A program made the translations under genes and the position numbers. The notes under the pieces were generated by a model. It saw only the letters and a program-made list of their open reading frames with translations. It did no database searches and had not been told where the DNA came from. This document shows positions 1 to 64,000 of a stretch of 64,000 nt of DNA, in pieces; positions within the stretch are counted from its first letter, which is position 1; the number at the start of each line of letters is the position of its first letter. This DNA comes from an uncultured Actinomycetota bacterium (GTDB lineage Bacteria; Actinomycetota; Actinomycetes; UBA12327). Where the stretch lies: assembly GCA_963850215.1 (NCBI GenBank), contig CAWKKI010000011.1, forward strand, positions 219,776 through 283,775, read 5' to 3'.

Positions 1-305
1 CGATTGCATGGGCGAAGCGTGAGGGACTTGTCACACCGGAACGAACGCCACTGACTGGCTCCGTCTGCGCGGTGAGCGTCGGCATCATCGACGGCGAACC
101 GCGCCTGGACCTGCACTACGACGACGACGTGCGCGCCGAGACGGACATGAACGTCGTCATGACGGGCACGGGAGACTTCGTCGAGGTCCAGGGGACCGCT
201 GAGGGTGCGCCGTTCTCTCGCACGGAGCTGACGTCGCTGCTCGACCTCGCCGCGACTGGGTGTGAGCGGCTCACTGTCATGCAGCGCGAGGCACTGGCGT
301 CGTGA
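1..305 (+). CDS. rph: Ribonuclease PH, C-terminal part (5' end lies outside the window)
   Basis: Frame 3 is open from base 3. The translation [71 protein letters not shown] is the conserved C-terminal half of RNase PH. The stop at 303-305 overlaps the next start (GTGA). Confidence 0.85.
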
Positions 306-931
306 CTCGCGGCGCGTCCGGTGGGCTGCGGATTGCGGTCGCCTCGCGCAACGCGCACAAGATTGCCGAGATTGAACGGATCCTGCAGGCGACCGGTGTT
401 GCGGTCGAGTTGTCGTCGGCCGACGAGGCCGCACCTGGTCTGGGAGAGATCCCGGAGACCGGCCGCACCTTTGAGGACAACGCGCTGATCAAGGCCCGTG
501 CCGTCTCGGCTGCTTCTGGGTTACCCGCGATCGCCGACGACTCGGGCCTCGCGGTCGATGAGCTCAACGGAATGCCGGGAGTACTCAGCGCGCGCTGGTG
601 CGGACACCACGACGACGACATCGCCAACCTTGAACTAGTTCTTGCGCAGATCGCTGACACCCCGGACGAGCGCCGAGGCGCACAGTTCGTGTGTGCGGCT
701 GTATTGGTGCGGCCCGACGGCGCGTGGTTCTCCGAACGCGGCGTCATCGAGGGATCGTTGGTCCGCGAACCACGCGGGACCAACGGATTCGGCTACGACC
801 CGATCTTCGTTCCGAACGGCGAGTCACGAACGACGGCCGAGATGACGTCGGACGAGAAGGATGCAATCAGCCACCGGGGCCGTGCGTTTCGCGCATTGGC
901 GGCACGGCTGCCGGATCTGCTCGACGAGTGA
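302..931 (+). CDS. rdgB: RdgB/HAM1 non-canonical purine NTP pyrophosphatase
   Basis: 209 aa with [21 protein letters not shown] and SHRGRA blocks. The rph-rdgB pairing with a 4-nt overlap is typical for actinobacteria. Confidence 0.9.
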
Positions 932-932
932 A

Positions 933-2582
933 TCAGCCGCCTGCAACATCCCTCTGGGTGAAGATCGCGGCTCCCGCTGCTGCACACGCCAGCCCGATCA
1001 GCACCATCACGACCGCGGCCCACCAGTTCACCGGAGCGGCCGGATAGGCCGCCATGTGGTGAAAGACCGAGGTGTCGACCAGCCAGTGGCTCTCATGCTC
1101 GAAGCCGCTGAGCACGGTGACGAGGAATCCCCACGCGAAGACCGCGTAGGCGACGATGGACGCTCGCCGCGGCCAGCCGCCGAAGGCGAGCGCGCCGATA
1201 CCGAAGATGCAGATGGTGGGCGGCGCGACGTTGAGGCCTGCGCCTAGCAGCTGCCACAACGAGACAGCGACTCCGCTGATGAGCGCGCCGATCCACGCGA
1301 ACAGCCCGGCGATCAACGACACCGCGACGATGCAGGCGGCCGCGATGACGACCCGCTGGGCGTACCACTGCCATCTCCCGACCGGACGCACCAATAGCTC
1401 GGCGAGCCGGGTCTCGTTCTCCTCCTCGGCCATTGCGCTGACGTGCGTGACCGCAACGAAGCCGACCACGGCCGCGACGATGAGGAAGGTGAAGCCCAGG
1501 TAGGCGACGGGTCCCTCGCCGGTGACGCCGAGCTTGCCGATCGCCTCCTCGACCGTGGGTGAACTGGTCAGGAGAGTGCCACCCTGCTTGGCGATCAAGC
1601 CGAGCGTCAGAGCAAACGCGGCTACTCCGCCCGCCCATCCGAGCGTCGTCGCTCGTACCTGCCGGAACGAGAAGGCAAAGGTTCCCGACAGCAGCCGGGT
1701 GCGCGCCGTGATCCGCTCGCCGTCATGCAGCAGCGCGGCACCGACGTCACGCTGTCCGGCCAGCACTATGGCTGCGACCCGGGTGCCGGCCGCGAGCAGC
1801 ACGATCGGCACGAAGCCCAGCCAACGAGATCCGGTCAGCGGGTTGAGCGTTTCGATCCAGCCGAGCGGTGAGAGCCAGCGCAACCAGGCCAGGTCGTTGG
1901 AGCTGTCAGCGAGCATGCGGATCGCGTAGGAGACACCGAGCACAGCAGCCGCGATGGCAGCGGCCTGTCGGCGGCTCGGCGAGAGCTGGCTCGTCAGCGA
2001 GCCGATGCCGACCCACATCGCAGGCGCCGCGATGAAGCATAGGGCGAGGTACAGCGCGGCCGAGGTGCCGAAATCGACCTTCGGCGAGCGCCCGATCGCC
2101 ACGAACATGACTGCGCTAACGAGGAAGGTGACCCAGACCCCGGTCGCGAGTCCGAGCAGCGCCAGCACCGTCGCGCGCAGCCGCGTGGTCTGGCCGGCGA
2201 TGAGAAGTTCCCAACGACCTGCGTCCTCTTCGCCGCGCAGCAGTCGGGTCGCCATGAGCAGGCCCCAGACCGCGCCGATGACCATCAAGAACATCAGCGA
2301 CTTCCACACGCCGTAGGCGGCTGGGTTGTCGAGTCCGCGTGCAGGTCCGTTGATGGCCGCGAGACCCGCGTTGGTGCTGAAGAGAGCAGCGATCCGTTCG
2401 CGGTCGGCCTGCGTCGGGTAAGCGGACGAGTAGGCCAGCGTGGAGGAGGCGTAGGTCAGGCCGAATATGACGCCCCACAGCAGGCCCGACCGCATCGCCT
2501 TGCGGCTGGTGCGCCAGCCGATGACCCAACGTGCGCGCGCGACCGGCGTAAAGTGCGGCGCCGCGACGACGGCGGTGCTCAC
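933..2582 (-). CDS. ABC-2 type transporter permease
   Basis: ORF 933..3215 was trimmed to GTG 2582, which forms a GTGA overlap with the stop of the upstream ATPase gene. From there the ~549 aa consist of repeated hydrophobic helices. The discarded 211 N-terminal codons are Arg/Pro/Ala-rich and overlap the ATPase gene. Confidence 0.75.
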   Translation of the reverse strand: MSTAVVAAPHFTPVARARWVIGWRTSRKAMRSGLLWGVIFGLTYASSTLAYSSAYPTQADRERIAALFSTNAGLAAINGPARGLDNPAAYGVWKSLMFLMVIGAVWGLLMATRLLRGEEDAGRWELLIAGQTTRLRATVLALLGLATGVWVTFLVSAVMFVAIGRSPKVDFGTSAALYLALCFIAAPAMWVGIGSLTSQLSPSRRQAAAIAAAVLGVSYAIRMLADSSNDLAWLRWLSPLGWIETLNPLTGSRWLGFVPIVLLAAGTRVAAIVLAGQRDVGAALLHDGERITARTRLLSGTFAFSFRQVRATTLGWAGGVAAFALTLGLIAKQGGTLLTSSPTVEEAIGKLGVTGEGPVAYLGFTFLIVAAVVGFVAVTHVSAMAEEENETRLAELLVRPVGRWQWYAQRVVIAAACIVAVSLIAGLFAWIGALISGVAVSLWQLLGAGLNVAPPTICIFGIGALAFGGWPRRASIVAYAVFAWGFLVTVLSGFEHESHWLVDTSVFHHMAAYPAAPVNWWAAVVMVLIGLACAAAGAAIFTQRDVAGG

Positions 2583-3481
2583 GTCGCGGCCGGTCCCGCG
2601 TCGTTGCCGTAGTGCGCGAGGAAGAGCTCTTCGAGCGACGGCTCGCGACTGATCAGCTCGTGCACTCCCGATGCGGCGAGAACCTTGAGGACGGGCTCGA
2701 CAGATCCCGAGACCTGGCAACGAAGCGTGTGCCCAGTCACGTCGATGGCACTTACGCCAGGCACCTTTGACATGTCGGGCACCGATCCGTCGAAGGTTGC
2801 CTCGATCGTCAGTGCAGACAGGTGGCGCATATCGGCGAGCGTTCCGATGTCGACGAGCCGACCTTCCCGCAGGATCGCTACGCGGTCGCAGAGCGCTTCC
2901 ACCTCGCTGAGGATGTGCGAGGACAAGAAGATGGTCTGGCCGTGCGTGCGGGCTTCGGCCACCGTTTGCCGGAACGTCTGCTCCATCAGCGGGTCGAGAC
3001 CGGCCGTCGGCTCGTCGAGCAGCAGCAGGTCGGCTCGCGTCATGAGCGCCGCGATCAGGCTGACCTTCTGCCGGTTGCCCTTCGAGTACGCGCGCACCTT
3101 CTTGGACGGGTCGAGGGCGAAGGCGTCGATCAGCTCGGCGCGGTACTTCTCGTCGACCTGTCCGTGCACGCGACCGAGCAGGTGCAACGTCTCCATGCCG
3201 GTGAGCTCTGGCCACAGATTTGCCTCGCCTGCGACATAGGCGACCCGCCTGTGCGCCTCGACGGCTTGACGCTGTGAGTCCAGGCCAAAGATCTCGGCGC
3301 TACCGCCCGTGGCGTTGATCAGCCCGAGCAGCAGCCGGATGGTCGTCGTCTTTCCGGCCCCGTTGGGTCCGAGATAGCCGAGCACTTCACCGGGAGCGAC
3401 ATCAAGGTCGAGGTCACGTAGCGCGTAGGCCTGGCCGTAGCGCTTGCTTAGCTTGCGGGTGCGAATTGCAACATCTGCCAT
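2579..3481 (-). CDS. ABC transporter ATP-binding protein
   Basis: Walker A GPNGAGKTT, Walker B LLLLDEPTAGLD and H-loop FLSSHIL are present. ATG 3481 is preferred over GTG 3487 because GAGAGG lies about 6 nt upstream. Confidence 0.9.
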   Translation of the reverse strand: MADVAIRTRKLSKRYGQAYALRDLDLDVAPGEVLGYLGPNGAGKTTTIRLLLGLINATGGSAEIFGLDSQRQAVEAHRRVAYVAGEANLWPELTGMETLHLLGRVHGQVDEKYRAELIDAFALDPSKKVRAYSKGNRQKVSLIAALMTRADLLLLDEPTAGLDPLMEQTFRQTVAEARTHGQTIFLSSHILSEVEALCDRVAILREGRLVDIGTLADMRHLSALTIEATFDGSVPDMSKVPGVSAIDVTGHTLRCQVSGSVEPVLKVLAASGVHELISREPSLEELFLAHYGNDAGPAAT

Positions 3482-3515
3482 GAGCACCTCTCTCGTAGCC
3501 GACGTCGAGGCCAGG

Positions 3516-4550
3516 CTATTGGGGTACGCGGGCAGGGATGGGAGTTGGCGCGCGTTCGGGCAGCGACGGACGCACCACGATCATGATCATGCGCACGGCG
3601 CACAGTGCGAGCAGGCCGAACAACGCCAACACGTAGAGGCTGAAGAACACCCCACCCCACGACAAGTCGAAGCTGAGGAAGTTCATGCCGTCCCACATCA
3701 CGTGCGCGACGATCAACGGGGTGACTCGGCGGGTGCGGCGGTAGATCCAGATGTTGATGGCAGCCCAGATCGCCAAAGCTATGACGCCGGGGCCGTAGTA
3801 GACGTGATAGCTGAGTCGCAGCGCGATGCCGACGGCGAAGATGACCCATACCCGGGTGCCAGCTTGCTCGAGCACTGTCACCACGAGTGCCACGACGACG
3901 AGTTCCTCAACGATGCCGGCCGCAAGTGCGGCCGGTAGGTCGTAGAGCAGATTCCATGCACTCGCCGCGGGGTTAGGGTACGACGCGTTCGGAGTGATGA
4001 GGTGTAGCAGCAGGAACGACACGGCCGTGCCGATCGTGAAGAGCATGAAGACGCCAAGTGCCTGCCAACGGTATGCGGGACGACCCGCGCTCCACCTCGG
4101 CGCTAGTCCGACGTCTTGATACGACAGTCCGCGCAACTTGCTCAGGGCGAGCACAACAACGATGGCGAGGCCTGCCTGAGCAAGTTGGTCGAGGCCACCG
4201 AGCAGGTTGTGCTTGATGGTGACGATCTCGTTGGTATCGGAGTTGCCGAGGATCAACGCGGCCACGACCCCGGTGCCAAAGAAGAGCGCGAAGACCCCGA
4301 GGGCTTCGGTCCATGCCCGTCGTTTGGAGATCGGTCCGGCTGTGGCGCGAGCGAGCTTCGCGACGAACGGGGCAGCGGGGATGAGCGACTGCCACCAGCC
4401 GGACAAGCCACCGCGCCGCAGCGCCTCGTAGTGCCACCAGAACTTCCACCCAGGCGGTGCGGGCGGCCAGGTTGGATCAGGCTGCCATCCCGCGGGAGGC
4501 ACCCACCCCGACGGCGGGTCGGGCCATCCGGGCGGCGATACCCAGCGCAT
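3516..4550 (-). CDS. Polytopic membrane protein, tentatively a CPBP (CAAX/Abi-type) intramembrane protease family member, with an N-terminal Pro/Trp-rich repeat
   Basis: 344 aa. The N-terminus is WVSPPGWPDPPSGWVPPAGWQPDPTWPPAPPGWKFWW. Several TM helices follow. EELVVVAL and HVMWDGMNF resemble CPBP motifs, but the family call is tentative. Confidence 0.6.
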   Translation of the reverse strand: MRWVSPPGWPDPPSGWVPPAGWQPDPTWPPAPPGWKFWWHYEALRRGGLSGWWQSLIPAAPFVAKLARATAGPISKRRAWTEALGVFALFFGTGVVAALILGNSDTNEIVTIKHNLLGGLDQLAQAGLAIVVVLALSKLRGLSYQDVGLAPRWSAGRPAYRWQALGVFMLFTIGTAVSFLLLHLITPNASYPNPAASAWNLLYDLPAALAAGIVEELVVVALVVTVLEQAGTRVWVIFAVGIALRLSYHVYYGPGVIALAIWAAINIWIYRRTRRVTPLIVAHVMWDGMNFLSFDLSWGGVFFSLYVLALFGLLALCAVRMIMIVVRPSLPERAPTPIPARVPQ

Positions 4551-4567
4551 GCGCTTCTCCTGCTCAG

Positions 4568-4641
4568 TAGGGCCGGCGAGAGTCGAACTCGCACTGTCAC
4601 GGACCTAAACCGTGTGCCTCTGCCAGTTGGGCTACGGCCCC
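4568..4641 (-). tRNA. tRNA with anticodon UAG (Leu by the genetic code) but only a 5-nt variable region
   Basis: The reverse complement is GGGGCCG TA GCCC AACTGGCAG AGGC A CACGG TTTAGGT CCGTG ACAGT GCGAG TTCGACT CTCGC CGGCCCT A. This gives a 7-bp acceptor stem (G1-U72), a 5-bp anticodon stem, loop UU-UAG-GU, T-arm GCGAG/CTCGC with TTCGA, and discriminator A. Total length is 74 nt. Confidence 0.8.
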
Positions 4642-4698
4642 TCGCGGCGTCAGCCTAAGCCGTCAACCACTTCTCCGATCGGCACGGCGACGCCTGAT

Positions 4699-4731
4699 GT
4701 TCACCTTTGTTTCTGGTCATGTTTGCTGCCC
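4699..4731 (+). promoter_or_regulatory. Candidate PHO-box-like 11-nt direct repeat units upstream of the pst operon
   Basis: GTTCACCTTTG TTTCTGGTCAT GTTTGCTGCCC lies about 75-105 nt upstream of GTG 4805. The first unit carries the GTTCACC core of actinobacterial PhoP boxes. Units 2 and 3 are weak matches. Confidence 0.2.
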
Positions 4732-4804
4732 TGCACCCCTCGATTAGTCCGGCTTGGCAAAGGTCATCGCGGCAGGGAGCGAGTAACCAGGCGGGGGTGA
4801 GGCA

Positions 4805-5236
4805 GTGCCGCACGCGCGCTTCCTCTTCGTCACAGGTCGCCTCATCGCTGGCGTCCCTTCCCCGCACTGGCCAGTTCTTGGTCGCGCCTTCTCTGGTGCT
4901 CCCGGTTACGACGGCTCGTGGGTTGCCTGGCGCGTATCGGGCACCAACAACCGCGAGCTTGGCCGCAGTGCCGAAGTCTTCGAGGATCTCGTGTCCTGCT
5001 TTGAGTCGGCGCTGTACCTGCAGCAGAACATCGGGCGCACCACTGCGGTCGTGGCTGCAGACCATGGCACCGGTCAATGGGTGTGGCAGTTGGACCTGGA
5101 CGGCAAGGCGATGGCCGTCGCGGGTCGCACGTACCAACGCCACCGCGAGTGCCGGCACAGCTTGGCGCAGTTCAGCGAGATCGTCGCCGACCCCACTGCC
5201 CTAGAGCGCATCGTCACTCGGCCAGGCGTCGCATGA
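4805..5236 (+). CDS. Hypothetical protein with two ~45-aa internal repeats (distantly YegP/DUF1508-like), translationally coupled to pstC
   Basis: GTG 4805 is the only in-frame start. Third-position GC is high. The repeats are WVAWRVSGTNNRELGRSAEVFEDLVSCFESALYLQQNI and WVWQLDLDGKAMAVAGRTYQRHRECRHSLAQFSEIV. An ATGA overlap with pstC lies at 5233-5236. Confidence 0.5.
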   Translation: MPHARFLFVTGRLIAGVPSPHWPVLGRAFSGAPGYDGSWVAWRVSGTNNRELGRSAEVFEDLVSCFESALYLQQNIGRTTAVVAADHGTGQWVWQLDLDGKAMAVAGRTYQRHRECRHSLAQFSEIVADPTALERIVTRPGVA

Positions 5237-6261
5237 CCACAGTCATCGACTCCTTCGTGGACTCGGCCGCCCACTCCACCGAGTCGCGTCGCGTGCTACG
5301 AGCCACACCGGACGCCACCGACAAGATCTTCCGGATGTCGGTGCGCGGCAGCGGCATCATCGTTCTCGCGATCATGACGATGGTCGGCGTCTTCTTGCTC
5401 GTTCGTGCGAGCGAGGCGCTGAAGGTCGCTGGGTGGTCGTTCTTCACGACTCAGAACTGGACTCCCGACGTCGGACACGGGCAGTTCGGCATCGTCGCGA
5501 TCATCACCGGCACGATCGCCATCGCACTCGTCGCGTTGTTCGTCGCCATCCCGCTGGCGATCGGAACCGCGCTCTATATATCGGAGTACGCGCCGCGCAA
5601 GTTCAAGCAGACGTTGGTCAGCCTCGTGGACCTGATGGCCGCTGTACCGAGCATCGTCTACGGCCTCTGGGGCGCGTTCTTCCTGCAGTACCGAATTACA
5701 GGCGTCTCGCGCTGGATCTCTACCTACTTCTCCTGGATCCCGATCTTCAAAGTGCCGGGGTCCGATCCGCACGATCCGGTGTCATCGGCGTCGGCCTACA
5801 CGTCGTCCATCTTCATTGCTGGACTCGTGGTCGGTCTGATGGTGACGCCGATCGCCACGTCGATCATGCGTGAGGCTTTCCGCCAGGCTCCGGTCGGCGA
5901 GCGCGAGGGCGCGTATGCGCTGGGTGCGACGCGGTGGGGCATGATCCGCTCGGTCGTCCTGCCGTTCGGAAAGGGCGGCATGATCGGCGGGCTGATGCTC
6001 GGTCTCGGTCGTGCGCTTGGCGAGACGATCGCGGTCGTCACGATCCTGTCGTTCATCGTGCACGTGCAGCCGCACGTCTTGGCCAACGGCGGTAGCTCGG
6101 TTTCCGCCTTGATCGCAACGACCTTCGGGTCGGCCTCGCACTTCGGCCTCTCCGCGCTAATGGCGGCGGGTCTCGCACTGTTCCTCTTGACGCTTGTTGT
6201 GAACTTCATCGCGTCCTCAATCATCGTGCGCAGCCGTTCGGGCGCAGCGACGGATTCATGA
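5233..6261 (+). CDS. pstC: Phosphate ABC transporter permease PstC
   Basis: ORF 5077..6261 was trimmed to ATG 5233. The 342 aa have about 6 TM helices and the EAA-type loop MREAFRQAPVGEREGAYALGATRWGMIRSVVLPFGKGGMIGG. Confidence 0.9.
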   Translation: MTTVIDSFVDSAAHSTESRRVLRATPDATDKIFRMSVRGSGIIVLAIMTMVGVFLLVRASEALKVAGWSFFTTQNWTPDVGHGQFGIVAIITGTIAIALVALFVAIPLAIGTALYISEYAPRKFKQTLVSLVDLMAAVPSIVYGLWGAFFLQYRITGVSRWISTYFSWIPIFKVPGSDPHDPVSSASAYTSSIFIAGLVVGLMVTPIATSIMREAFRQAPVGEREGAYALGATRWGMIRSVVLPFGKGGMIGGLMLGLGRALGETIAVVTILSFIVHVQPHVLANGGSSVSALIATTFGSASHFGLSALMAAGLALFLLTLVVNFIASSIIVRSRSGAATDS

Positions 6262-7661
6262 TGACCGCCGTGATGACCGCGCCCGCGCGGACCGAAGAGC
6301 ACGGGACCACCGTTGTCGACTTGCCTCCCACGTCGCGTCGACGTGAGGTCAGGCGCAATGGGCGCTCCTACCGTCGCAGCGACGTGCTTGCCATCGTCGG
6401 CGCGGGTGCCGCTGGCCTCAGCACCAGCACGCTGTTGTTCACGACGCTGGCGCCGTTCTCTGGCCCCGTTGCCTTCGTGATCATCACGTTCTTGCTCTTC
6501 ATCGCCTTCTACGCCGTCCTCGTCTCGATCGACGAGGATGGCCCGACAGTGCGCGACCGAGTCGCCATGGTCGTCATGCACGGCCTAGCGTTCATCTTGC
6601 TGTCGGCGCTCTGTTTGATCGTCGGATACACCGCGTTCCGCGCTTGGCGTGCGCTCATCCACTGGAACTTCTACACGCAGGACCTCTCGACAGCGGGACC
6701 GACGACACCCCTGAGTCACGGCGGAATCCTGCACGCGGTCGTCGGGACGCTCGAGATGATCACGATTGCGCTGATCCTCACAGTGCCGTTGGCGATCGCA
6801 TGCGCGGTTTACCTCAACGAAGTACCAGGACGATTCGCACGATTCATTCGCACGATCGTCGAGGCGATGACTGCGTTGCCGTCGATCATCGCTGGCCTCT
6901 TTATCCTGGCGACGTTCATTCTGATTCTCGGCGCACCAAAGTCGGGTCTCGCCGCAGCTCTCGCAATCAGCGTCATGATGCTGCCGATCATCATTCGCGC
7001 GGCCGATGTCGTCTTGCGCCTCGTCCCTGGAAGTCTCAAAGAGGCGTCGTATGCGACCGGCGCCAGTCAATGGCGCACGGTGTGGCACGTCACGTTGCCG
7101 ACGGCGCGCTCGGGCCTGGCGACTGCTGTGATTCTCGGTACTGCGCGCGGTATTGGCGAGACCTCGCCAGTCCTGCTCACCGCGGGTTACACCGGTTCGC
7201 TTGCGGTGAACCCGACGCACGGTCCGCAGGTGTCATTGCCGTTGCTGGCGTATCAGCTGAGCCGGTTCCCGCAGGCAACTCTGATCCAACGCGGCTTCGG
7301 CGCAGCAACCGTGCTGCTTGGACTCGTCTTCGTGCTCTTCATCATCGCTCGATTGATCGGTGGTCGCGGGCCTGACGCGTTGTCGCCGCGGCAGCAGCGG
7401 CGCCGCGCGCGCCAGTCCGCGAGCGACGCATCACGCATCGAGGCGCACGACCGGGAGTTGGTCGGGGTCGGCGCTCCGGTCGCGATCGTCGCGTCGCCGG
7501 TGGTCGAGCACGAACCGGAGTGGTTCACGCCCGTTGATGATGACCAGCCAGGCGCTCCGCCGTGGTTCGCGCCCTTGTCGACCCCACCGCCCCCGCCCCC
7601 GGCTGGCATGTACCCGTTCGGCGCGACTGAGCCATTCAAGAAGCCAAGAGGTGCGGAATGA
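6258..7661 (+). CDS. pstA: Phosphate ABC transporter permease PstA with a long Arg- and Pro-rich C-terminal extension
   Basis: An ATGA overlap with pstC is present. The PstA loop is LKEASYATGASQWRTVWHVTLPTARSGLATAVILGTARGIGETSPVLLTAG. About 105 extra C-terminal residues end in PPWFAPLSTPPPPPPAGMYPFG. Confidence 0.9.
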   Translation: MMTAVMTAPARTEEHGTTVVDLPPTSRRREVRRNGRSYRRSDVLAIVGAGAAGLSTSTLLFTTLAPFSGPVAFVIITFLLFIAFYAVLVSIDEDGPTVRDRVAMVVMHGLAFILLSALCLIVGYTAFRAWRALIHWNFYTQDLSTAGPTTPLSHGGILHAVVGTLEMITIALILTVPLAIACAVYLNEVPGRFARFIRTIVEAMTALPSIIAGLFILATFILILGAPKSGLAAALAISVMMLPIIIRAADVVLRLVPGSLKEASYATGASQWRTVWHVTLPTARSGLATAVILGTARGIGETSPVLLTAGYTGSLAVNPTHGPQVSLPLLAYQLSRFPQATLIQRGFGAATVLLGLVFVLFIIARLIGGRGPDALSPRQQRRRARQSASDASRIEAHDRELVGVGAPVAIVASPVVEHEPEWFTPVDDDQPGAPPWFAPLSTPPPPPPAGMYPFGATEPFKKPRGAE

Positions 7662-9438
7662 CCCGCGCCAGAAAGAACAAGGACTCCGTGCGCAAGCGTT
7701 CTCTTCGTCGTGTTCGCACAATCCAACTTGTCGCTGCGGCAGTGGTGCTCGGCGCGTTGGGCGCCGCGCTGTCCGCGGGAGTGGGCCCAACCTCAGCCCA
7801 AGCTGCCTCATACGTTCCGGTCAGTGGCGCTGGCTCGACCTGGAGCCAGGTGGCGATGGATGCCTGGCGAGTCGACGTCGCGCAGTACGGGATGCGCATC
7901 GACTTCTCCGGTACGGGTTCGTCCGACGGTCGCAACCAGTTCCGCAACGGCACGGTCGACTTCGCGAACTCCGACATTCCTTACGGTCTGAAGGACACGG
8001 GCGTTATCGACCCACCCCCAACCCGCGGCTACGCATACATGCCGATCGTCGCCGGTGGCACCACGTTCATGTACAACCTCGTCATCGGTGGACACCGCGT
8101 CACCAACCTGCGGCTGTCCGGTCAGACGCTGACGAAGATCTTCACCAACAACATCACCAAGTGGAACGACCCAGCGATCGCCGCTGACAACCCTGGCTTA
8201 AGCCTTCCTGCACTGAAGATCGAGGTTGTCGTTCGTTCAGATGGATCTGGTTCAACCGCACAGTTCTCCGATTGGATGGCGTCGCAGTACCCATCCTTGT
8301 GGAACGGCTACTGCAGCAAGGCTGGGCGCCCGTCGCCCTGTGGCACCACGTCGTTCTACCCGACAGTCTCTGGACGAGTTTCACCGCACAGAACGGTGAC
8401 ACGGGCGTGGCCGGGTACGTGCAGCAGTCGCAGAACGTCGGCTCTATCGGCTATGTCGAGTACGCATATGCGATCGCGGCGCGCTTCCCGGTTGCGAAGA
8501 TCCTCAACAAGGCCGGCTACTTCACTGAGCCGACGGCACAGAACGTTGCCGTGTCTCTCCTCAAGGCTTCGATCAACACGGACAAGACGTCGCCCGCGTA
8601 TCTCACTCAGGTCCTGTCCGGCGTTTACAACGACACGGATCCGCGAACTTATCCACTGTCCAGTTACAGCTACATGATCATTCCGACTGCGACAACGTCG
8701 ACGTTCACCGCCGCAAAGGGCTACACGCTCGCCGCCTTCGGCTATTTCTTCTTATGCCAGGGGCAGCAGCAGGTCGACCAGCTTGGCTACTCCGCGCTGC
8801 CGATCAACCTCGTGCAGGCTGGCTTCGCGCAACTCAAGCGGATCCCGGGCGCCGTGGCGCAGACGATCAACATCAAGGGCTGCAACAACCCCACTTTCTC
8901 CAGCAGCGGGGCGAACACGCTTGCCACGACTGCACCGCAGCCAGCCAAGTGCGACAAGCAGAGCAAGTACCAGTGCTCTACGGGCACTGCAGGTGACTTG
9001 AGTCCAACGCCCATCTTGGCTTCGGCGGTGCTCCCGGGCAGTGGCTCGGTGTCGAACGGTGGCACGGGCAACACCTCCGGTACCGGTTCATCAGGAACTA
9101 GCGGGTCGGGGACCAATGGCGCCGGAACAACGGGCGCCGGAACAACGGGCGCCGGAACAACGGGCGCCGGAACGACCGGCGGTACCGGCACGGCAGGAAA
9201 CGGGACAACCGGTGCGGCCGGCACAGGAGGCACGGCAGGTACTACTAACACTGCCGGATCCAACCTCGCCGGGGGAGCCGCGACATCAGACGTGGCGGCA
9301 ATCGCAGTCACCGTTCCTGGCGCAGGCGAGTCGAGCAGTGACATCGCGCTGATTGTTGTGGCCGGACTGCTGCTGCTCGGCATCACGCTGGGACCTCCCG
9401 CGATGTCAGTCGCGATGCAACGAAAGAACAAGGAATGA
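7658..9438 (+). pseudogene. PstS-family phosphate-binding protein, C-terminally membrane-anchored, with its reading frame broken by a 1-nt indel
   Basis: Frame-2 ORF 7658..8677 gives a signal peptide (SAQA/AS) and the PstS N-lobe blocks SGAGSTW, GTGSSDG, VDFANSDIP and VRSDGSGST. Frame-1 ORF 8272..9438 continues with the C-lobe (NGDTGVAGYVQQSQNVGSIGYVEYAYA). A Gly/Thr/Ser linker and a C-terminal TM helix plus QRKNKE follow. The halves join only if one nucleotide is added between 8358 and 8376 (YPTVSG|TSFTAQNGD). Confidence 0.75.
9118..9177 (+). repeat. 15-bp tandem repeat x4 (GGCGCCGGAACAACG) encoding (GAGTT)n in the linker of the PstS-like protein
   Basis: Three DNA-identical copies occupy 9118-9162. 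A fourth copy at 9163-9177 has 2 substitutions. Confidence 0.9.
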
Positions 9439-11924
9439 GCACGCGCGGTCAGCACCGCGGTCGTCGGGAGAGCTTCCTGCGTGCCATGACGCGCGCAGGT
9501 GTCGGTACTTCGCTGATCGCAATCCTGGGACTTGTCGCGCTCACTTTTGCGACTGGTCCTGGACCAGCGAACGCAGCATCCACCAAGGCCAAGCCGCTCG
9601 CGGCCAGTTCGGGTTCTGCGCTCACGAAGAGTGGGTCGGGATCCTTTTCAGATCTCAAGGTCACCCTGAGTCAGACGCAAGACCTCGTGAACCAGGTAAT
9701 CAATGTCACCTGGACGGGCGCAGCCCCAACACAGCCGGCGTACGGAGGCTTCGGCATCAACTATCTGCAGATCATGCAGTGCTGGGGGGACGACTCGTCG
9801 GGGCCCACTCGCGAACAGTGCGAGTTTGGCGGCAACCCAGGTAACACCCTTGGCGGGAGTTGGACGTCGTCGCGGCAGACCACGTACAGCGGGCTGGTGG
9901 ATCCGAACGAGACCTACACCGTGCCCCCGGGCAGTTTTGCCAACGCCTACGTCCCATTCGACTCGGTCACCGGAACCGTCGAAAAGGATGGGGCTAGCTC
10001 CTTCTTCGACTCGTACACGACCAACGAGATTGACTACGCGCGCACTCACTCCGACGGCTCCGGCCAGGAGTACTTCCAGATCGACACCGGTGTGGAGGCT
10101 TCAGGGCTCGGCTGCGGCCAGTCCGAGAAGGTCGGCTCGACCTCTAAGCCACGTGCGTGCTGGCTCGTGGTCGTCCCGCGAAATGACATTGAGGTCGACG
10201 GCAGTACCCGTGACGCCACCGGTGTGAACGAGATCGTGTCCTCGCCGTTGAGTGCGACCAACTGGGCAAAGCGCATTGTGTTTCCACTCGGTTTCACAGC
10301 CGTCGGGCAGAACTGCCCAATCTCGGCGATCGCCGAGCCGACGAGCGGGGAAGAGACTGCGCTCGAGGCCGTAACCCGATGGCAACCAACCCTGTGCGCG
10401 AAGAACGGACCGGTCTTCGGTTACACCCAGTTGTCGTCGGACGTGTCGCGCAGCGTCTTGGCCTCAACCACCCCAAATCTGCAGTTCCTGTCGAGACCGC
10501 TAGACGCGACGGACGGGACCCCTGCGGGCAAGCCGGTCTATGCACCCGTATCTGTGTCGGGAGTCTCGATCGCATTCCTGATTGAACGACAGACGTCGCC
10601 AACCGCAGATCCAGCAGTGAAGGCTTCCGATGGGGTTCGAATGGGGACCCTGAATCTGACTCCGCGGCTTGTCGCGAAACTTCTGACTGAGTCCTACCGC
10701 GAGGCCGTTACCTCAGACGACGCGACTTACCTCGCGAACAACCCGCTCGACTTGACGCGCGATCCAGAGTTTCTTGCTCAAAACCCCGACTTTTCAACGT
10801 TGAAGTACCTCAACGGCATCTCGAGCATCATCGTGCCTACGGGTACGGCAGATGCGTACTACCAACTGTGGCAATGGATTTGGGCAAACGCTGACGCGCG
10901 CGCCTTCCTGCAGGGCAAGGCCGATCCCTACGGCGAGACCGTCAATCCCCACTACAAGACCCTGACTTTTCCTGCGGACAACTTCCCGAAGGCTGAACCG
11001 GCCTGCAGGACCTTCCCGTTGTCGACCATCTCCCGCCCGCCCCTCTGTGAGTTGGACGCGTTCCCGTACGCGATCAGCATGCACGCGGGAGCGCAGGCAG
11101 TCAGCGGCGGTAGCGACCTATCCAAGGACCTGTGGGACCCGACTGCGACACCGCCCTCCTACAAGGCATCGCCACCGCAGATCGAAGGCAACCGGGGACT
11201 CCTCGTGCTCGCGGACACCCCGACCGCAATTCGATACGGCCTGAATATGGCGAGCCTGCAGAATTCAGATGGTCAGTTCGTGGCCCCCACCACCACGAGC
11301 ATCACTGCGGGTTTGAAGACGTTCAAGGCGGATTCTGCTGGCGTACTGGAGCCGGTGGCGGCGACGAAGGTCAGCGGCGCATACCCGCTGACGACCATCA
11401 CCTACGCGGCAACTGCACCGTCAAAACTCACGCCTGCGTCCGCGCATGACTACGCAACTTTCCTGCGCTATGCAATCGGTTCAGGTCAAACCCTCGGCGT
11501 CGCGCCGGGCTCTCTCCCGTACGGCTACGTGCCGCTCACGTCTGGGCTAAAGGCAACAACTGCAACGGTCGCGAACGAACTCGCTGCCGTAAAGGCCACG
11601 AGTGCGACGCCGGCGTCGACGCCCACGACTGGCAACACGTCGGGCGAACTAGGTGACTCGTCAGGTGGCTCGACCGGTGACTCGTCGTCCGCTACCTCTC
11701 AGACAACTTCGAACGTTGCTGCGCCTACCGGAACCGGTAGCGCGACGCAACCAACCAGCACGTCGCCCGCTGGCGACGCGCTCTCCCTGACCCCCGCGGC
11801 CGTCCGCTCGCCATCGGTTCCGATCGGTGCTGTGCGATTCGCGCTCGTGGGCGCACTACTCATCGGAGGCATCGCGGCCGGCGCCGGTCCGTTGCTGATG
11901 AGGGCTTCACAGGTGGCGGTGTGA
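9435..11924 (+). CDS. Large secreted, C-terminally membrane-anchored protein with an unassigned N-terminal region and a divergent PBP-like C-terminal region
   Basis: 829 aa, with an ATGA overlap with the upstream gene. It has a signal peptide (GPANA/AS) and a ~300-aa Cys-containing region with no recognised family. PBP-like blocks are PVYAPVSVSGVSIAFL, LNLTPRLVAKLLT and AYPLTTITYAA. A Ser/Thr/Gly-rich linker and a terminal TM helix (FALVGALLIGGIAAGAGPLLM) follow. Confidence 0.8.
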   Translation: MSTRGQHRGRRESFLRAMTRAGVGTSLIAILGLVALTFATGPGPANAASTKAKPLAASSGSALTKSGSGSFSDLKVTLSQTQDLVNQVINVTWTGAAPTQPAYGGFGINYLQIMQCWGDDSSGPTREQCEFGGNPGNTLGGSWTSSRQTTYSGLVDPNETYTVPPGSFANAYVPFDSVTGTVEKDGASSFFDSYTTNEIDYARTHSDGSGQEYFQIDTGVEASGLGCGQSEKVGSTSKPRACWLVVVPRNDIEVDGSTRDATGVNEIVSSPLSATNWAKRIVFPLGFTAVGQNCPISAIAEPTSGEETALEAVTRWQPTLCAKNGPVFGYTQLSSDVSRSVLASTTPNLQFLSRPLDATDGTPAGKPVYAPVSVSGVSIAFLIERQTSPTADPAVKASDGVRMGTLNLTPRLVAKLLTESYREAVTSDDATYLANNPLDLTRDPEFLAQNPDFSTLKYLNGISSIIVPTGTADAYYQLWQWIWANADARAFLQGKADPYGETVNPHYKTLTFPADNFPKAEPACRTFPLSTISRPPLCELDAFPYAISMHAGAQAVSGGSDLSKDLWDPTATPPSYKASPPQIEGNRGLLVLADTPTAIRYGLNMASLQNSDGQFVAPTTTSITAGLKTFKADSAGVLEPVAATKVSGAYPLTTITYAATAPSKLTPASAHDYATFLRYAIGSGQTLGVAPGSLPYGYVPLTSGLKATTATVANELAAVKATSATPASTPTTGNTSGELGDSSGGSTGDSSSATSQTTSNVAAPTGTGSATQPTSTSPAGDALSLTPAAVRSPSVPIGAVRFALVGALLIGGIAAGAGPLLMRASQVAV

Positions 11925-12012
11925 TCAACCGCCGAATCCTTCCTGCTCCACCCGCACGACGGCAGGTCGCGACACCGGGTCTCGACTGCCGAGCACAAGA
12001 AGGAGACAGTCA

Positions 12013-13032
12013 GTGAATTTCAAGACAGCTCGACGCCTTGCGGTGGCCGCTGCCGCCGTGGCCGTCGTCGCCGGGGCGATCAGCGTGGGCTCTGCTTCCG
12101 CTGATCCGTCCGGCACTCCGACCTACCGTGAGTTTGCGGGCGTCGGTTCCGACACGGTGCAAGGCGTCTACAACGCGTTCAGCAACAACATCACCATCAG
12201 CAGCACGAAGGTCATTGGCTCGTATGACGCCACTGGCTCTGCCACGATCCAGACCAAGGCGACCGGCTGCTCGGCCGTCACGCGTCAGAACGGTTCGGGC
12301 GCTGGCAAGACCGGCCTGCTCGCGAGCCTCAACGCCAACGACGGTTGCGTCCAGTTCTCGCGTTCCTCCAGCGCGCCCTCCGGTACAACTTCGCCAAGCC
12401 TGACCTACGTCCCGTTCGCCACTGACGCTGTGACCTACATGGTCACGGCCACAAGCAACATCCCGCGCCAGCTCACGCAGGCGCAGCTCGTCAGCATCTA
12501 CGCGTGCGGTGGCGACCCGACCATCAAGGCGCTCGTGCCCCAGGCCGGTTCCGGTACCCGCTCATTCTGGGAGTCCAAGGTCAGCATCACCGACTCGAAC
12601 GTTGACTCGGTTGCCTACCCCTGCCTCAAGGACACGGTCAACTCCCAGAGCGTTGAGGAGCACGACGGTCGCGTCCTCGACGACAACTCCATCGCGCCGA
12701 TCTCCGTTGCGCAAAACATTGCTCAGGAGGAAGGCACGATCAGCGACATTCGTGGCCAGGCCGTTCTCGGCCAGATCTCGAACGCCGCTGGCACGTCCTA
12801 CGCCCTGCCGATCACGATGAACTCAGCAATTCCGTTCACTCGTGAGGTCTACAGCGTGATCCCGACCTCGGTCATCGGTGTGTCAACAGGCACGACTAAC
12901 GGCACCTCGAACGCGGATTACAACACCGTGTTTGTCGGCGGTTCGTCGCTGGTTTGTGCACAGAGCCTCACCATCCAGGCGTACGGATTCGCGATTGACC
13001 CAGCCTGTGGAACCACCAGTCAGCACACCTGA
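12013..13032 (+). CDS. Secreted PstS-like / type-2 periplasmic-binding-fold substrate-binding protein
   Basis: 339 aa. AAGGAG lies 8 nt upstream of GTG. It has a signal peptide and the blocks GVGSDTV, NGSGAGKTGL, VQFSRSS and VPQAGSGTRSFW. No anchor was recognised. Confidence 0.8.
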   Translation: MNFKTARRLAVAAAAVAVVAGAISVGSASADPSGTPTYREFAGVGSDTVQGVYNAFSNNITISSTKVIGSYDATGSATIQTKATGCSAVTRQNGSGAGKTGLLASLNANDGCVQFSRSSSAPSGTTSPSLTYVPFATDAVTYMVTATSNIPRQLTQAQLVSIYACGGDPTIKALVPQAGSGTRSFWESKVSITDSNVDSVAYPCLKDTVNSQSVEEHDGRVLDDNSIAPISVAQNIAQEEGTISDIRGQAVLGQISNAAGTSYALPITMNSAIPFTREVYSVIPTSVIGVSTGTTNGTSNADYNTVFVGGSSLVCAQSLTIQAYGFAIDPACGTTSQHT

Positions 13033-13075
13033 TCCTTCCCTCGCGCAATCCAAATAACAGAGAGAGAGAAAGCTC

Positions 13076-14638
13076 GTGTGGAATAAAAAGATTGCGCGGA
13101 CGTTCGCCGCGGTCAGTGCTACGGCACTGATCGTTGGCGGCGCCGCGATCGCAGCATCATCTGCTGCAAACGCCCTCACCGACGGCACGGCCGTCATTAC
13201 CGGTGGAACGACGACGACCTCGTCGCTCGTCCTCAACACCAACGGAACATGTGCAGACCCGAATGCCACGAACGTCGTGGTCAAGATCAGCGGTACCGGC
13301 TTCCCGGCCGGTGGCGCAAACGTCGTGGGCAACAGCCCGGCAAGCAACTTCGCTAGCGGTTCGAACTACTCGATTCCGATCAGCAACACGCTCCAGGTGA
13401 TCGGGAACGCGCAGTCTCCGGCCGTCGTCTACTCCGGCACCTACACGTTTGACGTGGTTTGCCGTACTGCGCTGAGCTCGACGTCCCTCGGAGACTTCTT
13501 GGGGACCATCACGTTCAGCACCCCCACCACATTTAGTGCCGACCCGGCCACGCCGATCGCCACTGGCACCACGTTGGCTCTCGGCACTGCAAGCCCGATC
13601 GCCTTCGGCACCTCGGAGACACTGACCGCCACCGTCACCGGTGGAGCCTCCGGTTCTGTGCAGTTCCAGGACAACCTGACCAACATCGGTTCACCGGTGG
13701 CCGTGAACGCCTCCGGCGTTGCTACCTACACGACCTCAGCGCTGGATGCTGGGTCGCACTCGCTCACCGCGGTGTTCACTGGCTACAACCCATCCAGCGT
13801 CACCGGCTCGACGTCGACTGCGCAGGACCTCACCGTCAACCAGACGACTAGTTCGACTGCCCTGAGCTTCACTCCCGCTTCAGGTGCGGACTCGAACACC
13901 TCGCTCGGCCTCACTGCAACGATCACACCGTCCGCCGCGGCGGGCACCGTTCAGTTCGTTGACGGTTCGACCAACATCGGCGGTCCGGTGAACGTCGTCA
14001 GCGGCGTGGCCTCCACGTCGGGGCTCTTCGCCGAGGGTGCTCACACGTTCCACGCGGTGTTCACACCTAGCGACCCCACCAATGTCGCGGGTTCGAACGA
14101 CGTCCAGCCGTACACCGTTTTGCACTACGGCGGCGTTACCGCTACTGACAACATCCAGACAGAGGTTCCCGCCGGTGGTCTCGTGATCAGCGTCGCGAGC
14201 CCGGGCGCCCAGGACCTCGGTCCGATGGCGCTTAACGGCACCAGCAACCTCTTGAACGTCACCGGCACTCTGCTCAACGTCACGGTGACTGACACCCGCG
14301 CTGGCACTCACGCTGGCTGGACTGCGTCCGGCATCGTCAGTGACTTCGCTGGTCCGACGGCATTCGCGATTGCTGGCGCCAACCTTGGTTGGACTCCCGC
14401 GGTCGTGAGCCACTCGCTGAACCAGACAGTCACCGCTGGACCGGCAGTTGCGTCGGCCCTTGGCGTCTACACGTCCGGCGAGACCGGCGGCCTGCACTCC
14501 ACGCAGACCCTCGCCTCTTCGGCTGCGTCGCCGAACTCGAACGGCACCGCGGTGCTGAACGCAGCGCTCAACCTGAACGCGCCCACTGACACCCCAGCGG
14601 GCACGTACGTCGCAACCCTCACGCTGACCGCCATCTGA
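13076..14638 (+). CDS. Secreted surface protein: shared N-domain + three bacterial Ig-like repeats + WxL-like C-terminal domain
   Basis: 520 aa with a signal peptide. Residues ~30-155 are the paralogous N-domain. The Ig-like repeats follow the pattern TLTATVTGGASGSVQFQD...GSHSLTAVFT. The C-terminal ~190 aa carry VTVTDTRAGTHAGWTASG and ANLGWTPAV, and end in AGTYVATLTLTAI. Confidence 0.8.
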   Translation: MWNKKIARTFAAVSATALIVGGAAIAASSAANALTDGTAVITGGTTTTSSLVLNTNGTCADPNATNVVVKISGTGFPAGGANVVGNSPASNFASGSNYSIPISNTLQVIGNAQSPAVVYSGTYTFDVVCRTALSSTSLGDFLGTITFSTPTTFSADPATPIATGTTLALGTASPIAFGTSETLTATVTGGASGSVQFQDNLTNIGSPVAVNASGVATYTTSALDAGSHSLTAVFTGYNPSSVTGSTSTAQDLTVNQTTSSTALSFTPASGADSNTSLGLTATITPSAAAGTVQFVDGSTNIGGPVNVVSGVASTSGLFAEGAHTFHAVFTPSDPTNVAGSNDVQPYTVLHYGGVTATDNIQTEVPAGGLVISVASPGAQDLGPMALNGTSNLLNVTGTLLNVTVTDTRAGTHAGWTASGIVSDFAGPTAFAIAGANLGWTPAVVSHSLNQTVTAGPAVASALGVYTSGETGGLHSTQTLASSAASPNSNGTAVLNAALNLNAPTDTPAGTYVATLTLTAI

Positions 14639-14667
14639 TTGGCCTAAGTGCGAGGTAGCTCCACACC

Positions 14668-14703
14668 GGGGGTGGGGCGGGTTCTCGGACCTGTCCCACC
14701 CCC
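14668..14703 (+). terminator. GC-rich stem-loop between the WxL-like and DUF916-like genes (possible intra-operon attenuator)
   Basis: GGGGGTGGG (14668-14676) pairs perfectly with CCCACCCCC (14695-14703) across an 18-nt loop. No U-tract follows. Confidence 0.35.
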
Positions 14704-14720
14704 ACCAAAAGCCCGGTGAC

Positions 14721-15857
14721 ATGAACGAACGATCTAGTGAACGGAAACGAGACGTGAAGCACCGCTTGCTCCGCCGTACGCGTGCAGGGGCTGCATTGTT
14801 CGCAGCACTCGCCTGTGTGCTCGCGTCGAGTGCACCCGCCTGGGCGTCCTCGCCCACCCCGTCTCCCAGTGCATCGCCCTCACCGACATCGAAGGCGGTG
14901 CCAGCGACGTTCGGGCTACAACCGGCGACAGCTGGCAAGCCCGATGCGCGCTCAGATTTCTCCTTCCAAGCCGAACCCGGCGCGACGGCGTCTGACGAAG
15001 TAGCGATCCAGAACTTCGCGTACAAGCCGATCACCCTGCAGCTCTACTCAGCCGACGGCTATAACACCTCCGACGGCGGCTTTAGCGTCCTACCGGCTGG
15101 TGACAAGTCGAGCGAGGTCGGGGCTTGGGTTGTGTTGCCCCGTGCTTCGGTGTCGATTCCTTCTCGCGGCAAAGTGATCGTGCCGTTTACGATCCGCGTG
15201 CCTGCTGCGGCCCTTCCGGGCGACCACGAAGGCGGCATTGTCGCATCTCTGACGACCTACGGGACTCGGCCAAACGGCGAGCAATTCAAGGTATTCAACC
15301 GCGTCGGCGATCGCGTGCTAGTCCGCGTGACTGGCGCCCTCACTGCGCATCTCGCGTTGAGCAACGTGCATGCCAGTTATACGGGTTCGCTTAATCCGGA
15401 CGGCAAGGGCTCTGTCCGAGTTTCCTACTCCGTCACAAACACGGGCAACGTGGTGTTGGGCGCCACCCAACTCGTCACCGTGAAAATGCTCTTCGGCTCT
15501 TCCGCCCGGACCACGGGGCTTCCGGTCTTGCCTGGCCTGCTTCCGGGTAACGGTGTCTCGCAAACGGTCACGCTGCCTGGAGTTTGGCCTCAACTCCGTG
15601 GCAAGGCCACGGTAATCATCCAGCCGTTGGCGCCTGCTGGCGTCAGCGCGCCATCTGCCTCAGAAGCTGTTGCGACCACGTCGTTCTGGGCTATCCCGTG
15701 GTCGACGATCGCGATCCTCCTGCTTATCGCGCTAGCCATGGCGGGCTGGTGGTACTGGCGCCATCGCCGAGCAACCTCGGGCGGCTCCTCGCGTGGCAAG
15801 CGCGCGCGCGGGAAGGTCCCGCCTACTCCCCAACCACAGAAGGAATTGGTGTCGTGA
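14721..15857 (+). CDS. DUF916/DUF3324-like (WxL-interacting-protein-like) surface protein with a C-terminal TM anchor
   Basis: 378 aa with a signal peptide. The N half (FGLQPA...DFSFQAEPGATASDEVAIQNFAYKPITLQLYSADGYN...GDHEGGIVASL) matches the DUF916 pattern. A second beta-rich half follows, then the TM helix ILLLIALAMAGWWYW and a basic tail. Confidence 0.8.
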   Translation: MNERSSERKRDVKHRLLRRTRAGAALFAALACVLASSAPAWASSPTPSPSASPSPTSKAVPATFGLQPATAGKPDARSDFSFQAEPGATASDEVAIQNFAYKPITLQLYSADGYNTSDGGFSVLPAGDKSSEVGAWVVLPRASVSIPSRGKVIVPFTIRVPAAALPGDHEGGIVASLTTYGTRPNGEQFKVFNRVGDRVLVRVTGALTAHLALSNVHASYTGSLNPDGKGSVRVSYSVTNTGNVVLGATQLVTVKMLFGSSARTTGLPVLPGLLPGNGVSQTVTLPGVWPQLRGKATVIIQPLAPAGVSAPSASEAVATTSFWAIPWSTIAILLLIALAMAGWWYWRHRRATSGGSSRGKRARGKVPPTPQPQKELVS

Positions 15858-16717
15858 ACTTCCGCAGGTACCGGCGTGTTCAGGCCGGATTACTAACGAG
15901 CGTCGTGGCTGTCGTGGTCATGGGCGGCGTTGTCGCCACTGCAAATGCCGCGCCAGTGCCCGCGCAATCGTCGATGAGCACTCTCTCGTTCAGCCCGGCA
16001 TCGGGCAACGACCAGACCCGCATGTCTGTCACCACGTCAGGGCCCTGCTCGGCAGGAACGAATCTGATCGTTCGCGTCTATGGGTACGGGTTCCCAACAC
16101 AGGGTCAGAACGTCGTGGGAAACACGGCCGTGTCGACCTTCGTTGAGACTGCAAACGGTGGTCGGGTAGTGCCCCTTGAAGACACGATGCGCAGTTTCGC
16201 GGCGCAGCAGGCGACCCCGTTTCTCCTGAAGGGCAAGTACACGTTCGGGCTGCGTTGCATCCAGCCGCTTCAGTGGGACACCCCGCTCGACCTGTTCACG
16301 GGTGCGATCAACTTCACCTCGGCCGGCGCTTACTCGGCGCTTCCAGCATCGGCCGCGAGCGTGCCCAAGGGTGCCAACAATGTGCCCGTCGCCACGACGA
16401 CCCCCAAGTCGTCGTCCACGACGCCAGCGAAATCGGCGACTCCTTCTTCAAGTCCGACGGCGGCTGTGAGTTCGACGCCAGCTAGCAGCGCCGCACCAAC
16501 AACGTCGGACGCTGGCTCGGTTCCAGGCGCCTCCTCGGGCGCCCAGGCGGCCGGGGCACCCGTCGCCTCAACCTCCCTGTCGGGTGGCGGTGGCTCGATG
16601 GCGTGGCCGCTCCTACTGGCGTTGGTCGCCATCGCGCTCATTGCCGCTGGCGTCTTCTGGTATTTCCGGCGCGAGCCGGCGTCCGCAAATCCGTCCGCGC
16701 ACCGCACGAGAAAGTGA
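15854..16717 (+). CDS. Secreted protein: shared N-domain + Ser/Thr/Pro/Ala-rich linker + C-terminal TM anchor
   Basis: ORF 15584..16717 was trimmed to GTG 15854 (GTGA overlap). It has a signal peptide (ATANA/AP). The N-domain carries GYGFPTQGQNVVG and YTFGLRC. The anchor is a TM helix LLLALVAIALIAAGVFWYF plus RRE. Confidence 0.75.
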   Translation: MNFRRYRRVQAGLLTSVVAVVVMGGVVATANAAPVPAQSSMSTLSFSPASGNDQTRMSVTTSGPCSAGTNLIVRVYGYGFPTQGQNVVGNTAVSTFVETANGGRVVPLEDTMRSFAAQQATPFLLKGKYTFGLRCIQPLQWDTPLDLFTGAINFTSAGAYSALPASAASVPKGANNVPVATTTPKSSSTTPAKSATPSSSPTAAVSSTPASSAAPTTSDAGSVPGASSGAQAAGAPVASTSLSGGGGSMAWPLLLALVAIALIAAGVFWYFRREPASANPSAHRTRK

Positions 16718-17946
16718 CCCCCGCAGTGAACATCTCCGACACGGCGAAGACCACTACCCGCACGACTGTGCGCCGGAGCAGGTCCGTGATGGCCGCTGGC
16801 ATCGTCTCGCTCGCCACGGCGATCGGCTTTGCCGGCGTTGCGTTGAACATGCCTGCCGCCTCGGCGGCTTCCGAGGGAGCACTGACAATCGCTCCCGCAA
16901 GCGGCACGGATACCTCATTGCTTACGGCGACGACTACAAGTACTTGTAGTGATCCGTCGGCTGACCACTTTTCAATCTCGATCTCGGGTAGTGGTTTCAC
17001 CGGTCAGGTCAATGTCGTCGGTACGTCCAGTCTCACCACGGTCACCTCGGGGAACGGCTATTCAGCTCCCATCCAGAACACGTTGGCCGTGATCGCTTCG
17101 CTCCAGTCGCCAGCAGTCGTCTACACCGGCGACTACGTCCTCGACTTCAAGTGCCGCAGTGCCATTAGCTCCACGAGTCTCGGCGACTTCACCGGAACGA
17201 TCCACTTCACCGACCCGCACACGTACACGTTCGTAGCACCAACGACGAGCCCTTCGACGTCGCCGTCAACGAGCCCCTCAACTAGCCCTTCGACGTCGCC
17301 GTCAACGAGCCCGTCAACAAGTCCTTCGACGAGCCCCTCAACCAGCCCGTCGACAAGTCCGTCGACGAGCCCCTCAACCAGCCCCTCAACCAGCCCATCG
17401 ACGTCGCCGTCCACGACCCCGTCCGACAGCACATCTGCGAGTGCAAGCCCCACCGACTCGACGAGTCAAATCACCTGTTCCGCGACCGATGACATGGGCA
17501 CACCGCTTGGCGACAACCCGACACTCGACCCGGGCCAGAACGTCAGCGTGACCGCCACGGGCTTTGCTGCGGCTGCCTCAGTTGATGTGACGGTGCATTC
17601 GACGCCGCAGGATCTCGGCACTGTTACAGCGGACTCCACGGGCACCGTCACTTACGCGTTCCTTGTGCCAACGACCCTCGAGGCGGGAGCGCACACTCTG
17701 GTGTTCACCTCGGGATCAACGACCGGGACGTATGCCTTTGTCGTCAGCACGACCGCGGCTACCACGGCGGCAGCCGACGGCGGTACGACCGATGGTGGGA
17801 CGACGGACACCGCTGGGTCGACGCTGCCTCACACCGGGGCTGATGTGGTCATCTACCTGCTTGTGGCTCTCATCCTGATGGTCACTGGAGTGGGTTTCCT
17901 CGCGTGGAGCGGTGGGCTCGTGACATCAAACGGACGGCACCGGTGA
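16714..17946 (+). CDS. LPXTG cell-wall-anchored protein: shared N-domain + (STSP)n linker + Ig-like domain + LPHTG sorting signal
   Basis: GTG 16714 forms a GTGA overlap, and GTG 16726 is an alternative start. It has a signal peptide (AASAAS) and an N-domain with GSGFTGQVNVVG and YVLDFKCR. The C-terminus is LPHTG + hydrophobic helix + GRHR. Confidence 0.8.
   Translation: MTPAVNISDTAKTTTRTTVRRSRSVMAAGIVSLATAIGFAGVALNMPAASAASEGALTIAPASGTDTSLLTATTTSTCSDPSADHFSISISGSGFTGQVNVVGTSSLTTVTSGNGYSAPIQNTLAVIASLQSPAVVYTGDYVLDFKCRSAISSTSLGDFTGTIHFTDPHTYTFVAPTTSPSTSPSTSPSTSPSTSPSTSPSTSPSTSPSTSPSTSPSTSPSTSPSTSPSTSPSTTPSDSTSASASPTDSTSQITCSATDDMGTPLGDNPTLDPGQNVSVTATGFAAAASVDVTVHSTPQDLGTVTADSTGTVTYAFLVPTTLEAGAHTLVFTSGSTTGTYAFVVSTTAATTAAADGGTTDGGTTDTAGSTLPHTGADVVIYLLVALILMVTGVGFLAWSGGLVTSNGRHR
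17245..17418 (+). repeat. Coding (Ser-Thr-Ser-Pro)n array of about 14 units of 12 nt with synonymous-codon variation
   Basis: The translation is TSPSTSPSTSP...STTPS. Ser is coded by AGC/TCG/TCA/AGT/TCC and Pro by CCT/CCG/CCC/CCA. Only short stretches are DNA-identical. Confidence 0.9.
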
Positions 17947-18947
17947 TCACGGTGCTTGAGCGCACGTTGGTAGCCATCGCTTCGGGGTCGCTTCTCGCCG
18001 GCGCCTTGGTGTTGCAGGCTGGGGCGGCCCACGCCGTTTCGGTCGGCAGTCTTACCGTTGCCCCAACCTCGGGCAGCGACGCGTCTCTCTTGACGTTGGC
18101 GACCGGAAGTACCTGCACGGATTCGTCTGCCACCTACGTCTCGGTTGCGATCAGCGGCTCCGGATTCGCTGCGGGTGGCACGAATGTTGTGGGCGCTGCC
18201 CAGATCAGTGACCTCACTCATTCGGCAACGGGGTATGTGATCCAGGTCAGCAACACGCTGGCCGCGATCGCGTCACTTCAGCATCCCGCGGTCACTTATG
18301 TCGGCGACTACACCTTCGACGTCAAATGTCGGTTGGCTCTGGACTTCACCAGCCTGGGCGACTTCACAGCAACGATCCACTTCAGCGATCCGCACACGTG
18401 GTCCGTGGTGAGCGGCACTGCGCCGCACTTCACCATCGCGGCGCACCTCACCGGAACCGCTCGTGTTGGCTACACCTCGGGTTGCTCGGCGTCGGTCACT
18501 GGCTCGACCAGCCTTCAATACGTATGGCTGCGCAACGGCGTCACCATCTCAGGCGCCACGCACTCCACCTACGTGGTGCAGCCGGCCGACAATGCCCACA
18601 CCTTGGCATGCGAGCTGATCGCCAAGAACGCTGCCGGTTCCACGACGAGCAAGGCCGCGGCCCGTTATGTCGAGCCCGGCTATCTGCACAACGTGGTGCA
18701 TCCGACTCTCTCCGGTCACGCCATCCACGGCTACACGTTGGCCTGCCGAGCGGGTGCCTGGTCACCGGCACCCAGCCATTACGCATATGGCTGGCTGCTC
18801 AACGGTGTTCACATCCGAGGCGCGGCGGCAAGCACGTTGAAGTTGGCGACCACCTACAAGGCGCACACGATCGCTTGTCAGGTCACTGCGTCAAAGACCG
18901 GATACCTCAGCGTCACAGTGCGAACGAGCGCGGTGAAGGTCAGCTGA
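17943..18947 (+). CDS. Secreted protein: shared N-domain + two Ig-like repeats, no anchor recognised
   Basis: ORF 17904..18947 was trimmed to GTG 17943 (GTGA overlap). It has a signal peptide (QAGAAHA) and an N-domain with GSGFAAGGTNVVG and YTFDVKCR. Two ~80-aa repeats follow the pattern G..L.C...W...P..YAYGWLLNG..I.GA...Y......H.IAC.V.A. Confidence 0.75.
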   Translation: MITVLERTLVAIASGSLLAGALVLQAGAAHAVSVGSLTVAPTSGSDASLLTLATGSTCTDSSATYVSVAISGSGFAAGGTNVVGAAQISDLTHSATGYVIQVSNTLAAIASLQHPAVTYVGDYTFDVKCRLALDFTSLGDFTATIHFSDPHTWSVVSGTAPHFTIAAHLTGTARVGYTSGCSASVTGSTSLQYVWLRNGVTISGATHSTYVVQPADNAHTLACELIAKNAAGSTTSKAAARYVEPGYLHNVVHPTLSGHAIHGYTLACRAGAWSPAPSHYAYGWLLNGVHIRGAAASTLKLATTYKAHTIACQVTASKTGYLSVTVRTSAVKVS

Positions 18948-18949
18948 CC

Positions 18950-20035
18950 GTGTCCCTTGACTCCGAGGCCGCTCTGGCCGTTGGTACTGAACCGGTAGCG
19001 CCGGTCGCCAACGGCCAGTCCGGTGCTGTGCCGTCCAACGGGACTCACGTAACAGAACTCGCGGCGCCCAACCCCGCGGAGATGGTCGACCTGCCGCACC
19101 CGGACCTCGGCACGCCGAGCACCGAGTTGCAGGTCGATGCCGACGATCATCTAGTCGATGACGACGACGAGGAGTCGACGGCCGCCCCACGCCGCGACGG
19201 GCTCTGGATCATGGGCGTCGCCCTGACCACACTCGGCGTCATCGTGCTCGGCTTTCTGGCTGCATTCCTGGTGATCGGCCCGATCAAGTACCACCGTGCG
19301 CAGACCGTGGAGTACGCGCAACTGCGCTACGAACTCGCGAACTCGATCGCGCCGGTCGGTCAAACCGACTACAACGGCAAGCTTCTGACCCCTGGCACAC
19401 CAGTGGCTCTGCTCAGCATCCCGGCCATCAAGCTGACGACGGTTGTGTCCGAGGGCACGACTGGCGAGATCCTGCAGAACGGGCCTGGACATCGGCGTGA
19501 CAGCGCGATGCCAGGGCAGCCCGGAGCCAGCGTCATCTATGCGCGTCGGCTCGGCTTCGGCGGTCCGTTCGGATCTCTGCCTTCGTTGAAGCCCGGTGAC
19601 CCGATCTACGTGACTACCGGACAAGGCGTCTCGACGTACACCGTTGCGGACGTGCGCTACGCCGGGGACAAAGAACCGTCGGTGCAGATCAATCACGGCT
19701 TGCTCAGTCTGGTTACCGCCGGCGGCTCGCGCTTCCTGCCCAACGGAGTTGTAGCCGTTGACGCGAATCTGACGTCGACACCGCAGCAGGCGCCCGGTGC
19801 CGTGATCGGCTCTAACGCCCTGAGCCGCTCGGAAGGCCCGATGCAGGGCGATCCGAGTGCTTGGGTCGGGCTCGTGCTCTGGGGTGAGCTACTCGTTGGC
19901 GCGACGGTCGCCATGGTGTGGGCGCGCAAGCGATGGGGGATATGGCAAGCCTGGATTGTTGGCGTTCCCGTAGTCGTTCTCCTGGGAGTTCTGGTTGCCA
20001 ACCAGATCACCACCTTGCTACCGAACATGCTGTGA
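18950..20035 (+). CDS. Sortase-fold homologue lacking the catalytic His, Cys and probably Arg (cysteine-free), with one N-terminal and two C-terminal TM helices
   Basis: ORF 18326..20035 was trimmed to GTG 18950, 2 nt after the previous stop. The blocks GPGHRRDSAMPGQPGASVIYARRLGFGGPFGSLPSLKPGDPIYV and LLSLVTAGG align by eye to the sortase GH-PG / IAGHR / GAPF / GD and TLxTC blocks. There is no Cys anywhere in the 361 aa. Confidence 0.75.
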   Translation: MSLDSEAALAVGTEPVAPVANGQSGAVPSNGTHVTELAAPNPAEMVDLPHPDLGTPSTELQVDADDHLVDDDDEESTAAPRRDGLWIMGVALTTLGVIVLGFLAAFLVIGPIKYHRAQTVEYAQLRYELANSIAPVGQTDYNGKLLTPGTPVALLSIPAIKLTTVVSEGTTGEILQNGPGHRRDSAMPGQPGASVIYARRLGFGGPFGSLPSLKPGDPIYVTTGQGVSTYTVADVRYAGDKEPSVQINHGLLSLVTAGGSRFLPNGVVAVDANLTSTPQQAPGAVIGSNALSRSEGPMQGDPSAWVGLVLWGELLVGATVAMVWARKRWGIWQAWIVGVPVVVLLGVLVANQITTLLPNML

Positions 20036-20041
20036 GCACTG

Positions 20042-21043
20042 ATGACTAACGAGGGTGAAATGACAGCCACCGACGACTTCTCCATCGCACTGCCCGACGC
20101 AAACGGGCATGCAGCGAACGGCCTCGCCGCGACCCTGCCGGCATACGCGGGAGCCCCAGCGATGACGGTCATCCCCGGACAGCCGATGCCACACGTGGCA
20201 CCGCCGGTGCCGCAGCAACCCGACGAGGTCGTGCTTCCGGGCGCTCGGCCCAACGGTGTTCGCGGCGCGATCGGAGACCTCGACGCACGCTCGATCTCTG
20301 CCTGGTTCGGCGATCACAAGGTGCTCGACCGAGTCTCGTTGCACATGCCGAGTGGCGAGGTAACCGCGCTTATTGGACCTTCCGGTTGCGGCAAGTCGAC
20401 GTTCCTGCGCACGTTGAATCGCATGCACGAGTTGATCCCGTCGGCATCCCTGGCCGGCGAGGTTCTCCTCGACGGCCAGGACATCTACGCGCCCGATCGG
20501 CGCCTCACCGAGGCACGACGACAGATCGGGATGGTCTTTCAACGCCCCAACCCTTTCCCCGCGATGTCCATTTACGACAACGTGATCGCGGGGCTGAAGC
20601 TCACCGGCAAGAAGGCGTCGACGGCTGAGAAGGACGGAATTGTCGAGACGCACTTATGAAGGCCGGGCTGTGGAAGGAAGTCAAGGACCGGCTGCGGCAG
20701 CCAGGCGGTGGACTTTCCGGTGGTCAGCAGCAGCGGCTGTGCATCGGACGGGCCCTTGCGTATCCAGCCGCGCGTGCTGCTTATGGACGAGCCATGTTCG
20801 GCGCTCGACCCGACGTCGACGCGCCGAATCGAGCAGACGATCGTCGAGCTTCGCGAAGAAGTGACGATCGTCATCGTCACGCACAACATGCAGCAGGCCG
20901 CGCGCGTCTCAAGCCGATGTGCCTTCTTCCTGGCGGAGGCCGGCACGCCAGGCGTGATAGTCGAGCACGGCTCAACCGAGGCGATGTTCGAAACTCCGCG
21001 CGACCCGCGCACCGCCGACTACGTGAATGGGCGCTTCGGTTAG
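20042..21043 (+). pseudogene. pstB: Phosphate ABC transporter ATP-binding protein PstB, interrupted by two compensating frameshifts
   Basis: Frame 2 (20042..20659) carries Walker [10 protein letters not shown] and ends at TGA 20657. Frame 1 (20656 to ~20760) carries [31 protein letters not shown]. Frame 2 resumes from 20762 with [33 protein letters not shown] and YVNGRFG. There is also an unusual ~75-aa Pro-rich N-terminal extension. Confidence 0.8.
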
Positions 21044-21072
21044 AACCGAACAATGGAAGCTGCGGTTAAACC

Positions 21073-21546
21073 TTAGGCCGCGTCGAGGCCGAACTCCGCC
21101 TTCAACGTGTCCACGTGGCCCGCAGCCATGACGCTGTGGTGCACGCTCTCCAGCACTCCGTCAGCCCCAACCACGAAAGTGCTGCGCAGGGTGCCCACGA
21201 AGGTGCGTTCCTTGAACGTCTTCTCGCCCCACGCGCCATACGCATGGGCCGTGGCGCTGTCGAGATCCGACAGCAACGGGAAGGTCAGGTCGTACTTGTC
21301 ACGGAAAGCCGCGAGATCCTCAACAGAGTCGGGGGAAATCCCGACCACGTCGAAACCTGATCGCGAGAAGGCCAGCAGGTTGTCGCGGAAGTCGCATGCT
21401 TCAGTCGTGCAGCCAGGTGTGTCGGCCTTCGGGTAGAAGTACACGACAACCCGACGTCCACGGAAGGACGAGAGCGAGACCGACTCTCCCTTGTCATCGA
21501 GCAACGTGAAGTCCGGAGCGATGTCCCCGACCTGCAGAGGGGTCAT
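21073..21546 (-). CDS. bcp: Thioredoxin-dependent thiol peroxidase (Bcp-type peroxiredoxin)
   Basis: 157 aa with APDFTL, YFYPKADTPGCTTEACDFRD and FPLLSD. Confidence 0.9.
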   Translation of the reverse strand: MTPLQVGDIAPDFTLLDDKGESVSLSSFRGRRVVVYFYPKADTPGCTTEACDFRDNLLAFSRSGFDVVGISPDSVEDLAAFRDKYDLTFPLLSDLDSATAHAYGAWGEKTFKERTFVGTLRSTFVVGADGVLESVHHSVMAAGHVDTLKAEFGLDAA

Positions 21547-21580
21547 TTGTGTCAGTGGCGGCAGAAGTCATGAGACGAGC

Positions 21581-22054
21581 CTAACCCGCGTCCAGCGACA
21601 GTTCGCGCACGAGTCGTGCCACATGCCCGGTGGCCTTTACGCCGTACATCGCCTGCTCGATCCGGCCCTTGGAGTTGATGAGAAACGTTGAACGGATCAC
21701 TCCGACGACGGTCTTGCCATACAACTGCTTCTCGCCGTATGCGCCGTACTTCTCCAGCACCTTCTTGTCCGGGTCGGAGAGCAACGGGAAGGTCAGCCCC
21801 TCCTTCTCGCGGAACTTCGCGAGCTTCTCGACCGAGTCAGGGGAGATGCCGAGTACCTGGATGTCCGCGCCCTCGAAGAGGGCGAGGTTGTCGCGGAAGT
21901 CGCACGCCTGCTTGGTACACCCGGCGGTCATCGCCGCGGGGTACGCATATAAGAGGACAGGCTCGCCGGCGAAGTCGGCGAGCCGTCGTTTCTCGCCATG
22001 GTCGTCGAGCAGCGTGAAAGCAGGGGCTCGGTCTCCGGGGGCGAGTCGGGTCAT
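21581..22054 (-). CDS. Second Bcp-type peroxiredoxin (tandem paralogue)
   Basis: ORF 21581..22291 was trimmed to ATG 22054 (MTRLAPGDRAPAFTL). It carries YAYPAAMTAGCTKQACDFRD and FPLLSD. Confidence 0.85.
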   Translation of the reverse strand: MTRLAPGDRAPAFTLLDDHGEKRRLADFAGEPVLLYAYPAAMTAGCTKQACDFRDNLALFEGADIQVLGISPDSVEKLAKFREKEGLTFPLLSDPDKKVLEKYGAYGEKQLYGKTVVGVIRSTFLINSKGRIEQAMYGVKATGHVARLVRELSLDAG

Positions 22055-22109
22055 GGCTGCTCCAGTGGGTCGGCGTGGGGACCAGTGTGGCTGTCCGGCA
22101 TCTAAGACG

Positions 22110-22132
22110 CTATTGCGAAGTCTTTGCAATAG
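22110..22132 (+). promoter_or_regulatory. Candidate Nur-box-like (nickel-responsive Fur-family) operator in the bcp / NiCoT divergent region
   Basis: The 23-nt near-palindrome is CTATTGCGAAG-T-CTTTGCAATAG. Its core TTGCGA-AGTCT-TTGCAA resembles the Streptomyces Nur consensus tTGCaa-N5-tTGCAA. It lies 128 nt upstream of the NiCoT start. Confidence 0.35.
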
Positions 22133-22259
22133 CGAGAAAGTCTCACTAGCGTTGGGTCCGTGGCACAGACCAGCCTGGCACCCGATTCGGATGCCGCCGC
22201 CGTTCGTACGCGCTCGCGTTTCTGGTCTGGACTGACCCGCGCACGAGCGGCTGAGCGTC

Positions 22260-23333
22260 TTGGGCATGGCCGCGGTCGTCATCGGTCTCACCGTCGTCGG
22301 CTGGGTGACCTTGCTGGGTTTCGTCGCCCCGCACCACTACCCATTGGGCTACAGCTCAGACGGCAAGGTGAAGCTCTACACGGTTGGGCTCGGGATGCTG
22401 GCCTACACGCTGGGCCTGCGACACGCGTTCGACGCGGATCACATTGCCGCGATCGACAACACCACCCGCAAGCTCATGGCTCAGAAGAAGCGCCCCTTGT
22501 CGGTCGGCTTCTGGTTCTCGCTTGGACACAGTTCGGTCGTCTTCGCGTTGTGCGTGCTGCTTGCCGTCGGGGTGAAGTCGCTGGTCTCGCAGGTCAGCAA
22601 TGACTCCTCGTCCTTGCAGCACTACACGGGCTTGTTCGGCACGCTTGTGTCCGGCACTTTTCTTTTCATCCTCGGCCTGATCAATCTCGTTGTGCTCGTC
22701 GGCATCGTGAAGGTCTTCACCCGCATGCGACAAGGACATTTCAACGAGGACGAGCTCGAGACCCATCTCGACAATCGTGGCTTCATGAACCGATTGCTAA
22801 AGGGAACGACCAAGGCGGTTGAGAAGCCCTGGCAGATGTATCCGGTCGGCATCTTGTTCGGGCTCGGCTTCGACACTGCGACTGAGGTGAGTCTGCTCGT
22901 CCTCGCGGGCGGTGCGGCCGCCTTTGCGCTGCCTTGGTACGCAATCATGGTGTTGCCGATCCTCTTCGCTGCCGGCATGTGCCTGTTCGACACGATTGAT
23001 GGTTGCTTCATGAACTTCGCCTACGACTGGGCGTTCTCGCAGCCGGTGCGCAAGGTGTTCTACAACATCACCGTCACGACGCTCTCGGTCTTCGTGGCAC
23101 TCGTGATCGGGACGATCGAGCTCATCTCGGTGCTGAGCGGCCAGCTGAACATCGAGTCAGGCCCCGTGGCGTGGATCGGCAATGTCGATCTCAACCTCGT
23201 CGGCTATGTGATTGTGGCTGCGTTCGTCGTGACCTGGGCCGTCGCCCTGGCGGTCTGGCGCTGGGGACGCGTGGAGGAGCGCTGGGGCGCAGCCCTCATA
23301 CCGTCCCTGGCGCCCGCTCCCGAGGCTGACTGA
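22260..23333 (+). CDS. HoxN/HupN/NixA-family nickel/cobalt permease (NiCoT)
   Basis: 357 aa polytopic protein with the signatures LRHAFDADHIAAIDNTTRKL and LGFDTATEV. Confidence 0.9.
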   Translation: MGMAAVVIGLTVVGWVTLLGFVAPHHYPLGYSSDGKVKLYTVGLGMLAYTLGLRHAFDADHIAAIDNTTRKLMAQKKRPLSVGFWFSLGHSSVVFALCVLLAVGVKSLVSQVSNDSSSLQHYTGLFGTLVSGTFLFILGLINLVVLVGIVKVFTRMRQGHFNEDELETHLDNRGFMNRLLKGTTKAVEKPWQMYPVGILFGLGFDTATEVSLLVLAGGAAAFALPWYAIMVLPILFAAGMCLFDTIDGCFMNFAYDWAFSQPVRKVFYNITVTTLSVFVALVIGTIELISVLSGQLNIESGPVAWIGNVDLNLVGYVIVAAFVVTWAVALAVWRWGRVEERWGAALIPSLAPAPEAD

Positions 23334-23399
23334 ACCCCTTCCCTGTGTGATCATTGGTCGATCGGCCAGTAATCACTGTCCGGGGCCAATGGAGGACCA

Positions 23400-23663
23400 G
23401 TGAGCCAGACAACCGCGGACACGCGCACTCCGGAGCAGATCGAAGCCGACCTCGATGCGGCCCGCGAACGTCTGGCCTCGACCGTTGACACGCTTTCGGA
23501 CGAGTTGAGTGTGCAGGCCTTTGCCCGTCGCGCCGGAAACGCGACCAGGAACTTCTTCACCACATCCGAGGGCGACTTGCGCACCGACCGCGTCCTCAAG
23601 GTGGCTGGCGTGATCGTCGGGCTGTTGGTGCTGCGACGTCTCGTGCGACACCGTTCACGCTGA
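23400..23663 (+). CDS. DUF3618-like small protein with a C-terminal TM helix
   Basis: 87 aa with the pattern RTPEQIEADLDAARERLASTVDTLSDEL and the helix VAGVIVGLLVL. Confidence 0.75.
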   Translation: MSQTTADTRTPEQIEADLDAARERLASTVDTLSDELSVQAFARRAGNATRNFFTTSEGDLRTDRVLKVAGVIVGLLVLRRLVRHRSR

Positions 23664-23668
23664 CCGCT

Positions 23669-24022
23669 GTGGTTGCTTCCTCGTCGCCGTTGAGTCCGTC
23701 CGCCGGAAAGCTCCCGGTCCGGATGTTGCACGACCGGATCCTGGTCTCTCTCGACGGCGACGTCGGTGAGCGCCGTTCGTCGGCTGGCATCGTGATTCCA
23801 GCCACGGCACGAATGGGCAAGCGGCTGTCGTGGGCTGAGGTTGTCGCTGTGGGTGGCAACGTGCGCGCGGTCGAGGTCGGTGACCGAGTCCTCTTCGATC
23901 CCGAGGAGCGCGCCGAGGTCGAGATCCACGGCACCGACTATGTGCTGCTGCGCGAGCGCGACCTCCACGCGGTGGCCTCGCCGAGACTTGACGACACGGA
24001 CTCCACGGGCCTCTACCTGTAG
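23669..24022 (+). CDS. GroES-like (Cpn10 family) protein
   Basis: It carries LHDRILV..GERRSSAGIVIP......SWAEVVAVG.....VEVGDRVLF..........G.DYVLLRERDLHAV. The exact start is uncertain. Confidence 0.7.
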   Translation: MVASSSPLSPSAGKLPVRMLHDRILVSLDGDVGERRSSAGIVIPATARMGKRLSWAEVVAVGGNVRAVEVGDRVLFDPEERAEVEIHGTDYVLLRERDLHAVASPRLDDTDSTGLYL

Positions 24023-24106
24023 CCGCCACGCCGTGCTGGCGTGCCATCCTTTGCCTGAATCAGATGGCTTCGCGCCCGCCACCAGCGGGCGCGCACGGAG
24101 GACGCG

Positions 24107-24412
24107 ATGCTTTTCGGCGGCATCTTCAGCAGTTGGACCCTGTTCTACAACTGGATCGACAACTCGAACATTGCCAGTTTGATCATGGGCATCCTCATCC
24201 CGACGATCCCGGTCATCCTCTACGTACGTTTCAAGCACTCGAAGTTGGTAAACCTGCAGATCTCGTGGCAACAGGAGGTCAAAGACCACGCCATCGCCCT
24301 GCACAAGGAGGCGATGGAACGCAACGAGCAGTTGCACAAGGAGCTCAAGGAGCACACCGAACAGATGCGCAAGGAGCTGCACGAGCACTGGGATCAGGAG
24401 AAGGCTTCGTGA
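24107..24412 (+). CDS. Small membrane protein with a Lys/Glu/His-rich helical tail (hypothetical)
   Basis: 101 aa. There are two hydrophobic segments (IFSSWTLFYNWI and IASLIMGILIPTIPVILYV). The tail is HKEAMERNEQLHKELKEHTEQMRKELHEHWDQEKAS. Third-position GC is high, and the stop overlaps the next start (GTGA at 24409). Confidence 0.55.
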   Translation: MLFGGIFSSWTLFYNWIDNSNIASLIMGILIPTIPVILYVRFKHSKLVNLQISWQQEVKDHAIALHKEAMERNEQLHKELKEHTEQMRKELHEHWDQEKAS

Positions 24413-25260
24413 TTTTGCTGACTGCGGCCAACGGGCGGACCGGCCGCGCCGTGCTGTCCGCGCTGAGTGCTCGCGGCGCGTCGGTCCGGGTGTTCGTTCG
24501 CAACGGGGACCAAAGTGCGGCTCTGCGCGCTCTAGGCGCTAGCGAAGTGGCCGTGGGCGACATGCTCGACGCATCGAGCATCCAGCCGGCGGTCGAGGGC
24601 TGCGACACCGTGATCCACATCGGGCCGCCGATGAGTCCCGACGAGGTCGAGATCACGCAGTCGTTCGTGTCGGCGTCACTCGGCTCGGGGGTCGAGCAGT
24701 TCCTCTACTACTCGGTCATGCATCCGTTCCGGCGCGGGGTGCGCCATCACTCATTGAAGCTCGACGCGACCGAGATGGTCGTCGAGTCCGGCGTTCCGTA
24801 CACGGTCATCGAGCCAGCTCGTTACATGCAGCACCTCGAGCCGATCTGGGCGACCGTGCGTGACAAGGGCGTGCATGCGATGCCGTTTGGTGTGGATGTG
24901 CCGTTCAACGTCGTCGACTTGCTCGACTTGGCCGAGGCCACTGCCCGTGTCGCCACCGAGCCGGGCCATCTGTACGCCACGTACGAGCTCGCCGGTCCCG
25001 AGGCTTTGAGTCAATCTGACATGGCGCGAATCATTGGTGAGGTGCTTGGGCGCGAGGTTGAAGCCGTCGCGATCCCGCTCGATGACATGGCGGCGTCGGC
25101 TTCTGCGCGCGGCTTCGGCGAAGACCGGGTCGCACAGATGCGCACGATGAACGCCCACTACGACGAGCACGGCTTCCTCGGCAATGCCAACGTGCTGCAC
25201 TGGCTGCTCGAACGCGACCCCACGACTTTTCGCGAGTACGTCACCCGCCTCGCTGGCTAG
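24409..25260 (+). CDS. NmrA-family / atypical SDR NAD(P)-binding protein
   Basis: ORF 24064..25260 was trimmed to GTG 24409. The N-terminus is ILLTAANGRTGRAVLSALSARGASVRVFVRN, a Rossmann motif. Confidence 0.8.
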   Translation: MILLTAANGRTGRAVLSALSARGASVRVFVRNGDQSAALRALGASEVAVGDMLDASSIQPAVEGCDTVIHIGPPMSPDEVEITQSFVSASLGSGVEQFLYYSVMHPFRRGVRHHSLKLDATEMVVESGVPYTVIEPARYMQHLEPIWATVRDKGVHAMPFGVDVPFNVVDLLDLAEATARVATEPGHLYATYELAGPEALSQSDMARIIGEVLGREVEAVAIPLDDMAASASARGFGEDRVAQMRTMNAHYDEHGFLGNANVLHWLLERDPTTFREYVTRLAG

Positions 25261-25913
25261 GGGAGCGCGTCGATCCGGCCGACGAACTCGATGGGTCGCA
25301 CGCGCCCGTCACTGAGCGCGTAGGTCGCCCCGACCACCGCGCAGGTGCCCGCTGCGATCGCATCGGCGATGACGGGGCTGAGTTCGACTAGTTCACGCGC
25401 GGTGTGCGATGTGTGTCGCGCAACGAGGTCATCAATGCTCGGCGAGTCCGGTTGGTTACCTGCTGCGTCCGCCTCATCGAGGCCGAGGCTCGGCAGCACG
25501 AGGTCCACGATGCTCGCGATGTGGCCCGGAGGCCGGGTTCCGGAATCGTGGGCTTCAACGGTGGCGCGGACAGCACCGCAGCTGTCGTGGCCGAGCACGA
25601 CGATGAGCGGAATCCCCAGCACGCCGACGCCGAACTCGATCGACCCGAGCACCGCATCGTCGACGACGTGGCCCGCCGTTCGGACCACGAAAAGGTCGCC
25701 GAGACCGCGGTCGAAGATGATCTCCGCGGCCACGCGTGAGTCGGAGCAGCCAAAGAGGAGCGCGAATGGGTTCTGCTCGTCGGCGACCTGTGCCCGCCGA
25801 TGCGCATCCTGGTTGGGATGGTCCCGGTGGCCATTCACGAACCGTTGGTTGCCTTCGGTCAACGCATCCCAGGCCTGCGCGGGCGTAACGGTCTGCGGCA
25901 CGGGCCCATCCAA
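25257..25913 (-). CDS. Beta-class carbonic anhydrase
   Basis: It carries LLFGCSDSRV, VVRTAGH and LGHDSCGAV. Its stop overlaps the convergent NmrA-family stop within CTAG at 25257-25260. Confidence 0.9.
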   Translation of the reverse strand: MDGPVPQTVTPAQAWDALTEGNQRFVNGHRDHPNQDAHRRAQVADEQNPFALLFGCSDSRVAAEIIFDRGLGDLFVVRTAGHVVDDAVLGSIEFGVGVLGIPLIVVLGHDSCGAVRATVEAHDSGTRPPGHIASIVDLVLPSLGLDEADAAGNQPDSPSIDDLVARHTSHTARELVELSPVIADAIAAGTCAVVGATYALSDGRVRPIEFVGRIDALP

Positions 25914-25997
25914 TCAGTCGGTGATTCCCATCGACGGTACGGTCGGGTCAATCGCAATCGATGCACTGGCCGATCGGGAAGGCGCGTGGCTGCCGAC

Positions 25998-26210
25998 ATG
26001 ACAGAGACCCCAGGTACCGAAGACCGAGCGAGTCTCGAAGCCGAGCTCGCGGGTCTGGAGAAGCGACGAGACGAGTTGGAGAGTTCCCTCGACGAAGAAG
26101 TGGACGACGTGCGGGACTCGGGCGATTCAGCGGAGCGGCTTGAGGAACAGGATGAGCTCGGCCGACTCAACGATCTGATCGAGCGGTTGCGCGTGAAGTT
26201 GAACGGCTAG
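25998..26210 (+). CDS. Small acidic coiled-coil protein (hypothetical)
   Basis: ORF 25800..26210 was trimmed to ATG 25998. The 70 aa include LEAELAGLEKRRDELESSLDEEVDD. Confidence 0.4.
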   Translation: MTETPGTEDRASLEAELAGLEKRRDELESSLDEEVDDVRDSGDSAERLEEQDELGRLNDLIERLRVKLNG

Positions 26211-26297
26211 TGAAGTAGCGATGAACGCTCGCTAGGACCGTCGACTTCTCCGCGTTCGAACGAGTGAACGAGCGGTCGCATCTGCAACCCTGAGGGT

Positions 26298-26771
26298 GTG
26301 TTCACCTACTTCGCCTACGGCGCCAACGTCGATCCCGGTCGCATGTCCCAACGCATTCCAGGGGCTTCGCTTCTCGGGCCCGCACGACTCGATGACTATG
26401 CCGTCGAGTTCACGATTCGCGATCGCGAGTGGGGCGGAGGAGTGCTCAACATCCGCCCCGAGCCGGGCTTGAGCGTCTACGGCGTGGTCTATCAAGGGTC
26501 AGACGAGGCCTTCGCCGCACTCGACACCTACCAAGGCGAGGCGTCGCTGATGTCGAAGGAGCATGTGACCGTGGTTGGCCCGGCGGGTCCCGTCGACGCT
26601 GTCACGTACCGGGTCGCTGCCATGGCGAACTACGTGCGTCCGACCGACAGCTACCTCCGGCACATGACGAACGCGCTGAGTGCCGCGGGGCTGCCCGAGG
26701 AGGCCGTGGAATCGGTCCTCAACGCCGACCGCTTCGGACGAGGCGATCGCGGTCCCAGCATCGTTTCTTAA
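26298..26771 (+). CDS. Gamma-glutamylcyclotransferase (AIG2/GGCT-like) family protein
   Basis: It has the FTYFAYGANVDP N-terminus and the VYGVVY...LD.YQG pattern. Confidence 0.75.
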   Translation: MFTYFAYGANVDPGRMSQRIPGASLLGPARLDDYAVEFTIRDREWGGGVLNIRPEPGLSVYGVVYQGSDEAFAALDTYQGEASLMSKEHVTVVGPAGPVDAVTYRVAAMANYVRPTDSYLRHMTNALSAAGLPEEAVESVLNADRFGRGDRGPSIVS

Positions 26772-26813
26772 AGTCGTCGCGGCCTGACTCGCCCCGGCCC
26801 GTTCTCGGGCGGT

Positions 26814-26849
26814 GTAGTAAGCCCGTACTTATCAGGCTAGCCTTACTAC
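26814..26849 (+). promoter_or_regulatory. Inverted repeat abutting the marR start codon (candidate MarR operator)
   Basis: GTAGTAAG (26814-26821) and CTTACTAC (26842-26849) are perfect 8-bp arms. The ATG follows at 26850. Confidence 0.3.
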
Positions 26850-27314
26850 ATGCCGACTCCAGCGCTTGCACGTGACCTCGATGTCCGGACGCTCGCGGCT
26901 GACCTACGCGCTGGTATCGGACTGCTCGTTCGACGGCTGCGGGCGGGTCACGCTCAACGAGCTACCCAAGGCGAGCTCACGATGCCCGAGACTTCAGCGC
27001 TCGCCCGACTCGATCGAGGCGGTCCAGCCACCGCGGCCGAGCTCGCCCGCGCGGAGCAGATCAGCCCACAGTCGATGGGCGCGACCCTGGCTGCGCTCGA
27101 GCAGCGTGGCCTGCTCGTTCGGACGCCCGATCCCAACGATGGCCGGCGACAGACGTTGTCCCTATCGCCCGACGGAATCGCGGCCCTCAGCCAACGCCGC
27201 CAGGCCAGCGTCGACCGGCTGGCCACGGCGTTGACCGATGAGTTCACACCAACCGAGATCAAGACGCTGCGCGCTGCAGCGCCGTTGATCGAGCGTCTCG
27301 CGCAGAGTTTGTAG
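26850..27314 (+). CDS. MarR-family transcriptional regulator
   Basis: 154 aa. The winged-helix block is LTMPETSALARLDRGGPATAAELARAEQISPQSMGATLAALEQRGLLVRTPDPNDGRR. Confidence 0.85.
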   Translation: MPTPALARDLDVRTLAADLRAGIGLLVRRLRAGHAQRATQGELTMPETSALARLDRGGPATAAELARAEQISPQSMGATLAALEQRGLLVRTPDPNDGRRQTLSLSPDGIAALSQRRQASVDRLATALTDEFTPTEIKTLRAAAPLIERLAQSL

Positions 27315-27341
27315 CGGTGGGTCTGTAGTGGTGGGTTTGTA

Positions 27342-29054
27342 GTGGTGAAAGCTGCGAGTGATCTCGCGCGCGTCGACGAAGACGGCAAGGGCAGGCACGA
27401 CGATCGCTACAAGTGGATCGCGTTGTCGAACACGTCGCTCGGCGTCTTCATGTCGGCGCTCGACGGTTCGATCGTCATCATCGCGATGCCAGCGATCTTT
27501 CGTGGCATCCACCTGGATCCGCTGTCGCCGGGAAACATCGGTTTCCTGCTCTGGATGATCATGGGCTACCGCCTGGTGCAGGCGGTGCTGGTCACCACGC
27601 TCGGACGCCTCGGCGACATGTTCGGCCGCGTTCGCATCTACAACGGCGGCTTCGCGGTCTTCACGTTTGCCTCGATCCTGCTCTCGCTTGACCCGTTCCT
27701 TGGCACGAAGGCCGCGTGGTGGCTGATCGGCTGGCGCCTCGTGCAAGCTGTCGGCGGGTCGATGCTCATGGCCAACGCGGCCGCGATCCTCACTGACGCA
27801 TTCCCCTCACATCAGCGCGGTCTGGCCCTCGGCAGCAATCAGGTCATCGCCTTGTCGGGCATGTTTGTCGGCCTCGTCGCAGGCGGGGTACTCGCGGCGG
27901 TCGACTGGCGCCTGGTCTTCTGGATCAATGTGCCGATCGGCATCTTCGGCACTATATGGGCGTACTTCTCGCTGCGAGACAACGGCGCCCGAAACCCCGG
28001 TCGCATCGACTGGTGGGGCAACGCAACTTTCGCTGGCGGGCTGGGCGTGATCCTGATTGCGATCACCATCGGCATTCAGCCGCACAACGGTCAGGCCATG
28101 GGCTGGTCCGACCCACCTGTCATCGCGATGCTTGTGGCGGGTCTGCTCTCGCTGCTGGTCTTTGGCGTCATCGAGCTCAAGCGACGCGACCCGATGTTCG
28201 ACCTCCGCCTCTTCCGAATCCGCTCCTTCGCTGCGGGCAACATCGCCGCGTTCCTGTCCGCGATCGCCCAGGGCGGACTGCAGTTCGTGCTGATCATCTG
28301 GCTGCAAGGCATCTGGCTGCCGTTGCATGGCTACAACTACTCAGATACGCCCTTCTGGGCCGGCATCTTCTTGCTCCCGTTGACTCTTGGGTTCTTCGTT
28401 GCCGGCCCGATCTCCGGCTTCTTGTCCGACCGCTTCGGTGCGCGCGGATTCGCGACTGCGGGCATGCTCGTCTTCACGTGCTCGTTCCTGGGTCTCATGC
28501 TGCTGCCCGTCAACTTCTCGTACTGGGTGTTCGCGCTCTTGATCCTGATGAACGGCATCGGCGTCGGCATGTTCGCCGCACCGAACACCTCGTCAATCAT
28601 GGGCAGCGTGCCCGCGCGCCAACGCGGCAGCGCGAGCGGGATGCGCTCAACCTTCCAGAACTCCGGCATCTCGCTGTCGATCGGTGTCTTCTTCTCGTTG
28701 ATGATCGCTGGCCTGTCACGCAGTCTGCCAACGACTATGACCAACGGGCTTACTGCGCAAGGAGTGTCGCCGGCCGTCGCGCATCAGATCGGCTCGCTGC
28801 CCCCGGTGTCATCGCTGTTCGCTGCGCTGCTGGGCGTGAATCCGGTCCAGCATCTGCTGTCGCAATCGGGCACGCTGTCCACGTTGCCCGCCAACGACCA
28901 AGCGGTGTTGACCGGCAAGGAGTTCTTCCCGAACCTGATCTCGCAGGCCTTTCACCAGGGTCTGATCGTGGTCTTCGCGGGTGCGGCCTTCCTTGGGCTG
29001 TGCGCTGCCCTAGCCTCATGGTTGCGCGGCGGTCGGTACGAGAATCCGGAGTAA
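27342..29054 (+). CDS. MFS transporter, DHA2 (14-TMS drug:H+ antiporter) type
   Basis: 570 aa. It carries WIALSNTSLGVFMSALDGSIVIIAMPAI and GRLGDMFGR motifs and about 14 hydrophobic helices. Confidence 0.85.
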   Translation: MVKAASDLARVDEDGKGRHDDRYKWIALSNTSLGVFMSALDGSIVIIAMPAIFRGIHLDPLSPGNIGFLLWMIMGYRLVQAVLVTTLGRLGDMFGRVRIYNGGFAVFTFASILLSLDPFLGTKAAWWLIGWRLVQAVGGSMLMANAAAILTDAFPSHQRGLALGSNQVIALSGMFVGLVAGGVLAAVDWRLVFWINVPIGIFGTIWAYFSLRDNGARNPGRIDWWGNATFAGGLGVILIAITIGIQPHNGQAMGWSDPPVIAMLVAGLLSLLVFGVIELKRRDPMFDLRLFRIRSFAAGNIAAFLSAIAQGGLQFVLIIWLQGIWLPLHGYNYSDTPFWAGIFLLPLTLGFFVAGPISGFLSDRFGARGFATAGMLVFTCSFLGLMLLPVNFSYWVFALLILMNGIGVGMFAAPNTSSIMGSVPARQRGSASGMRSTFQNSGISLSIGVFFSLMIAGLSRSLPTTMTNGLTAQGVSPAVAHQIGSLPPVSSLFAALLGVNPVQHLLSQSGTLSTLPANDQAVLTGKEFFPNLISQAFHQGLIVVFAGAAFLGLCAALASWLRGGRYENPE

Positions 29055-29064
29055 CGTCGCTCGG

Positions 29065-29991
29065 GTGCGGCCCGTCCTCGTCACAACCGCCTGCGTCGCG
29101 ACTGCCGTCCTGACGGTTGCGGCCTGCGGCGCGAGCGCGAACGTGTCGTCGCCGTCGTCTTCACCCCCGCCGGGTCCGGCGCTCGCGAGTCCGATCGCAT
29201 CGGCTACCGCGAGCCACTCCGCCACCACGCACTCGGTGACGCCAGCGGCGACAAAGGCGTCCGTTAGCGCTTCGTCGAAGGCGACTCGCACCGCCTCGTC
29301 GACTTCTTCAACTCCGAAGGCGACCTTCTCGGCGAAGCCGAAGAAGTCCACCGCCGCCGTCTCGTGCATCAGGCGGGTCACGGTCGGCTACTCGGTCAAG
29401 CACCGTGCGATCGTCGCCTGCGAGCGGGGTGATCCGAAAGGCGTCTCGCTGCTGGTCGTCGGTGTCATTCATGGCAACGAGCAGTTTGGTCTCAGCGTTG
29501 CCAGCCGCCTTGAGCACATGACCGTGCCCGCGGGTGTTGCGCTGTGGCTGATCCCGGCAATGAACCCTGACGCGGTGGCGGCAGACTCGCGTTACAACGC
29601 CCATGGGGTGGATCTCAATCGCAACTTCCCCTATGAGTGGTCGCACTCGAGCACGTCGGGGAGCAAGGTGCTCTCCGAGCCAGAGTCGAAGGCAATGGCG
29701 GCCTTCCTCGACAAGTACCGTCCGCACACGGTCGTCATCTTCCATAGCCCGTTCGACGCGGTCGACTACTCGCAAGGCGCCGACCCGGCGGCAGTCCGGT
29801 ACCTGGCCAAGGCTGCGGGGTTCGCCGCCAAGGACCTCGGGCCGCGACCCGGTGAGCTGACCGGCTGGTACAACGGCAGCGCCTGGCACCCCTCGGCCAT
29901 CACCTTCGAGTTTGCCTCGCACACGTCCAGCGCCCAGCTGGCCCGAGTCGCGCGGGCCGTGTTGGCGCTCGCTGAATGGCGGGTGTCATGA
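29065..29991 (+). CDS. M14-family zinc carboxypeptidase-like lipoprotein (MpaA-like)
   Basis: The lipobox is LTVAAC. It carries HGNE and GVDLNRNFPYEW motifs. A Ser/Thr/Ala-rich linker follows the lipobox. Confidence 0.75.
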   Translation: MRPVLVTTACVATAVLTVAACGASANVSSPSSSPPPGPALASPIASATASHSATTHSVTPAATKASVSASSKATRTASSTSSTPKATFSAKPKKSTAAVSCIRRVTVGYSVKHRAIVACERGDPKGVSLLVVGVIHGNEQFGLSVASRLEHMTVPAGVALWLIPAMNPDAVAADSRYNAHGVDLNRNFPYEWSHSSTSGSKVLSEPESKAMAAFLDKYRPHTVVIFHSPFDAVDYSQGADPAAVRYLAKAAGFAAKDLGPRPGELTGWYNGSAWHPSAITFEFASHTSSAQLARVARAVLALAEWRVS

Positions 29992-30074
29992 GGGGCATGG
30001 GCCGTGACCTTGGAGGCGGTTCGAGGCCAGCGCGACTAGGCTGGCTGGACCAATCTGAACCAGAGGGGATACGC

Positions 30075-30509
30075 ATGAGTGACGACCTCGAACTGGGGCC
30101 GATCGACTACGTAGTCATCGAGTTTCCCGGCAGCAAGATGACTGGTGAGGGTTTCCCGATCCTCGTTGACCTCGTCGATAGCGGCATCATTCGCCTGCTC
30201 GACTTGGTCTTTGTGACCAAGGGTCTTGACGGCACTGTCGAGGGAGTCGCGCTGGCCGACTTAGACGGCGACGGCGAACTCGACCTCGCAATCTTTGAGG
30301 GTGCGTCGTCCGGACTGCTCGGCGAAGACGATGTCAACGAAGCGGCCGGAGTGCTGGAGCCGGGTTCGTCGGCCGCGATCCTGGTCTACGAAAACAGCTG
30401 GGCCGGGCCGTTCGCCGCCGCCGTGCGCCGCGGTGGAGGCCAATTGGTGGCCAGTGGACGAATTCCGGTACAGGACGTGCTTGAAGTTCTCGACGCGTTA
30501 GAGGGCTGA
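30075..30509 (+). CDS. DUF6325-like protein
   Basis: ORF 29976..30509 was trimmed to ATG 30075, with AGAGGGGA upstream. The N-terminus is LGPIDYVVIEFPG. Confidence 0.6.
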   Translation: MSDDLELGPIDYVVIEFPGSKMTGEGFPILVDLVDSGIIRLLDLVFVTKGLDGTVEGVALADLDGDGELDLAIFEGASSGLLGEDDVNEAAGVLEPGSSAAILVYENSWAGPFAAAVRRGGGQLVASGRIPVQDVLEVLDALEG

Positions 30510-30555
30510 AACGCACCTCGCTAGTTAGTTCGTTAACAGAAGAAGGGACACTGAC

Positions 30556-30831
30556 ATGCCAGGTTTGATGCGTGGAGTGGCACGGACCGCAGTTATCGCA
30601 GGAACGGCGTCGACGGTTGCTGGACGTGTGAACCGCCGCCAGCAGAACAAGTGGTCGGAGCAGGACCAGCAGCAGGCGCAACAGCAGCAGGCCGCGGCCC
30701 CGCCGGCAGCGGCCCCGGCGGGTGCGGGTAGCGACACGCTTGAGCAGTTGCAGAAGCTCGGCGAGTTGCACGCGCAGGGCATCCTCACCGATGAAGAGTT
30801 CGCGCGGCAGAAGACGTTGCTGCTGGGCTAG
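30556..30831 (+). CDS. SHOCT-domain protein
   Basis: 91 aa with a Gln-rich centre. The C-terminus LEQLQKLGELHAQGILTDEEFARQKTLLL is the SHOCT pattern. Confidence 0.7.
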   Translation: MPGLMRGVARTAVIAGTASTVAGRVNRRQQNKWSEQDQQQAQQQQAAAPPAAAPAGAGSDTLEQLQKLGELHAQGILTDEEFARQKTLLLG

Positions 30832-30897
30832 AGCAAGCCGCCGATACGGGCGCTTAGTCGATCACGGTCGACTGGGCGCCCGTTCTGCTTCCTGGGC

Positions 30898-31320
30898 TCA
30901 ACCCGACCGCTCCTGTTCAGCGAGCCACTGCTTCGCGCGGGTGCGCGACGCGCGCGCCAGCCACGCTTCTTCGACTGCTTCTCGCAGTTCCTGCATGCTT
31001 AACTCGCCGATGCGCGACGCTCGGATCAATACTGAACGATGACCGTTGAAGTGCGGTGTCGTGAAGAAGGGGTTCGACTCGTCCTGCAGGAGCGCCTGCT
31101 TGTCGTCCTCCGATGCAACCCAGAAGATGATGACGTCGGTCAGTCGTTCGCCGGTGCCCGGGTCGAGCGCGTCGGCGCGTGGGCTGCGGAAGAGGACGAA
31201 CGACTTCCCGCCCACCTGGTACACGGGCAGATTCCTCGTCTCGTCGCAGACCTCTACGTGCGGCATGGCCCGCGCGAACTCGTGGATGTCCGCGACCTTT
31301 GCCCGCCTGGTCGTCGCCAC
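30898..31320 (-). CDS. MmcQ/YjbR-like protein (tentative)
   Basis: 140 aa. The pattern is YQVGGKSFVLFRSPR...FFTTPHFNGHRSVLI. The family call is tentative. Confidence 0.55.
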   Translation of the reverse strand: MATTRRAKVADIHEFARAMPHVEVCDETRNLPVYQVGGKSFVLFRSPRADALDPGTGERLTDVIIFWVASEDDKQALLQDESNPFFTTPHFNGHRSVLIRASRIGELSMQELREAVEEAWLARASRTRAKQWLAEQERSG

Positions 31321-31369
31321 GGTTCGAGGCTACGTTTTGGCAGGACTCTTTGCCACGGTGTGAATCGGA

Positions 31370-31969
31370 GTGAAACTTGAGATGACTGAGACGGTGAACG
31401 AAGGTCAGGTGCCCGAGCGCTGGTCCAAGGCCGACATGCGCGGCATGTGGCTCGACCCGGCCGACGATCCGCGTGAGGTCGAAGAGACCGAGCGGACCGA
31501 GCGCAATGTCCTCTTCGAGTACCTGCACCACTACCGAGTAACGCTCGAACTCAAGTGCGACGGCCTGACCGCGGAGCAGCTGGCCAGGCGCTCGGTGCCA
31601 CCGTCCACCATGTCGTTGCTCGGGTTGATCCGACACATGACCGAGGTCGAGCGGTACTGGTTCCGCACGGTGCTCGCGGGGGAGCCCGAGTGGCGGCGCT
31701 ACACCTCCAAGGATCGGGCGGCCGACTTCGACGAAGCGGTGGGGGAACCGGAGGCCGTGGCAGAAGCATGGGCGGCCTGGCGCGAGGAGGTCGGGTTCGC
31801 GGAGGAGTTCGCGGACTCGCACCTCGACTTCATGCTCACCGGCACGACCCGGCACGGTGACGCAGTCACAATGCGCGAGGTCCTTGTCCACATGATCGAG
31901 GAGTATGCGCGTCACGCGGGACATGCGGACTTGTTGCGCGAACGCATAGACGGTCGGATCGGCCAGTAG
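31370..31969 (+). CDS. DinB/DUF664-family protein
   Basis: It carries YLHHYRVTLELKCDGLTAEQL, LLGLIRHMTEVERYWF and MIEEYARHAGHADLLRERIDG. Confidence 0.8.
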   Translation: MKLEMTETVNEGQVPERWSKADMRGMWLDPADDPREVEETERTERNVLFEYLHHYRVTLELKCDGLTAEQLARRSVPPSTMSLLGLIRHMTEVERYWFRTVLAGEPEWRRYTSKDRAADFDEAVGEPEAVAEAWAAWREEVGFAEEFADSHLDFMLTGTTRHGDAVTMREVLVHMIEEYARHAGHADLLRERIDGRIGQ

Positions 31970-31974
31970 GCCAA

Positions 31975-32014
31975 GAGGTCAGCCCGAGGTTTCTAGGAAC
32001 CCCGGGCTGACCTC
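31975..32014. terminator. Bidirectional stem-loop between convergent genes
   Basis: GAGGTCAGCCCG (31975-31986) pairs perfectly with CGGGCTGACCTC (32003-32014). Confidence 0.6.
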
Positions 32015-32033
32015 TGATGCTGGACGTAGCGCG

Positions 32034-35000
32034 TCAGGAAACCGTCACGCGCAGTGATGGAGTCGCTGCGGTGCCATACCCGTTGTACGCAGGGACGACA
32101 ACCCGCCACAGGTAAGAGCTGGCACTGGCCATCTTGAGCGTGTAGTGGTAGGTGCGAGTGCTTGTCGAGTACGACACGGTGGGGATCCAGGCTTGGTAAC
32201 GCCAGTAACCCGCGTAGTAGTACTCCAGCTCAACGCGGTAGCCGCTGTTGGGGTAAACGGCGCCGCTGAAAGTGACGCTCGCGCCATGCTTGATCTTGGC
32301 GGGGCTGACAGCGAACGTTGCTTTCGCGGCAACGGTGACCGACACGACTGCCGAGGTGCTGGCGGACCACGTGGCGGAGCCGGCATAGATGAGCCGGAAT
32401 TGCCGCGACTGGGTTGGGACGTTGGCGAATGTCACCCCGGACGTCGTCGTTGTCAGAGTTGCCAAGTTGGACCAAGAGGTGGCCCCGCTGGGACGGTACT
32501 GAAGGGTGATCGGTACCCCCACCACAGCAAACGTTCCGGAGTGCAGCGAGCCGGACACTGTCACCTTGCCTCCGTATGTGACCAGTGAAGACGACTCAGC
32601 GATGTGTAGTGCTGTGGCCGCTGATGGGGTCACCGCGGCCGAAGGGGTCGACGCGAGGGAAGTGCCCGTGGTGTTCGTGGCGGTCGCTGTGAACGTGTAG
32701 CCGGTGCCGTTGGTGAGTCCGGTGACTGTGCATGTCAGGGCCCCGGTCGTGGTGCAGGTCTTGGCACCGGGAGTTGAGGTGACTGTGTACCCGGTGATGG
32801 TCGAGCCGCCATTAGACGCCGGTGCGGTCCACGAGACGGTGACCTGTCCGTTGCCAGCGACACCCGTCACGCCAGTCGGGGCGCCCGGCACGGCTTCCGG
32901 GGTGACCGCGGCCGATGCGGTCGAGGCCAGTGAGGGCCCTTGGGCGTTCGTGGCGATGACGGTGAATGTGTAGCCGGTGCCGTTGGTGAGGCCGGTAACC
33001 GTGCAGGTCAGGGCACCGGTGGTGGTGCAGGTGTTGGAACCGGGCGTTGAGGTGACCGTGTAGCCGGTGATGGTCGAGCCGCCGTTCGACGCCGGGGCCG
33101 TCCACGAGACGGTGACCTGTCCGGGGCCAGCGACGCCGGTCACTCCGGTCGGGGCGCCTGGCACGGCCAGCGGGGTCACCGCTGCGGAAGCGGATGACGC
33201 GGCGGAGGTGCCCGTGGTGTTCGTTGCGGTGGCTTTGAACGTGTAGGCGGTGCCGTTGGTCAGGCCGGTGACTGTGCAGGTCAGGGCGCCCGTGGTGGTG
33301 CAGGTCTTGGATCCGGGCGTTGAGGTGACCGTGTACCCGGAGATGGCAGAACCACCGTTGGCCACAGGAGCGGTCCACGAAACGGTGACCTGTCCGTCGC
33401 CAGCGACACCGGCGACACCGGTGGGGGCGCCAGGTACGACGGCCGGCGGGGTGAATAGCCACACCCCGCGGTATTGGGCGACTACGTAGGCGTTGCCCAG
33501 TGCGTCGATTGCAACCCCGTAGACGTCCTTGTAGCCGATTCCCATGGCCACGGCGGCCAGACCGTTGATGAGTGCCCCGGTAGAGGGATTGACTTCAAGC
33601 ACGCGCACGCCGCCCGAATCGGTGACGTAGACGTGTCCGTCGCCGACCGCCACACCGGTGGGAGTGACGAGTCCGTCCCCGGTGGTGGAGAAGCCGGCGA
33701 TCGCTGCTCCGGTGGTTGCGTTCAGTTCAACGACGCGCGCGTTGCCCGAGTCGCTGACGTAGAGGTGGTTGGCCCCGTCGACGGCCACGCCGGTGGGAGT
33801 GACGAGTCCGGTGGTGGAGAAGCCAGCGATCGCTGCCCCGGTGGTTGCGTTCAGTTCAACGACGCTCCCGCCTGAGTCGCTCACGTAGAGGTGGTTCGCC
33901 GCGTCGACGGCCACGCCGGTGGGAGTGACGAGTCCGGTGGTGGAGAAGCCAGCGATCGCTGCCCCGGTGGTTGCGTTCAGTTCAACGACGTTCCCACCTG
34001 ACTCGCTCACGTAGAGGTGGTTCGCCGTGTCGACCGCGAGGCCGGTTGGCGAGGAGAGTCCAGCCGCAGTGGCATCGAACGCAGTGATTGCCGCGCCGGT
34101 CGAGTCGAGTTCTTCAATCCGCGAACCGGCCTCGACGACGTATTGGTTGCCGCTTGCATCGATCGCAACAGCCGTCGGTGCCGAAGGACCGTTGACCGAA
34201 GTGTCGAATGCGGTGACAAGAGCGCCGGTCGATCCCATCTTCACAACCCGGCCATAGCCGGGGTCGGACGCGAAGACGTTCCCGGACGCGTCGACGCTCA
34301 CCGCAAGCGGGTAGCCGAACCCGTCACTGGAGGTGTTGAAGGTTGCAACGACCGCGCCGGACGTGCCATTGAGTTCGACCACGGGAGCGGTCTGGTTCGA
34401 GCCGTCTGTGACGTAGACGTGCCCCGTTCCGTCGACTGCAACACCGGTCGGAGAAACCAGTCCAGCCGCCGATGTGCTGAAGGCTGCGATCGCCGCGCCA
34501 GTCGTCGCGTTGAGTTCGACGACGGTCCCACCAGACTCGCTGACGTAGAGGTGGTTGCTGGCATCCGCTGCCACACCGGTGACGCCGGTCAGCCCAGTTG
34601 GGGCAAACGTGCCGGTGAGAGCGCCGGTTGTGGCGTCCAGTTCGACCACGGCCGTGCCTGATTCGGCCAGGTACACATGTCCGCTGCCGTCGGCGGTAAC
34701 GGCGGTGGCTCCGGTTAGTGAGTCGGCAGACGTACTAAACGCGGTGATCGGGGCACCTGTACTGCCATTAAGCTCGACGACGCTGTTGTCGCCCCCATCG
34801 GCGACGTAGACGTTGCCGCCACCGACTGCGATACCGAACGGGTAACTGAAGGTGTGCGCTGACGCATCGAAGGTGGACATGATCGCGCCGGTCGAGTCGA
34901 GTTCGACGACGCTCTGGTTGTCACCCTCGGCGACATACACGCCTCCACTGCCGTTCGCTGCGATCCCGTTAGGGTCGAACGACATCACGGAATTTTGCGA

Positions 35001-35111
35001 CGTCCAGACGCTGGCCGCGTGGGCCGCCGACGGGATCAACACCCCCGCTGCGACTACCAGGACCGCCGTTCCGGCAGTGACGAATCCATGACGACGTGTC
35101 TTTGCGCGCAC
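32034..35111 (-). CDS. Large secreted NHL-repeat beta-propeller / 3x fibronectin-III / Ig-like surface protein
   Basis: ORF 32034..35150 was trimmed to GTG 35111, with GGGAG 7 nt upstream and the signal VRAKTRRHGF...PSAAHA. It has more than 10 NHL-type repeats (HLYVSDSGGSVVELNATTG). Three FN3 units follow the pattern PGAPTGVxGVAGxGQVTVSWTAP..NGGS.I.GYTVTSTPG..TCTT. Confidence 0.85.
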   Translation of the reverse strand: MRAKTRRHGFVTAGTAVLVVAAGVLIPSAAHAASVWTSQNSVMSFDPNGIAANGSGGVYVAEGDNQSVVELDSTGAIMSTFDASAHTFSYPFGIAVGGGNVYVADGGDNSVVELNGSTGAPITAFSTSADSLTGATAVTADGSGHVYLAESGTAVVELDATTGALTGTFAPTGLTGVTGVAADASNHLYVSESGGTVVELNATTGAAIAAFSTSAAGLVSPTGVAVDGTGHVYVTDGSNQTAPVVELNGTSGAVVATFNTSSDGFGYPLAVSVDASGNVFASDPGYGRVVKMGSTGALVTAFDTSVNGPSAPTAVAIDASGNQYVVEAGSRIEELDSTGAAITAFDATAAGLSSPTGLAVDTANHLYVSESGGNVVELNATTGAAIAGFSTTGLVTPTGVAVDAANHLYVSDSGGSVVELNATTGAAIAGFSTTGLVTPTGVAVDGANHLYVSDSGNARVVELNATTGAAIAGFSTTGDGLVTPTGVAVGDGHVYVTDSGGVRVLEVNPSTGALINGLAAVAMGIGYKDVYGVAIDALGNAYVVAQYRGVWLFTPPAVVPGAPTGVAGVAGDGQVTVSWTAPVANGGSAISGYTVTSTPGSKTCTTTGALTCTVTGLTNGTAYTFKATATNTTGTSAASSASAAVTPLAVPGAPTGVTGVAGPGQVTVSWTAPASNGGSTITGYTVTSTPGSNTCTTTGALTCTVTGLTNGTGYTFTVIATNAQGPSLASTASAAVTPEAVPGAPTGVTGVAGNGQVTVSWTAPASNGGSTITGYTVTSTPGAKTCTTTGALTCTVTGLTNGTGYTFTATATNTTGTSLASTPSAAVTPSAATALHIAESSSLVTYGGKVTVSGSLHSGTFAVVGVPITLQYRPSGATSWSNLATLTTTTSGVTFANVPTQSRQFRLIYAGSATWSASTSAVVSVTVAAKATFAVSPAKIKHGASVTFSGAVYPNSGYRVELEYYYAGYWRYQAWIPTVSYSTSTRTYHYTLKMASASSYLWRVVVPAYNGYGTAATPSLRVTVS
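32630..33450 (-). repeat. Three tandem FN3-coding units (about 270 nt each) with long stretches of DNA identity
   Basis: The repeated protein blocks are GALTCTVTGLTNGT.YTF and GQVTVSWTAP. Repeated shadow ORFs on the opposite strand (32704.., 33250..) mirror them. Confidence 0.7.
33638..34028 (-). repeat. Three tandem 126-bp (42-aa NHL blade) repeats, with copies 2 and 3 nearly identical
   Basis: GTCGACGGCCACGCCGGTGGGAGTGACGAGTCCGGTGGTGGAGAAGCCAGCGATCGCTGCCCCGGTGGTTGCGTTCAGTTCAACGAC starts at both 33777 and 33903. The period is 126 nt. Confidence 0.85.
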
Positions 35112-35650
35112 AGGGTTGCTCCCATCAAGGCCAAGGTGGCAGAGGAGCAAACTACGTCAACCCAGTCCTGGGAACGGCATTCGGGGCAAAAGGCAGTCGT
35201 TTGGGCGACTCTTCGGTCCATTCGGATGACTGCTAATCCCCGAGCCGCAGAACAAGTGGGTTGTGAGTGACGGGTGAGTTTCGTGTGACTTCGTGAGATC
35301 CGCTGCCCGTTCGCGGGCCGTCTTGGTGTGTTAGTCGTGGTGCCAACTGGCGTGCTGCGCTGCGGCACTGGTAGTCGCATGTGACCCAAAGGGTTCAGCC
35401 CGAATGTGAAGAAGCGGGATCAAGCAAATACAAGGAAGTTCGGGAACGGCGCAGGCCGGAATGGGCGGTTGACGATCTTGGCGAATCCTCGAGGTCTCGT
35501 CCTCTACGACACCTTCACGCAGCACAACCGGCTCGTCGCTGAAGCTGTCGCAGGATTGAGTTCGCTCGGCGGGAGTCCGGGTATCGGAACCCTTCACTGC
35601 TGATTTCCGTCTCACTGTTGGCGATCGATTTGTTGGGACTGGGTGCGGTC

Positions 35651-36214
35651 ATGTCACAAGCTTCGCGACGGAGGGTGTGCTCACGGTTTGGTCACAGGAG
35701 TTCTCGGCCAGTGAAATCAACGCGCTGGCGGCATGCAGCTGTGGTTGTGGGCCTCTTGGTATCAGTGGCACTTGCTGGTTGCGGGGCAAGCACTGAGGGA
35801 TCAGGAGCAAGCGTTCGACCCTCGCCGAGCGTCACCGCTGGGAAGCTGGTCGGGGTGGAAGTCTCGGCAGTGGTCTGCGGCACCCAGTACCTCAATCCCG
35901 TCGGCGCTAGCCGCGTGACCGGAACGGTGGACAGTTTCGTGGTGTGCGGCATGAGCATCCCGGGACGCTCCAGTTCGACCATGACCGTTCCACGCACATC
36001 GCCTGCGTTCATCCAGTTGATGCATGCCTTGCTCGCCCCCATCCCAGCGTCGCCTGCCGCCGTTTCGGGGAGCCCGGTGGTCTGCCCGCTCTATGCAGAC
36101 GTCCCACGCGAAGTGCTGGCGAAGACAGCCACTGGTATCTGGAACTTGGTGCTACCCACCGACGAATGTCACCACTACACGCACGATCTAGTCGGCATCC
36201 TCGACTCGATCTAA
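35651..36214 (+). CDS. Hypothetical lipoprotein
   Basis: ATG 35651 lies within ORF 35618..36214. The lipobox is VALAGC. No family was recognised. Confidence 0.5.
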   Translation: MSQASRRRVCSRFGHRSSRPVKSTRWRHAAVVVGLLVSVALAGCGASTEGSGASVRPSPSVTAGKLVGVEVSAVVCGTQYLNPVGASRVTGTVDSFVVCGMSIPGRSSSTMTVPRTSPAFIQLMHALLAPIPASPAAVSGSPVVCPLYADVPREVLAKTATGIWNLVLPTDECHHYTHDLVGILDSI

Positions 36215-36848
36215 GGAAGCGGTCGCGCGTGATTCGGGCATCCAGCACCAACATGGCGTGGTACTTGTGGTGCAGAGACACCTCCCAAGTCAACGCCTGC
36301 GCAGTCGTTTGCCTTCAAAGTCAGCGCGGACTGTCTTGGTCGAAGGTCATCCGCACTCCGCCTGCAGGCAGCTGCGTGAACCGAATCCCGTACTTGGCGT
36401 ACCGAGCACCGCTACGTCGTGGTTCGTGCTTTCCGCTGAGCAGCTGTTCCCCAAGCAGAACCACAGGTGTCAATCCGTTGAGATAGGTAGGTGGAACCTG
36501 AGCGAGCAACTCGGCGACGTCATCGGCCGCGCATGGCCGCAGGAGGCCCGTTGCATTGGGTCGCTCTGCGATGGCCACAGTGCCACCATCCGGGCGTTTT
36601 AACGGTGTGAAGGGCCCTCAGCTGGGGCGGAAGAGCTTTGACCTCGGACCAGTTTGGGTCATGGGCGGACCAGTTCGTGAACTTCCGAACGCGAGTACAT
36701 GTTGGACCTGGGCCCACCACGATTGCCGGAGCGGTTCACTTCGGTTCCGCCACTTCGTTAGGCGCTCGCGTTGCTACTGCCACCGCTCCTGCCGCCGGAC
36801 GTCCAAGAGCACCGGAGAGAAAATCGGTGTGTGCCCAGTTGAGACGGG

Positions 36849-36921
36849 TGCGCCGCCAGGGACTCGAACCCCGAACCCGCGGATTAAGAGTCCGCTGCTC
36901 TGCCAGTTGAGCTAGCGGCGC
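36849..36921 (-). tRNA. tRNA-Lys (anticodon CUU)
   Basis: The reverse complement is GCGCCGCTAGCTCAACTGGCAGAGCAGCGGACTCTTAATCCGCGGGTTCGGGGTTCGAGTCCCTGGCGGCGCA. It folds as a cloverleaf with loop CU-CUU-AA. Confidence 0.95.
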
Positions 36922-36944
36922 GTGGTGGTGCGCGGGCGATGTTA

Positions 36945-37310
36945 TCAGTCGTCAGCGCCCGCCCAGGCGATGGCGGCCTCGCGCTCATCGGTTCCGAAGG
37001 CCCGCGCCTGACCCGGGATCGCCCAGCCAAAGAGGTGCAGCCCGTCGCGCATCCACGCCTGGTCGGAGACCAGGGCGACCCGCTCCCACTTGCTCCATTC
37101 CTGCACACCCATGGACAGGTCCTGCCAGAACGCGCCGCCATCCATGCCCTCGAACTTTGCGGCAAAGGCGATGACCACCCGCAGTTTTCCGTGCTCGTTG
37201 ATCGTCTTTTCTACCGCCGGGCGCAACACCTCCTGGTAGTCGGACTTCGACAATTTTCCTGACCCCTCGACGATCAGTACCCCGTTCGCCTCTTGCTCGA
37301 CCTTCATCAT
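36945..37310 (-). CDS. STAS/SpoIIAA-like (DUF3478-type) protein
   Basis: ORF 36945..37580 was trimmed to ATG 37310. The translation is MMKVEQEANGVLIVEGSGKLSKSDYQEVLRPAVEK...RVALVSDQAWMRDG. Confidence 0.65.
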   Translation of the reverse strand: MMKVEQEANGVLIVEGSGKLSKSDYQEVLRPAVEKTINEHGKLRVVIAFAAKFEGMDGGAFWQDLSMGVQEWSKWERVALVSDQAWMRDGLHLFGWAIPGQARAFGTDEREAAIAWAGADD

Positions 37311-37341
37311 GGCGGTTGCTCCCTCTCGACTCTCGATTAAG

Positions 37342-39378
37342 TCAGTCGTGCTTGCGCGCCTGTTCGTCCAGCGCCGCGAGATAAGCGTTGTACGCCTCGA
37401 CCTCGTCGTCCACCCGTCCCGATGCCTCCGCTCGGGCGACTCGTCGGTCGAAGCGCTTCGACTCTCGTTCGTCGGCCCGCATCCACTGCCACACGAGCGC
37501 GCCCACGACCAAGATGATCGGCAGTTCACCCATGCCCCACGAGATGCCGCCGCCGGTGTGCTGGTCGGCGAGCAGATCAACGAGATAGGGCCGGTTCAGG
37601 CTCGCGAAATAGCTCGACGCGAGCACCGTGGTCGATTGCATGATCGCCAGGCTGAAGAAGGCGTGCAGCGCGATCACGCCAATCAGGATGGCTAGGCGCG
37701 CCAAATAGGGAGGGCGTCGTGGGCCGGGGTCAACCCCGATGAGCGTCCAGAAGAAGAAGCAGCCGATCACAACGAAGCCCACCTCCATATAGAGGTGGCC
37801 CCAGTGGCTGCCCATCAGGTGCGGAAATAGTCCGCTGAAATAGAGCCCGTAGATACCGCCGACGAACACCGCCGCGGCCACTAGCGGGTTTGCAAGTATG
37901 GCGACCGGTCGACTGTGAACGAAGGCCAGCAGCCACTCGCGGGGACCCCGCTCGCCGTCGTGGCGAGTCGGAATCGTGCGCAACGCCAATGTGACCGGCG
38001 CACCGAGCACGAGGCAGATCGGCACGAGCATGTTCAGTGTCATGTGGTCGACCATGTGCGCGCTGAACAGCACGTGGGCATAAGTCGCAAGCCCCCCGCT
38101 CGTTGCATAAATCATGATGAGCAGGCCGATGTACCAGGCGACGGAGCGACCAACGGGCCATGCCGCCCCACGTCGATGCATGATCTGCAGGCCAATCCCG
38201 TAGAGCACCCCGAGCACGATCGCCGCGGCGAGGAAGAAGCCGTCGACATGCCACTGGGTCAGGAAATTCGCCAACGTTGGCGCTGGCGGAAGGTCGAAGC
38301 CGAGCAGATTGCGCACTGGCGAGAGATCGTCGATCGAGATCTGCACCGGGGTGGGGGAGCGGCTTAGCGCGACCGCGAGTGCGACCGTGCACGCCATCAC
38401 GGTGAGTTCGACCGCCGCGATTTGCATGAAGACCGTGAGTTCGCGCTTCTTCACGAGTGCGGGCACTGCGCGCTTGCGTTGCTGCCAGCCGAACCATCCA
38501 AGGATGACGAGCGCGGCAAACTTGCAGTCCACCAGCACCCCGTAGCGCGAAGTCCACAGCGCTGAGACTGACCCGATCCGGATCGCCGCGTTGATCACCC
38601 CGCTGATGCCCACGGCAACGAAGCACCACAGTGCAAGGCGACTGAACCGCGGCACGGCCACTGTCATCGCGCCTGCACGTGCCCGCGCGACGATCGCCAA
38701 TGCGAAGAGGCCACCAACCCAGAGGCTGACCGCGCCGACGTGAATCATCAGGCTCGAGGTCGCGAGGTCGTGGCTGCTCGACGCGGACGAGTGGCCGGTG
38801 AGCGTCGGGGGAAGCAGCGCGGCCAGGGCAAGAAGCAGAGCGAGCGCCGCTTCGCTCTGGGTCGTGACCAACCGCACCAACGCGGCGAGCAGGAAGGCCA
38901 GTGCGGCCTGCACGAGCAATGCCCGACCTTGCGGGATCTGCAGCACGTAACTTCGGATCTGCTCAGGCGTGAACGACTGAGACAAGGGTTCCCCGAGGAT
39001 GTCCGACAGTGTCAGTGCGATCTCGAACAGCGACGCGAAGCCCCAGACGACCGCGGTGGGAACGACCGCACGAATACATCGTTTGCCCGGGTCTGACAGT
39101 GAATCCCGATGCGGGGGCAAAAGGAACCCGGCCGCGAGCAAGAGCCCGACGCATGCGATGCCTGTGCCATCGGCAATCACGCGCGTGATCGGCAACGCCC
39201 ACTCGGTGAACAGCCCCGCGTACGGCAGTCCTGGCGCGACCGGCGATGGGTTGCCGCCGCCAATCAGCATCGCGACCACGAACGTCAGGAACACCGCAAG
39301 CGCAGTGACGATGATCCATCGCCGCAGTGCACTTCGTTGACTCTCCGTCATCCGCGGGGCTGCGACCGATGTACTCAC
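37342..39378 (-). CDS. Fused CopD copper-resistance / CtaG-like cytochrome c oxidase assembly membrane protein
   Basis: 678 aa polytopic protein. The N half is CopD-like and the C half is caa3-CtaG-like. It overlaps copC by 4 nt. Confidence 0.85.
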   Translation of the reverse strand: MSTSVAAPRMTESQRSALRRWIIVTALAVFLTFVVAMLIGGGNPSPVAPGLPYAGLFTEWALPITRVIADGTGIACVGLLLAAGFLLPPHRDSLSDPGKRCIRAVVPTAVVWGFASLFEIALTLSDILGEPLSQSFTPEQIRSYVLQIPQGRALLVQAALAFLLAALVRLVTTQSEAALALLLALAALLPPTLTGHSSASSSHDLATSSLMIHVGAVSLWVGGLFALAIVARARAGAMTVAVPRFSRLALWCFVAVGISGVINAAIRIGSVSALWTSRYGVLVDCKFAALVILGWFGWQQRKRAVPALVKKRELTVFMQIAAVELTVMACTVALAVALSRSPTPVQISIDDLSPVRNLLGFDLPPAPTLANFLTQWHVDGFFLAAAIVLGVLYGIGLQIMHRRGAAWPVGRSVAWYIGLLIMIYATSGGLATYAHVLFSAHMVDHMTLNMLVPICLVLGAPVTLALRTIPTRHDGERGPREWLLAFVHSRPVAILANPLVAAAVFVGGIYGLYFSGLFPHLMGSHWGHLYMEVGFVVIGCFFFWTLIGVDPGPRRPPYLARLAILIGVIALHAFFSLAIMQSTTVLASSYFASLNRPYLVDLLADQHTGGGISWGMGELPIILVVGALVWQWMRADERESKRFDRRVARAEASGRVDDEVEAYNAYLAALDEQARKHD

Positions 39379-39932
39379 GCGTCACCGCCACGTCGCCGAG
39401 TGCGCATGCCCAATCCGATCCAGCTCAGCAAGGCGAGACCGACGATGACCACACCCGCAACGATCCATCCGCCACTGTGCGATGTGGTCGTCGCCCCTCC
39501 CGCAGACGCCTGCCCCACGGCCGTACTCATCGGCACGGGGGTCGCGCCTGGCGGCAGATAGGTGAAGTGCAGCACTCGACTCACCGGGTGCCCATCTGCG
39601 GAGACGATTCGGTATTCGACTGTGTACTCGCCGGCCACGGTGAGCGGCGAGAGTGCTTGGGTGGCCGTGTTATTGAGAATGACCGGTCCACCGGTATCGA
39701 CTCGGGACGCGTTCGGAGTCTCGACGATCACCTTGTCGCCGACGTTTTGAATGTTCTCGTTGAAGTAGAGAACGACTTGTGTCGGTGCACTAGCCACGGT
39801 CGAACCGTCAGCGGGCGTCATCTTGATGAGTTGACTGTGCGCGGAGGCGGGCCCGGCAACGGCGACTACAAGAGTCGCCGCGCCGAGCATGCAAGCCGCT
39901 AGCGCAACGAGTGCTCTCCTAGTTCGAATCAT
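39375..39932 (-). CDS. CopC-domain copper-binding protein with a C-terminal TM anchor
   Basis: The signal peptide is followed by the AHSQLIKMTPADGSTV N-terminus (His1 motif). Confidence 0.85.
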   Translation of the reverse strand: MIRTRRALVALAACMLGAATLVVAVAGPASAHSQLIKMTPADGSTVASAPTQVVLYFNENIQNVGDKVIVETPNASRVDTGGPVILNNTATQALSPLTVAGEYTVEYRIVSADGHPVSRVLHFTYLPPGATPVPMSTAVGQASAGGATTTSHSGGWIVAGVVIVGLALLSWIGLGMRTRRRGGDA

Positions 39933-40642
39933 GAGATCGGCGTTTGTGGTCGTCTGATCAGCGACACCGCCAGCGCGAGTGCTGCTAGCACCAGCGCGAT
40001 GATGGCGAGCACGATCGCCCAGGGGGACGTCGAGCCGTTGGTCGAAGGGCCACTCGTCGTCGCGCTAGTCAGATGTAGGACCGGAGTCGGGTTCTCGGGC
40101 TCGTCACCGGAGGCTGGATAGGGCTCGTCCCACTTGACGACCTGGCCGTCGCTATAAGTCTGAGTTGCAGTGAACACGACCGTGTCGGACTTGGGGAGGT
40201 TCCCCACAACGACCGTGAAGAAGTCAACCAAGTCCGGCGCAATGCCATCGGCCTTTGTATTTGCCGTCCAGGTGACTGATGAAATCGCCTTGTTCACCGT
40301 GAAGTCATCCGCGGTGATCGTGTGCGTGAGCTGCTGAGTCGTGGTCGTAATCGTCCACCCCGGCTTTACTGCTGGTTGCACGGCCGCGAATGGGGTTGTC
40401 ATCGGCATTGCGATAGCGAGCTTGGTGGTCGCTGCACCAGTAGTTGATTCGTTGGGCACCCGGAAGACCAGGGTGCCAAATCCGCCTTGCACCGCATCGG
40501 TGGAGTTGACCACCACGTGAGCCGAGACAGCGGTTGCCCCGAACACAATTGCTGCGATCGCAAGTAGTGATGAAACCGCCAGTCGCCGGCAAAAGCGCGC
40601 GTGCATGAGGCCTCGTAATCGTTCGGTGACGGATGGGCGCAA
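39929..40642 (-). CDS. YcnI-family (DUF1775) copper-binding protein
   Basis: The signal peptide is followed by HVVVNSTDAVQGGFGTLVFRVPNES. It has a C-terminal TM anchor. Confidence 0.8.
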   Translation of the reverse strand: MRPSVTERLRGLMHARFCRRLAVSSLLAIAAIVFGATAVSAHVVVNSTDAVQGGFGTLVFRVPNESTTGAATTKLAIAMPMTTPFAAVQPAVKPGWTITTTTQQLTHTITADDFTVNKAISSVTWTANTKADGIAPDLVDFFTVVVGNLPKSDTVVFTATQTYSDGQVVKWDEPYPASGDEPENPTPVLHLTSATTSGPSTNGSTSPWAIVLAIIALVLAALALAVSLIRRPQTPIS

Positions 40643-40696
40643 ATTCGAAGATCACGCCCACCAGGACGTCAACGAACGACGAACCTACGGTCGCGA

Positions 40697-41218
40697 TCAG
40701 GCGAAGGTGAGAGCAACCGGAGGCCCACGTCTGACCAGTGTGTGCGCGTTTATGCGGTCCTCACCAACGCCGATCCACTCGATGCTGACAAACGCGCGCC
40801 GAAGCTCAGCGGCCACGGGATAGAAGACTTGCGGGCTAACCGCTGTGAGCACTCGCCACAGGCGCTCGCACGCGGCATCACCGCGCTGAAGCACCCAAGC
40901 GGCCACCAAGGCAGCAATGGCGTGAGTGAGGACCATTCGCGCGGACAGCGATGGATTGGCCGAGGTCGAGCCAATCCACGTCACCGCGTGGAAGCCCACC
41001 TGACCGGCCAGCAGCATGAGGAAGACCCGACGCGTCGTCCACTTGCCCCGCGCGAGCACGAACGCCAGCCCGAAGACCAGCAGGATCGGTGCCACGAGGT
41101 CGCTGCACCCACTTGTTGGTCCACCAACAGTGTGACCGAGCGCGGTAATCGCTGCCGTGGCCCCCGCCAAAGCGGCGGCTCGCCAGAGCCGAGTGTCAGC
41201 GACCGGGGCGCGACTCAC
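40697..41218 (-). CDS. Hypothetical membrane protein
   Basis: 173 aa with about 4 hydrophobic helices. No family was recognised. Confidence 0.5.
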   Translation of the reverse strand: MSRAPVADTRLWRAAALAGATAAITALGHTVGGPTSGCSDLVAPILLVFGLAFVLARGKWTTRRVFLMLLAGQVGFHAVTWIGSTSANPSLSARMVLTHAIAALVAAWVLQRGDAACERLWRVLTAVSPQVFYPVAAELRRAFVSIEWIGVGEDRINAHTLVRRGPPVALTFA

Positions 41219-41271
41219 GCGCTAACCGTACGCGCCGCCGCAACGGGTCCGCTCGGTGGCAGGCTCGGACC

Positions 41272-42033
41272 GTGGCGGAGAACCGATCGGTGCTGTCGCG
41301 AAAGGCGCGCCACCCTGATCGCTCGTGGGCGTATGGCCACCTTGCCGACAACGCGGTCGACCTATGGCTGCCCACTGCCGCGATCGATGTCGAACACCAA
41401 TACCCGCTCGTCGTGATGATTCACGGGGGATTCTGGCGACCGGAGTACGACCGATCGCATGTCGCGCCGATGTGTGATGCCTTCGCCCAACTTGGCTACG
41501 CGGCCGCCGCGATCGAGTACAGCCGCACCCCGGGATCGCCGGACGTGACAGTTAACGATGTCGCCGCGGCACTTCGTTGGATCGATGTCTGCGACGAGTT
41601 CGCGGGCATTCGTGCGGCGGGCGGAGTCGTGGTCGGCCACTCGGCAGGCGGTCATCTTGCGCTGTGGGCGGCGTCGACCATTGACGTGGGTTGGCGGCGC
41701 GCGACCATAGCGCTCGCGCCGCTGGCCGACTTGGTCGCGGCCGAGGAGGAGCGTCTAGATGGAGACGGCGTCGTCGCCTTCCTTGGCGCGTCTGCGAGCG
41801 AACGTCCAGACCTCGATCCGCTCCAATTGCCGCACCCCAGTCAGCCTGTGCATCTCATCCATGGCACGAACGACGAGATCGTGCCCATCGCGCAGTCCGA
41901 GGCCTATGCCGCGCCGCGTTCGTCGGCTTTGCTGCACGCATTAGTGGACGTGGGGCACTTTGATCTCATCGATCCGCTCAGCGACGCGTGGCGCACCGTT
42001 GCCGCCGTGGTGACTTCGGCGCTGAGCACCTGA
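41272..42033 (+). CDS. Alpha/beta hydrolase (esterase/formamidase-like)
   Basis: It has the oxyanion motif HGGFW, the nucleophile elbow GHSAGGHLA, and a C-terminal H in VDVGHFDLI. Confidence 0.75.
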   Translation: MAENRSVLSRKARHPDRSWAYGHLADNAVDLWLPTAAIDVEHQYPLVVMIHGGFWRPEYDRSHVAPMCDAFAQLGYAAAAIEYSRTPGSPDVTVNDVAAALRWIDVCDEFAGIRAAGGVVVGHSAGGHLALWAASTIDVGWRRATIALAPLADLVAAEEERLDGDGVVAFLGASASERPDLDPLQLPHPSQPVHLIHGTNDEIVPIAQSEAYAAPRSSALLHALVDVGHFDLIDPLSDAWRTVAAVVTSALST

Positions 42034-42526
42034 CTGGACATACTTCGAAGTGACACAACGAATCAGGAGAGATGGATGTCGGAGGGCGGCCCTCAGCGTG
42101 CTGGGCGTGCTCCTTGCTCGGCTTGCTCGGCGGTACCGTCCGCGTGCTCCCGAGGCCGTTGGCTACGCCGCTGCTGCGGCGGCGGCTGGGCATACCGTCC
42201 CGCCCTCGCCCACACGCGTGGGGGTCGCACGGAGCGCCTGAAGGTCGCCTGGGCTGCCAGTTCCGCAGCGAGATCGTGGTTGCCGCTCTCAATCGCAGAG
42301 TTGACCTGGGCGATGTACCAGAGTTCTCTCGTCTCCATGCCATGAGTGTCGGCAACCAACGTTTCAGTTCCGTTGCTTCGCCATGACAGTCGCGATAAAT
42401 GACGACGAATCCCGGGCGACGGTCGCGCTCGGTCCGTCCCGCCCAACCCAGGTTCCAGGCTTATCGCGCGGAAGCAGCCCTGCATGGACGAGGTTCTCGA
42501 AGCGGTGATTAACGGTGGGGTTCTGG

Positions 42527-43606
42527 CTAACGCTCCGCGTTAGCGCGTTCGACGAATGCTGCGTCGACCTCGGTGACGCCCTCGGCCTTAGCCTTCTTGA
42601 CGATGCCCCTGAGTGCCTTCTTCAGGAACGGGCGAGGGACACCGGTCAGTACTGCGGCAGCGCTAGGCGTGAAGGTGACTGACGAGTCGAGGGCGTTCGC
42701 GTCGTCGAGGATTGACTGCTGCTTCTTCGACGTAAGTACGCTCGTTGATCGCGAGGGAGTATCGGTGTCGGCGGGCTGGCTCTGTCCCTTCGTCTCGAAC
42801 CGGGCCATCACTGCGCGATCCATCCCGAACTCGGCCATCAGCTCTTCCATGTGAGCAAGAGTCACGACGGTGGCTCCTTTGCCCTTCGCATAGGTCTCGA
42901 CCTGCTCGGTCACCATCGGCCGGACTGGCGGCGGGATCTGCATGAGGCCCTGCATGGCGTCTTCATCCCAGTCAAGTGTGGTCGCGATCCTGGCGGCGAG
43001 ATGACCCCGCGGGGTCTCCTTGAGCGTGTGGTGCACGACATCTGAGGTGCGCGCGAAGTAGTACTCCATGCGGTCCTGGTCGCCGAGGCCGATCGGCAGG
43101 TTCATCGCGGCGATCCGCTCCGAGCGGTCCATCTCCTCGAGGCCTTCGTCCATCGTGATGGCGACGATGTTCGCGAAGACGATGCCGCTGCTTTGGGGCA
43201 GTCGCACGATCTCGTCGACGGTGCACTCCATGACCTGGGGGCACTGCTCGAGGGTCGGCGGCTTCACCTTGAGTGAGGGGGTCGTGGTGAAGCGCGTGTG
43301 CTCAAGTTCGTTGACGCCCTCTGGATAGAAACGCGCGGACTCCATCACGTCCTCGAGGTAGTCCGACGACGGACAGTTGATGACGAACTCGCCCGTCGCC
43401 TCGATGTTCTTGAATGTGTGCGAGTCCTGCCGGAAACCGACCATGATTCGTGGCCGCTTGTGCATTACGTCGAACTGCATGATGTGGGAGTAGGGCGCGG
43501 CGTTGAGCCGCCCTTCGGCGTCAAGAGTGGTCACTACCGTCACGAGCTTCGGGAACAGCCAGGCGTCGGAGTACCAGAACGGCCTGATCGGGACTTCCTT
43601 CTTCAT
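42527..43606 (-). CDS. Flavin-reductase-like domain fused to two PCP_red-like (protochlorophyllide-reductase C-terminal type) modules
   Basis: 359 aa. The N-terminal ~200 aa are flavin-reductase-like (VTTLDAEGRLNAAPYS). Two later modules fit the W..eA...l..iP.fvR......E..A...G pattern: LDWDEDAMQGLMQIPPPVRPMVTEQVETYAKGKGATVVT and FTPSAAAVLTGVPRPFLKKALRGIVKKAKAEGVTEV. Confidence 0.8.
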   Translation of the reverse strand: MKKEVPIRPFWYSDAWLFPKLVTVVTTLDAEGRLNAAPYSHIMQFDVMHKRPRIMVGFRQDSHTFKNIEATGEFVINCPSSDYLEDVMESARFYPEGVNELEHTRFTTTPSLKVKPPTLEQCPQVMECTVDEIVRLPQSSGIVFANIVAITMDEGLEEMDRSERIAAMNLPIGLGDQDRMEYYFARTSDVVHHTLKETPRGHLAARIATTLDWDEDAMQGLMQIPPPVRPMVTEQVETYAKGKGATVVTLAHMEELMAEFGMDRAVMARFETKGQSQPADTDTPSRSTSVLTSKKQQSILDDANALDSSVTFTPSAAAVLTGVPRPFLKKALRGIVKKAKAEGVTEVDAAFVERANAER

Positions 43607-45267
43607 CGCGACGACGCGCCGTCCGTGACCTGTCTAGTGAGCAGTGCCTTCATGTCCTCGGCGGCCTGTGCTCCGACGATCCGGTCGAGGAAACCCCAGA
43701 CCGGGTTGGTCCGTGGCGAGAACATCGCCGCACGATTGCGCCGGTCACGCTCCGCTAGGTCCTGCCACTTGGCATCGTTCGCGGCCGCTACCGGCAGCCC
43801 GCTGACAACGAGATGGATCCACTGGTCCAGGTACGCGTCGACGACGCCCGACAGCGACTTCAGTTCGTTGGGCATCACAATCGCAGCGACCATCCACGGC
43901 GATCGAACCGACCACTGCAGCGGACCCAAGGACGGGACCGGCATCACGCCCGGCTGGGCGAGTGCTTCGGCCCGCACCTCGGTGATCGGTCCGTAGACGG
44001 TCTCGGCGTAGTCAAGGCTGGCACCAAGGTCGATGCGGGGAACCAGGTCGAGGCCGAAATGAAATGTCCCGTCGGTATTCGGTGAGATCGCGGTGTCGAG
44101 GAAGAGATGGGGGATCGCGCTGGACGTCGGTGTGAACGCGTACACCTGATGGGTGTCCATGCCGAAGTCGTCGATCGAGAGCGCGCTGTAGACGACGCGC
44201 ACACCGTCATCGCGGGTGAAGACCCTGAACTCGCCGATGCGTCGACCCTCAAGGGGGCCACCTGCGCCCGTCAGCGGAAGCGCAGCGTCACCGTCGGGAC
44301 CGGGTACCTCGACCAGACCCAGAGACTTCGTGATTCGTGCCAGCGCGGAGGTCACGATCTCTCGGCCGGTGCGGTCGATCTCGGTCAACGCGCTGGGTGG
44401 CGCGGTGTCGCCGGGCACGGGCATCGTCTCGGCCTGTGTGTGGGTCAGGCGAAACCCCGTGCTCAAGAGCGCATCCACGGAAACAGGCTTCGACGGGGCC
44501 TTGAGCTCGTTGCGGTAGGTCAGGGGAGGAAGCCCGTCGAGCTCACAGAGCGCGTCGAAGTACGGCTGCATGGCCGGCGGAATCTCTTCATGGGTCAGGT
44601 TGTAGGTGCCCACCACCCGACGATCGATGGCGAACTTGACCGCGTCGACGACATCGAGCATGTGCACCCGGTAGAAGAGGGCATCTTCGAAGAACGGAAC
44701 CGAGCCGCCCAGCACTTGGTGGGCCATCCGCAGCTTATCCATGATCGGCGGGTCATCGCCTCCGGTGACGTCGGCGAGGCGCAGCACCGCGAGCCGGTCC
44801 TCGGCGGCGGCCCGGTAGGCCCGTTCGGCGGCCTGGAACATCGCTGGACTCGGGTCGTCGTCGGTCGTCAGCGGTGACGACTCGTCGATGACGTCGAGGT
44901 GGTTCGCCGCGTCGCCGTAGACCGACAGTGACGACAACATCACGAGGTAAGGCTCGCCCGGCACGCTCGATACCGACTCCGCGGTGTCCAGCAGAACCTG
45001 GCGGTAGGTGCGCTGCCGCTGCTCAATCGTCATCGCCTGCGCCGCTGCGGGCCCGGCTGCGACGACGATCGCATCCGCACCCAACGCTGCCTGGTGGACC
45101 TTCTCGGTCTCCGACCCCGTGAGTACGGCGACCTCGTCGCACACATCGCGCAGCAACTCGACCTTCCCAGGCGTGGTCGTCGTGCCCACGACGACATGGC
45201 CCTCGGCCCGGAGCTGCCTCGCCAGTTCCTTTCCGACCAGACCGCATCCGACGATGAGTACGCGCAT
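43603..45267 (-). CDS. NAD(P)-binding Rossmann (SDR/epimerase-like) domain fused to a ferredoxin-dependent-bilin-reductase-like (FDBR/RCCR-like) domain
   Basis: 554 aa with N-terminus MRVLIVGCGLVGKELARQL. The C-terminal ~260 aa carry MDTHQVYAFTPTSSAIPHLFLDTAISPNTDGTFHFGLDLVP and RDRRNRAAMFSPRTNPVWGFLDRIVG. These resemble the PcyA-type core and C-terminal helices. A 4-nt overlap with the downstream gene is present. Confidence 0.75.
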   Translation of the reverse strand: MRVLIVGCGLVGKELARQLRAEGHVVVGTTTTPGKVELLRDVCDEVAVLTGSETEKVHQAALGADAIVVAAGPAAAQAMTIEQRQRTYRQVLLDTAESVSSVPGEPYLVMLSSLSVYGDAANHLDVIDESSPLTTDDDPSPAMFQAAERAYRAAAEDRLAVLRLADVTGGDDPPIMDKLRMAHQVLGGSVPFFEDALFYRVHMLDVVDAVKFAIDRRVVGTYNLTHEEIPPAMQPYFDALCELDGLPPLTYRNELKAPSKPVSVDALLSTGFRLTHTQAETMPVPGDTAPPSALTEIDRTGREIVTSALARITKSLGLVEVPGPDGDAALPLTGAGGPLEGRRIGEFRVFTRDDGVRVVYSALSIDDFGMDTHQVYAFTPTSSAIPHLFLDTAISPNTDGTFHFGLDLVPRIDLGASLDYAETVYGPITEVRAEALAQPGVMPVPSLGPLQWSVRSPWMVAAIVMPNELKSLSGVVDAYLDQWIHLVVSGLPVAAANDAKWQDLAERDRRNRAAMFSPRTNPVWGFLDRIVGAQAAEDMKALLTRQVTDGASSR

Positions 45268-45312
45268 GTCACACTCCTGAGAACGAGAGGGATAACGATA
45301 TGGTCAAGGGTT

Positions 45313-45792
45313 ATGACCACTTTCGTCAAGGGGCCTGACCAGTCAGCGGCGGCGGCAGAGCGGGAGATGCTCGCGCTGCCTGATCATCTGCTTCGTTGGC
45401 TTGAGGCTGCACAACGACGTGTCGCGGGCGAGCTAGACGCCGCTTCAGACGAGATTCTTCGGCGGGTTCCTCAGCGACGGTTGCGCATCCTTCAGCTCGT
45501 GCCGCCCGAGGGAGCGCGCCAGAAGGACCTCGCCGAACGGGCGCTCGTGACGAAGCAGGCCATCGCCGAACTCGTCGATGCGCTGGAGTCCGACGGCCTG
45601 GTCGGCCGCACCCCGGACCCGCAGGACGGCCGCGCATGGGTGGTCACGAGGTCCGCTCGCGGGCGGCGTGTGAGCGAGAGCCTGGACGCAGCGATGAGAA
45701 TCGTTGAAGGCGATCTGGCGCGCTCCATCGGCGCCGAGCGGTACAGGGCATTCAAGGAGGTTCTCCGGCAGATCGGCGAAGGTCAGATCTGA
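45313..45792 (+). CDS. MarR-family transcriptional regulator (divergent from the FDBR-like operon)
   Basis: ORF 45094..45792 was trimmed to ATG 45313. The winged-helix block is QKDLAERALVTKQAIAELVDALESDGLVGRTPDPQDGRA. The inverted repeat ATAAC-N13-GTTAT spans 45292-45314. Confidence 0.85.
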   Translation: MTTFVKGPDQSAAAAEREMLALPDHLLRWLEAAQRRVAGELDAASDEILRRVPQRRLRILQLVPPEGARQKDLAERALVTKQAIAELVDALESDGLVGRTPDPQDGRAWVVTRSARGRRVSESLDAAMRIVEGDLARSIGAERYRAFKEVLRQIGEGQI

Positions 45793-45884
45793 CTGCGCTC
45801 TCTCTCCCGGGGGGTCGTGGGGCCCTGTCATCTCGGGTCCTTCGCATCTGCTGGGGCTGGCGCCGCCGTCGCAGAGTTTGTCTC

Positions 45885-46349
45885 GTGACGACGTCGGAGA
45901 ATTTGAATGCCACCATCCTTGACCAGAGCCGATGCATGTCGCTGCTGCGCTCGGTCGACGTCGGTCATCTTGCGGTTATCGTCGAGGACGCTCCGGAGAT
46001 CTTCCCGATCAACTACGTGGTAGATGGCGCAACCATCGTCTTTCGGACTGCGACAGGGACGAAGTTGGCTGCAATCGTCGAAGGCTCGAAGGTCGCGTTC
46101 GAAGTTGATGGACGTGACGAGGCCGGGATGGTGTGGAGCGTGGTCGTGAAAGGCAGTGGCCGCGCGGTCAACCACATAGACGACGTGATGGAGACGCTCG
46201 GACTGCCGCTCTACCCCTGGAATGCGTCGCCGAAGCCGATCTTCGTCCGCATCATCCCCGCCGCGATTAGCGGGAGAGAGTTTGCCCTCGCCGATCCCTC
46301 GACTTGGGCATCAAGGTTCGACGTGAACCGTCGGGCGGCTTCCGAATAA
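45885..46349 (+). CDS. Pyridoxamine 5'-phosphate oxidase family (Pyridox_ox_2) protein
   Basis: It carries LLRSVDVGHLAVIVEDAPEIFPINYVVDGATIVFRTATGTK and WSVVVKGSGRAV. Confidence 0.8.
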   Translation: MTTSENLNATILDQSRCMSLLRSVDVGHLAVIVEDAPEIFPINYVVDGATIVFRTATGTKLAAIVEGSKVAFEVDGRDEAGMVWSVVVKGSGRAVNHIDDVMETLGLPLYPWNASPKPIFVRIIPAAISGREFALADPSTWASRFDVNRRAASE

Positions 46350-46356
46350 TAGGCCG

Positions 46357-46392
46357 CCCGCTCTGCTCGCCCCTCCCGCTCTGCTCGCCCCT
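46357..46392 (+). repeat. Perfect 18-bp tandem duplication (CCCGCTCTGCTCGCCCCT x2)
   Basis: The copies at 46357-46374 and 46375-46392 are identical. They lie in the convergent intergenic region. Confidence 0.9.
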
Positions 46393-46513
46393 GAGGTGTC
46401 GCTGAACCGAACTCGGCGACCTTGGTCGCGCCGCTGGTTCGAGACCAGTTGGCGCACCGCATTGGGCTCCCAGACATGGTCGAAGTCCGTCTAGCGAGTT
46501 GCGACCTGACAAC

Positions 46514-47533
46514 TCACTTCGCCCCCGGGGGCGAACCTGCTTTGCCGTTCTCCCGGTAGTAATCCCGCCAGATGAGCCGATGGACGGGGACCCACCGCGG
46601 TATCGAACGCAGGCCCGGGATGAACGGGAGCAGTAGGAGCACCAGCGTCAGCAGCGCCATGATGTAGAAGATGATCGCGTCGGCATCGCTGGTCAGCGTG
46701 GCGCTGAATCCCGTTGAGCCATCGGCGGCATTGAAGACCGGCAGTTGGTACCAGGTTGAGTACCCCCAAAGCCAGGCTTGCCCCGGCCAACTCCCGGTCT
46801 CGTTCATCATTCCCCAGGTGTTGCCCTGGAGGTTCGCGGCCGTAGCCGCGTCGTCGAGATAGGAACCGTCGCCCATGAACAGGATCTGCCGCGTGTAGTC
46901 GGTCTGGTAGAAGCCGCCGTTGGCCATGAGGATGCCGTCGTAGGAACCAGAACGCGCCATCGCGGTGAGACCGCTCGCGAGTGCGGGAACGGGACCGTAG
47001 TTGCCGGGTGCGACCTTGGTGAGGTCGATGTCGCCCGCGCTGTCGGCCGTTGCGGCGATTGCGTCCGAGTATGCGCTCGCCCATGCGATGCCTTGCTCGG
47101 ATGAGGCGCTTTGCCACCGCGCCAGCGCCGCCGTCACAGAAGCCGGCTGCTGCTGGGAGGAGAGCGGCTTGATGACGAAGTCGTTGGCCGAGTCGACCGG
47201 GATCCGGACGCCCATCCATTTCTGGGGATTCAGTCCCGCAACCGAGATGCCGTCGCTGTTGGAGTTGTAGGGCGGACCGTACGACGCCGAGTCGGATGTG
47301 CCGGCGAGCTCAGTCACGGTCGTCGCGTAGAAGTCGTTCGGCGCCGTTGTTGCCCAGCCTTTGAAGGTGAGCGGCGGATCGTCCGGCGAACTGAAGACCG
47401 CGGCGAGCACGACGGTGAGCATGCCCACGACGACGAGCGCGATCACGCCCTCCTTGACGATGTCGTATCGACGCCAGGGACCCTGCCACGGGCCTGAGTC
47501 AACGTCGTGCGAACGTGCGGTCCGGGCCGTCAT
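46514..47533 (-). CDS. Hypothetical bitopic membrane protein with a large extracytoplasmic domain, coupled to cytochrome b
   Basis: 339 aa. It has an N-terminal TM helix (VIALVVVGMLTVVLAAVF) and a C-terminal TM helix (IIFYIMALLTLVLLLLPFIPGL). Its start ATG 47533 overlaps the stop of the upstream cytochrome b gene (ATGA at 47530-47533). No family was recognised. Confidence 0.65.
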   Translation of the reverse strand: MTARTARSHDVDSGPWQGPWRRYDIVKEGVIALVVVGMLTVVLAAVFSSPDDPPLTFKGWATTAPNDFYATTVTELAGTSDSASYGPPYNSNSDGISVAGLNPQKWMGVRIPVDSANDFVIKPLSSQQQPASVTAALARWQSASSEQGIAWASAYSDAIAATADSAGDIDLTKVAPGNYGPVPALASGLTAMARSGSYDGILMANGGFYQTDYTRQILFMGDGSYLDDAATAANLQGNTWGMMNETGSWPGQAWLWGYSTWYQLPVFNAADGSTGFSATLTSDADAIIFYIMALLTLVLLLLPFIPGLRSIPRWVPVHRLIWRDYYRENGKAGSPPGAK

Positions 47534-48207
47534 GACGACTCCTCAACCTTCTCCGTGCCCCGCCTTGGTCCGGAGTCGATGGGCGGCACCACACCGTGCT
47601 TACGCACGAGCAAGATGTGCGCCACGACGATCCCGCCGACGACTAGCGGCAGCAAGAAGACGTGAACGAGCAGCATCTGACCCAGATTGGCCACGTTGAA
47701 CCAGGCTCCGATCCCGACGGCATTCAGGCCGTCCTTGGCCTCGAACGAGATCCACTGCGAGTCGAAGTTGGTCTGCGTGAGGTAGCCAGTGAATGCGGCT
47801 GCGAGGGACACCATGAACGCGATGACGCCCGTGATCCAGGTCATTGCACGGTGACCGCGCCACGCGGCCATCCAGAACTTCCCCCACAGGTGAACGACCA
47901 TGAATATGAAGAACAGTTGCACGCTCCAAAAGTGCAGGCTGTTGAAAAAGTGGCCGGTCGATGACGTGTGGTACCACGACGGCCCTTCGAAAGTGAGCAC
48001 GACGCCCGAGGCAATGATCATGAGGAGCGCAGCAATGGTGAGCACACCGAAGACGTAAATCCACGACGACACGTATGCGGGTTGGCGATCGGGCAGCAAC
48101 TTGTCCGGCGGCAACGTCGCCATCCACCGGCGGCGGAGCCCCCCCGTCCACGAGCGGTCCGCGGCCTCGGAGTGGTCCGTGGGTGGCACTGGCACCGTCG
48201 CAGTCAC
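47530..48207 (-). CDS. Cytochrome b N-terminal-domain (b6-like, four-helix, di-haem) protein
   Basis: ORF 47530..48567 was trimmed to GTG 48207, with GGAGGAGG upstream. The His pairs are LHFWSVQLFFIFMVVH and HVFLLPLVVGGIVVAH. Confidence 0.85.
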   Translation of the reverse strand: MTATVPVPPTDHSEAADRSWTGGLRRRWMATLPPDKLLPDRQPAYVSSWIYVFGVLTIAALLMIIASGVVLTFEGPSWYHTSSTGHFFNSLHFWSVQLFFIFMVVHLWGKFWMAAWRGHRAMTWITGVIAFMVSLAAAFTGYLTQTNFDSQWISFEAKDGLNAVGIGAWFNVANLGQMLLVHVFLLPLVVGGIVVAHILLVRKHGVVPPIDSGPRRGTEKVEESS

Positions 48208-48680
48208 GCCCCCTCCTCCTCGTCGTGTTCGCCTTTGGGGAAGGGAAGAACGAGCGCTAGCGCGAACAGAACCACCATGATTGTGATGACGACGAGGTTC
48301 GGGACCGAGATTGCGACCCAACCCCGCGAGATGTAGTCGGGCAGTGTGATCGAGCAGCCCTGATGCGACGAGGTTGGGCATGTACGCCTCCCGTGGACGA
48401 GCGCGACGACATACGCGTGACCGAGTCTTCGCGCCCGTCAGTCGGACCGCACGGGCCCTTCGACCTGTCCTGTCCGGGACCTTTCCTGACACGAACCCGG
48501 GCCGTGCCGGGCCTTGCAGTGCATGGCACGCCCTCGTCGGGAGGATCGCTGAGGAGCACACGCGCACAGGCGAGACACGAAAACCGGTCGCGAGCCGACC
48601 GATGACCCTGATCGCCCCGATGAGGGGGCAACTAGGGCAGTCGATCTGAGGTCAACGCTCTGACCTGCATAGAAACTCGG

Positions 48681-48754
48681 GGTGAGTGACGGGACTTGAA
48701 CCCGCGACCCCCTGGACCACAACCAGGTGCTCTACCAGCTGAGCTACACCCACC
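48681..48754 (-). tRNA. tRNA-His (anticodon GUG) with encoded G-1
   Basis: The reverse complement is G GTGGGTG TAGCTCAGCTGGTAGAGCACCTGGTTGTGGTCCAGGGGGTCGCGGGTTCAAGTCCCGTCACTCACC. Confidence 0.95.
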
Positions 48755-48838
48755 ATGTTCGCTGTCGGTCTCCTCGGCGACCCTCAGCGAACGTGCCGCC
48801 GGACGCGCCGACGGCGACGCAGAGTCTATCGGTGCGTT

Positions 48839-49444
48839 TCAGCCTGCCCTGTCCGGCGCGATCTGCGCCGCGATCGCCCGTGCCGCGTCGGAGTCTGGTC
48901 CGGGCGGAGCCACGAACATGGCGGCCCGGTAGTAGCGCAGCTCCTCGATGCTCTCCCGGATATCGGCGAGCGCGCGGTGGTTGCCGCGCTTCTCCGGGCT
49001 GGCGAAGTAGATCCGCGGATACCACCGGCGGGCCAGCTCCTTGATCGAGGAGACGTCGATCATCCGGTAGTGCAGGTGCGCGTCGAGCTCCTTCATGTCT
49101 CGCGCCAGGAACCCTCGGTCAGTGGCGATCGAGTTGCCGGCCAGTGGCGCCTTGCCTGCGTCCGGCACGAACTTGGTCAGGTAGGCCATGACCTTCGCCT
49201 CGGCATCCTCGAGCGTGAGTCCGTCGGCGAGCTCGTCGAGCAGGCCCGAGGACGTGTGCATGTCGCGCACAAACGGGTCCATCTGCTCAAGCGATTCCGC
49301 TGGCGGCGCGATGACGAGATCGATCCCATCGTCGAGGATCTCGAGCTCGGCGTCGGTAACCAATACCGCTACTTCGACCAGTGCGTCCCTTTCCAGGTCG
49401 AGCCCGGTCATCTCGCAGTCGATCCAGACGATGCGGTCGTTCAT
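48839..49444 (-). CDS. orn: Oligoribonuclease
   Basis: 201 aa. It carries IVWIDCEMTGLD (DEDDh exonuclease) and HRALADIRESIEELRYY. Confidence 0.95.
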   Translation of the reverse strand: MNDRIVWIDCEMTGLDLERDALVEVAVLVTDAELEILDDGIDLVIAPPAESLEQMDPFVRDMHTSSGLLDELADGLTLEDAEAKVMAYLTKFVPDAGKAPLAGNSIATDRGFLARDMKELDAHLHYRMIDVSSIKELARRWYPRIYFASPEKRGNHRALADIRESIEELRYYRAAMFVAPPGPDSDAARAIAAQIAPDRAG

Positions 49445-49489
49445 GCGGGTCAGCCTAGGTCCGGACGCGAGCGCAGCGGCGGACGCCGC

Positions 49490-51010
49490 TCACACCTCGA
49501 ATGCCAAGGCCTCCTCCGTGCGCTCCTCCAGGTCTCGTTGAACCGCACGACCCGTGCTCCTCGGGATCATCAAGGCGGCCAGAGCGCCGCAGAGCGGGAA
49601 CAGCACCGTGATGAGGAACGCGCGCGCGTACCCGCTGGTCAATGACTCAGCCACCAGGCTCGATGCACCGCCTGCCGAGCCCACGTGACCACGTGCGTAG
49701 GCCAGCGTCGCGGTGGTCGCAATCGTGACGAGAGCAGCCAGGCCAACGGCGGCGCCTATCTGTCGCGACGAGTTGATGAGGCCCGAGGCGAGACCGGCGT
49801 CGTCGCTAGGCACGCCCGCCGTGGCCGCGATCGTCAGAGGCACGAAGGACATTCCGATTCCGAGTGACACCAGCAGCATGCCGGGCAGTACGTGCTGCCA
49901 ATAGGTTCCGTCGGCAGGGATCCGGGACATCAGTGTCATTCCGCACGCAGCTATGAGCATCCCCGAGACGAGCAGCGTGCGAGCTCCGACCTTCGCCAGC
50001 ATCCGCGTGCTGAAAATCGTGCCCGTGATGATCGCGAGGCTCCCGGGCAAGAAAGTGAACCCGGCCTTCAACGGGCTGTACCCAAGCACATGCTGTTCGT
50101 AGAGCGAACTGAAGTAGAACAGCGAGAACATCGACCCGCCCAGGAACATCGCAATCACGTTGGCCGCACTGAGCGCCTTGAGTTTGAAGATGCGCAACGG
50201 CACGAGCGGTTGCGACGACCTTGCCTCGATCACGACGAACGCGACCAACAGAACCAGCGCGATGAGCAACGTGCTGAGCGTCTGGCCAGATCCCCACGGG
50301 TGGGTGTCGGTGTTGACAATCGCGTAGACGAGCGCCGTGAGCCCCAAGGTCACTGTCAACGTGCCAGGAACGTCCAGGCTCGAGAAGCCGTGGATGGCCC
50401 CCTTCGACTCGCGCAACACGTACACGGCGCCTATGAACAGCAGAATGCCGATGGGCACGTTGACGAACAACACCCATCGCCACGTGAAGTAGTTGGTGAG
50501 GATGCCGCCCAGCAGCGATCCAAACGCGCCGCCGCTTGCGGCCGTCGCGCTCCAGAAACCCAGCGCGCGCGAGCGAGCCTTCGGCTCCCTGAAGGTGATG
50601 ACGAGCAACGTGAGGGTCGTCGGAGCCAGGATCGCCCCGCCGAGCCCCTGCAGTGCACGCGCCCCGATGAGTTGCGCTCCGTTCTGCGCGAAACCGCCGA
50701 CAAGACTCGCCGCGGTGAACATCGTCAGGCCGATCAGGAAGACCCGCTTGCGCCCGAACAGGTCGGCCGCTCGCCCACCAAAAAGCAAGAAGCCCGCGAA
50801 GGTCAATGTGTACGCGTTGATGACCCACGCAAGGCTGTTCGCCGAGAGGTGCAACGAGGTTTGGATCGACGGCAACGCGACATTCACGATCGTGATGTCG
50901 AGAACGACCATGAACTGGGCAAGGCAGGCGATGAGCAGGACAGCCCAAGCCGGACCGTGCGACGTAGCTCTGGCGGGGGTCGTTGGGGAAACTGATGCTT
51001 GAGAACTCAC
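49490..51010 (-). CDS. MFS transporter, DHA2 family
   Basis: 506 aa. It carries FMVVLDITIVNVALPSI and GRAADLFGRKR, with about 14 helices. Confidence 0.85.
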   Translation of the reverse strand: MSSQASVSPTTPARATSHGPAWAVLLIACLAQFMVVLDITIVNVALPSIQTSLHLSANSLAWVINAYTLTFAGFLLFGGRAADLFGRKRVFLIGLTMFTAASLVGGFAQNGAQLIGARALQGLGGAILAPTTLTLLVITFREPKARSRALGFWSATAASGGAFGSLLGGILTNYFTWRWVLFVNVPIGILLFIGAVYVLRESKGAIHGFSSLDVPGTLTVTLGLTALVYAIVNTDTHPWGSGQTLSTLLIALVLLVAFVVIEARSSQPLVPLRIFKLKALSAANVIAMFLGGSMFSLFYFSSLYEQHVLGYSPLKAGFTFLPGSLAIITGTIFSTRMLAKVGARTLLVSGMLIAACGMTLMSRIPADGTYWQHVLPGMLLVSLGIGMSFVPLTIAATAGVPSDDAGLASGLINSSRQIGAAVGLAALVTIATTATLAYARGHVGSAGGASSLVAESLTSGYARAFLITVLFPLCGALAALMIPRSTGRAVQRDLEERTEEALAFEV

Positions 51011-51078
51011 ATAAGCGAGTTTAGTGCTGGCTCTGACAACCGGATGAAGGTCCGGTTATCGTCAACGTGGACAAAACG

Positions 51079-51151
51079 TGCGCCCGGCAGGAATCGAACC
51101 TGCGACCAAGTGCTTAGAAGGCACCTGCTCTATCCCCTGAGCTACGGGCGC
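51079..51151 (-). tRNA. tRNA-Arg (anticodon UCU)
   Basis: The reverse complement is GCGCCCGTAGCTCAGGGGATAGAGCAGGTGCCTTCTAAGCACTTGGTCGCAGGTTCGATTCCTGCCGGGCGCA. The anticodon loop is CU-UCU-AA. Confidence 0.95.
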
Positions 51152-51235
51152 GGAGACGTGACAGTTTCATGGTCCCAGGCCTGGGTTGTCACCCGGCGTC
51201 GTGACCTGGCCGGTATCGGGTGCCGAGTCGGTGGC

Positions 51236-51403
51236 CTAGTCGGTCGAGAGATTGGCTGCAACGACCTCTGTGGCCAGTTTCGGTAAGGATTTTGTAAGGG
51301 TTGCGAGTCGCCCCATCCGCCGTGCGACGACGATGATGTCGTAGCAGTCGTGGGCGAGGCGTTCTGCGAAGGCCATGCCATTTCCAGCTTCGGCGCCGGT
51401 TAC
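51236..51403 (-). pseudogene. Remnant of a short-chain dehydrogenase (N-terminal ~55 codons only)
   Basis: The translation VTGAEAGNGMAFAERLAHDCYDIIVVARRMGRLATLTKSLPKLATEVVAANLSTD then stops. It matches the SDR TGxxxGxG + beta2/alpha3 + ADLSD N-terminal pattern. There is no start codon and no remaining part of the gene. Confidence 0.4.
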
Positions 51404-51437
51404 GGGCGCATAGTGAGGTCGACGAGGAGGTGCGCCC

Positions 51438-53261
51438 GTGCTGCTGTTGATCGCGGTCGGGTTCGTCGCCGGGCTCATCACTGGCCTCTCGCCGTGCATC
51501 CTCCCGGTCCTGCCGGTCGTCTTCGTTGCTGGCGGTTCGCAGGCGCGGGCGGGCGAGGCGGCCGCGTCGACCACCTCGGCGACAGCCGATCGGCTCAACT
51601 CCTCGGAGCGGGCAGCCGCCGACTCTGAAGACGGCGGCTCGGTTGCGACAGCCGTCCGCAGGAAGACCGAGATGCGCGAGAGCCGCAGTCGTTCGCGCCG
51701 CCCGTTCCTCGTCGTCGCGGGACTGGTGATCTCGTTCGCCTTCTTCACCCTTCTCGGCTCGTCGCTGCTCACCGCCTTGCACTTACCCGAGGATCTGCTG
51801 CGCAACGTCGGTCTCGTAATCCTCGCTGCCATCGGAGTTGGCCTGCTCGTTCCCCGATTTGGTGATCTGCTCGAACGTCCGTTTGTGCGCATCGCCAAGC
51901 CCAAGGTCAATCGCGACGGCAACGCGTTCGTACTTGGACTTGGCCTCGGTCTGGTGTTCGTTCCCTGCGCCGGTCCGGTGCTCGCCGCGATCACAGTTGT
52001 AGGCGCGAGCGGACACATCGGCTTCCGCAGCGTTGTGCTGACGATCGCATTCGCTGCTGGTGTCGCCGTGCCGCTGTTCTTGTTCGCCCTCGCGGGTGAG
52101 CAGGTAAGCACGCGCACCCGCGCCTTTCAAACGCATGCCGGCCTGTTTAGAAGGATCAGCGGCGTGGTCTTGATCGTGATGGCAATCGCGATCGCGTTCA
52201 ACGCGTCGGACTTCGTTCAGCGTGCGATCCCGACGTACACGAACGGTCTGCAAAACGCAGTCGAGGGCAACGCCGCCGCCCAGCGGCAACTTCAGTCGGT
52301 CACGAACGCGCACTCAAGCGATGCCGACCTGACCAAGTGCACGGAGGATGCGGACGCACTCGGGGAGTGCGGTCAAGCCCCAGCCATCGCCGGCATCAGC
52401 GGCTGGTTCAACACTCCGGGCAATCAACCGCTCTCGCTGAGTCAGTTGCACGGCAAAGTTGTGATCCTCGACTTCTGGACGTACTCCTGCATCAACTGCC
52501 AGCGCACGATCCCGCACCTAGAGGCCTGGTGGCGCGCCTATGGTGGCGATGGCCTCGAGATCATCGGAGTGCACACGCCGGAGTTTCCGTTTGAGCACGT
52601 GCCATCCAATGTGAAGGCGGGCGCCGCGCAGCTCGGCGTCACGTATCCGGTCGCAATCGACAACGACTACGGGACGTGGAACGCGTACGCCAACGAGTAC
52701 TGGCCAGCCGAGTACCTGATTGATTCGACTGGAACGATCCGGCACCTGCAATTCGGTGAGGGCGACTACGCGCAGTCGGAGAAGTTCATCAGGCAGCTTC
52801 TCGTCGCGGCGAACCCGAAGGTCGTGCTGCCAGCCGCGACCGAGGTCCCCGACACAACGCCCAATGCAGAGCTCACCCCGGAGAGCTACATCGGCTACAA
52901 CCGACTGGACAACATCGACAACCCGAATGTCGCCAAGGAAGTCTCCACGCTCTACACCCTTCCCGCCTCGATCGAGCCGGACGACTTCGCGCTGGGCGGT
53001 CGATGGACCATCCACGCCGAAGACGCCGTCGCAGGTGATGCCGCGACTCTTGCGCTGAACTTCACCGCCCATTACGTCTATCTGGTCCTGGGCGGCACCG
53101 GCACGGTGTCCGTTGATGTCGACGGCGCGCAGCAAAAGTCGATCACTGTCAGCGGCAACCCGCGCCTGTACACGTTGGTCAGCGGCAGCGCGCTGCAGAA
53201 AGCCGTGCTGCACATGTCCGCATCCCCTGGGGTACAGGCGTACGCCTTTACTTTCGGCTGA
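51438..53261 (+). CDS. dipZ: Cytochrome c biogenesis CcdA/DsbD-like membrane domain fused to a thioredoxin-like domain (DipZ-type)
   Basis: 607 aa. The N-terminal membrane domain has LSPCILPVLP and FVPCAGPVLA. The redoxin domain has WTYSCINCQRTIPHL. GAGGAGG lies upstream of GTG. Confidence 0.85.
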   Translation: MLLLIAVGFVAGLITGLSPCILPVLPVVFVAGGSQARAGEAAASTTSATADRLNSSERAAADSEDGGSVATAVRRKTEMRESRSRSRRPFLVVAGLVISFAFFTLLGSSLLTALHLPEDLLRNVGLVILAAIGVGLLVPRFGDLLERPFVRIAKPKVNRDGNAFVLGLGLGLVFVPCAGPVLAAITVVGASGHIGFRSVVLTIAFAAGVAVPLFLFALAGEQVSTRTRAFQTHAGLFRRISGVVLIVMAIAIAFNASDFVQRAIPTYTNGLQNAVEGNAAAQRQLQSVTNAHSSDADLTKCTEDADALGECGQAPAIAGISGWFNTPGNQPLSLSQLHGKVVILDFWTYSCINCQRTIPHLEAWWRAYGGDGLEIIGVHTPEFPFEHVPSNVKAGAAQLGVTYPVAIDNDYGTWNAYANEYWPAEYLIDSTGTIRHLQFGEGDYAQSEKFIRQLLVAANPKVVLPAATEVPDTTPNAELTPESYIGYNRLDNIDNPNVAKEVSTLYTLPASIEPDDFALGGRWTIHAEDAVAGDAATLALNFTAHYVYLVLGGTGTVSVDVDGAQQKSITVSGNPRLYTLVSGSALQKAVLHMSASPGVQAYAFTFG

Positions 53262-53396
53262 GCACATGTGGCTGAGTTAGCGAGTCCACAGGCCCTGCCG
53301 GTGCACAGTTGTCAGTGCCTGTCTCGTCAGCGCACGTACGCGATTCACCCTTGACCCCAGTCGGCGTCACGACGGACGCCCGGTCAGGGAGAGCGC

Positions 53397-53909
53397 GTGA
53401 GCGAATTCATCACCACCGTCATCGGAAATGTTGTCAACGATGTGCGTTCCTCGGTCACCAAGACCGGGACCGAGGTCTGCTCGTTCCGCCTGGCCAGCAC
53501 ACCGCGCCGCTATGACCGTGGGATCGGTCAATGGGTGGATGGCGACACGTCCTTCGTGAACGTCACCTGCTGGCGTCGCCTTGCCCGCCATGTGCGCGAG
53601 TCCGTGCATCGAGGAGATCCGGTCCTTGTCCATGGGCGGCTTCGGGTGCGCGAGTACGAGACCGAGGATGGTCGTAAGGGAACCTCGGTCGAGGTCGATG
53701 CCGTCTCGGTCGGCCATGACATGAGTCGGGGGACAAGCCAGTTCGTGCGGCCACAGCGTGAACGCGAACTAGCCCCCGGCCCCGAGCGCGATCATCTCGA
53801 CGCCGCGGCGCCGGGCTGGGATGCCGAACCTGTGGAATCGACTCCAGAGGCGGCTTCGGAAGCCGTCGGGGGCGAAGCCACGGCGGAAGAGGGCGAGATC
53901 GCTGCATAG
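53397..53909 (+). CDS. ssb: Single-stranded DNA-binding protein paralogue
   Basis: It has an OB-fold N-terminal region and an acidic tail. Its position directly upstream of ettA matches Mycobacterium tuberculosis Rv2478c-Rv2477c. Confidence 0.85.
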   Translation: MSEFITTVIGNVVNDVRSSVTKTGTEVCSFRLASTPRRYDRGIGQWVDGDTSFVNVTCWRRLARHVRESVHRGDPVLVHGRLRVREYETEDGRKGTSVEVDAVSVGHDMSRGTSQFVRPQRERELAPGPERDHLDAAAPGWDAEPVESTPEAASEAVGGEATAEEGEIAA

Positions 53910-53918
53910 GCTTGCGCC

Positions 53919-55589
53919 ATGCCCGAGTTCATCTATGTCATGTCGAAGGCCCGTAAGGCTCACGGCGACAAGGTCATCCTCGATGACGTCACCCTCGCCT
54001 TCCTGCCTGGAGCCAAGATCGGCGTGGTCGGGCCTAACGGTGCGGGTAAGTCCAGCGTGCTGCGGATCATGGCCGGCCTTGACCATCCGTCCAACGGTGA
54101 CGCAACGCTTAGCGTCGGATACTCCGTGGGCATCCTCGAGCAGGAGCCGCAACTCGACCCGACGAAGAATGTGCTCGAGAACGTCGAAGACGGCGTGCGC
54201 GAGACGAAGGACTTGCTCCATCGCTACAACGAGATCACCGAGGCGCTTACTGATCCCGATGCCGACTACGACACGTTGCTCGCCGAGATGGGCAAGCTCC
54301 AGGAGCAGTTAGACCATCGCAATGCGTGGGACTTGGACTCGCAGCTCGAACAGGCGATGGACGCGCTGCGGTGCCCGTCACCCGATGCCGACGTGACCAT
54401 CCTCTCCGGTGGCGAGCGTCGCCGCGTTGCCCTATGCCGGCTGCTGCTGCAAAAGCCAGACTTGCTTCTCCTGGACGAGCCCACCAACCACCTCGACGCA
54501 GAGAGCGTGCAGTGGCTCGAGCAGCACCTGGAGAAGTACGAGGGCACCGTCGTGGCGGTCACACACGACCGGTATTTCCTCGACAACGTGGCGCAGTGGA
54601 TCCTCGAGCTCGACCGTGGTCGCGCCTACCCCTACGAGGGCAACTACTCGACTTATCTGGAGACGAAGTCGACCCGTTTGAAGGTCGAGGGGCAGAAGGA
54701 CGCCAAGCGCGCCAAGCGACTCAAGGACGAGCTGGAGTGGGTGCGCTCCAACCCGAAGGCCCGCCAGGCCAAGAGCCGTTCGCGCCTGGCTCGTTACGAG
54801 GAGATGGCGGCGGAGGCCGAGAAGACTCGCAAGCTCGACTTCGAGGAGATCCAAATCCCGCCGGGGCCGCGCCTGGGCAACGTCGTGGTCGAGGCCGATC
54901 ACCTGACCAAGGGCTTCGACGACCGAGTGCTCATCGACGATCTGTCGTTCACGCTGCCGCGCAACGGCATCGTCGGCGTCATCGGTCCCAACGGTGCTGG
55001 CAAGACGACGCTGTTCAAGATGATCATCGGCGAGCAGAAGCCGGACTCCGGTGAGCTGCGGGTCGGCGAGACCGTGAAGATTTCCTACGTCGACCAGAAC
55101 CGTGAAGGCATGGACGGCTCCAAGACGGTGTGGGAGCTCATCTCTGACGGGCTCGACTTCATCAAGGTCGGCAACACCGAGATGCCTTCGCGTGCGTATG
55201 TGGGCGCGTTCGGTTTCAAGGGTCCAGACCAACAGAAACCCGTTGGCGTGCTCTCCGGTGGAGAACGAAACCGGCTCAATCTCGCGCTCACGTTGAAGCA
55301 GGGCGGGAACACGCTGCTGCTCGACGAGCCGACCAACGACCTCGATGTCGAAACACTGTCGTCGTTGGAAGAAGCGTTGCTGGAGTTTCCGGGCTGCGCG
55401 GTCATCACGTCCCACGACCGATGGTTCCTCGACCGCACCGCGACGCACATCCTGGCGTACGAAGGCGATTCGCAGTGGTTCTGGTTCGAGGGGAACTTCG
55501 ATTCCTACGAGAAGAACAAGGTCGAGCGACTCGGGCCTGAGGCGGCCCGACCGCACCGCGCCACCTACCGCAAGCTCACCCGAGGCTGA
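53919..55589 (+). CDS. ettA: Energy-dependent translational throttle protein EttA (ABC-F)
   Basis: 556 aa with the N-terminus MPEFIYVMSKARKAHGDKVILDDV. It has two ABC cassettes (GPNGAGKSS and GPNGAGKTT) and an arm/linker region. Confidence 0.95.
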   Translation: MPEFIYVMSKARKAHGDKVILDDVTLAFLPGAKIGVVGPNGAGKSSVLRIMAGLDHPSNGDATLSVGYSVGILEQEPQLDPTKNVLENVEDGVRETKDLLHRYNEITEALTDPDADYDTLLAEMGKLQEQLDHRNAWDLDSQLEQAMDALRCPSPDADVTILSGGERRRVALCRLLLQKPDLLLLDEPTNHLDAESVQWLEQHLEKYEGTVVAVTHDRYFLDNVAQWILELDRGRAYPYEGNYSTYLETKSTRLKVEGQKDAKRAKRLKDELEWVRSNPKARQAKSRSRLARYEEMAAEAEKTRKLDFEEIQIPPGPRLGNVVVEADHLTKGFDDRVLIDDLSFTLPRNGIVGVIGPNGAGKTTLFKMIIGEQKPDSGELRVGETVKISYVDQNREGMDGSKTVWELISDGLDFIKVGNTEMPSRAYVGAFGFKGPDQQKPVGVLSGGERNRLNLALTLKQGGNTLLLDEPTNDLDVETLSSLEEALLEFPGCAVITSHDRWFLDRTATHILAYEGDSQWFWFEGNFDSYEKNKVERLGPEAARPHRATYRKLTRG

Positions 55590-55593
55590 GCGA

Positions 55594-56022
55594 GTGACTC
55601 GGCACGTCTACCAGTGCCCTATGCGCTGGTCGGACATGGATGCTTTCGGTCACGTCAACAACGTCACCTTCCTGACCTACCTGGAAGAAGCGCGGGTGGA
55701 CCTCCTGCTCAACGCGGGCGGTCCCGAAGGTGCCCAGTTGCTCGCGACCGGTGTGGTGATCGCCCGGCACGAGGTCGACTACCGGAGGCCGCTCGTGCAT
55801 CGGATGGAGCCGGTGTCGATCGAGTTGTGGGCTAGCGAGATTCGCGCGTCTTCGTTCCGCATCGGCTACCGCGTCGTCGACTTTGCCGAGGCGGGCAGTG
55901 ACACCAAAGACATCCTCTACGTCGAGGCCGAGAGCGTGCTCGTGCCTTACGACCTGACCAGCCACTCGATTCGTCGGCTCACCGATGCCGAGCGCGAGTT
56001 CCTCGAGCGCTACCGCGAGTAG
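55594..56022 (+). CDS. Acyl-CoA thioesterase (hotdog fold, YbgC/4HBT-like)
   Basis: ORF 55345..56022 was trimmed to GTG 55594. It carries RWSDMDAFGHVNNVTFLTYLEEAR. Confidence 0.8.
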   Translation: MTRHVYQCPMRWSDMDAFGHVNNVTFLTYLEEARVDLLLNAGGPEGAQLLATGVVIARHEVDYRRPLVHRMEPVSIELWASEIRASSFRIGYRVVDFAEAGSDTKDILYVEAESVLVPYDLTSHSIRRLTDAEREFLERYRE

Positions 56023-56067
56023 CCGCCCGCACGCGGGCCCGAGCGGGAATCCCCGGCCAGGGCACCG

Positions 56068-56505
56068 CTAGTCGGCGTGCGGCAGCGACGTGCGCTCGCC
56101 CGGACTTACATCCGGCTCAGCGTCGAACGTGTTCACCATGCTGTGCGCGGCCATCACGAAGTAGTCCCAGATGGCTCGATCCAAGTCGGGCGGCAGTTCG
56201 ACCGAGTTCAAGGCATCTCGCATATGCCGCAGCCAACGGTCTCGTTGGGCCTCATCGATACGAAACGGCGCATGCCGCATCCGCAGTCGGGGATGACCAC
56301 GTTGTTCGTGGTAGGTCGCTGGTCCGCCCCAGTACTGCTCGAGGAACATGCGCAGTCGGTCATTGGCAGGCGCGAGATCATCCTCGGGGTAGAGCGCTCG
56401 CAAATCCGGGTCGGTCGAAACTCCGGAGTAGAAGGCGTCGATGAGTTTGGTGAACGTATCGTGGCCGCCGAACGCCTCGTAGTACGTCTCCGCGTCGTCG
56501 CTCAC
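56068..56505 (-). CDS. glbO: Group II truncated haemoglobin
   Basis: 145 aa. It carries FYSGVSTDPDLRALYPEDDLAPANDRLRMFLEQYWGGPATYHEQRGHPRLRMRHAPF. Confidence 0.9.
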   Translation of the reverse strand: MSDDAETYYEAFGGHDTFTKLIDAFYSGVSTDPDLRALYPEDDLAPANDRLRMFLEQYWGGPATYHEQRGHPRLRMRHAPFRIDEAQRDRWLRHMRDALNSVELPPDLDRAIWDYFVMAAHSMVNTFDAEPDVSPGERTSLPHAD

Positions 56506-56539
56506 GCCTCCACCCTAGGTGGGCCGTGCGGTGTCGCAG

Positions 56540-58663
56540 CTAGTCAAGTGCCAGTCCGCTCACATGCGCTGCGAACGCCATCGTTTCCGTGGACAAGTCG
56601 AGGGACCTGCTCACCGAACGGGCTCCGTGACCGACGTCCTTCTCGCGACGCAGCAGGATAGGCGCGTCCCCACTTGTCGCAGCCTGCAACGCGGCGCACA
56701 GCTTGCGTGCATGCAAGGGATCGACCCGGCTGTCGCTGTCGAAGACCGTAAAGAGCGTCGCCGGGTAGTCAGTGCCAGCGTGCACGTGGTGGTACGGCGA
56801 GTAGGCGTGCAGCCAGCCGAATGCCTCGGCATCCGCAGCGCTCCCGTACTCGACGGTCCACGAGGCGCCGAGCCCGAAGAGCTCTGAACGCACCATGTCC
56901 AGCAGCGGCGCCGAACACACAATTCCGCCAAAAAGTTCGGGCCGTTGAGTCACAGCGGCTCCGACCAGCAGCCCCCCGTTGGATCCGCCCATCGCCACGA
57001 TTTGGTCAGGGGTGGAGCGCCCCGCGTCGATCAGCCATTCCGCGGCTGCGTAGAAATCGTCGAACGAGTTCTGCTTGTTCGCGAGCATCCCGTCGCGGTG
57101 CCACTCCTCGCCCTCCTCGCCGCCGCCGCGCAAGTTAGTCACAACGTAGGTCCCGCCGGCCTCCACCCACGCAAGGATGGACGCAGAGAACGCCGGCGTA
57201 AGCGAGATGCCGAAGCCGCCGTAGCCGTAGAGGATGGTCGGGCGCGGTTTGGTCGCCGGGGATTCGTCCAACCCGTTATTGGACTTCTCCGAATCTGCGC
57301 CCGGCGACATCACGAACATGCGCACCGCGGTGCCATCCTTCGATGTGTACGTGACGTGCTCGGTGCGCACATCCGGCACGTCGACGTGTCCGGGCGCGGT
57401 TGCCCACGTGGTGATCGAACCGTCACGCGCGTCGAGCCGTGACACAAGCGACGGCGTGGTGTGGTCGGTGTACCCGAACCAGGCCTCGTACCCGCCCTCA
57501 GGTCGTTCGCTAAGCCCCGACAGCGTGCCCAGACCGGGCAGGGCGACCGAGTCGCGTTGCTGTCCGTCCGTCAGTGAATGGACGCTCATCTCGGAGACCG
57601 CGTGCCGACTCCAGACCACCAGCATCAACGGGTCTGGCAGCTCGGTTGTCTGATCAAGGATCGCGTACCCCTCCATCACCGCGTCCTCGCTCTGCGGGAT
57701 CAAGTCGGTCCAATGCTCGGCGGTCGGGGTTCGCGGGTCGGCGACGCAGACCCGGCCCAGCGGAGCGTCGAGGTCGGTGAAGACATAGAGCCGGCCGTCT
57801 CGACCAACTTCGACACCTGTCTGGGCATCGACGCCTTCCTGCACTGTGACCAGGTCAGGTGCCTCAAGTGAGCTTGCGGAAAGGTCGGCCAGCCAGACGT
57901 CGTTGCGGGGCGCGGTCCCTTCCGATGCTGAGATCGTGAGCCAACGACCATCACGGCTGACCGAGACACCGAAGTAAGAGGTCATCGCCTGGTCCTCGCC
58001 GAAGATGCACACGTCCTCGGCCGGATCAGAGCCAACCCGGTGCAGCCAGACCCGGCGGTGGTACTGCGTCTCGCCCTCGGGCACGAGATCGGCGGCTAGC
58101 CGGCGCACGAAGTAGTACTCCTTCCCGCCAGGGACGAAGGCGACCGGCGAATACCTGGCTCGGTCTATCGGCCCGTCGACGATGGCGCCCGACTCGACGT
58201 CCATGACTCGCAGGACCGACTCCTCATCGCCACCCTCGGAGAGTTGGTAGGCGAGCAGGTCGCCCTCCTTCGAGGGCTGCCATCCATCGAGTGTCGTGAG
58301 ACCGCTCGGGTCGATCACAGCAGGGTCGAGCAGGACGCGCTCTAGCCCGTCGCCCCCCTTGGTGATCAGCCGAGGATGCTCGGCGCCGGGATCTCGGCGA
58401 ACGAAGAATTGACGCTCACCCCGCCACACCGGCACCGACACGGCACCTGCATCCACCAACTCGTTGAGACGGGTGCGGATCCGCGCCTGACCAGGCCAGG
58501 TCAGTGCTTCGGCTGCATAGATCGCGTCCTGGGCGGTCGACCACGCCTCAACCTCGGGGTGGGCCGCGTCCTCGAGCCAGCGGTAGGGGTCGGCGACGCT
58601 GACACCATGCAGGACCTCGTTGATCTCGTCGCGTCGGGCGGCCGGATAGTCGCGGTGGCTCAT
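56540..58663 (-). CDS. Prolyl oligopeptidase (S9A) family serine peptidase
   Basis: ORF 56540..58768 was trimmed to ATG 58663. It carries VADPYRWLED, the nucleophile GGSNGGLL, and a C-terminal GHG. Confidence 0.85.
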   Translation of the reverse strand: MSHRDYPAARRDEINEVLHGVSVADPYRWLEDAAHPEVEAWSTAQDAIYAAEALTWPGQARIRTRLNELVDAGAVSVPVWRGERQFFVRRDPGAEHPRLITKGGDGLERVLLDPAVIDPSGLTTLDGWQPSKEGDLLAYQLSEGGDEESVLRVMDVESGAIVDGPIDRARYSPVAFVPGGKEYYFVRRLAADLVPEGETQYHRRVWLHRVGSDPAEDVCIFGEDQAMTSYFGVSVSRDGRWLTISASEGTAPRNDVWLADLSASSLEAPDLVTVQEGVDAQTGVEVGRDGRLYVFTDLDAPLGRVCVADPRTPTAEHWTDLIPQSEDAVMEGYAILDQTTELPDPLMLVVWSRHAVSEMSVHSLTDGQQRDSVALPGLGTLSGLSERPEGGYEAWFGYTDHTTPSLVSRLDARDGSITTWATAPGHVDVPDVRTEHVTYTSKDGTAVRMFVMSPGADSEKSNNGLDESPATKPRPTILYGYGGFGISLTPAFSASILAWVEAGGTYVVTNLRGGGEEGEEWHRDGMLANKQNSFDDFYAAAEWLIDAGRSTPDQIVAMGGSNGGLLVGAAVTQRPELFGGIVCSAPLLDMVRSELFGLGASWTVEYGSAADAEAFGWLHAYSPYHHVHAGTDYPATLFTVFDSDSRVDPLHARKLCAALQAATSGDAPILLRREKDVGHGARSVSRSLDLSTETMAFAAHVSGLALD

Positions 58664-58713
58664 GACCGGCCACCCTAAGCGTCTTGCCCGTGTGGTCCGG
58701 GTAGCGTTGCCCC

Positions 58714-59079
58714 GTGACTCGACGCGCATGGATGCGGCCGGCCATCTGGCTCGGTACTGCGGCCTCACTTGTCGTCGGCTCAGTGCTCGCGACGACAGTC
58801 AACGCATCGGCACTGACCACCGATCTCGATGTGAAGAGCCCTTCAGGTCTGACCACGTGGCAGACCGTTCTGATCTTCGTCTGTTTGCCCCTGGGCATGT
58901 GGGGCCTGATCGGGATCCTCGTGTACGCGACCTCGCGGTCAGGCGGCACACGTCGTCGAGCGGGCGAGGCATGGGAGGGGACGCCGGCGTGGTTCGGTGG
59001 CCCGAAGGCGACGTCCGCAAACGCGATCGAATCTGCTGCTCCGACGTCCGACGGAGGTGGCTCGAGTGCCGAGTGGTGA
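58714..59079 (+). CDS. Small secreted/membrane protein, possibly CtaJ-like (aa3 oxidase supercomplex-associated)
   Basis: 121 aa with a signal-like N-terminus and the TM helix TVLIFVCLPLGMWGLIGILVY. Its position next to the DUF5130 gene and pepN mirrors the Mycobacterium smegmatis neighbourhood. The call is tentative. Confidence 0.5.
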   Translation: MTRRAWMRPAIWLGTAASLVVGSVLATTVNASALTTDLDVKSPSGLTTWQTVLIFVCLPLGMWGLIGILVYATSRSGGTRRRAGEAWEGTPAWFGGPKATSANAIESAAPTSDGGGSSAEW

Positions 59080-59455
59080 GGCGTTCACCACGCAGCAGAA
59101 CACCGATATCTCCCGTGCGATCTCGCACGCTCGTGCGTCAAGCGGTATGCCGTACTCGGTCTACGTCGGCTCGATCGACGGTGACCTGCGCGAGCACGCA
59201 CTCAAGCTGCACGCGTCTCTTCCCAATTCAGCTGCATCGGTCCTTGTGGCCGTCGATCCCGATGCGCATCGGCTTGAGATCGTCACTGGGCACCAGGCCA
59301 AGCTCTGGCTCGATGACCGCGCGTGCGCGTTGGCTGCCATGAGCATGCGAACCCAGTTCGAGAGTGGCGACATCGTTGGTGGGATCTGCAACGGCTTGGC
59401 CACCCTCGCCGAGCACGCGCGTCACCCGCGCACTCTGCACACCGACCAGCCCTGA
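59066..59455 (+). CDS. DUF5130-family (TPM-like) protein
   Basis: GTG 59066 has GGAGG 8 nt upstream. The translation is FTTQQNTDISRAISHARASSGMPYSVYVGSIDGD...VAVDPDAHRLEIVTG. Confidence 0.7.
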   Translation: MPSGEAFTTQQNTDISRAISHARASSGMPYSVYVGSIDGDLREHALKLHASLPNSAASVLVAVDPDAHRLEIVTGHQAKLWLDDRACALAAMSMRTQFESGDIVGGICNGLATLAEHARHPRTLHTDQP

Positions 59456-59494
59456 CATCCAGCGACTCGCGCGACTGTCTGGCGCTCGACGCGT

Positions 59495-59569
59495 CATAGC
59501 GCGCTGAGTCCCAGACGGCTCGGGGCGTTGCGAAGCGGCATAGCGCGCGGAGTCCCAGACGGCTCGGGG
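59495..59569 (+). repeat. Direct repeat of a 31-bp core at 44-bp spacing in a convergent intergenic region
   Basis: CATAGCGCGCTGAGTCCCAGACGGCTCGGGG (59495-59525) and CATAGCGCGCGGAGTCCCAGACGGCTCGGGG (59539-59569) differ by 1 mismatch. Confidence 0.85.
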
Positions 59570-59586
59570 AGTGGGCGCGGAGGCGC

Positions 59587-62172
59587 TCAGTGAGAGGCGA
59601 TGTCGAAGGCGCGCGCCTTCAACGCCCGCACCACACCGTCGCGACCTTCGCCCACAAGTCGTCGAACCGGCGCGGCCAGCCCGTCACGAGCCAAGAAGTC
59701 CTCGGTCAGCCGCACGGTTGCCTCCTCGATCACGACCGATGGGTAGAGGCCCACGAGGATGTTGCTGGCCATCTCATTCGAGTGAGTGCTCCACGCCTGG
59801 TCCGCAACGTCGAGGTAGCGCGTCACGTAGGGCCGGATGAGATCTACGTGATCGAAACTCATAAAGCCCATGATGGTCGCCAGTTGCAAGGCGTTCGGGA
59901 GGTCGGCGGTCTCCATCACATCGCGCCACGCCTCAGCCTTGGCCTCGGCGGTCGGGCGGGATGCGCGGGCGACCGCCGCGTGTCGCGCTCCAGTCGCAGT
60001 GTTGTCGCGGGCGAGCTCGGCGTCGATCTCTTCCGTGCCTGCGTGGCCGGTGGCAACGAGTCGCTGCAACAACGCCCAGCGCATGTCCGTGTCGATCGCA
60101 AGGCCTTCGATGCCGTGCGAGCCGTCGAGCAACGCCCGCACCAGAGACACATGCACGTCGTCCTTGGCGGCTGATACGAACATCCGCGCGAACACGAGCT
60201 GCTCGTCTGTCCCGGGCTTTGCCCGCGACAGCATCTCCTGGGTCGCGACCGCGTACTCGCGCATGCCTTGGTCGCGCCACGCGGGGTCAGCGAAGGTGTT
60301 CAACGAGATATGGGCCTGACGCAGATTCTGTTGCACCGCCGCGATCGACGTCTCGCGCTCCACCGCGCCAAGAACGAGCTTCTGATAGTCGTGCGCTGAC
60401 ATCTCGCCGTCGCGCAGCATGTCCCAGGCCGCGCTCCAACAAAGGGCCCGTGCCAACGAGTCGTCGAACTCGCCGAGGTGATCGCGCATCGTCTGCAGCG
60501 AACGCTTGTCCAGCCGTACCTTTGCGAAGGTGAGGTCCCCGTCGTTGAGCAGCAGCAGGTCTGGCTGCTTCATCCCGATCAGGTCGTCGACCTGCGTCAA
60601 CTCGCCAACCACGTCGATCTCTAGCTGACTGCGGCGGCGCATGCCGTCGGCCGCGCGGTCATACAGGCCGACCCCGATCCGGTGCGGCCGTAGGACGGGC
60701 GGCAGGCCTGCCGGCTCGCTCGGCGGCAGCTGCTTGACCGCCATCGAGGCGAAAGTCCCGTCATCGTTGAGGGTGAACTCGGGACGCAACTCGTTGACAC
60801 CCGCAGTCTCCAACCAGGCCGCCGACCACTCCGACAGATCCCGCCCGGACGCGGCCGACAGCTCGGTGAGCAGGTCGATCAGTTCGGTGTTGCCCCACGC
60901 GTGCTTGGCGAAATAGGCACGCAGGCCAGCGATGAACTCCTTCTCACCGACCCAGGCCACAAGCTGTCGCAGCGCTGACGCGCCCTTGGCGTAGGTGATG
61001 CCATCGAAGTTGACCCGCACCGACTCGATGTCTGGCATTTCGCTGGCGATCGGGTGAGTGGATGACAACTGGTCCTGTCGATACGCCCAACCCTTGCGAG
61101 TCTGCGCGAAGTTCGTCCAGGCTTCCGTGAATCGGGTCGCGTTGGAGTTCGCGTAGGTGGACGCCCACTCAGCGAAGGACTCGTTGAGCCACAAGTCATT
61201 CCACCAGCGCATCGTCACGAGGTCGCCGAACCACATGTGCGCCATCTCATGCAGGATCGTGTTGGAGCGGCTCTCGTACGCGTAGTCCGTCACGCGACTG
61301 CGAAAGATCAAGTCCTCGTGGAAGGTCACACAACCGGCGTTCTCCATCGCGCCGGCGTTGTACTCAGGCACGAAGAGCTGGTCGTACTTCCCGAACGGGT
61401 AGGGCAGCGCGAAACTCTCCTCGAAGAACGCGAAGCCCTCATGTGTCGAAGTGAAGATGTCGTCGGGATCGAGGTACTCGGCCAAGGACTGCCGACAGAA
61501 GATGCCCAACGGGTAGGTGCCGTGCGGTCCGGCGTACTCGCTCCGGACCACGTGGTACTCACCGGCCACGAGAGCCGTGATGTAAGTGGACATGCGCTTC
61601 GTCTCGGCGAATGTCCAGCGCGCGACGTCATCCCTGACCGCGACTGGATCCGGTGTTGGGGAGTTGGACACGACCTGCCAGGAGGCCGGCGCGGTCACGT
61701 CGAAGACGTAGGTGGCCTTGAGGTCCGGCTGGTCGAAGCACGCGTACATGCGACGCGCATCGGTCGACTCGAACTGGGTGTAGAGGTACGCGCGCCCGTC
61801 AACCGGGTCCACGAAACGGTGCAGGCCCTCGCCAGTGCGTGAGTACGGCGCCCGAGCAACGATCTCGACAACGTTGTCAGCGGCAAGTCCGTCCAGGTAC
61901 ACGCGAGTGCCGTCGTAGCCACCGTCGACTTCAGTGCCGTTGAGGGTGACAGAGGAGACCTCGGCGCCGAGCAGGTCGATGAACGTCGAGGCTCCCGGCT
62001 GTGTGCTCGAGAACTTGATCTTGCTCGTTGTCGCGAAGTGAGTATTCGTGAGGCGCGTATTCGAACCGGCAGGGTCCGAGTCGGTCAGGTCGAGATTCAC
62101 GAAATACGTGTCGACCGTGATCAGATTCGCTCGCTCACGCGCTTCTTCGCGGGACAGATTGCTGCCAGGCAC
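59587..62172 (-). CDS. pepN: Aminopeptidase N (M1 family)
   Basis: 861 aa. It carries GAMEN and HEMAHMWFGDLVTMRWWNDLWLNESFAE (HExxH-18-E). GGAGG lies upstream of GTG 62172. Confidence 0.95.
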   Translation of the reverse strand: MPGSNLSREEARERANLITVDTYFVNLDLTDSDPAGSNTRLTNTHFATTSKIKFSSTQPGASTFIDLLGAEVSSVTLNGTEVDGGYDGTRVYLDGLAADNVVEIVARAPYSRTGEGLHRFVDPVDGRAYLYTQFESTDARRMYACFDQPDLKATYVFDVTAPASWQVVSNSPTPDPVAVRDDVARWTFAETKRMSTYITALVAGEYHVVRSEYAGPHGTYPLGIFCRQSLAEYLDPDDIFTSTHEGFAFFEESFALPYPFGKYDQLFVPEYNAGAMENAGCVTFHEDLIFRSRVTDYAYESRSNTILHEMAHMWFGDLVTMRWWNDLWLNESFAEWASTYANSNATRFTEAWTNFAQTRKGWAYRQDQLSSTHPIASEMPDIESVRVNFDGITYAKGASALRQLVAWVGEKEFIAGLRAYFAKHAWGNTELIDLLTELSAASGRDLSEWSAAWLETAGVNELRPEFTLNDDGTFASMAVKQLPPSEPAGLPPVLRPHRIGVGLYDRAADGMRRRSQLEIDVVGELTQVDDLIGMKQPDLLLLNDGDLTFAKVRLDKRSLQTMRDHLGEFDDSLARALCWSAAWDMLRDGEMSAHDYQKLVLGAVERETSIAAVQQNLRQAHISLNTFADPAWRDQGMREYAVATQEMLSRAKPGTDEQLVFARMFVSAAKDDVHVSLVRALLDGSHGIEGLAIDTDMRWALLQRLVATGHAGTEEIDAELARDNTATGARHAAVARASRPTAEAKAEAWRDVMETADLPNALQLATIMGFMSFDHVDLIRPYVTRYLDVADQAWSTHSNEMASNILVGLYPSVVIEEATVRLTEDFLARDGLAAPVRRLVGEGRDGVVRALKARAFDIASH

Positions 62173-62248
62173 GGGTAATCCTCCTGAAGATTCGTCGCGT
62201 CATCCTGCCACGACGGAGGCACCCCGTTGCTCAGGTGACAATGGAGAC

Positions 62249-62923
62249 ATGCCCATTGAAAACCTCGTGTCGGCCGCCAAACTGCCAGCCGCAGCCTCCG
62301 ATGCGCCCTCCGAGCAGCGAGGCACCACAGTCGACTTCTGGTTCGACCCCGCCTGCCCGTGGGCCTGGTTGACCTCGCGCTGGATCCTCGAAGTCGCGAG
62401 CGTTCGACCCGTTGAGCCGTACTTCCGGATCATGAGTCTGGCGGTCCTCAACGACGCGAAGGACCTCACGCCCGAGTACCGCGAGTTCATGCAACGCGGC
62501 TGGCAGGCCACTCGGCTGTTCGCGGCAATCGCGCGCGACCACGGACAGGAGGCTGTCGCAGACGCCTACACGGCCTACGGGAATCGTCGGCACGGCCATC
62601 GCGAGGAGGTCGACCACGACTTTTTCGTCAATGTCATTGCCGATGCCGGACTACCCGCTGCGTTGATCGATCGCATCGACGACGCCTCGCTTGAGACCCT
62701 GGTGCGCGAGTCGCACGATGCTGGAATGGGATTGGTCGGCGACGAGGTCGGGACGCCGATCATTTCGTTCAACGGATACGCAACCTTCGGGCCGATCGTG
62801 TCGCGAGTGCCCAACGCAGAGCAGGCCGGGGTGCTGTGGGATGCGCTGGAGATGATGTCGACGGTGCCCTTCCTCTTCGAGATCAAGAAGACCCGAACTG
62901 AGGACCCGCAGACGAGGCTCTGA
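62249..62923 (+). CDS. DsbA-like thioredoxin-fold reductase, homologue of the mycothiol-dependent Rv2466c type, with a CPWA motif instead of CPWC
   Basis: ORF 62048..62923 was trimmed to ATG 62249. It carries DFWFDPACPWAWLTSRWILEV and FLFEIKKTRTEDPQ. It lies adjacent to pepN as in mycobacteria. Confidence 0.85.
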   Translation: MPIENLVSAAKLPAAASDAPSEQRGTTVDFWFDPACPWAWLTSRWILEVASVRPVEPYFRIMSLAVLNDAKDLTPEYREFMQRGWQATRLFAAIARDHGQEAVADAYTAYGNRRHGHREEVDHDFFVNVIADAGLPAALIDRIDDASLETLVRESHDAGMGLVGDEVGTPIISFNGYATFGPIVSRVPNAEQAGVLWDALEMMSTVPFLFEIKKTRTEDPQTRL

Positions 62924-62956
62924 CGCCCGCCCAACCGGCTCTGACACACTGCGCGC

Positions 62957-63433
62957 ATGCGCGTTCACGTGGGCGGCGATCACGCGGCATTCGACCTCAA
63001 GCTCGTCATCGTTGCGTACCTGCGCGCGCAGGGGCACGAGGTTGTTGACCATGGTGCGCACGTCGATGATCCGCAGGACGACTACCCGGCGTTCTGCCTA
63101 CGCACCGGTGAAGCAGTCGCCAACGATCCCGGCAGCCTCGGCATCGTCCTTGGTGGTTCGGGCAACGGTGAGCAGATCGCAGCGAACAAGGTGAAGGGTG
63201 TCCGCGCGGCGCTTGCTTGGAGCCTCGACACCGCGCGACTCGCGCGCGAGCACAACAACGCCAACATCGTCGGCATCGGCGCGCGCCAGCATGAGGAGGC
63301 GGTTGCGTTGCAAATCGTTCAGGCGTTTGTCACCGAGCCGTTCAGCGAGGGCGACCGACACAAACGCCGGATCGCGATGATCAGCCAGTACGAGGCCGAC
63401 GGCACGCTGCCGCCCCTGCCCGCCGGCGACTGA
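62957..63433 (+). CDS. rpiB: Ribose-5-phosphate isomerase B
   Basis: 158 aa. It carries MRVHVGGDHAAFDLK, LGGSGNGEQIAANKVKGVRAA and NANIVGIGAR. Confidence 0.9.
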   Translation: MRVHVGGDHAAFDLKLVIVAYLRAQGHEVVDHGAHVDDPQDDYPAFCLRTGEAVANDPGSLGIVLGGSGNGEQIAANKVKGVRAALAWSLDTARLAREHNNANIVGIGARQHEEAVALQIVQAFVTEPFSEGDRHKRRIAMISQYEADGTLPPLPAGD

Positions 63434-63456
63434 CGTAGGCCAAGCGTCCCAACGCC

Positions 63457-64000
63457 TTACGACAAGCGCACGGGTTCGCTGATCGTGAGCCGGATGTGGT
63501 TGGCCGACTCGGCCCCGATCAGCCCCTCCAGCAGGGACCAGACCTCGTCACTCGACGGGTCGAAGAGCGTCGAACGATGGTGCGCATCGCGGGCAACCAG
63601 ACCGTCGGGATCGAGGCTGACGGGCAAGGCAGCGCCTTGCGCAAGTTCGAACCAGTGCTCCAGGTAGGCATACATCGCATCGGCCAGGTCGGGCAGTTGG
63701 GCGCTGGGCGCGGTCGCGCCGAGGATCCACGGCGAGCACAGTGCCTTGAGCCGCGGGGGTAGCTGGATTGCCCTAGCGCCATCGAGGGCAAGTGCCTGAT
63801 TCAACGTGTCGGTGAGTGGCGCATAGACGCTGTCGAGGTACTTCGTCTCGGTGACCAGGTCAACGCGCGGCATCAGATCGACATTGATGAAGACCCCCTC
63901 GGGGATGTTCGCGACATCGCTCGTGAAGTGCGGCACCGGCGTCGCTGCGTCGGCGAAGACGTGCGTCATGGTGGAGTCGATGCCGATCGCGGGGATAGAC
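63457..64000 (-). CDS. Second bilin-reductase-like (FDBR/RCCR-like) paralogue, with its 5' end outside the window
   Basis: The frame stays open upstream of the listed ATG 63969 (..SIPAIGIDSTMTHVFADAATPVPHFTSDV). The sequence is collinear with the C-terminal domain of 43603..45267. For example, RDAHHRSTLFDPSSDEVWSLLEGLIG matches RDRRNRAAMFSPRTNPVWGFLDRIVG. Confidence 0.65.
   Translation of the reverse strand, partial: SIPAIGIDSTMTHVFADAATPVPHFTSDVANIPEGVFINVDLMPRVDLVTETKYLDSVYAPLTDTLNQALALDGARAIQLPPRLKALCSPWILGATAPSAQLPDLADAMYAYLEHWFELAQGAALPVSLDPDGLVARDAHHRSTLFDPSSDEVWSLLEGLIGAESANHIRLTISEPVRLS

Follow-up and report, generated by a model that had tools for sequence, protein, structure and literature searches.

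A conserved sortase-fold protein without a catalytic triad encoded in an atypical Pst-type operon of Actinomycetota

The operon in the window

The window, i.e. the whole stretch of 64,000 nucleotides from an uncultured Actinomycetota bacterium that was analysed here, carries an operon in which genes of a Pst-type importer are found together with genes for several surface proteins and with a gene for a sortase-fold membrane protein denominated pSrt. The following genes were assigned.

4805..5236, + strand: small conserved ORF of 143 aa that opens the operon (by-eye alignment to the first called operon genes of loci L085 and L086)
5077..6261, + strand: pstC (TIGR02138, 251.7 bits versus a cut-off of 196.45)
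6258..7661, + strand: pstA with N- and C-terminal extensions (TIGR00974, 198.3 bits versus a cut-off of 193.45)
7658..9438, + strand: PstS-like binding protein (pstS') with signal peptide, Gly/Thr linker and C-terminal TM anchor
9435..11924, + strand: 829-aa protein with N-terminal beta-rich domain, PstS-fold domain, linker and C-terminal TM anchor
12013..13032, + strand: 339-aa secreted protein (the L085 homologue has a weak PBP_like_2 match)
13076..14638, + strand: Big_3_5 surface protein (Pfam Big_3_5, 75.5 bits) with, by eye, a WxL-like C-terminus
14721..15857, + strand: DUF916/WxLIP_PGBD-like protein with C-terminal TM anchor (PF06030, 26.8 bits versus a gathering score of 27.3)
15854..16717, + strand: 287-aa surface protein with Ser/Thr/Pro linker and C-terminal TM anchor (translation)
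16783..17946, + strand: LPHTG sorting-signal protein with PSTS repeats, start codon approximate (Gram_pos_anchor, 19 bits versus a gathering score of 20)
17904..18947, + strand: 347-aa secreted protein without anchor (translation), ending 2 nt before the pSrt start
18950..20035, + strand: pSrt, a sortase-fold membrane protein of 361 aa without Cys and without the catalytic His (translation, Pfam, AF2, Foldseek)
20042..21043, + strand: PstB-type ATPase with an N-terminal extension of ~75 aa, in three reading-frame pieces

The small ORF shares the pattern RFLFV...NNRELGRS...W.W.L...REC with its counterparts in L085 and L086, and a Pfam search with it gave no match. The true start of pstC is probably Met53 (~nt 5233). 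A single frameshift at ~nt 8370 divides the pstS' gene, whose halves, lying in two frames, match consecutive parts of PBP_like_2 (98.1 and 32.8 bits) and of TIGR00975, the latter below cut-off on each half of the frameshifted gene. The anchor of this PstS-like protein has the consensus ..LM.LAg.LLLGLvvGPPL.aR..RR in 54 loci, and that of the 829-aa protein reads TPGxPlGxiRwxLL...aGPxLLR. The AF2 model of the 829-aa protein (pLDDT 81.6) was matched by Foldseek with PstS3 (4lvq, TM 0.77). No Pfam or PDB match was obtained for the window copy of the 339-aa protein. A weak WxL match is found in the L087 homologue of the Big_3_5 protein, and the N-terminal domain of the 287-aa protein is common to the next two genes (16783..17946 and 17904..18947).

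LPHTG motif, TM segment and basic tail are clear in the product of 16783..17946. As the initial annotation had pointed out, this protein, which ends at 17946 two genes upstream of pSrt, carries the only LPXTG-type signal of the window, and the ATG of pstB at 20042 begins 6 nt after the pSrt stop codon. Compared to the intact 294-aa orthologue in L084 (TIGR00972, 341.8 bits versus a cut-off of 343.2) the pstB of the window is broken by a 1-nt deletion (~20650) and a 1-nt insertion (~20761). The three frameshifts of the operon (~8370, ~20650 and ~20761) are either real or assembly errors; at other places in the window five large genes have intact reading frames. If they are real, the transporter is broken and pSrt intact, which would argue for a transport-independent function. 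An active sortase was sought in the window and none was found. Of a PHO box, no more than a single good half-site was detected ahead of the operon, and matches across the window stayed at chance level.

Sortase fold and replaced catalytic residues

The ORF of pSrt extends from a GTG start at 18950 to 20035, and its orthologue P0001 is 83% identical and colinear over 100% of its length. Within the protein the following features are of importance.

18950..19204, + strand: N-terminal tail, aa 1-85, cytoplasmic, disordered, acidic and poorly conserved (pLDDT ~50)
19205..19339, + strand: TM helix 1, ~aa 86-110, then an extracytoplasmic stalk helix to aa 130
19367..19789, + strand: sortase-like beta-barrel, ~aa 140-280 (strands 151-274 in the AF2 model; Pfam aa 155-256)
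19490..19525, + strand: beta3/beta4-loop motif GPGHRRD(S/T)xxPGQxG (homologue alignment)
19544..19546, + strand: Arg199 at the catalytic-His position (alignments to 5go5, 4d70 and 5uus)
19718..19720, + strand: Ala257 at the catalytic-Cys position, LVT-A for TLxT-C (profile alignment to SrtC2 8t28)
19748..19750, + strand: Val267 at the catalytic-Arg position, beta8 (model hairpin geometry)
19859..20017, + strand: C-terminal TM hairpin, aa 304-329 and 331-356 (AF2 helices, hydropathy)

The sortase fold, an eight-stranded beta-barrel, was initially recognized by eye and is borne out by profile and model. Pfam Sortase (PF04203) matches aa 155-256 with E=3.1e-16 and 59.7 bits (gathering score 26.6), and the best 50 Foldseek matches of the AF2 model (mean pLDDT 84.5, above 90 across aa 85-360) in the PDB are all sortases, with TM 0.81 to 4d70 and 0.71 to SrtE 5go5. 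By sequence, class E and class D sortases are the best PDB matches, and the NCBIfam class E sortase model NF033747 scores 76.5 bits, under its cut-off of 160. The C-terminal third of the domain gave no sortase match when aligned by sequence to solved sortases.

The N-terminus of pSrt is cytoplasmic and the barrel lies outside, with Arg81 and Arg82 on the cytoplasmic side of TM helix 1. One N-terminal and two C-terminal TM helices, as well as an acidic N-terminal tail, had been proposed from the beginning; the helices are present both in the model (aa 83-130, 304-329 and 331-356) and in the hydropathy profile (N-terminal peak at aa 83-115), and the acidic stretch of the tail is DADDHLVDDDDEE (aa 63-75). 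Homologues are 260-495 aa long and the length of their tail varies. The two-helix C-terminal membrane hairpin is a conserved gain of the pSrt family, with the cytoplasmic turn RWGxWQxW, the C-terminal motif LLPNLL and the near-invariant residues W329, G330, W335, P340, P358 and N359.

In the pSrt family all three catalytic residues are replaced: His by Arg, Cys by Ala and Arg by a hydrophobic residue. The columns were read in 269 homologues, 121 close and 148 diverse ones. The segment 'IYARR' aligns with 'VAGHR', so that Arg199 lies over the catalytic His of 5go5, 4d70 and 5uus; Arg is found here in 120/121 close and 145/148 diverse homologues, the remainder being Lys. The segment 'LLTLVTCT' of SrtC2 8t28 aligns with the family pattern 'LvtA', which places Ala257 over the catalytic Cys. 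This position is occupied by A, G, T, S, V or L (Ser or Thr in 36/269) and in none of the 269 homologues by Cys, and the preceding position 256 is Thr or Ser in 268/269. Any Cys residues present in the 121 close homologues are located within TM helices. For the catalytic Arg the position was mapped by structure only, i.e. by the hairpin geometry of the model, because the alignment of the C-terminal third gave no sortase match and the Pfam and sequence alignments end before beta8. In the hairpin of beta7 (250-260) and beta8 (263-274) residue 257 faces 266/267 (Gly266/Val267). Position 267 is V, T, L, I or A among homologues and is shortly followed by the invariant Asp271-Ala272 (D271 in 121/121). 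The whole 361-aa translation contains no Cys, and without a thiol the known sortase transpeptidation mechanism is impossible. The initial annotation had read Arg and Ala at the His and Cys positions, had read NGVVAVDANL on the strand expected to carry the catalytic Arg and had excluded thioester transpeptidation, and these statements hold with Cys, His and Arg all replaced, that on the Arg by model hairpin geometry only.

Judged by homology, the surroundings of the dead site are well conserved. In the beta3/beta4 loop P188, G189 and G192 occur in all 121 close homologues, Q190 in 119, R183 in 117 and H181 in 115. In SrtE1 the sorting signal is contacted by the beta3/beta4 and beta6/beta7 loops, and Tyr229 of the former reads the Ala of LAXTG (PMC5148588). 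At the position of this class-E specificity tyrosine pSrt has Arg182 ('GPGHR' aligned with 'GLGHY' of 5go5, whose counterpart of the loop is 'GLGHYANTARLGQKGN'), a residue that is Arg in 97/121 and Leu in 16/121 homologues. Besides the likewise conserved D184, polar residues are conserved in the TGQG turn between beta5 and beta6, where the beta6/beta7 loop begins (R236, D240) and in beta8 (D271), and the basic residues H181, R183, R199, R236 and R251 are invariant or near-invariant around the dead site. Judged from its composition, the Arg-rich set of R183, R199, R236 and R251 would also suit an anionic ligand like phosphate or a wall polymer. In its C-terminal third the barrel is too divergent to be recognized as a sortase by sequence, and therefore the groove may be remodelled for a non-peptide ligand.

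Distribution of the family and constancy of the operon

The pSrt family comprises ~713 clusters at 50% identity (representatives at E<=1e-30) and is carried by at least 582 actinobacterial species genomes. Against the 83%-identical relative, dN/dS amounts to 0.03 for aa 86-361 (the folded and membrane parts) and to 0.51 for the N-terminal tail. The whole family has lost His, Cys and Arg, and purifying selection acts on this state. For this reason the search for triad-bearing orthologues, suggested at the outset as a sign of a decayed copy, was negative, with Arg or Lys at position 199 in 269/269 homologues and never Cys at 257. In databases the members are named 'sortase', 'class E sortase' or 'sortase A' (hundreds of entries). 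A literature search on pseudo-, inactive or Cys-less sortases, on sortases in connection with pstB or WxL, and on class E found nothing on the pSrt family. It represents a family of conserved actinobacterial sortase-derived pseudoenzymes that is apparently unstudied.

In 79 of 83 loci the pSrt gene is located directly upstream of a PstB-type ATPase, and the other four loci are cut by contig ends. The gap between both genes is -4 to ~50 nt in most loci, and stop and start codons often overlap. The operon has the order small ORF, pstC, pstA, PstS-like protein, 829-aa PstS-fold protein, 339-aa protein, variable WxL/DUF916/LPXTG genes, pSrt and pstB. The 829-aa protein is present in 68/83 and the 339-aa protein in 72/83 loci, homologues of the Big_3_5 protein in 52/83 and of the DUF916-like protein in 46/83. 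A search that started from the 829-aa protein recovered the same operon, including the sortase-like gene, in 3/3 genomes. Both PstS-like proteins possess conserved C-terminal membrane anchors with conserved juxtamembrane motifs. No active sortase is encoded within 10 kb of the pSrt gene in the 83 loci, and no phoU-like gene was called in the operons examined. Minimal Streptomyces clusters contain no WxL, DUF916 or LPXTG genes and keep the pSrt gene, and in Micromonospora and Plantactinospora the WxL and DUF916 genes are found downstream of pstB.

The pSrt gene is a constant member of this atypical operon for a Pst-type phosphate ABC importer. The initial annotation had treated pstB as a mere neighbour and the LPHTG protein as the partner. 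Both assignments have to be revised, as in essentially every locus the pSrt gene lies within a conserved pstC-pstA-pstS'-...-pstB operon, and the LPHTG neighbour is inconstant: an LPXTG/LAXTG-type protein is found immediately upstream in only ~24/75 loci (~27/73 in a looser scan). Of the pst and WxL-like genes that had been proposed for a survey as neighbours of Cys-less homologues, the former are constant and the latter optional. As an LPXTG or LAXTG protein lies just upstream in only ~30% of the loci, a role as LPHTG receptor can at most be a facultative element of what pSrt does.

Proposed function and relation to known systems

We suggest, with moderate confidence, that pSrt is a non-catalytic accessory of the Pst-type importer which probably binds the C-terminal anchors of the secreted proteins of its operon. 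It would cleave nothing. Rather, the remnant of the sorting-signal groove, i.e. the strongly conserved loops beta3/beta4 and beta6/beta7 that surround the dead site, would be used together with the three-helix membrane bundle to grip the juxtamembrane or TM C-terminal anchors of these proteins. The main clients would be the two PstS-like binding proteins, which resemble sortase substrates in their signal peptide, linker, TM helix and basic tail but have no LPXTG motif, and which would in this way be kept assembled at the PstCA translocator; where LPXTG/LAXTG proteins are present, as in the window, they may be extra clients. If the receptor or scaffold idea of the initial annotation is right, the C-terminally anchored PstS-like proteins are more likely constant clients than the LPHTG protein. 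A more far-reaching version, which we put forward tentatively, sees the dead sortase as an obligatory structural subunit of an undescribed class of Pst-type importers in Actinomycetota that would capture sorting-signal-like anchors uncleaved and so dock PstS paralogues (sometimes also WxL or LPXTG proteins) on the translocator, these anchors replacing lipid anchors.

An unlikely alternative reverses the partners and regards pSrt as a receptor or scaffold of LPXTG sorting signals that serves the LPHTG protein and the Csc-like WxL/DUF916 module, with the pst genes as unrelated neighbours. It would explain the LPHTG protein two genes upstream together with the WxL-like and DUF916-like genes in the window, and an LPXTG/LAXTG protein with TM segment that ends just upstream in ~24/75 loci seems, by general knowledge of the rarity of such proteins in actinobacterial genomes, far above chance. 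However, about two thirds of the loci are without such an adjoining protein, the minimal Streptomyces clusters dispense with the whole module, in Micromonospora and Plantactinospora its WxL and DUF916 genes lie beyond pstB, and the invariant partners are the pst genes and not the LPXTG genes; moreover, the LAXTG-reading tyrosine of class E is replaced by Arg. We judge it equally unlikely that pSrt is an extracytoplasmic sensor or regulator whose Arg-rich former active site binds phosphate or an anionic wall polymer, and just as doubtful that such a protein signals via the three-helix bundle to PstCA/PstB or the cytoplasmic tail in a PhoU-like role where PhoU is absent. The five basic residues conserved at the dead site, the strongly conserved cytoplasmic turn of the TM hairpin, the constant position of the gene directly before pstB and the lack of a called phoU-like gene in the operons examined would fit such a role. 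Nevertheless, what pSrt exposes to the cytoplasm is either very small (a turn of ~6 residues) or, like the N-tail with its dN/dS of 0.51, unconserved and therefore leaves little surface for signalling to PstB; furthermore, no convincing PHO box was detected upstream.

It is still less probable that pSrt is an enzyme with another chemistry, e.g. with Thr256 or Ser257 together with His181 and Asp271, that processes or attaches the C-terminally anchored proteins of the operon. The nearly invariant Thr/Ser at 256, the occasional Ser/Thr at 257 and the conservation of H181, D184 and D271 would be in line with it, as would the juxtamembrane motifs of the PstS-like anchors as possible processing sites. 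But Thr256 is the ordinary conserved Thr of the sortase TLxTC motif and H181 the non-catalytic His of the 'GH' motif of classes D and E, and with Ala or Gly at 257 in most members a conserved nucleophile is absent there; in addition, we know of no sortase-fold enzyme that works without Cys. One could think, in view of the three apparent frameshifts in the same operon, that in this genome a class E sortase gene has decayed and left pSrt as a remnant without function. This reading was rejected and can be regarded as refuted: the pSrt ORF is intact, its substitutions are common to the whole family of at least 582 species, and the folded part evolves with a dN/dS of 0.03.

Class E sortases, the best sequence and profile matches of pSrt (SrtE1 of S. 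coelicolor, 5cuw; SrtE of S. avermitilis, 5go5; SrtF of C. diphtheriae, 5uus; SrtE of T. fusca, 9iok), are LAXTG-specific housekeeping enzymes. They share with pSrt the beta-barrel fold, an N-terminal membrane anchor, an outside-facing domain, the actinobacterial distribution and, in the first two thirds of the domain, the motifs GxGH...PGxxG...G(H/R)R..YGxPF..L..L..GD. In contrast, pSrt lacks the His/Cys/Arg triad, has Arg for the class-E tyrosine and much shorter beta6/beta7 and beta7/beta8 loops, and carries two extra C-terminal TM helices with conserved Trp, Gly and Pro. Also the genomic context differs, i.e. a pst-type operon for pSrt versus the vicinity of substrates or the crgA/pknB region for class E sortases.

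With canonical PstSCAB the operon shares pstC and pstA, both above the NCBIfam equivalog cut-offs, and candidate binding proteins that match the PstS family or fold. Its genes, however, follow the order C-A-S...B and not S-C-A-B. It encodes two PstS-fold proteins and the 339-aa protein (with a weak PBP_like_2 match only), the two PstS-fold proteins are TM-anchored at their C-termini and have signal peptides without a lipobox cysteine, 5-10 extra surface-protein genes and the sortase-fold gene are inserted before pstB, and phoU is absent. The middle of the operon, with DUF916/WxLIP_PGBD-like, WxL-like Big_3_5 and LPXTG proteins, resembles the Csc/WxL clusters of lactobacilli and enterococci, which consist of CscA (DUF916), CscB/C (WxL) and CscD (LPXTG). 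In comparison to these, the matches are at or just below Pfam thresholds and the module is optional in pSrt operons; to our knowledge, Csc clusters have neither a sortase-like gene nor a linkage to an ABC importer. A parallel may be seen in the degenerate LytM factors EnvC and NlpD, dead envelope-enzyme folds that act as adaptors and are coupled to the FtsEX ABC system. By analogy, pSrt would be a conserved extracytoplasmic enzyme fold without catalytic residues that is genetically tied to an ABC system, although both the fold and the type of ABC system are different (FtsEX does not import).

Cysteine-dependent transpeptidation is the textbook property of sortases, which are also drug targets. 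As far as we found, the pSrt family would be the first family of sortase pseudoenzymes described and a second, non-catalytic use of this fold. Hundreds of entries named sortase would then be functionally mis-annotated and the counts of sortases in actinomycete genomes inflated. The operon itself, with its Pst-type importer, C-terminally anchored PstS paralogues and optional wall-associated module, is undescribed and bears on the capture of phosphate through the thick actinobacterial wall; among its carriers are the culturable Streptomyces griseoruber, Dactylosporangium fulvum, Hamadaea tsunoensis and Micromonospora. If pSrt is indeed a docking subunit, the first functional pseudoenzyme among sortases would have been found, and with it a new principle of ABC-importer assembly.

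Fold, topology and catalytic positions of the pseudo-sortase

The open reading frame 18950 (GTG) to 20035 on the + strand encodes a protein of 361 residues (pSrt) without a single cysteine in its translation, as the initial annotation had stated. It matches the Pfam profile Sortase (PF04203) over residues 155-256 with 59.7 bits (gathering score 26.6, E=3e-16), and a sequence search of the PDB returned sortases only, headed by class E (5go5, 5go6, 5uus, 5cuw) and class D (4d70) structures. The AlphaFold2 model, built on 52 homologues, has a mean pLDDT of 84.5 (above 90 for residues 85-360) and shows the following elements:

Residues 83-130, long N-terminal helix
Residues 151-274, strands of the β-barrel
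Residues 304-329 and 331-356, two C-terminal helices

When the model was compared with the PDB by Foldseek, all of the top 50 matches were sortases, with target-normalised TM-scores of 0.81 for 4d70, 0.71 for SrtE (5go5) and 0.67 for SrtE1 (5cuw). Profile score and structural matches thus bear out the sortase fold first proposed by eye, and the one N-terminal and two C-terminal membrane helices proposed with it are found both in the model and in the hydropathy profile. According to the positive-inside rule the N-terminal tail and the RKRW turn are cytoplasmic and the barrel lies outside.

In HMMER alignments the pSrt segment VIYARRLGFGGPF falls over AVAGHRRTYGDPF of SrtE 5go5, and likewise over 4d70 and 5uus, so that the catalytic histidine corresponds to Arg199. 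The family profile (GrLtLvtAd) aligns over LLTLVTCT of Actinomyces oris SrtC2 (8t28), which assigns the catalytic cysteine to Ala257. Both are the residues already picked out by eye. The final third of the barrel has diverged so far that no sequence alignment to sortases could be obtained; in the model β7 (250-260) and β8 (263-274) form a tight hairpin with Gly266/Val267 opposite residue 257, and these two residues would occupy the place of the catalytic arginine, on the very strand named for it initially. In SrtE1 the catalytic pair is Cys320/Arg329 and the class E tyrosine of the β3/β4 loop is Tyr229 (PMC5148588); the latter position is Arg182 in pSrt, where GPGHR aligns over GLGHY.

Class E sortases are the closest family by sequence and fold, but of their defining features pSrt has neither the triad nor the tyrosine, and it stays below the cut-off of NCBIfam (best match class_E_sortase, 76.5 bits against a cut-off of 160). 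It is to be classified as a pseudoenzyme of the sortase superfamily, not as a sortase enzyme. Public records name its relatives “sortase”, “class E sortase”, “sortase A” or “sortase domain-containing protein”.

Conservation across the family and purifying selection

Among 5.8 billion proteins searched there were 158 hits, the best 120 of which share 40-84% identity with pSrt and derive from Streptomyces, Kitasatospora, Streptacidiphilus, genera of the Micromonospora group, Microbacteriaceae, Propionibacteriales and metagenome-assembled genomes (MAGs). In the alignment of 121 sequences the histidine position is occupied by R (120) or K (1), the cysteine position by A (99), G (13), T (6), S (2) or V (1) and the arginine position by V, T, L, I or A; cysteines of any member lie within membrane helices and never in the barrel. 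A further 148 representatives from a 50%-identity library have R (145) or K (3) instead of histidine, and A (108), S (20), T (8), G (5), V (5) or L (2) but never Cys at the cysteine position. The lack of the catalytic cysteine is therefore common to all 121 and 148 homologues, and none of them carries the triad that would have marked the present copy as a decayed gene. Invariant throughout the family are GPGHRRD(S/T)xxPGQxG in the β3/β4 loop, TGQG at the β5/β6 turn, R236 and D240 where the β6/β7 loop begins, D271-A272 on β8, and W329, G330, W335, P340 and the C-terminal LLPNLL of the membrane part.

When 1.84 billion cluster representatives were scanned in full with HMMER, 713 sequences reached E<=1e-30 and 10,604 reached E<=1e-3, the latter including true sortases, and scanning one genome per species detected a relative in at least 582 species. 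All but one of the 80 loci listed are labelled Actinomycetota. The exception, a MAG labelled “Candidatus Melainabacteria” (L026, contig CAVPCF010000151.1), contains a complete actinobacterial operon; this contig is probably mis-binned, since its operon proteins have C-terminal tails almost the same as in a Pseudonocardiaceae MAG (L022).

In the comparison with P0001 (locus L084), at 83% identity the closest relative, dN/dS amounts to 0.10 overall; residues 86-361 give 0.03 and the disordered N-terminal tail 0.51. Hence, strong purifying selection acts on the folded part and on the membrane part.

The Pst-type operon and its anchored proteins

The gene belongs to a cluster of co-directional genes following a tRNA-Leu gene.

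Genes of the operon in the window
4805-5236, + strand, small conserved ORF, no Pfam match
5077-6261, pstC (TIGR02138, 251.7 bits)
6258-7661, pstA (TIGR00974, 198.3 bits)
7658-9438, PstS-like protein (PstS')
9435-11924, 829-aa protein
12013-13032, 339-aa protein
13076-14638, Big_3_5 protein with WxL-like end
14721-15857, DUF916/WxLIP_PGBD-like protein
15854-16717, 287-aa TM-anchored surface protein, N-terminal domain in common with the next two
16783-17946, LPHTG protein with the shared N-terminal domain
17904-18947, 347-aa protein without anchor, again with the shared N-terminal domain
18950-20035, + strand, pSrt
20042-21043, PstB-type ATPase

The tRNA-Leu gene (4567-4641, - strand) lies immediately upstream, and three more tRNA genes occur in the window (Lys 36847, His 48679, Arg 51078). 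The small ORF opens the operon in every locus examined (e.g., L085 5326-5706; L086 5381-5872); it encodes about 125-165 residues with the repeated pattern W.L.G.NNRELGRS... / W.W.L..DG..VA.S.R.Y..REC, with neither a Pfam match nor a signal peptide. After pstB two tandem AhpC/Bcp-type peroxiredoxin genes follow on the opposite strand (21073-22291, -), a pair also present in the 83%-identical metagenomic relative (L084 2247-3230).

Window operon proteins were compared by tblastn with 83 homologous loci. pstB directly follows pSrt in 79 of them (the remaining four are cut by contig ends), mostly at -4 to about 50 nt from stop to start. The 339-aa protein was found in 72, the 829-aa protein in 68, the PstS-like protein in 59, pstA in 54 and pstC in 47 of the 83 loci, the last three counts being limited by the 10-kb flank; WxL protein, DUF916 and LPHTG-like sequences occur in 52, 46 and 31. 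The converse search, begun from the 829-aa protein, led back to this operon, running from its small ORF to Sortase-ABC_tran, in three of three genomes (Hamadaea tsunoensis, Streptomyces sp. NBC_00885 and a Pseudonocardiaceae isolate). No second sortase-like ORF was detected in the 64-kb window or within 10 kb at any of the 83 loci. pSrt is an obligatory member of this Pst-type operon adjoining pstB, which the initial annotation had taken for a mere neighbour. In Micromonospora/Plantactinospora-type loci (L006-L008, L016, L017, L021, L046, L069) the genes for WxL-like and DUF916-like proteins, at ~12.2-14.3 kb of the locus, come after pstB and not before pSrt, so the surface module is mobile relative to the core operon.

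The system is assigned to the Pst type because the intact L084 PstB scores 341.8 bits on TIGR00972, just under the cut-off of 343.2. Compared with this orthologue, window pstB is split into three frame pieces by a 1-nt deletion at ~20650 (GAGA-CGCAC) and, 111 nt further, a 1-nt insertion at ~20761 (GCGTATCC); the correct sequence including LSGGQQQRL is kept in the shifted frame, whereas the original frame meets TGA at 20657, and the repaired gene has a dN/dS of 0.09. The PstS-like gene also changes frame, near 8370, so that its N and C halves, which match positions 2-158 and 169-311 of the PstS profile, are read in two frames; homologues at other loci are contiguous. Either errors of assembly or inactivation in the very recent past may account for these three frameshifts; elsewhere in the window five large genes were checked and found intact.

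The confident model of the 829-aa protein (pLDDT 81.6) contains a PstS fold at residues ~300-720 (M. tuberculosis PstS3 4lvq, TM 0.77; E. coli PstS also matched), preceded by a confident β-rich domain (60-290) that has no PDB match and carries several invariant Cys and Trp residues. All its homologues are annotated “hypothetical protein”. Like PstS', it starts with a cleavable signal peptide that has no lipobox cysteine and continues through a linker of low complexity to a C-terminal membrane helix with basic tail. The anchors are conserved in sequence over 54 loci (PstS' '..gW.LrhTLM.LAg.LLLGLvvGPPL.aR..RR'; 829-aa protein 'TPGxPlGxiRwxLL..L..G..aa.aGPxLLR..rR'). Judged by architecture, both appear as look-alikes of sortase substrates without the LPXTG pentapeptide. 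A related N-terminal domain (...SG.D.S...T..TC.....V.V.ISG.GF......VVG...) recurs in the 287-aa, LPHTG, 347-aa and 520-aa WxL-like proteins, whose ends are, respectively, a TM anchor, the LPHTG sorting signal, unanchored and WxL-like; their genes look like a set of surface-protein paralogues with swapped attachment modes.

In contrast with canonical Pst systems (S-C-A-B) the gene order is C-A-S...B, several PstS paralogues carry C-terminal anchors, surface-protein genes are inserted ahead of pstB and phoU is missing. With threshold-level scores, the variable middle of the operon is similar to the Csc/WxL clusters of Firmicutes. A full-text literature search turned up no account of either Cys-less sortases or the operon, so family and operon are, as far as found, undescribed.

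Putative role of the pseudo-sortase

Actinobacterial genomes encode few LPXTG proteins. In about 24 of 75 loci the gene just upstream of pSrt encodes a protein that ends in L[PA]x[TS][GAS], a TM helix and a basic tail (mostly LASTG or LPxTG, a couple probably being false positives); in 16 the protein ends in a TM anchor without the motif, and in 35 it is unanchored. Given the general scarcity of such proteins, this adjacency of ~30% seems far above chance and speaks for the LPXTG-specific receptor initially suggested. However, minimal Streptomyces clusters (e.g., L028, L044, L055, L056, L063-L065, L072-L077, L083) consist only of pstC-pstA-pstS'-829-339-pSrt-pstB and keep pSrt without LPXTG genes. 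LPXTG substrates are therefore not the reason for its conservation; they are recurrent but facultative guests of the operon, and such a receptor is unlikely. From the initial interpretation the pseudo-sortase remains, while the LPHTG protein as defining partner is lost. That pSrt serves the transporter as an Arg-rich ligand sensor or regulator is equally improbable, and that it is an enzyme with a different nucleophile still somewhat more so. That pSrt is just a decayed gene is hardly credible with triad loss throughout the family and the very low dN/dS of its folded part.

In SrtE1 the β3/β4 and β6/β7 loops touch the sorting signal (PMC5148588), and in pSrt, with its demonstrated fold, topology, triad loss, family-wide conservation, purifying selection and operon membership, the same loops hold much of the conserved polar sequence. 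pSrt would catalyse nothing; with the remnants of the sorting-signal groove and the conserved three-helix membrane bundle it would bind or assemble the C-terminally anchored operon proteins. The specific anchor-binding role is a tentative proposal, whereas we are highly confident of the pseudoenzyme and operon parts. Taken together, there is an even chance that pSrt acts as a non-catalytic binding or assembly factor for these anchored proteins at the PstCA translocator.

Follow-up and report, generated by a model that had tools for sequence, protein, structure and literature searches.

A 64-kb stretch of DNA from an uncultured, non-photosynthetic actinobacterium (the window) contains two adjacent genes on the reverse strand, encoding proteins that we call P2 and P1, and a divergent gene for a MarR-family repressor. 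The preliminary description of this DNA had given coordinates for these three open reading frames, and all were found there. The features of the locus are as follows.

43603..45267, reverse strand: P2 (554 aa; open reading frame), atypical extended-SDR NAD(P)-binding domain plus RCCR/FDBR-fold domain
44413..45267, reverse strand: N-terminal Rossmann domain of P2, residues 1 to ~285 (Pfam, PDB, Foldseek)
43606..44382, reverse strand: C-terminal RCCR/FDBR-fold domain of P2, "Asn-type", residues ~296 to 554 (AF2, Foldseek, profile)
42527..43606, reverse strand: P1 (359 aa; Pfam), FMN split-barrel flavin-reductase domain plus two PCP_red-like helical modules
43133..43555, reverse strand: Flavin_Reduct domain of P1, residues 18-158 (PF01613)
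42842..42970, reverse strand: PCP_red module 1 of P1, residues 213-255 (PF08369)
42542..42670, reverse strand: PCP_red-like module 2 of P1, residues ~313-355 (PF08369, E=0.015)
45367..45792, forward strand: MarR-family repressor, divergent from P2 (Pfam MarR/MarR_2; start revised)
45301-45319, no strand: predicted operator palindrome 1, TGGTCA-N7-TGACCA, 19 bp (motif match)
45323-45341, no strand: predicted operator palindrome 2, TCGTCA-N7-TGACCA, 19 bp, 22 bp from palindrome 1 (motif match)
63457..64000, reverse strand: second RCCR-like paralog, "Asp-type" (SSDEVW), its N-terminus cut by the window end (tblastn)

The stop codon of P2 and the start codon of P1 share an ATGA at 43603-43606, the 4-nt overlap reported earlier, through which the two genes are predicted to be translationally coupled. 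A Pfam survey of the larger ORFs of the window (43 scanned) revealed no photosynthesis, haem-oxygenase or Rieske genes, and tblastn likewise found no Rieske gene in the 64 kb.

Residues 1-250 of P2 match the Pfam families Epimerase (PF01370; 9e-11, 42 bits against a cutoff of 20.9) and NAD_binding_10 (PF13460; 7.5e-6), as well as the PDB entries 3gpi and 3ius by sequence and GalE and 3ius by Foldseek. This domain carries the glycine-rich GCGLVG motif of an extended-SDR Rossmann fold, which is invariant among the homologs; G7, G9, G12, T29-T32 and K35 are invariant across 44 P2 homologs, together with many further residues of the domain. Reading of the sequence revealed no catalytic Ser-Tyr-x3-Lys, as the stretch S140-P141-A142-M143-F144-Q145-A146-A147-E148 has no Tyr/Lys pair, a feature shared with the related 3gpi. 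The domain is thus an atypical SDR, and hydride transfer by it is not assured. Homologs of P2 form 61 clusters, nearly all of them full-length fusions. An AF2 model of full-length P2 (pLDDT 91.1, pTM 0.81) has an ordered linker and suggests a rigid arrangement of the two domains; no PDB entry covered both halves of this model (TMq <= 0.41).

As a single sequence, the C-terminal ~260 aa of P2 gave no Pfam, NCBIfam or PDB sequence match, with P2 below the gathering thresholds of PF06405 (RCC_reductase) and PF05996 (Fe_bilin_red) and unmatched by either even at E<=1. Modelled by AF2 (pLDDT 92.8, pTM 0.90), the domain returned members of the FDBR superfamily (RCCR, PebA, PebB, PcyA, HY2 and PebS) as all of its top 45 Foldseek PDB matches, with probability 1.00, E values from 2e-9 (the best, RCCR/ACD2; 2zxk, 3aga) to 8e-5 and TM scores mostly of 0.55-0.76. 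A profile of 93 sequences of the domain family also matched Arabidopsis RCCR (AtRCCR; 1e-12, the best profile match) and tomato HY2 (SlHY2; 1.7e-7), and 48 of the 93 relatives touch PF06405 as against 12 that touch PF05996. By its modelled alpha/beta/alpha sandwich and its family profile, the domain is a member of the FDBR/RCCR structural superfamily, which bears out the fusion of a Rossmann and a bilin-reductase-like domain that had been noticed in P2. The two peptides quoted in support at that time correspond to the conserved strands of the pocket (residues 373-410) and to the C-terminal helices (507-532).

The conserved residues of the domain are P386, H387, D391, D407, R411, D413, S456, P457, W458, Y479, R507, D508, R512, N521 and W524. 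D391 aligns with chain residue 111 of RCCR, which is Glu154 when the offset is fixed by the F218V entries; Sugishima et al. are said to have assigned a catalytic role to Glu154, and 87 of 92 relatives have D or E at this position. P2 also shares with RCCR an xLDLxP strand and a helix with the R-D...R motif. However, it is only ~16% identical to RCCR, is fused to a Rossmann domain, has "PH" where RCCR has "PN" and has Asn/Arg aligned with the Asp291 region of RCCR. The same region contains Asp-263 of SlHY2, for which P2 has Asn521, while HY2 Asp-123 is replaced by Gln374. Asp-263 is regarded as a proton donor in HY2 (PMC11879140), so that Asn521 is a swap that removes the helix-side proton-donor Asp. 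The alignments nevertheless point to a His/Asp/Arg pocket that is common to the bacterial RCCR-like family and is retained in P2.

P1 had been described as a flavin reductase fused to two modules of the PCP_red type. The flavin-reductase domain and module 1 are solid: residues 18-158 are a bona fide match to PF01613 (1e-21, 77.9 bits, cutoff 27), resembling HpaC/MTH152-type flavin reductases and the FMN-binding protein 1eje (2e-20), and module 1, scanned alone, matches PF08369, as does the C-terminal domain of BchB/ChlB, with 41.7 bits (cutoff 32.5). Module 2, by contrast, is divergent and falls below that cutoff when scanned alone (15.7 bits, E=0.015), although the match spans the whole profile. 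P1 differs from DPOR BchB in that the BchB/ChlB nitrogenase-like core is absent (TIGR01278, the NCBIfam DPOR_BchB model, scored 33 bits against a cutoff of 490). The Flavin_Reduct plus PCP_red architecture belongs to a large uncharacterised family with at least 589 matches. A ~275-aa single-module family that occurs in unrelated settings aligns with only ~75% of P1 and lacks module 2, which is confined to P2-adjacent proteins and common to all of them; module 2 is 47-57% identical to the C-terminal ends of the type-B partners at L001, L010, L024, L025 and L030. P1-like genes from two lineages fill the same slot downstream of the fusion, all with module 2. A P1-type partner recurs directly downstream of the fusion, but at only ~10 of the 23 fusion loci with downstream sequence.

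The divergent gene matches PF01047 (MarR) and PF12802 (MarR_2), in agreement with the preliminary description. Its start, previously placed at 45313, is more likely the ATG at 45367, because alignments with homologs begin at residue ~21 (21-25) and palindrome 2 lies inside the longer ORF. The inverted repeat ATAAC-N13-GTTAT that had been proposed as the operator is present at 45292-45314 but is mutated (ATGGC/GCTAT) in the closest relatives, L017 and L018. The element conserved at the junction between MarR and P2, kept in 10 loci, is instead the tandem palindrome TnGTCA-N7-TGACnA at 45301-45341, which overlaps the longer MarR ORF at 45313-45341; TNGTCA-N7-TGACNA has only two matches in the 64 kb against 0.11 expected. 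MarR adjoins the fusion gene in L001, L006, L008, L009, L010, L017, L018, L027, L028 and L029. We conclude that this tandem palindrome, rather than ATAAC-N13-GTTAT, is the predicted MarR operator.

Relatives of the C-terminal domain fall into two types, the Asn-type, which includes P2, and the stand-alone Asp-type. Position 521 is Asn in all 33 aligned fusions and Asp in 78 of 92 stand-alone relatives. Asn-type domains are fused to, or adjoin, an NAD(P)-binding domain: even among the three stand-alone exceptions with Asn, P0065 is overlapped upstream by a separate Epimerase gene and P0066 has an NmrA/NAD_binding_10 gene 27 nt downstream. The Asn521/Asp split therefore appears to track the type of partner. 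The coupling recurs as the N-terminal fusion, as a separate gene (overlapping and upstream in L022; an NmrA/NAD_binding_10 gene downstream in L104) and, in P0117, as a fusion in the opposite order, with a C-terminal nucleotide-binding domain, which seems to have arisen independently. This recurrence suggests that coupling of the RCCR-like domain to a nucleotide-binding domain is under selection.

The stand-alone relatives have a different neighbour: a Rieske+VanA_C oxygenase gene lies directly upstream in 43 of the 55 non-fusion loci with enough upstream sequence, inside hydrolase/SDR clusters. These Rieske proteins match VanA_C, are closest among solved structures to NdmA, SxtT and DdmC, and have a sterol monooxygenase as their best NCBIfam match; "PAO-like" is our putative label for them. 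The fusion itself is linked to a Rieske gene in L106 only, as part of an operon that contains the Rieske+VanA_C oxygenase gene, P1 and an Asp-type paralog as well. Asp-type paralogs also occur near fusions in L012, L013, L022, L027 and L028 and in the window. The paralog in the window, whose upstream side falls outside the 64 kb, is 36% identical to P0065 and 32% identical to the L106 Asp-type gene by tblastn, matches Pfam RCC_reductase with 0.0022 and is probably part of the same pathway as P2.

Taken together, we tentatively favour the reading, for which we would put the chances at slightly below even, that P2 is a two-domain reductase of an opened (linear) tetrapyrrole catabolite, working with P1, the Asp-type paralog and a Rieske oxygenase, and controlled by MarR. 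The C-terminal domain would bind the pigment, with Asn521 standing where the helix-side proton-donor Asp would be, and the NAD(P)(H)-binding atypical SDR domain, permanently coupled to it, would replace a soluble ferredoxin; the fused NAD(P) domain argues for an electron donor other than the ferredoxin that drives the cofactor-free one-electron chemistry of the FDBRs. Electrons may pass from NAD(P)H to the bound tetrapyrrole by direct hydride transfer or via the flavin of P1, which would serve as an auxiliary redox partner, its extra C-terminal module docking on or capping P2. P2 and P1 would act alongside the Asp-type paralog and the PAO-like ring-opening oxygenase, not in place of them, so that two reductions would follow one another as with PebA/PebB, which are a precedent for FDBR-fold paralogs working in pairs. 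MarR is predicted to repress P2-P1 at the two palindromes until a ligand, presumably a pigment catabolite, releases it.

It had been proposed that P2 is a bilin reductase that works without ferredoxin on biliverdin made from haem by a haem oxygenase, which we consider quite unlikely. To be sure, PcyA, PebA, PebB and HY2 are among the top structural matches of the FDBR-fold domain, the family profile matches HY2, and the central sheet carries His387 and Asp407, both invariant, which recall His88 and Asp105 of PcyA and may correspond to them. A gene for a protein of the ABM fold, the fold of the IsdG/MhuD haem oxygenases, lies near the fusion in L001. Rossmann enzymes (BVR, BLVRB) are well known to reduce biliverdin with NAD(P)H, a reaction in which a Rossmann domain gives hydride to a linear tetrapyrrole or flavin, and BLVRB is of the NAD_binding_10 type that P2 touches and also lacks YxxxK. 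However, BVR-A and BLVRB have no specific sequence similarity to P2, are absent from its PDB sequence matches and use the Rossmann domain as the bilin-binding site, having no FDBR-fold domain. RCCR, rather than any biliverdin-reducing FDBR, is the best sequence relative and the nearest characterised one. Across the wider family, Rieske+VanA_C oxygenases share the operon and recur as pathway partners, and this pairing and the L106 operon would place the pathway link at Rieske (PAO-like) ring-opening, not at haem oxygenase and biliverdin. No haem oxygenase was among the 43 larger ORFs of the window surveyed. The pre-PcyA lineages, a precedent for FDBRs in heterotrophs (PMC10151467, PMC13446030), are associated with haem oxygenase and globins (PMC10151467), neither of which is seen next to P2 in the window; P2, which has an NAD(P)-binding domain, lies outside the pre-1/2/3 lineages as described and nearer to the RCCR "outgroup".

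P2 and its Rieske-linked relatives may instead act on an aromatic or heterocyclic compound other than a tetrapyrrole, the RCCR fold having been recruited for another reduction in a catabolic pathway that includes a Rieske oxygenase; the Rieske partners look like N-/O-demethylases and related monooxygenases (NdmA, DdmC, SxtT), their VanA_C and sterol monooxygenase matches point the same way, and the clusters hold generic hydrolase and SDR genes. Plant PAO, however, is a member of the same broad Rieske family, P1 has PCP_red modules, a type known elsewhere from a tetrapyrrole enzyme, and the acidic, His and Arg residues of the pocket are kept. Moreover, all characterised members of the fold (RCCR, the FDBRs and, distantly, coproporphyrinogen oxidase) bind a tetrapyrrole (PMC10151467), and we judge a substrate of another kind unlikely, even though the in vivo test of Aliyu et al. 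covered only PPH/CLH mutants and not the RCCR homolog (10.64898/2026.03.19.712979). P2 might also be no catalyst at all, its SDR domain sensing NAD(P)H, like NmrA/HSCARG, and its RCCR-like domain serving as a ligand carrier or scaffold in pigment binding or redox sensing. The missing YxxxK, Asn521 in place of the helix-side Asp and the apparently structural FDBR-fold subunits of the Ycf2-FtsHi motor (8xqw_H, 8xks_P) would fit such a role, which we nonetheless hold to be very improbable: the remaining polar pocket residues are strongly conserved, P2 is translationally coupled to a flavin reductase, the fusion in L106 shares its operon with oxygenase and reductase genes, and atypical SDRs such as BLVRB do transfer hydride.

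The reduction of an opened tetrapyrrole is our tentatively preferred role for P2. Plant RCCR detoxifies a chlorophyll breakdown product and is linked to PAO much as the relatives of P2 are linked to the Rieske oxygenase; P2 differs from it in its non-photosynthetic host and in an electron donor that is probably not ferredoxin. Chlorophyll catabolism by structural homologs of PAO and RCCR has been proposed for prokaryotes, with Actinomycetota supplying more RCCR-type genomes than any other group (Aliyu et al. 2026 preprint, 10.64898/2026.03.19.712979), and the Asp-type stand-alones with upstream Rieske+VanA_C and hydrolase genes fit the clusters of that study. The preprint makes no mention of fusions, epimerase/SDR domains or flavin reductases, and it describes neither the Rossmann-coupled Asn-type subfamily nor the P1 that goes with it. 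A literature search gave no description of a system of this composition, as the preliminary description had supposed, and the genes suggest an undescribed, probably ferredoxin-independent bacterial route for reducing opened tetrapyrrole pigments. More speculatively, and with considerable doubt, the Asn-type Rossmann-coupled proteins could be the first NAD(P)H-driven enzymes of the FDBR/RCCR fold, directly or via P1 with its PCP_red-like module capping the pocket, and could carry out a second reduction, new to science, of chlorophyll catabolites in a bacterial pathway of the phyllobilin type that would be common among uncultured Actinomycetota of soil and freshwater. In public annotation, the RCCR-related domain of P2-type proteins is hidden under the sole name "epimerase".

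The window has a G+C content of 62–67%, and its housekeeping genes, including those for an Rv2466c-like mycothiol nitroreductase, CtaG/CopD and PepN, are actinobacterial. All three ORFs of the preliminary description are present, and its 4-nt overlap between P1 and P2 reads ATGA. The features discussed below are:

37342–40642, minus strand: copper-handling cluster with DUF1775 (YcnI-like), CopC and a 678-aa CopD + Caa3_CtaG fusion
42527–43606, minus strand: P1, flavin reductase with PCP_red modules
43603–45267, minus strand: P2, Rossmann domain plus RCCR/FDBR-fold domain
45301–45319 and 45323–45341: predicted operator palindromes, the only occurrences in the window
45313–45792, plus strand: MarR ORF as originally placed
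63457 to beyond 64000, minus strand: Asp-type RCCR-like paralog, truncated at the edge of the window

P2 had been proposed to end in an FDBR/RCCR-like domain. Searched as a single sequence, its C-terminal ~260 residues matched nothing in Pfam, NCBIfam or the PDB sequences, so the claim about P2 could be checked only by structure and family profiles. An AF2 model of the domain, built on 34 homologs (pLDDT 92.8, pTM 0.90), was compared with the PDB by Foldseek; the best 45 matches all belonged to one superfamily (RCCR, PebB, PebA, PcyA, HY2, PebS and two FDBR-fold Ycf2-FtsHi motor subunits), with RCCR the best (E = 2e-9) and coproporphyrinogen oxidase forming a weak tail. An exhaustive phmmer search collected 193 representative relatives, mostly stand-alone proteins of 240–260 aa. 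A profile of 93 of these matched Arabidopsis RCCR (1e-12) and tomato HY2 (1.7e-7); PcyA was not among the matches in the alignment of the family profile with the PDB. Individually, 48 of the 93 touched PF06405 and 12 touched PF05996. These profile matches and counts establish, at the level of sequence, that the domain is homologous to RCCR/FDBR and nearest to RCCR, bearing out the original proposal. The two peptides quoted in its support proved to be the conserved core strands (H373...P386-H387...D391...D407) and C-terminal helices (R507-D508...R512...N521...W524) of the domain. In RCCR itself, we take Glu154 and Asp291 to be the catalytic residues.

The N-terminal half of P2 (residues 1–250) is Epimerase/NAD_binding_10 by Pfam and has an extended SDR fold, with GalE and 3ius as the best structural matches. 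A GCGLVG motif and a T29-T32/K35 cluster are invariant among its homologs; the Ser-Tyr-x3-Lys catalytic set is missing, which makes it an atypical SDR. The model of full-length P2 (pLDDT 91.1, pTM 0.81) has an ordered linker, suggesting that P2 is a fixed two-domain unit, and a structure search found no PDB entry spanning both halves (TMq ≤ 0.41). Public databases annotate the fusion proteins as 'NAD-dependent epimerase/dehydratase', leaving the C-terminal domain invisible; thus, sequence-based surveys miss these genes.

We fetched 80 metagenomic loci of the family, using a 13-sequence alignment for the locus scan, since the 93-sequence one was too diverse, and identified neighbours by targeted tblastn after dropping GC3-based ORF clustering, which was noisy and yielded spurious antisense ORFs. 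The family divides at P2 position 521, which is Asn in 33/33 aligned Rossmann-fused sequences and Asp in 78/92 stand-alone ones. The profile alignment places this column opposite Asp-263 of SlHY2, the helix-side proton donor (PMC11879140). Three stand-alone proteins carry Asn. For P0065 (locus L022), a separate 292-aa Epimerase gene, 51% identical to the P2 N-domain, overlaps by 4 nt upstream; for P0066 (L104), an NmrA/NAD_binding_10 gene lies 27 nt downstream; and the 826-aa P0117, on record as a protein without its contig, consists of one Asp-type and one Asn-type domain followed by NAD_binding_10. Counting the fusion, an atypical NAD(P)-binding SDR thus accompanies the Asn-type domain in four independent arrangements, the Rosetta-stone pattern classically read as functional coupling. 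The split P2 of L022 (5395–7804; Epimerase and Asn-type genes) adjoins DUF2499 and DUF3593 genes, families associated with cyanobacteria and plastids, and L022 has a further RCCR-like paralog at 2075–2797 (minus strand). In several MAG contigs (L012–L016, match 8001–9640) tblastn breaks the fusion gene into two or three frames, reflecting either frameshift sequencing errors or pseudogenes; L014, labelled Bifidobacterium breve, is probably a mis-binned contig.

Non-fusion relatives have a different partner. Of the 55 non-fusion loci that extend at least 1 kb upstream, 43 have a co-directional gene for a Rieske oxygenase immediately before the RCCR-like gene, as in the L039 operon (DUF3891, two unassigned genes, alpha/beta-hydrolase, Rieske+VanA_C, RCCR-like, an unassigned gene, SDR). 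Rieske+VanA_C is fused to the RCCR-like domain in P0150 (L023, 3635–5563; 642 aa with an RCCR-like C-terminus, beside BrxL on a contig of 41% G+C) and in P0195 (1189 aa, RCCR-like+Rieske). The nearest solved relatives of the Rieske partners, which match VanA_C, are NdmA, SxtT and DdmC. The clusters match the 'structural homolog of PAO/RCCR' clusters proposed by Aliyu et al. in 2026, who found Actinomycetota to be the largest contributor of RCCR-type genomes and whose experiment covered genes other than the RCCR homolog (10.64898/2026.03.19.712979).

The two subfamilies meet in L106, a 6-kb actinobacterial contig (72% G+C) on which four genes share one strand and overlap at their junctions. They encode an Asn-type fusion (73% identity to P2), a P1 with two modules (81% to that of the window), a stand-alone paralog of Asp type (49% to the Rieske-linked gene in L039) and a Rieske+VanA_C oxygenase (42.5% to its L039 counterpart). 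Fusions in L012, L013, L022, L027 and L028 likewise have Asp-type paralogs nearby. This operon and the nearby paralogs indicate that the Asn-type fusion is an additional enzyme in the Rieske/Asp-type pathway and not a replacement. The window has an Asp-type paralog of its own at its end; the upstream side, where relatives carry the Rieske oxygenase, falls outside the window, and tblastn searches inside it with three Rieske sequences recovered no such gene (a weak match at 63080–63310 falls in the RpiB gene). As a separate observation, at 8527–9736, 1 kb downstream from the fusion and on the opposite strand, L001 carries a 276-aa PF06405 RCC_reductase-family gene; after it comes a weak ABM-fold gene, which has homologs in L070 and L101. 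The ABM fold is that of the IsdG/MhuD haem oxygenases.

P1 is, as described, a flavin reductase (Flavin_Reduct, residues 18–158, 1e-21) followed by two PCP_red stretches, module 2 being weakly PCP_red-like. This architecture defines a large family, still uncharacterised, with at least 589 hits; the majority are ~275-aa proteins with one PCP_red module that are 61–70% identical to the first 75% of P1, and they include proteobacterial MAGs, in unrelated contexts. Compared with P0219–P0328, the first 275 aa of P1 show 61–70% identity to Rhodospirillaceae and Gammaproteobacteria MAG proteins. Such unusually high identity across phyla suggests horizontal transfer and then gain of a further module at the C-terminus. 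Two-module proteins of ~360 aa are confined to a few sequences, all beside P2 fusions (L017, L018, L106). In L001, L010, L024, L025, L026, L029 and L030 the position downstream of the fusion is taken by a different protein that is weakly split-barrel; where its C-terminus is on the contig (L001, L010, L024, L025, L030), this part is also weakly PCP_red-like and 47–57% identical to P1 module 2. Module 2 is thus common to all P2-adjacent partners. By analogy with the BchB C-terminal domain, which sits at the protochlorophyllide site, we infer that it may be a P2-specific docking or capping element. Of the 23 fusion loci whose downstream sequence is available, about 10 have an adjoining P1-like gene, which makes this partner recurrent though not obligatory in cis.

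MarR, identified by Pfam, is also the neighbour of the fusion in ten further loci (L001, L006, L008, L009, L010, L017, L018, L027, L028, L029). We aligned nine junctions, the window and eight of the ten, and all nine contain a 19-bp palindrome, TnGTCA-N7-TGACnA, in two copies 22 bp apart in eight and as one copy in L006. Chance would give 0.11 matches in the window, and across 103 fetched loci the palindrome is almost confined to MarR-fusion junctions. The operator suggested initially, ATAAC-N13-GTTAT, overlaps palindrome 1, but L017 and L018, the closest relatives, carry mutations in the arms of this repeat, and we rejected it for this lack of conservation. The divergent MarR gene itself stands, with a revised start: palindrome 2 falls inside the ORF begun at 45313, and homolog alignments begin at residue ~21, so that initiation at ATG 45367 (141 aa) appears more likely from the sequence. 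A scan of 42300–46500 for sigma-70 promoters and terminators found none. Single palindrome copies also occur beside the second RCCR-like paralog in L012 (1925–1943) and L013 (2432–2450), two loci whose fusion gene had no detected MarR neighbour.

We tentatively propose the following mechanism, which we rate as a serious possibility a little short of probable. The Rieske oxygenase would open a macrocycle and the Asp-type RCCR-like enzyme would carry out one reduction; the linear tetrapyrrole would then bind in the Asn-type pocket of P2, where another position would be reduced with NAD(P)H held on its own Rossmann domain, directly or via the FMN of P1, docked through module 2. MarR would keep the P2-P1 operon off until the catabolite appears. 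Fold, homology, the link to NAD(P) domains, the operon associations and the operator are established by the analysis; substrate, electron path and inducer belong to the proposal. It is plausible, with the caveat that the nearest solved relatives are NdmA, SxtT and DdmC, that the Rieske partner is equivalent to PAO, in which case the substrate would derive from chlorophyll. Biliverdin from haem, the substrate suggested earlier, seems quite improbable; a Pfam survey of 43 of the larger ORFs in the 64-kb window found no haem oxygenase. A non-tetrapyrrole substrate is unlikely, and that P2 is a non-catalytic binder or sensor we consider very doubtful.

The FDBR/RCCR superfamily is mechanistically defined by cofactor-free, ferredoxin-driven radical chemistry. 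If our proposal is right, this fold would gain a new mode of electron input from an NAD(P)-wired lineage marked by a diagnostic replacement of Asp by Asn and served by a flavoprotein of its own. The lineage would also provide testable genes for a topical question that has hardly been explored, namely how heterotrophic bacteria get rid of phototoxic tetrapyrroles derived from chlorophyll, or of other opened ones. The Asn/Asp signature and the operator motif offer simple markers for finding and regulating the system. RCCR-like proteins of heterotrophic bacteria are already known, as 'outgroup' sequences (PMC10151467) and from the 2026 preprint (10.64898/2026.03.19.712979). Within the literature searched, the Asn-type lineage coupled to a Rossmann domain, the flavin-reductase/PCP_red partner and the MarR operator went unmentioned; searches on NADPH/SDR-fused bilin reductases, on PF08369/PCP_red outside DPOR and on RCCR Glu154/Asp291 gave nothing useful.

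Several neighbours were set aside. The alpha/beta-hydrolase gene (41272–42033) and a Pyridox_ox_2 split-barrel gene do not recur beyond the closest relatives and were ruled out as P2-linked, and the copper-resistance genes were rejected as members of the system, their cluster appearing unrelated. The Pyridox_ox_2 gene (45885–46349, plus strand; PDB 6eci, 1e-26) follows MarR after 93 nt in the same orientation and adjoins MarR elsewhere only in L017 and L018. Beyond it, at 46514–48567 (minus strand), comes a cytochrome b-like membrane protein, 345 aa long in the window listing and called at 225 aa in relatives, followed by a conserved 339-aa protein without a Pfam family; L017 and L018 keep both in synteny with the MarR/P2/P1 block. 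At 9435–20035 (plus strand) lies what looks like a cell-surface or pilus-like cluster: a run of large secreted/surface-type genes for an 829-aa protein without a Pfam match, for Big_3_5 and WxLIP_PGBD proteins and for one with a sortase domain.
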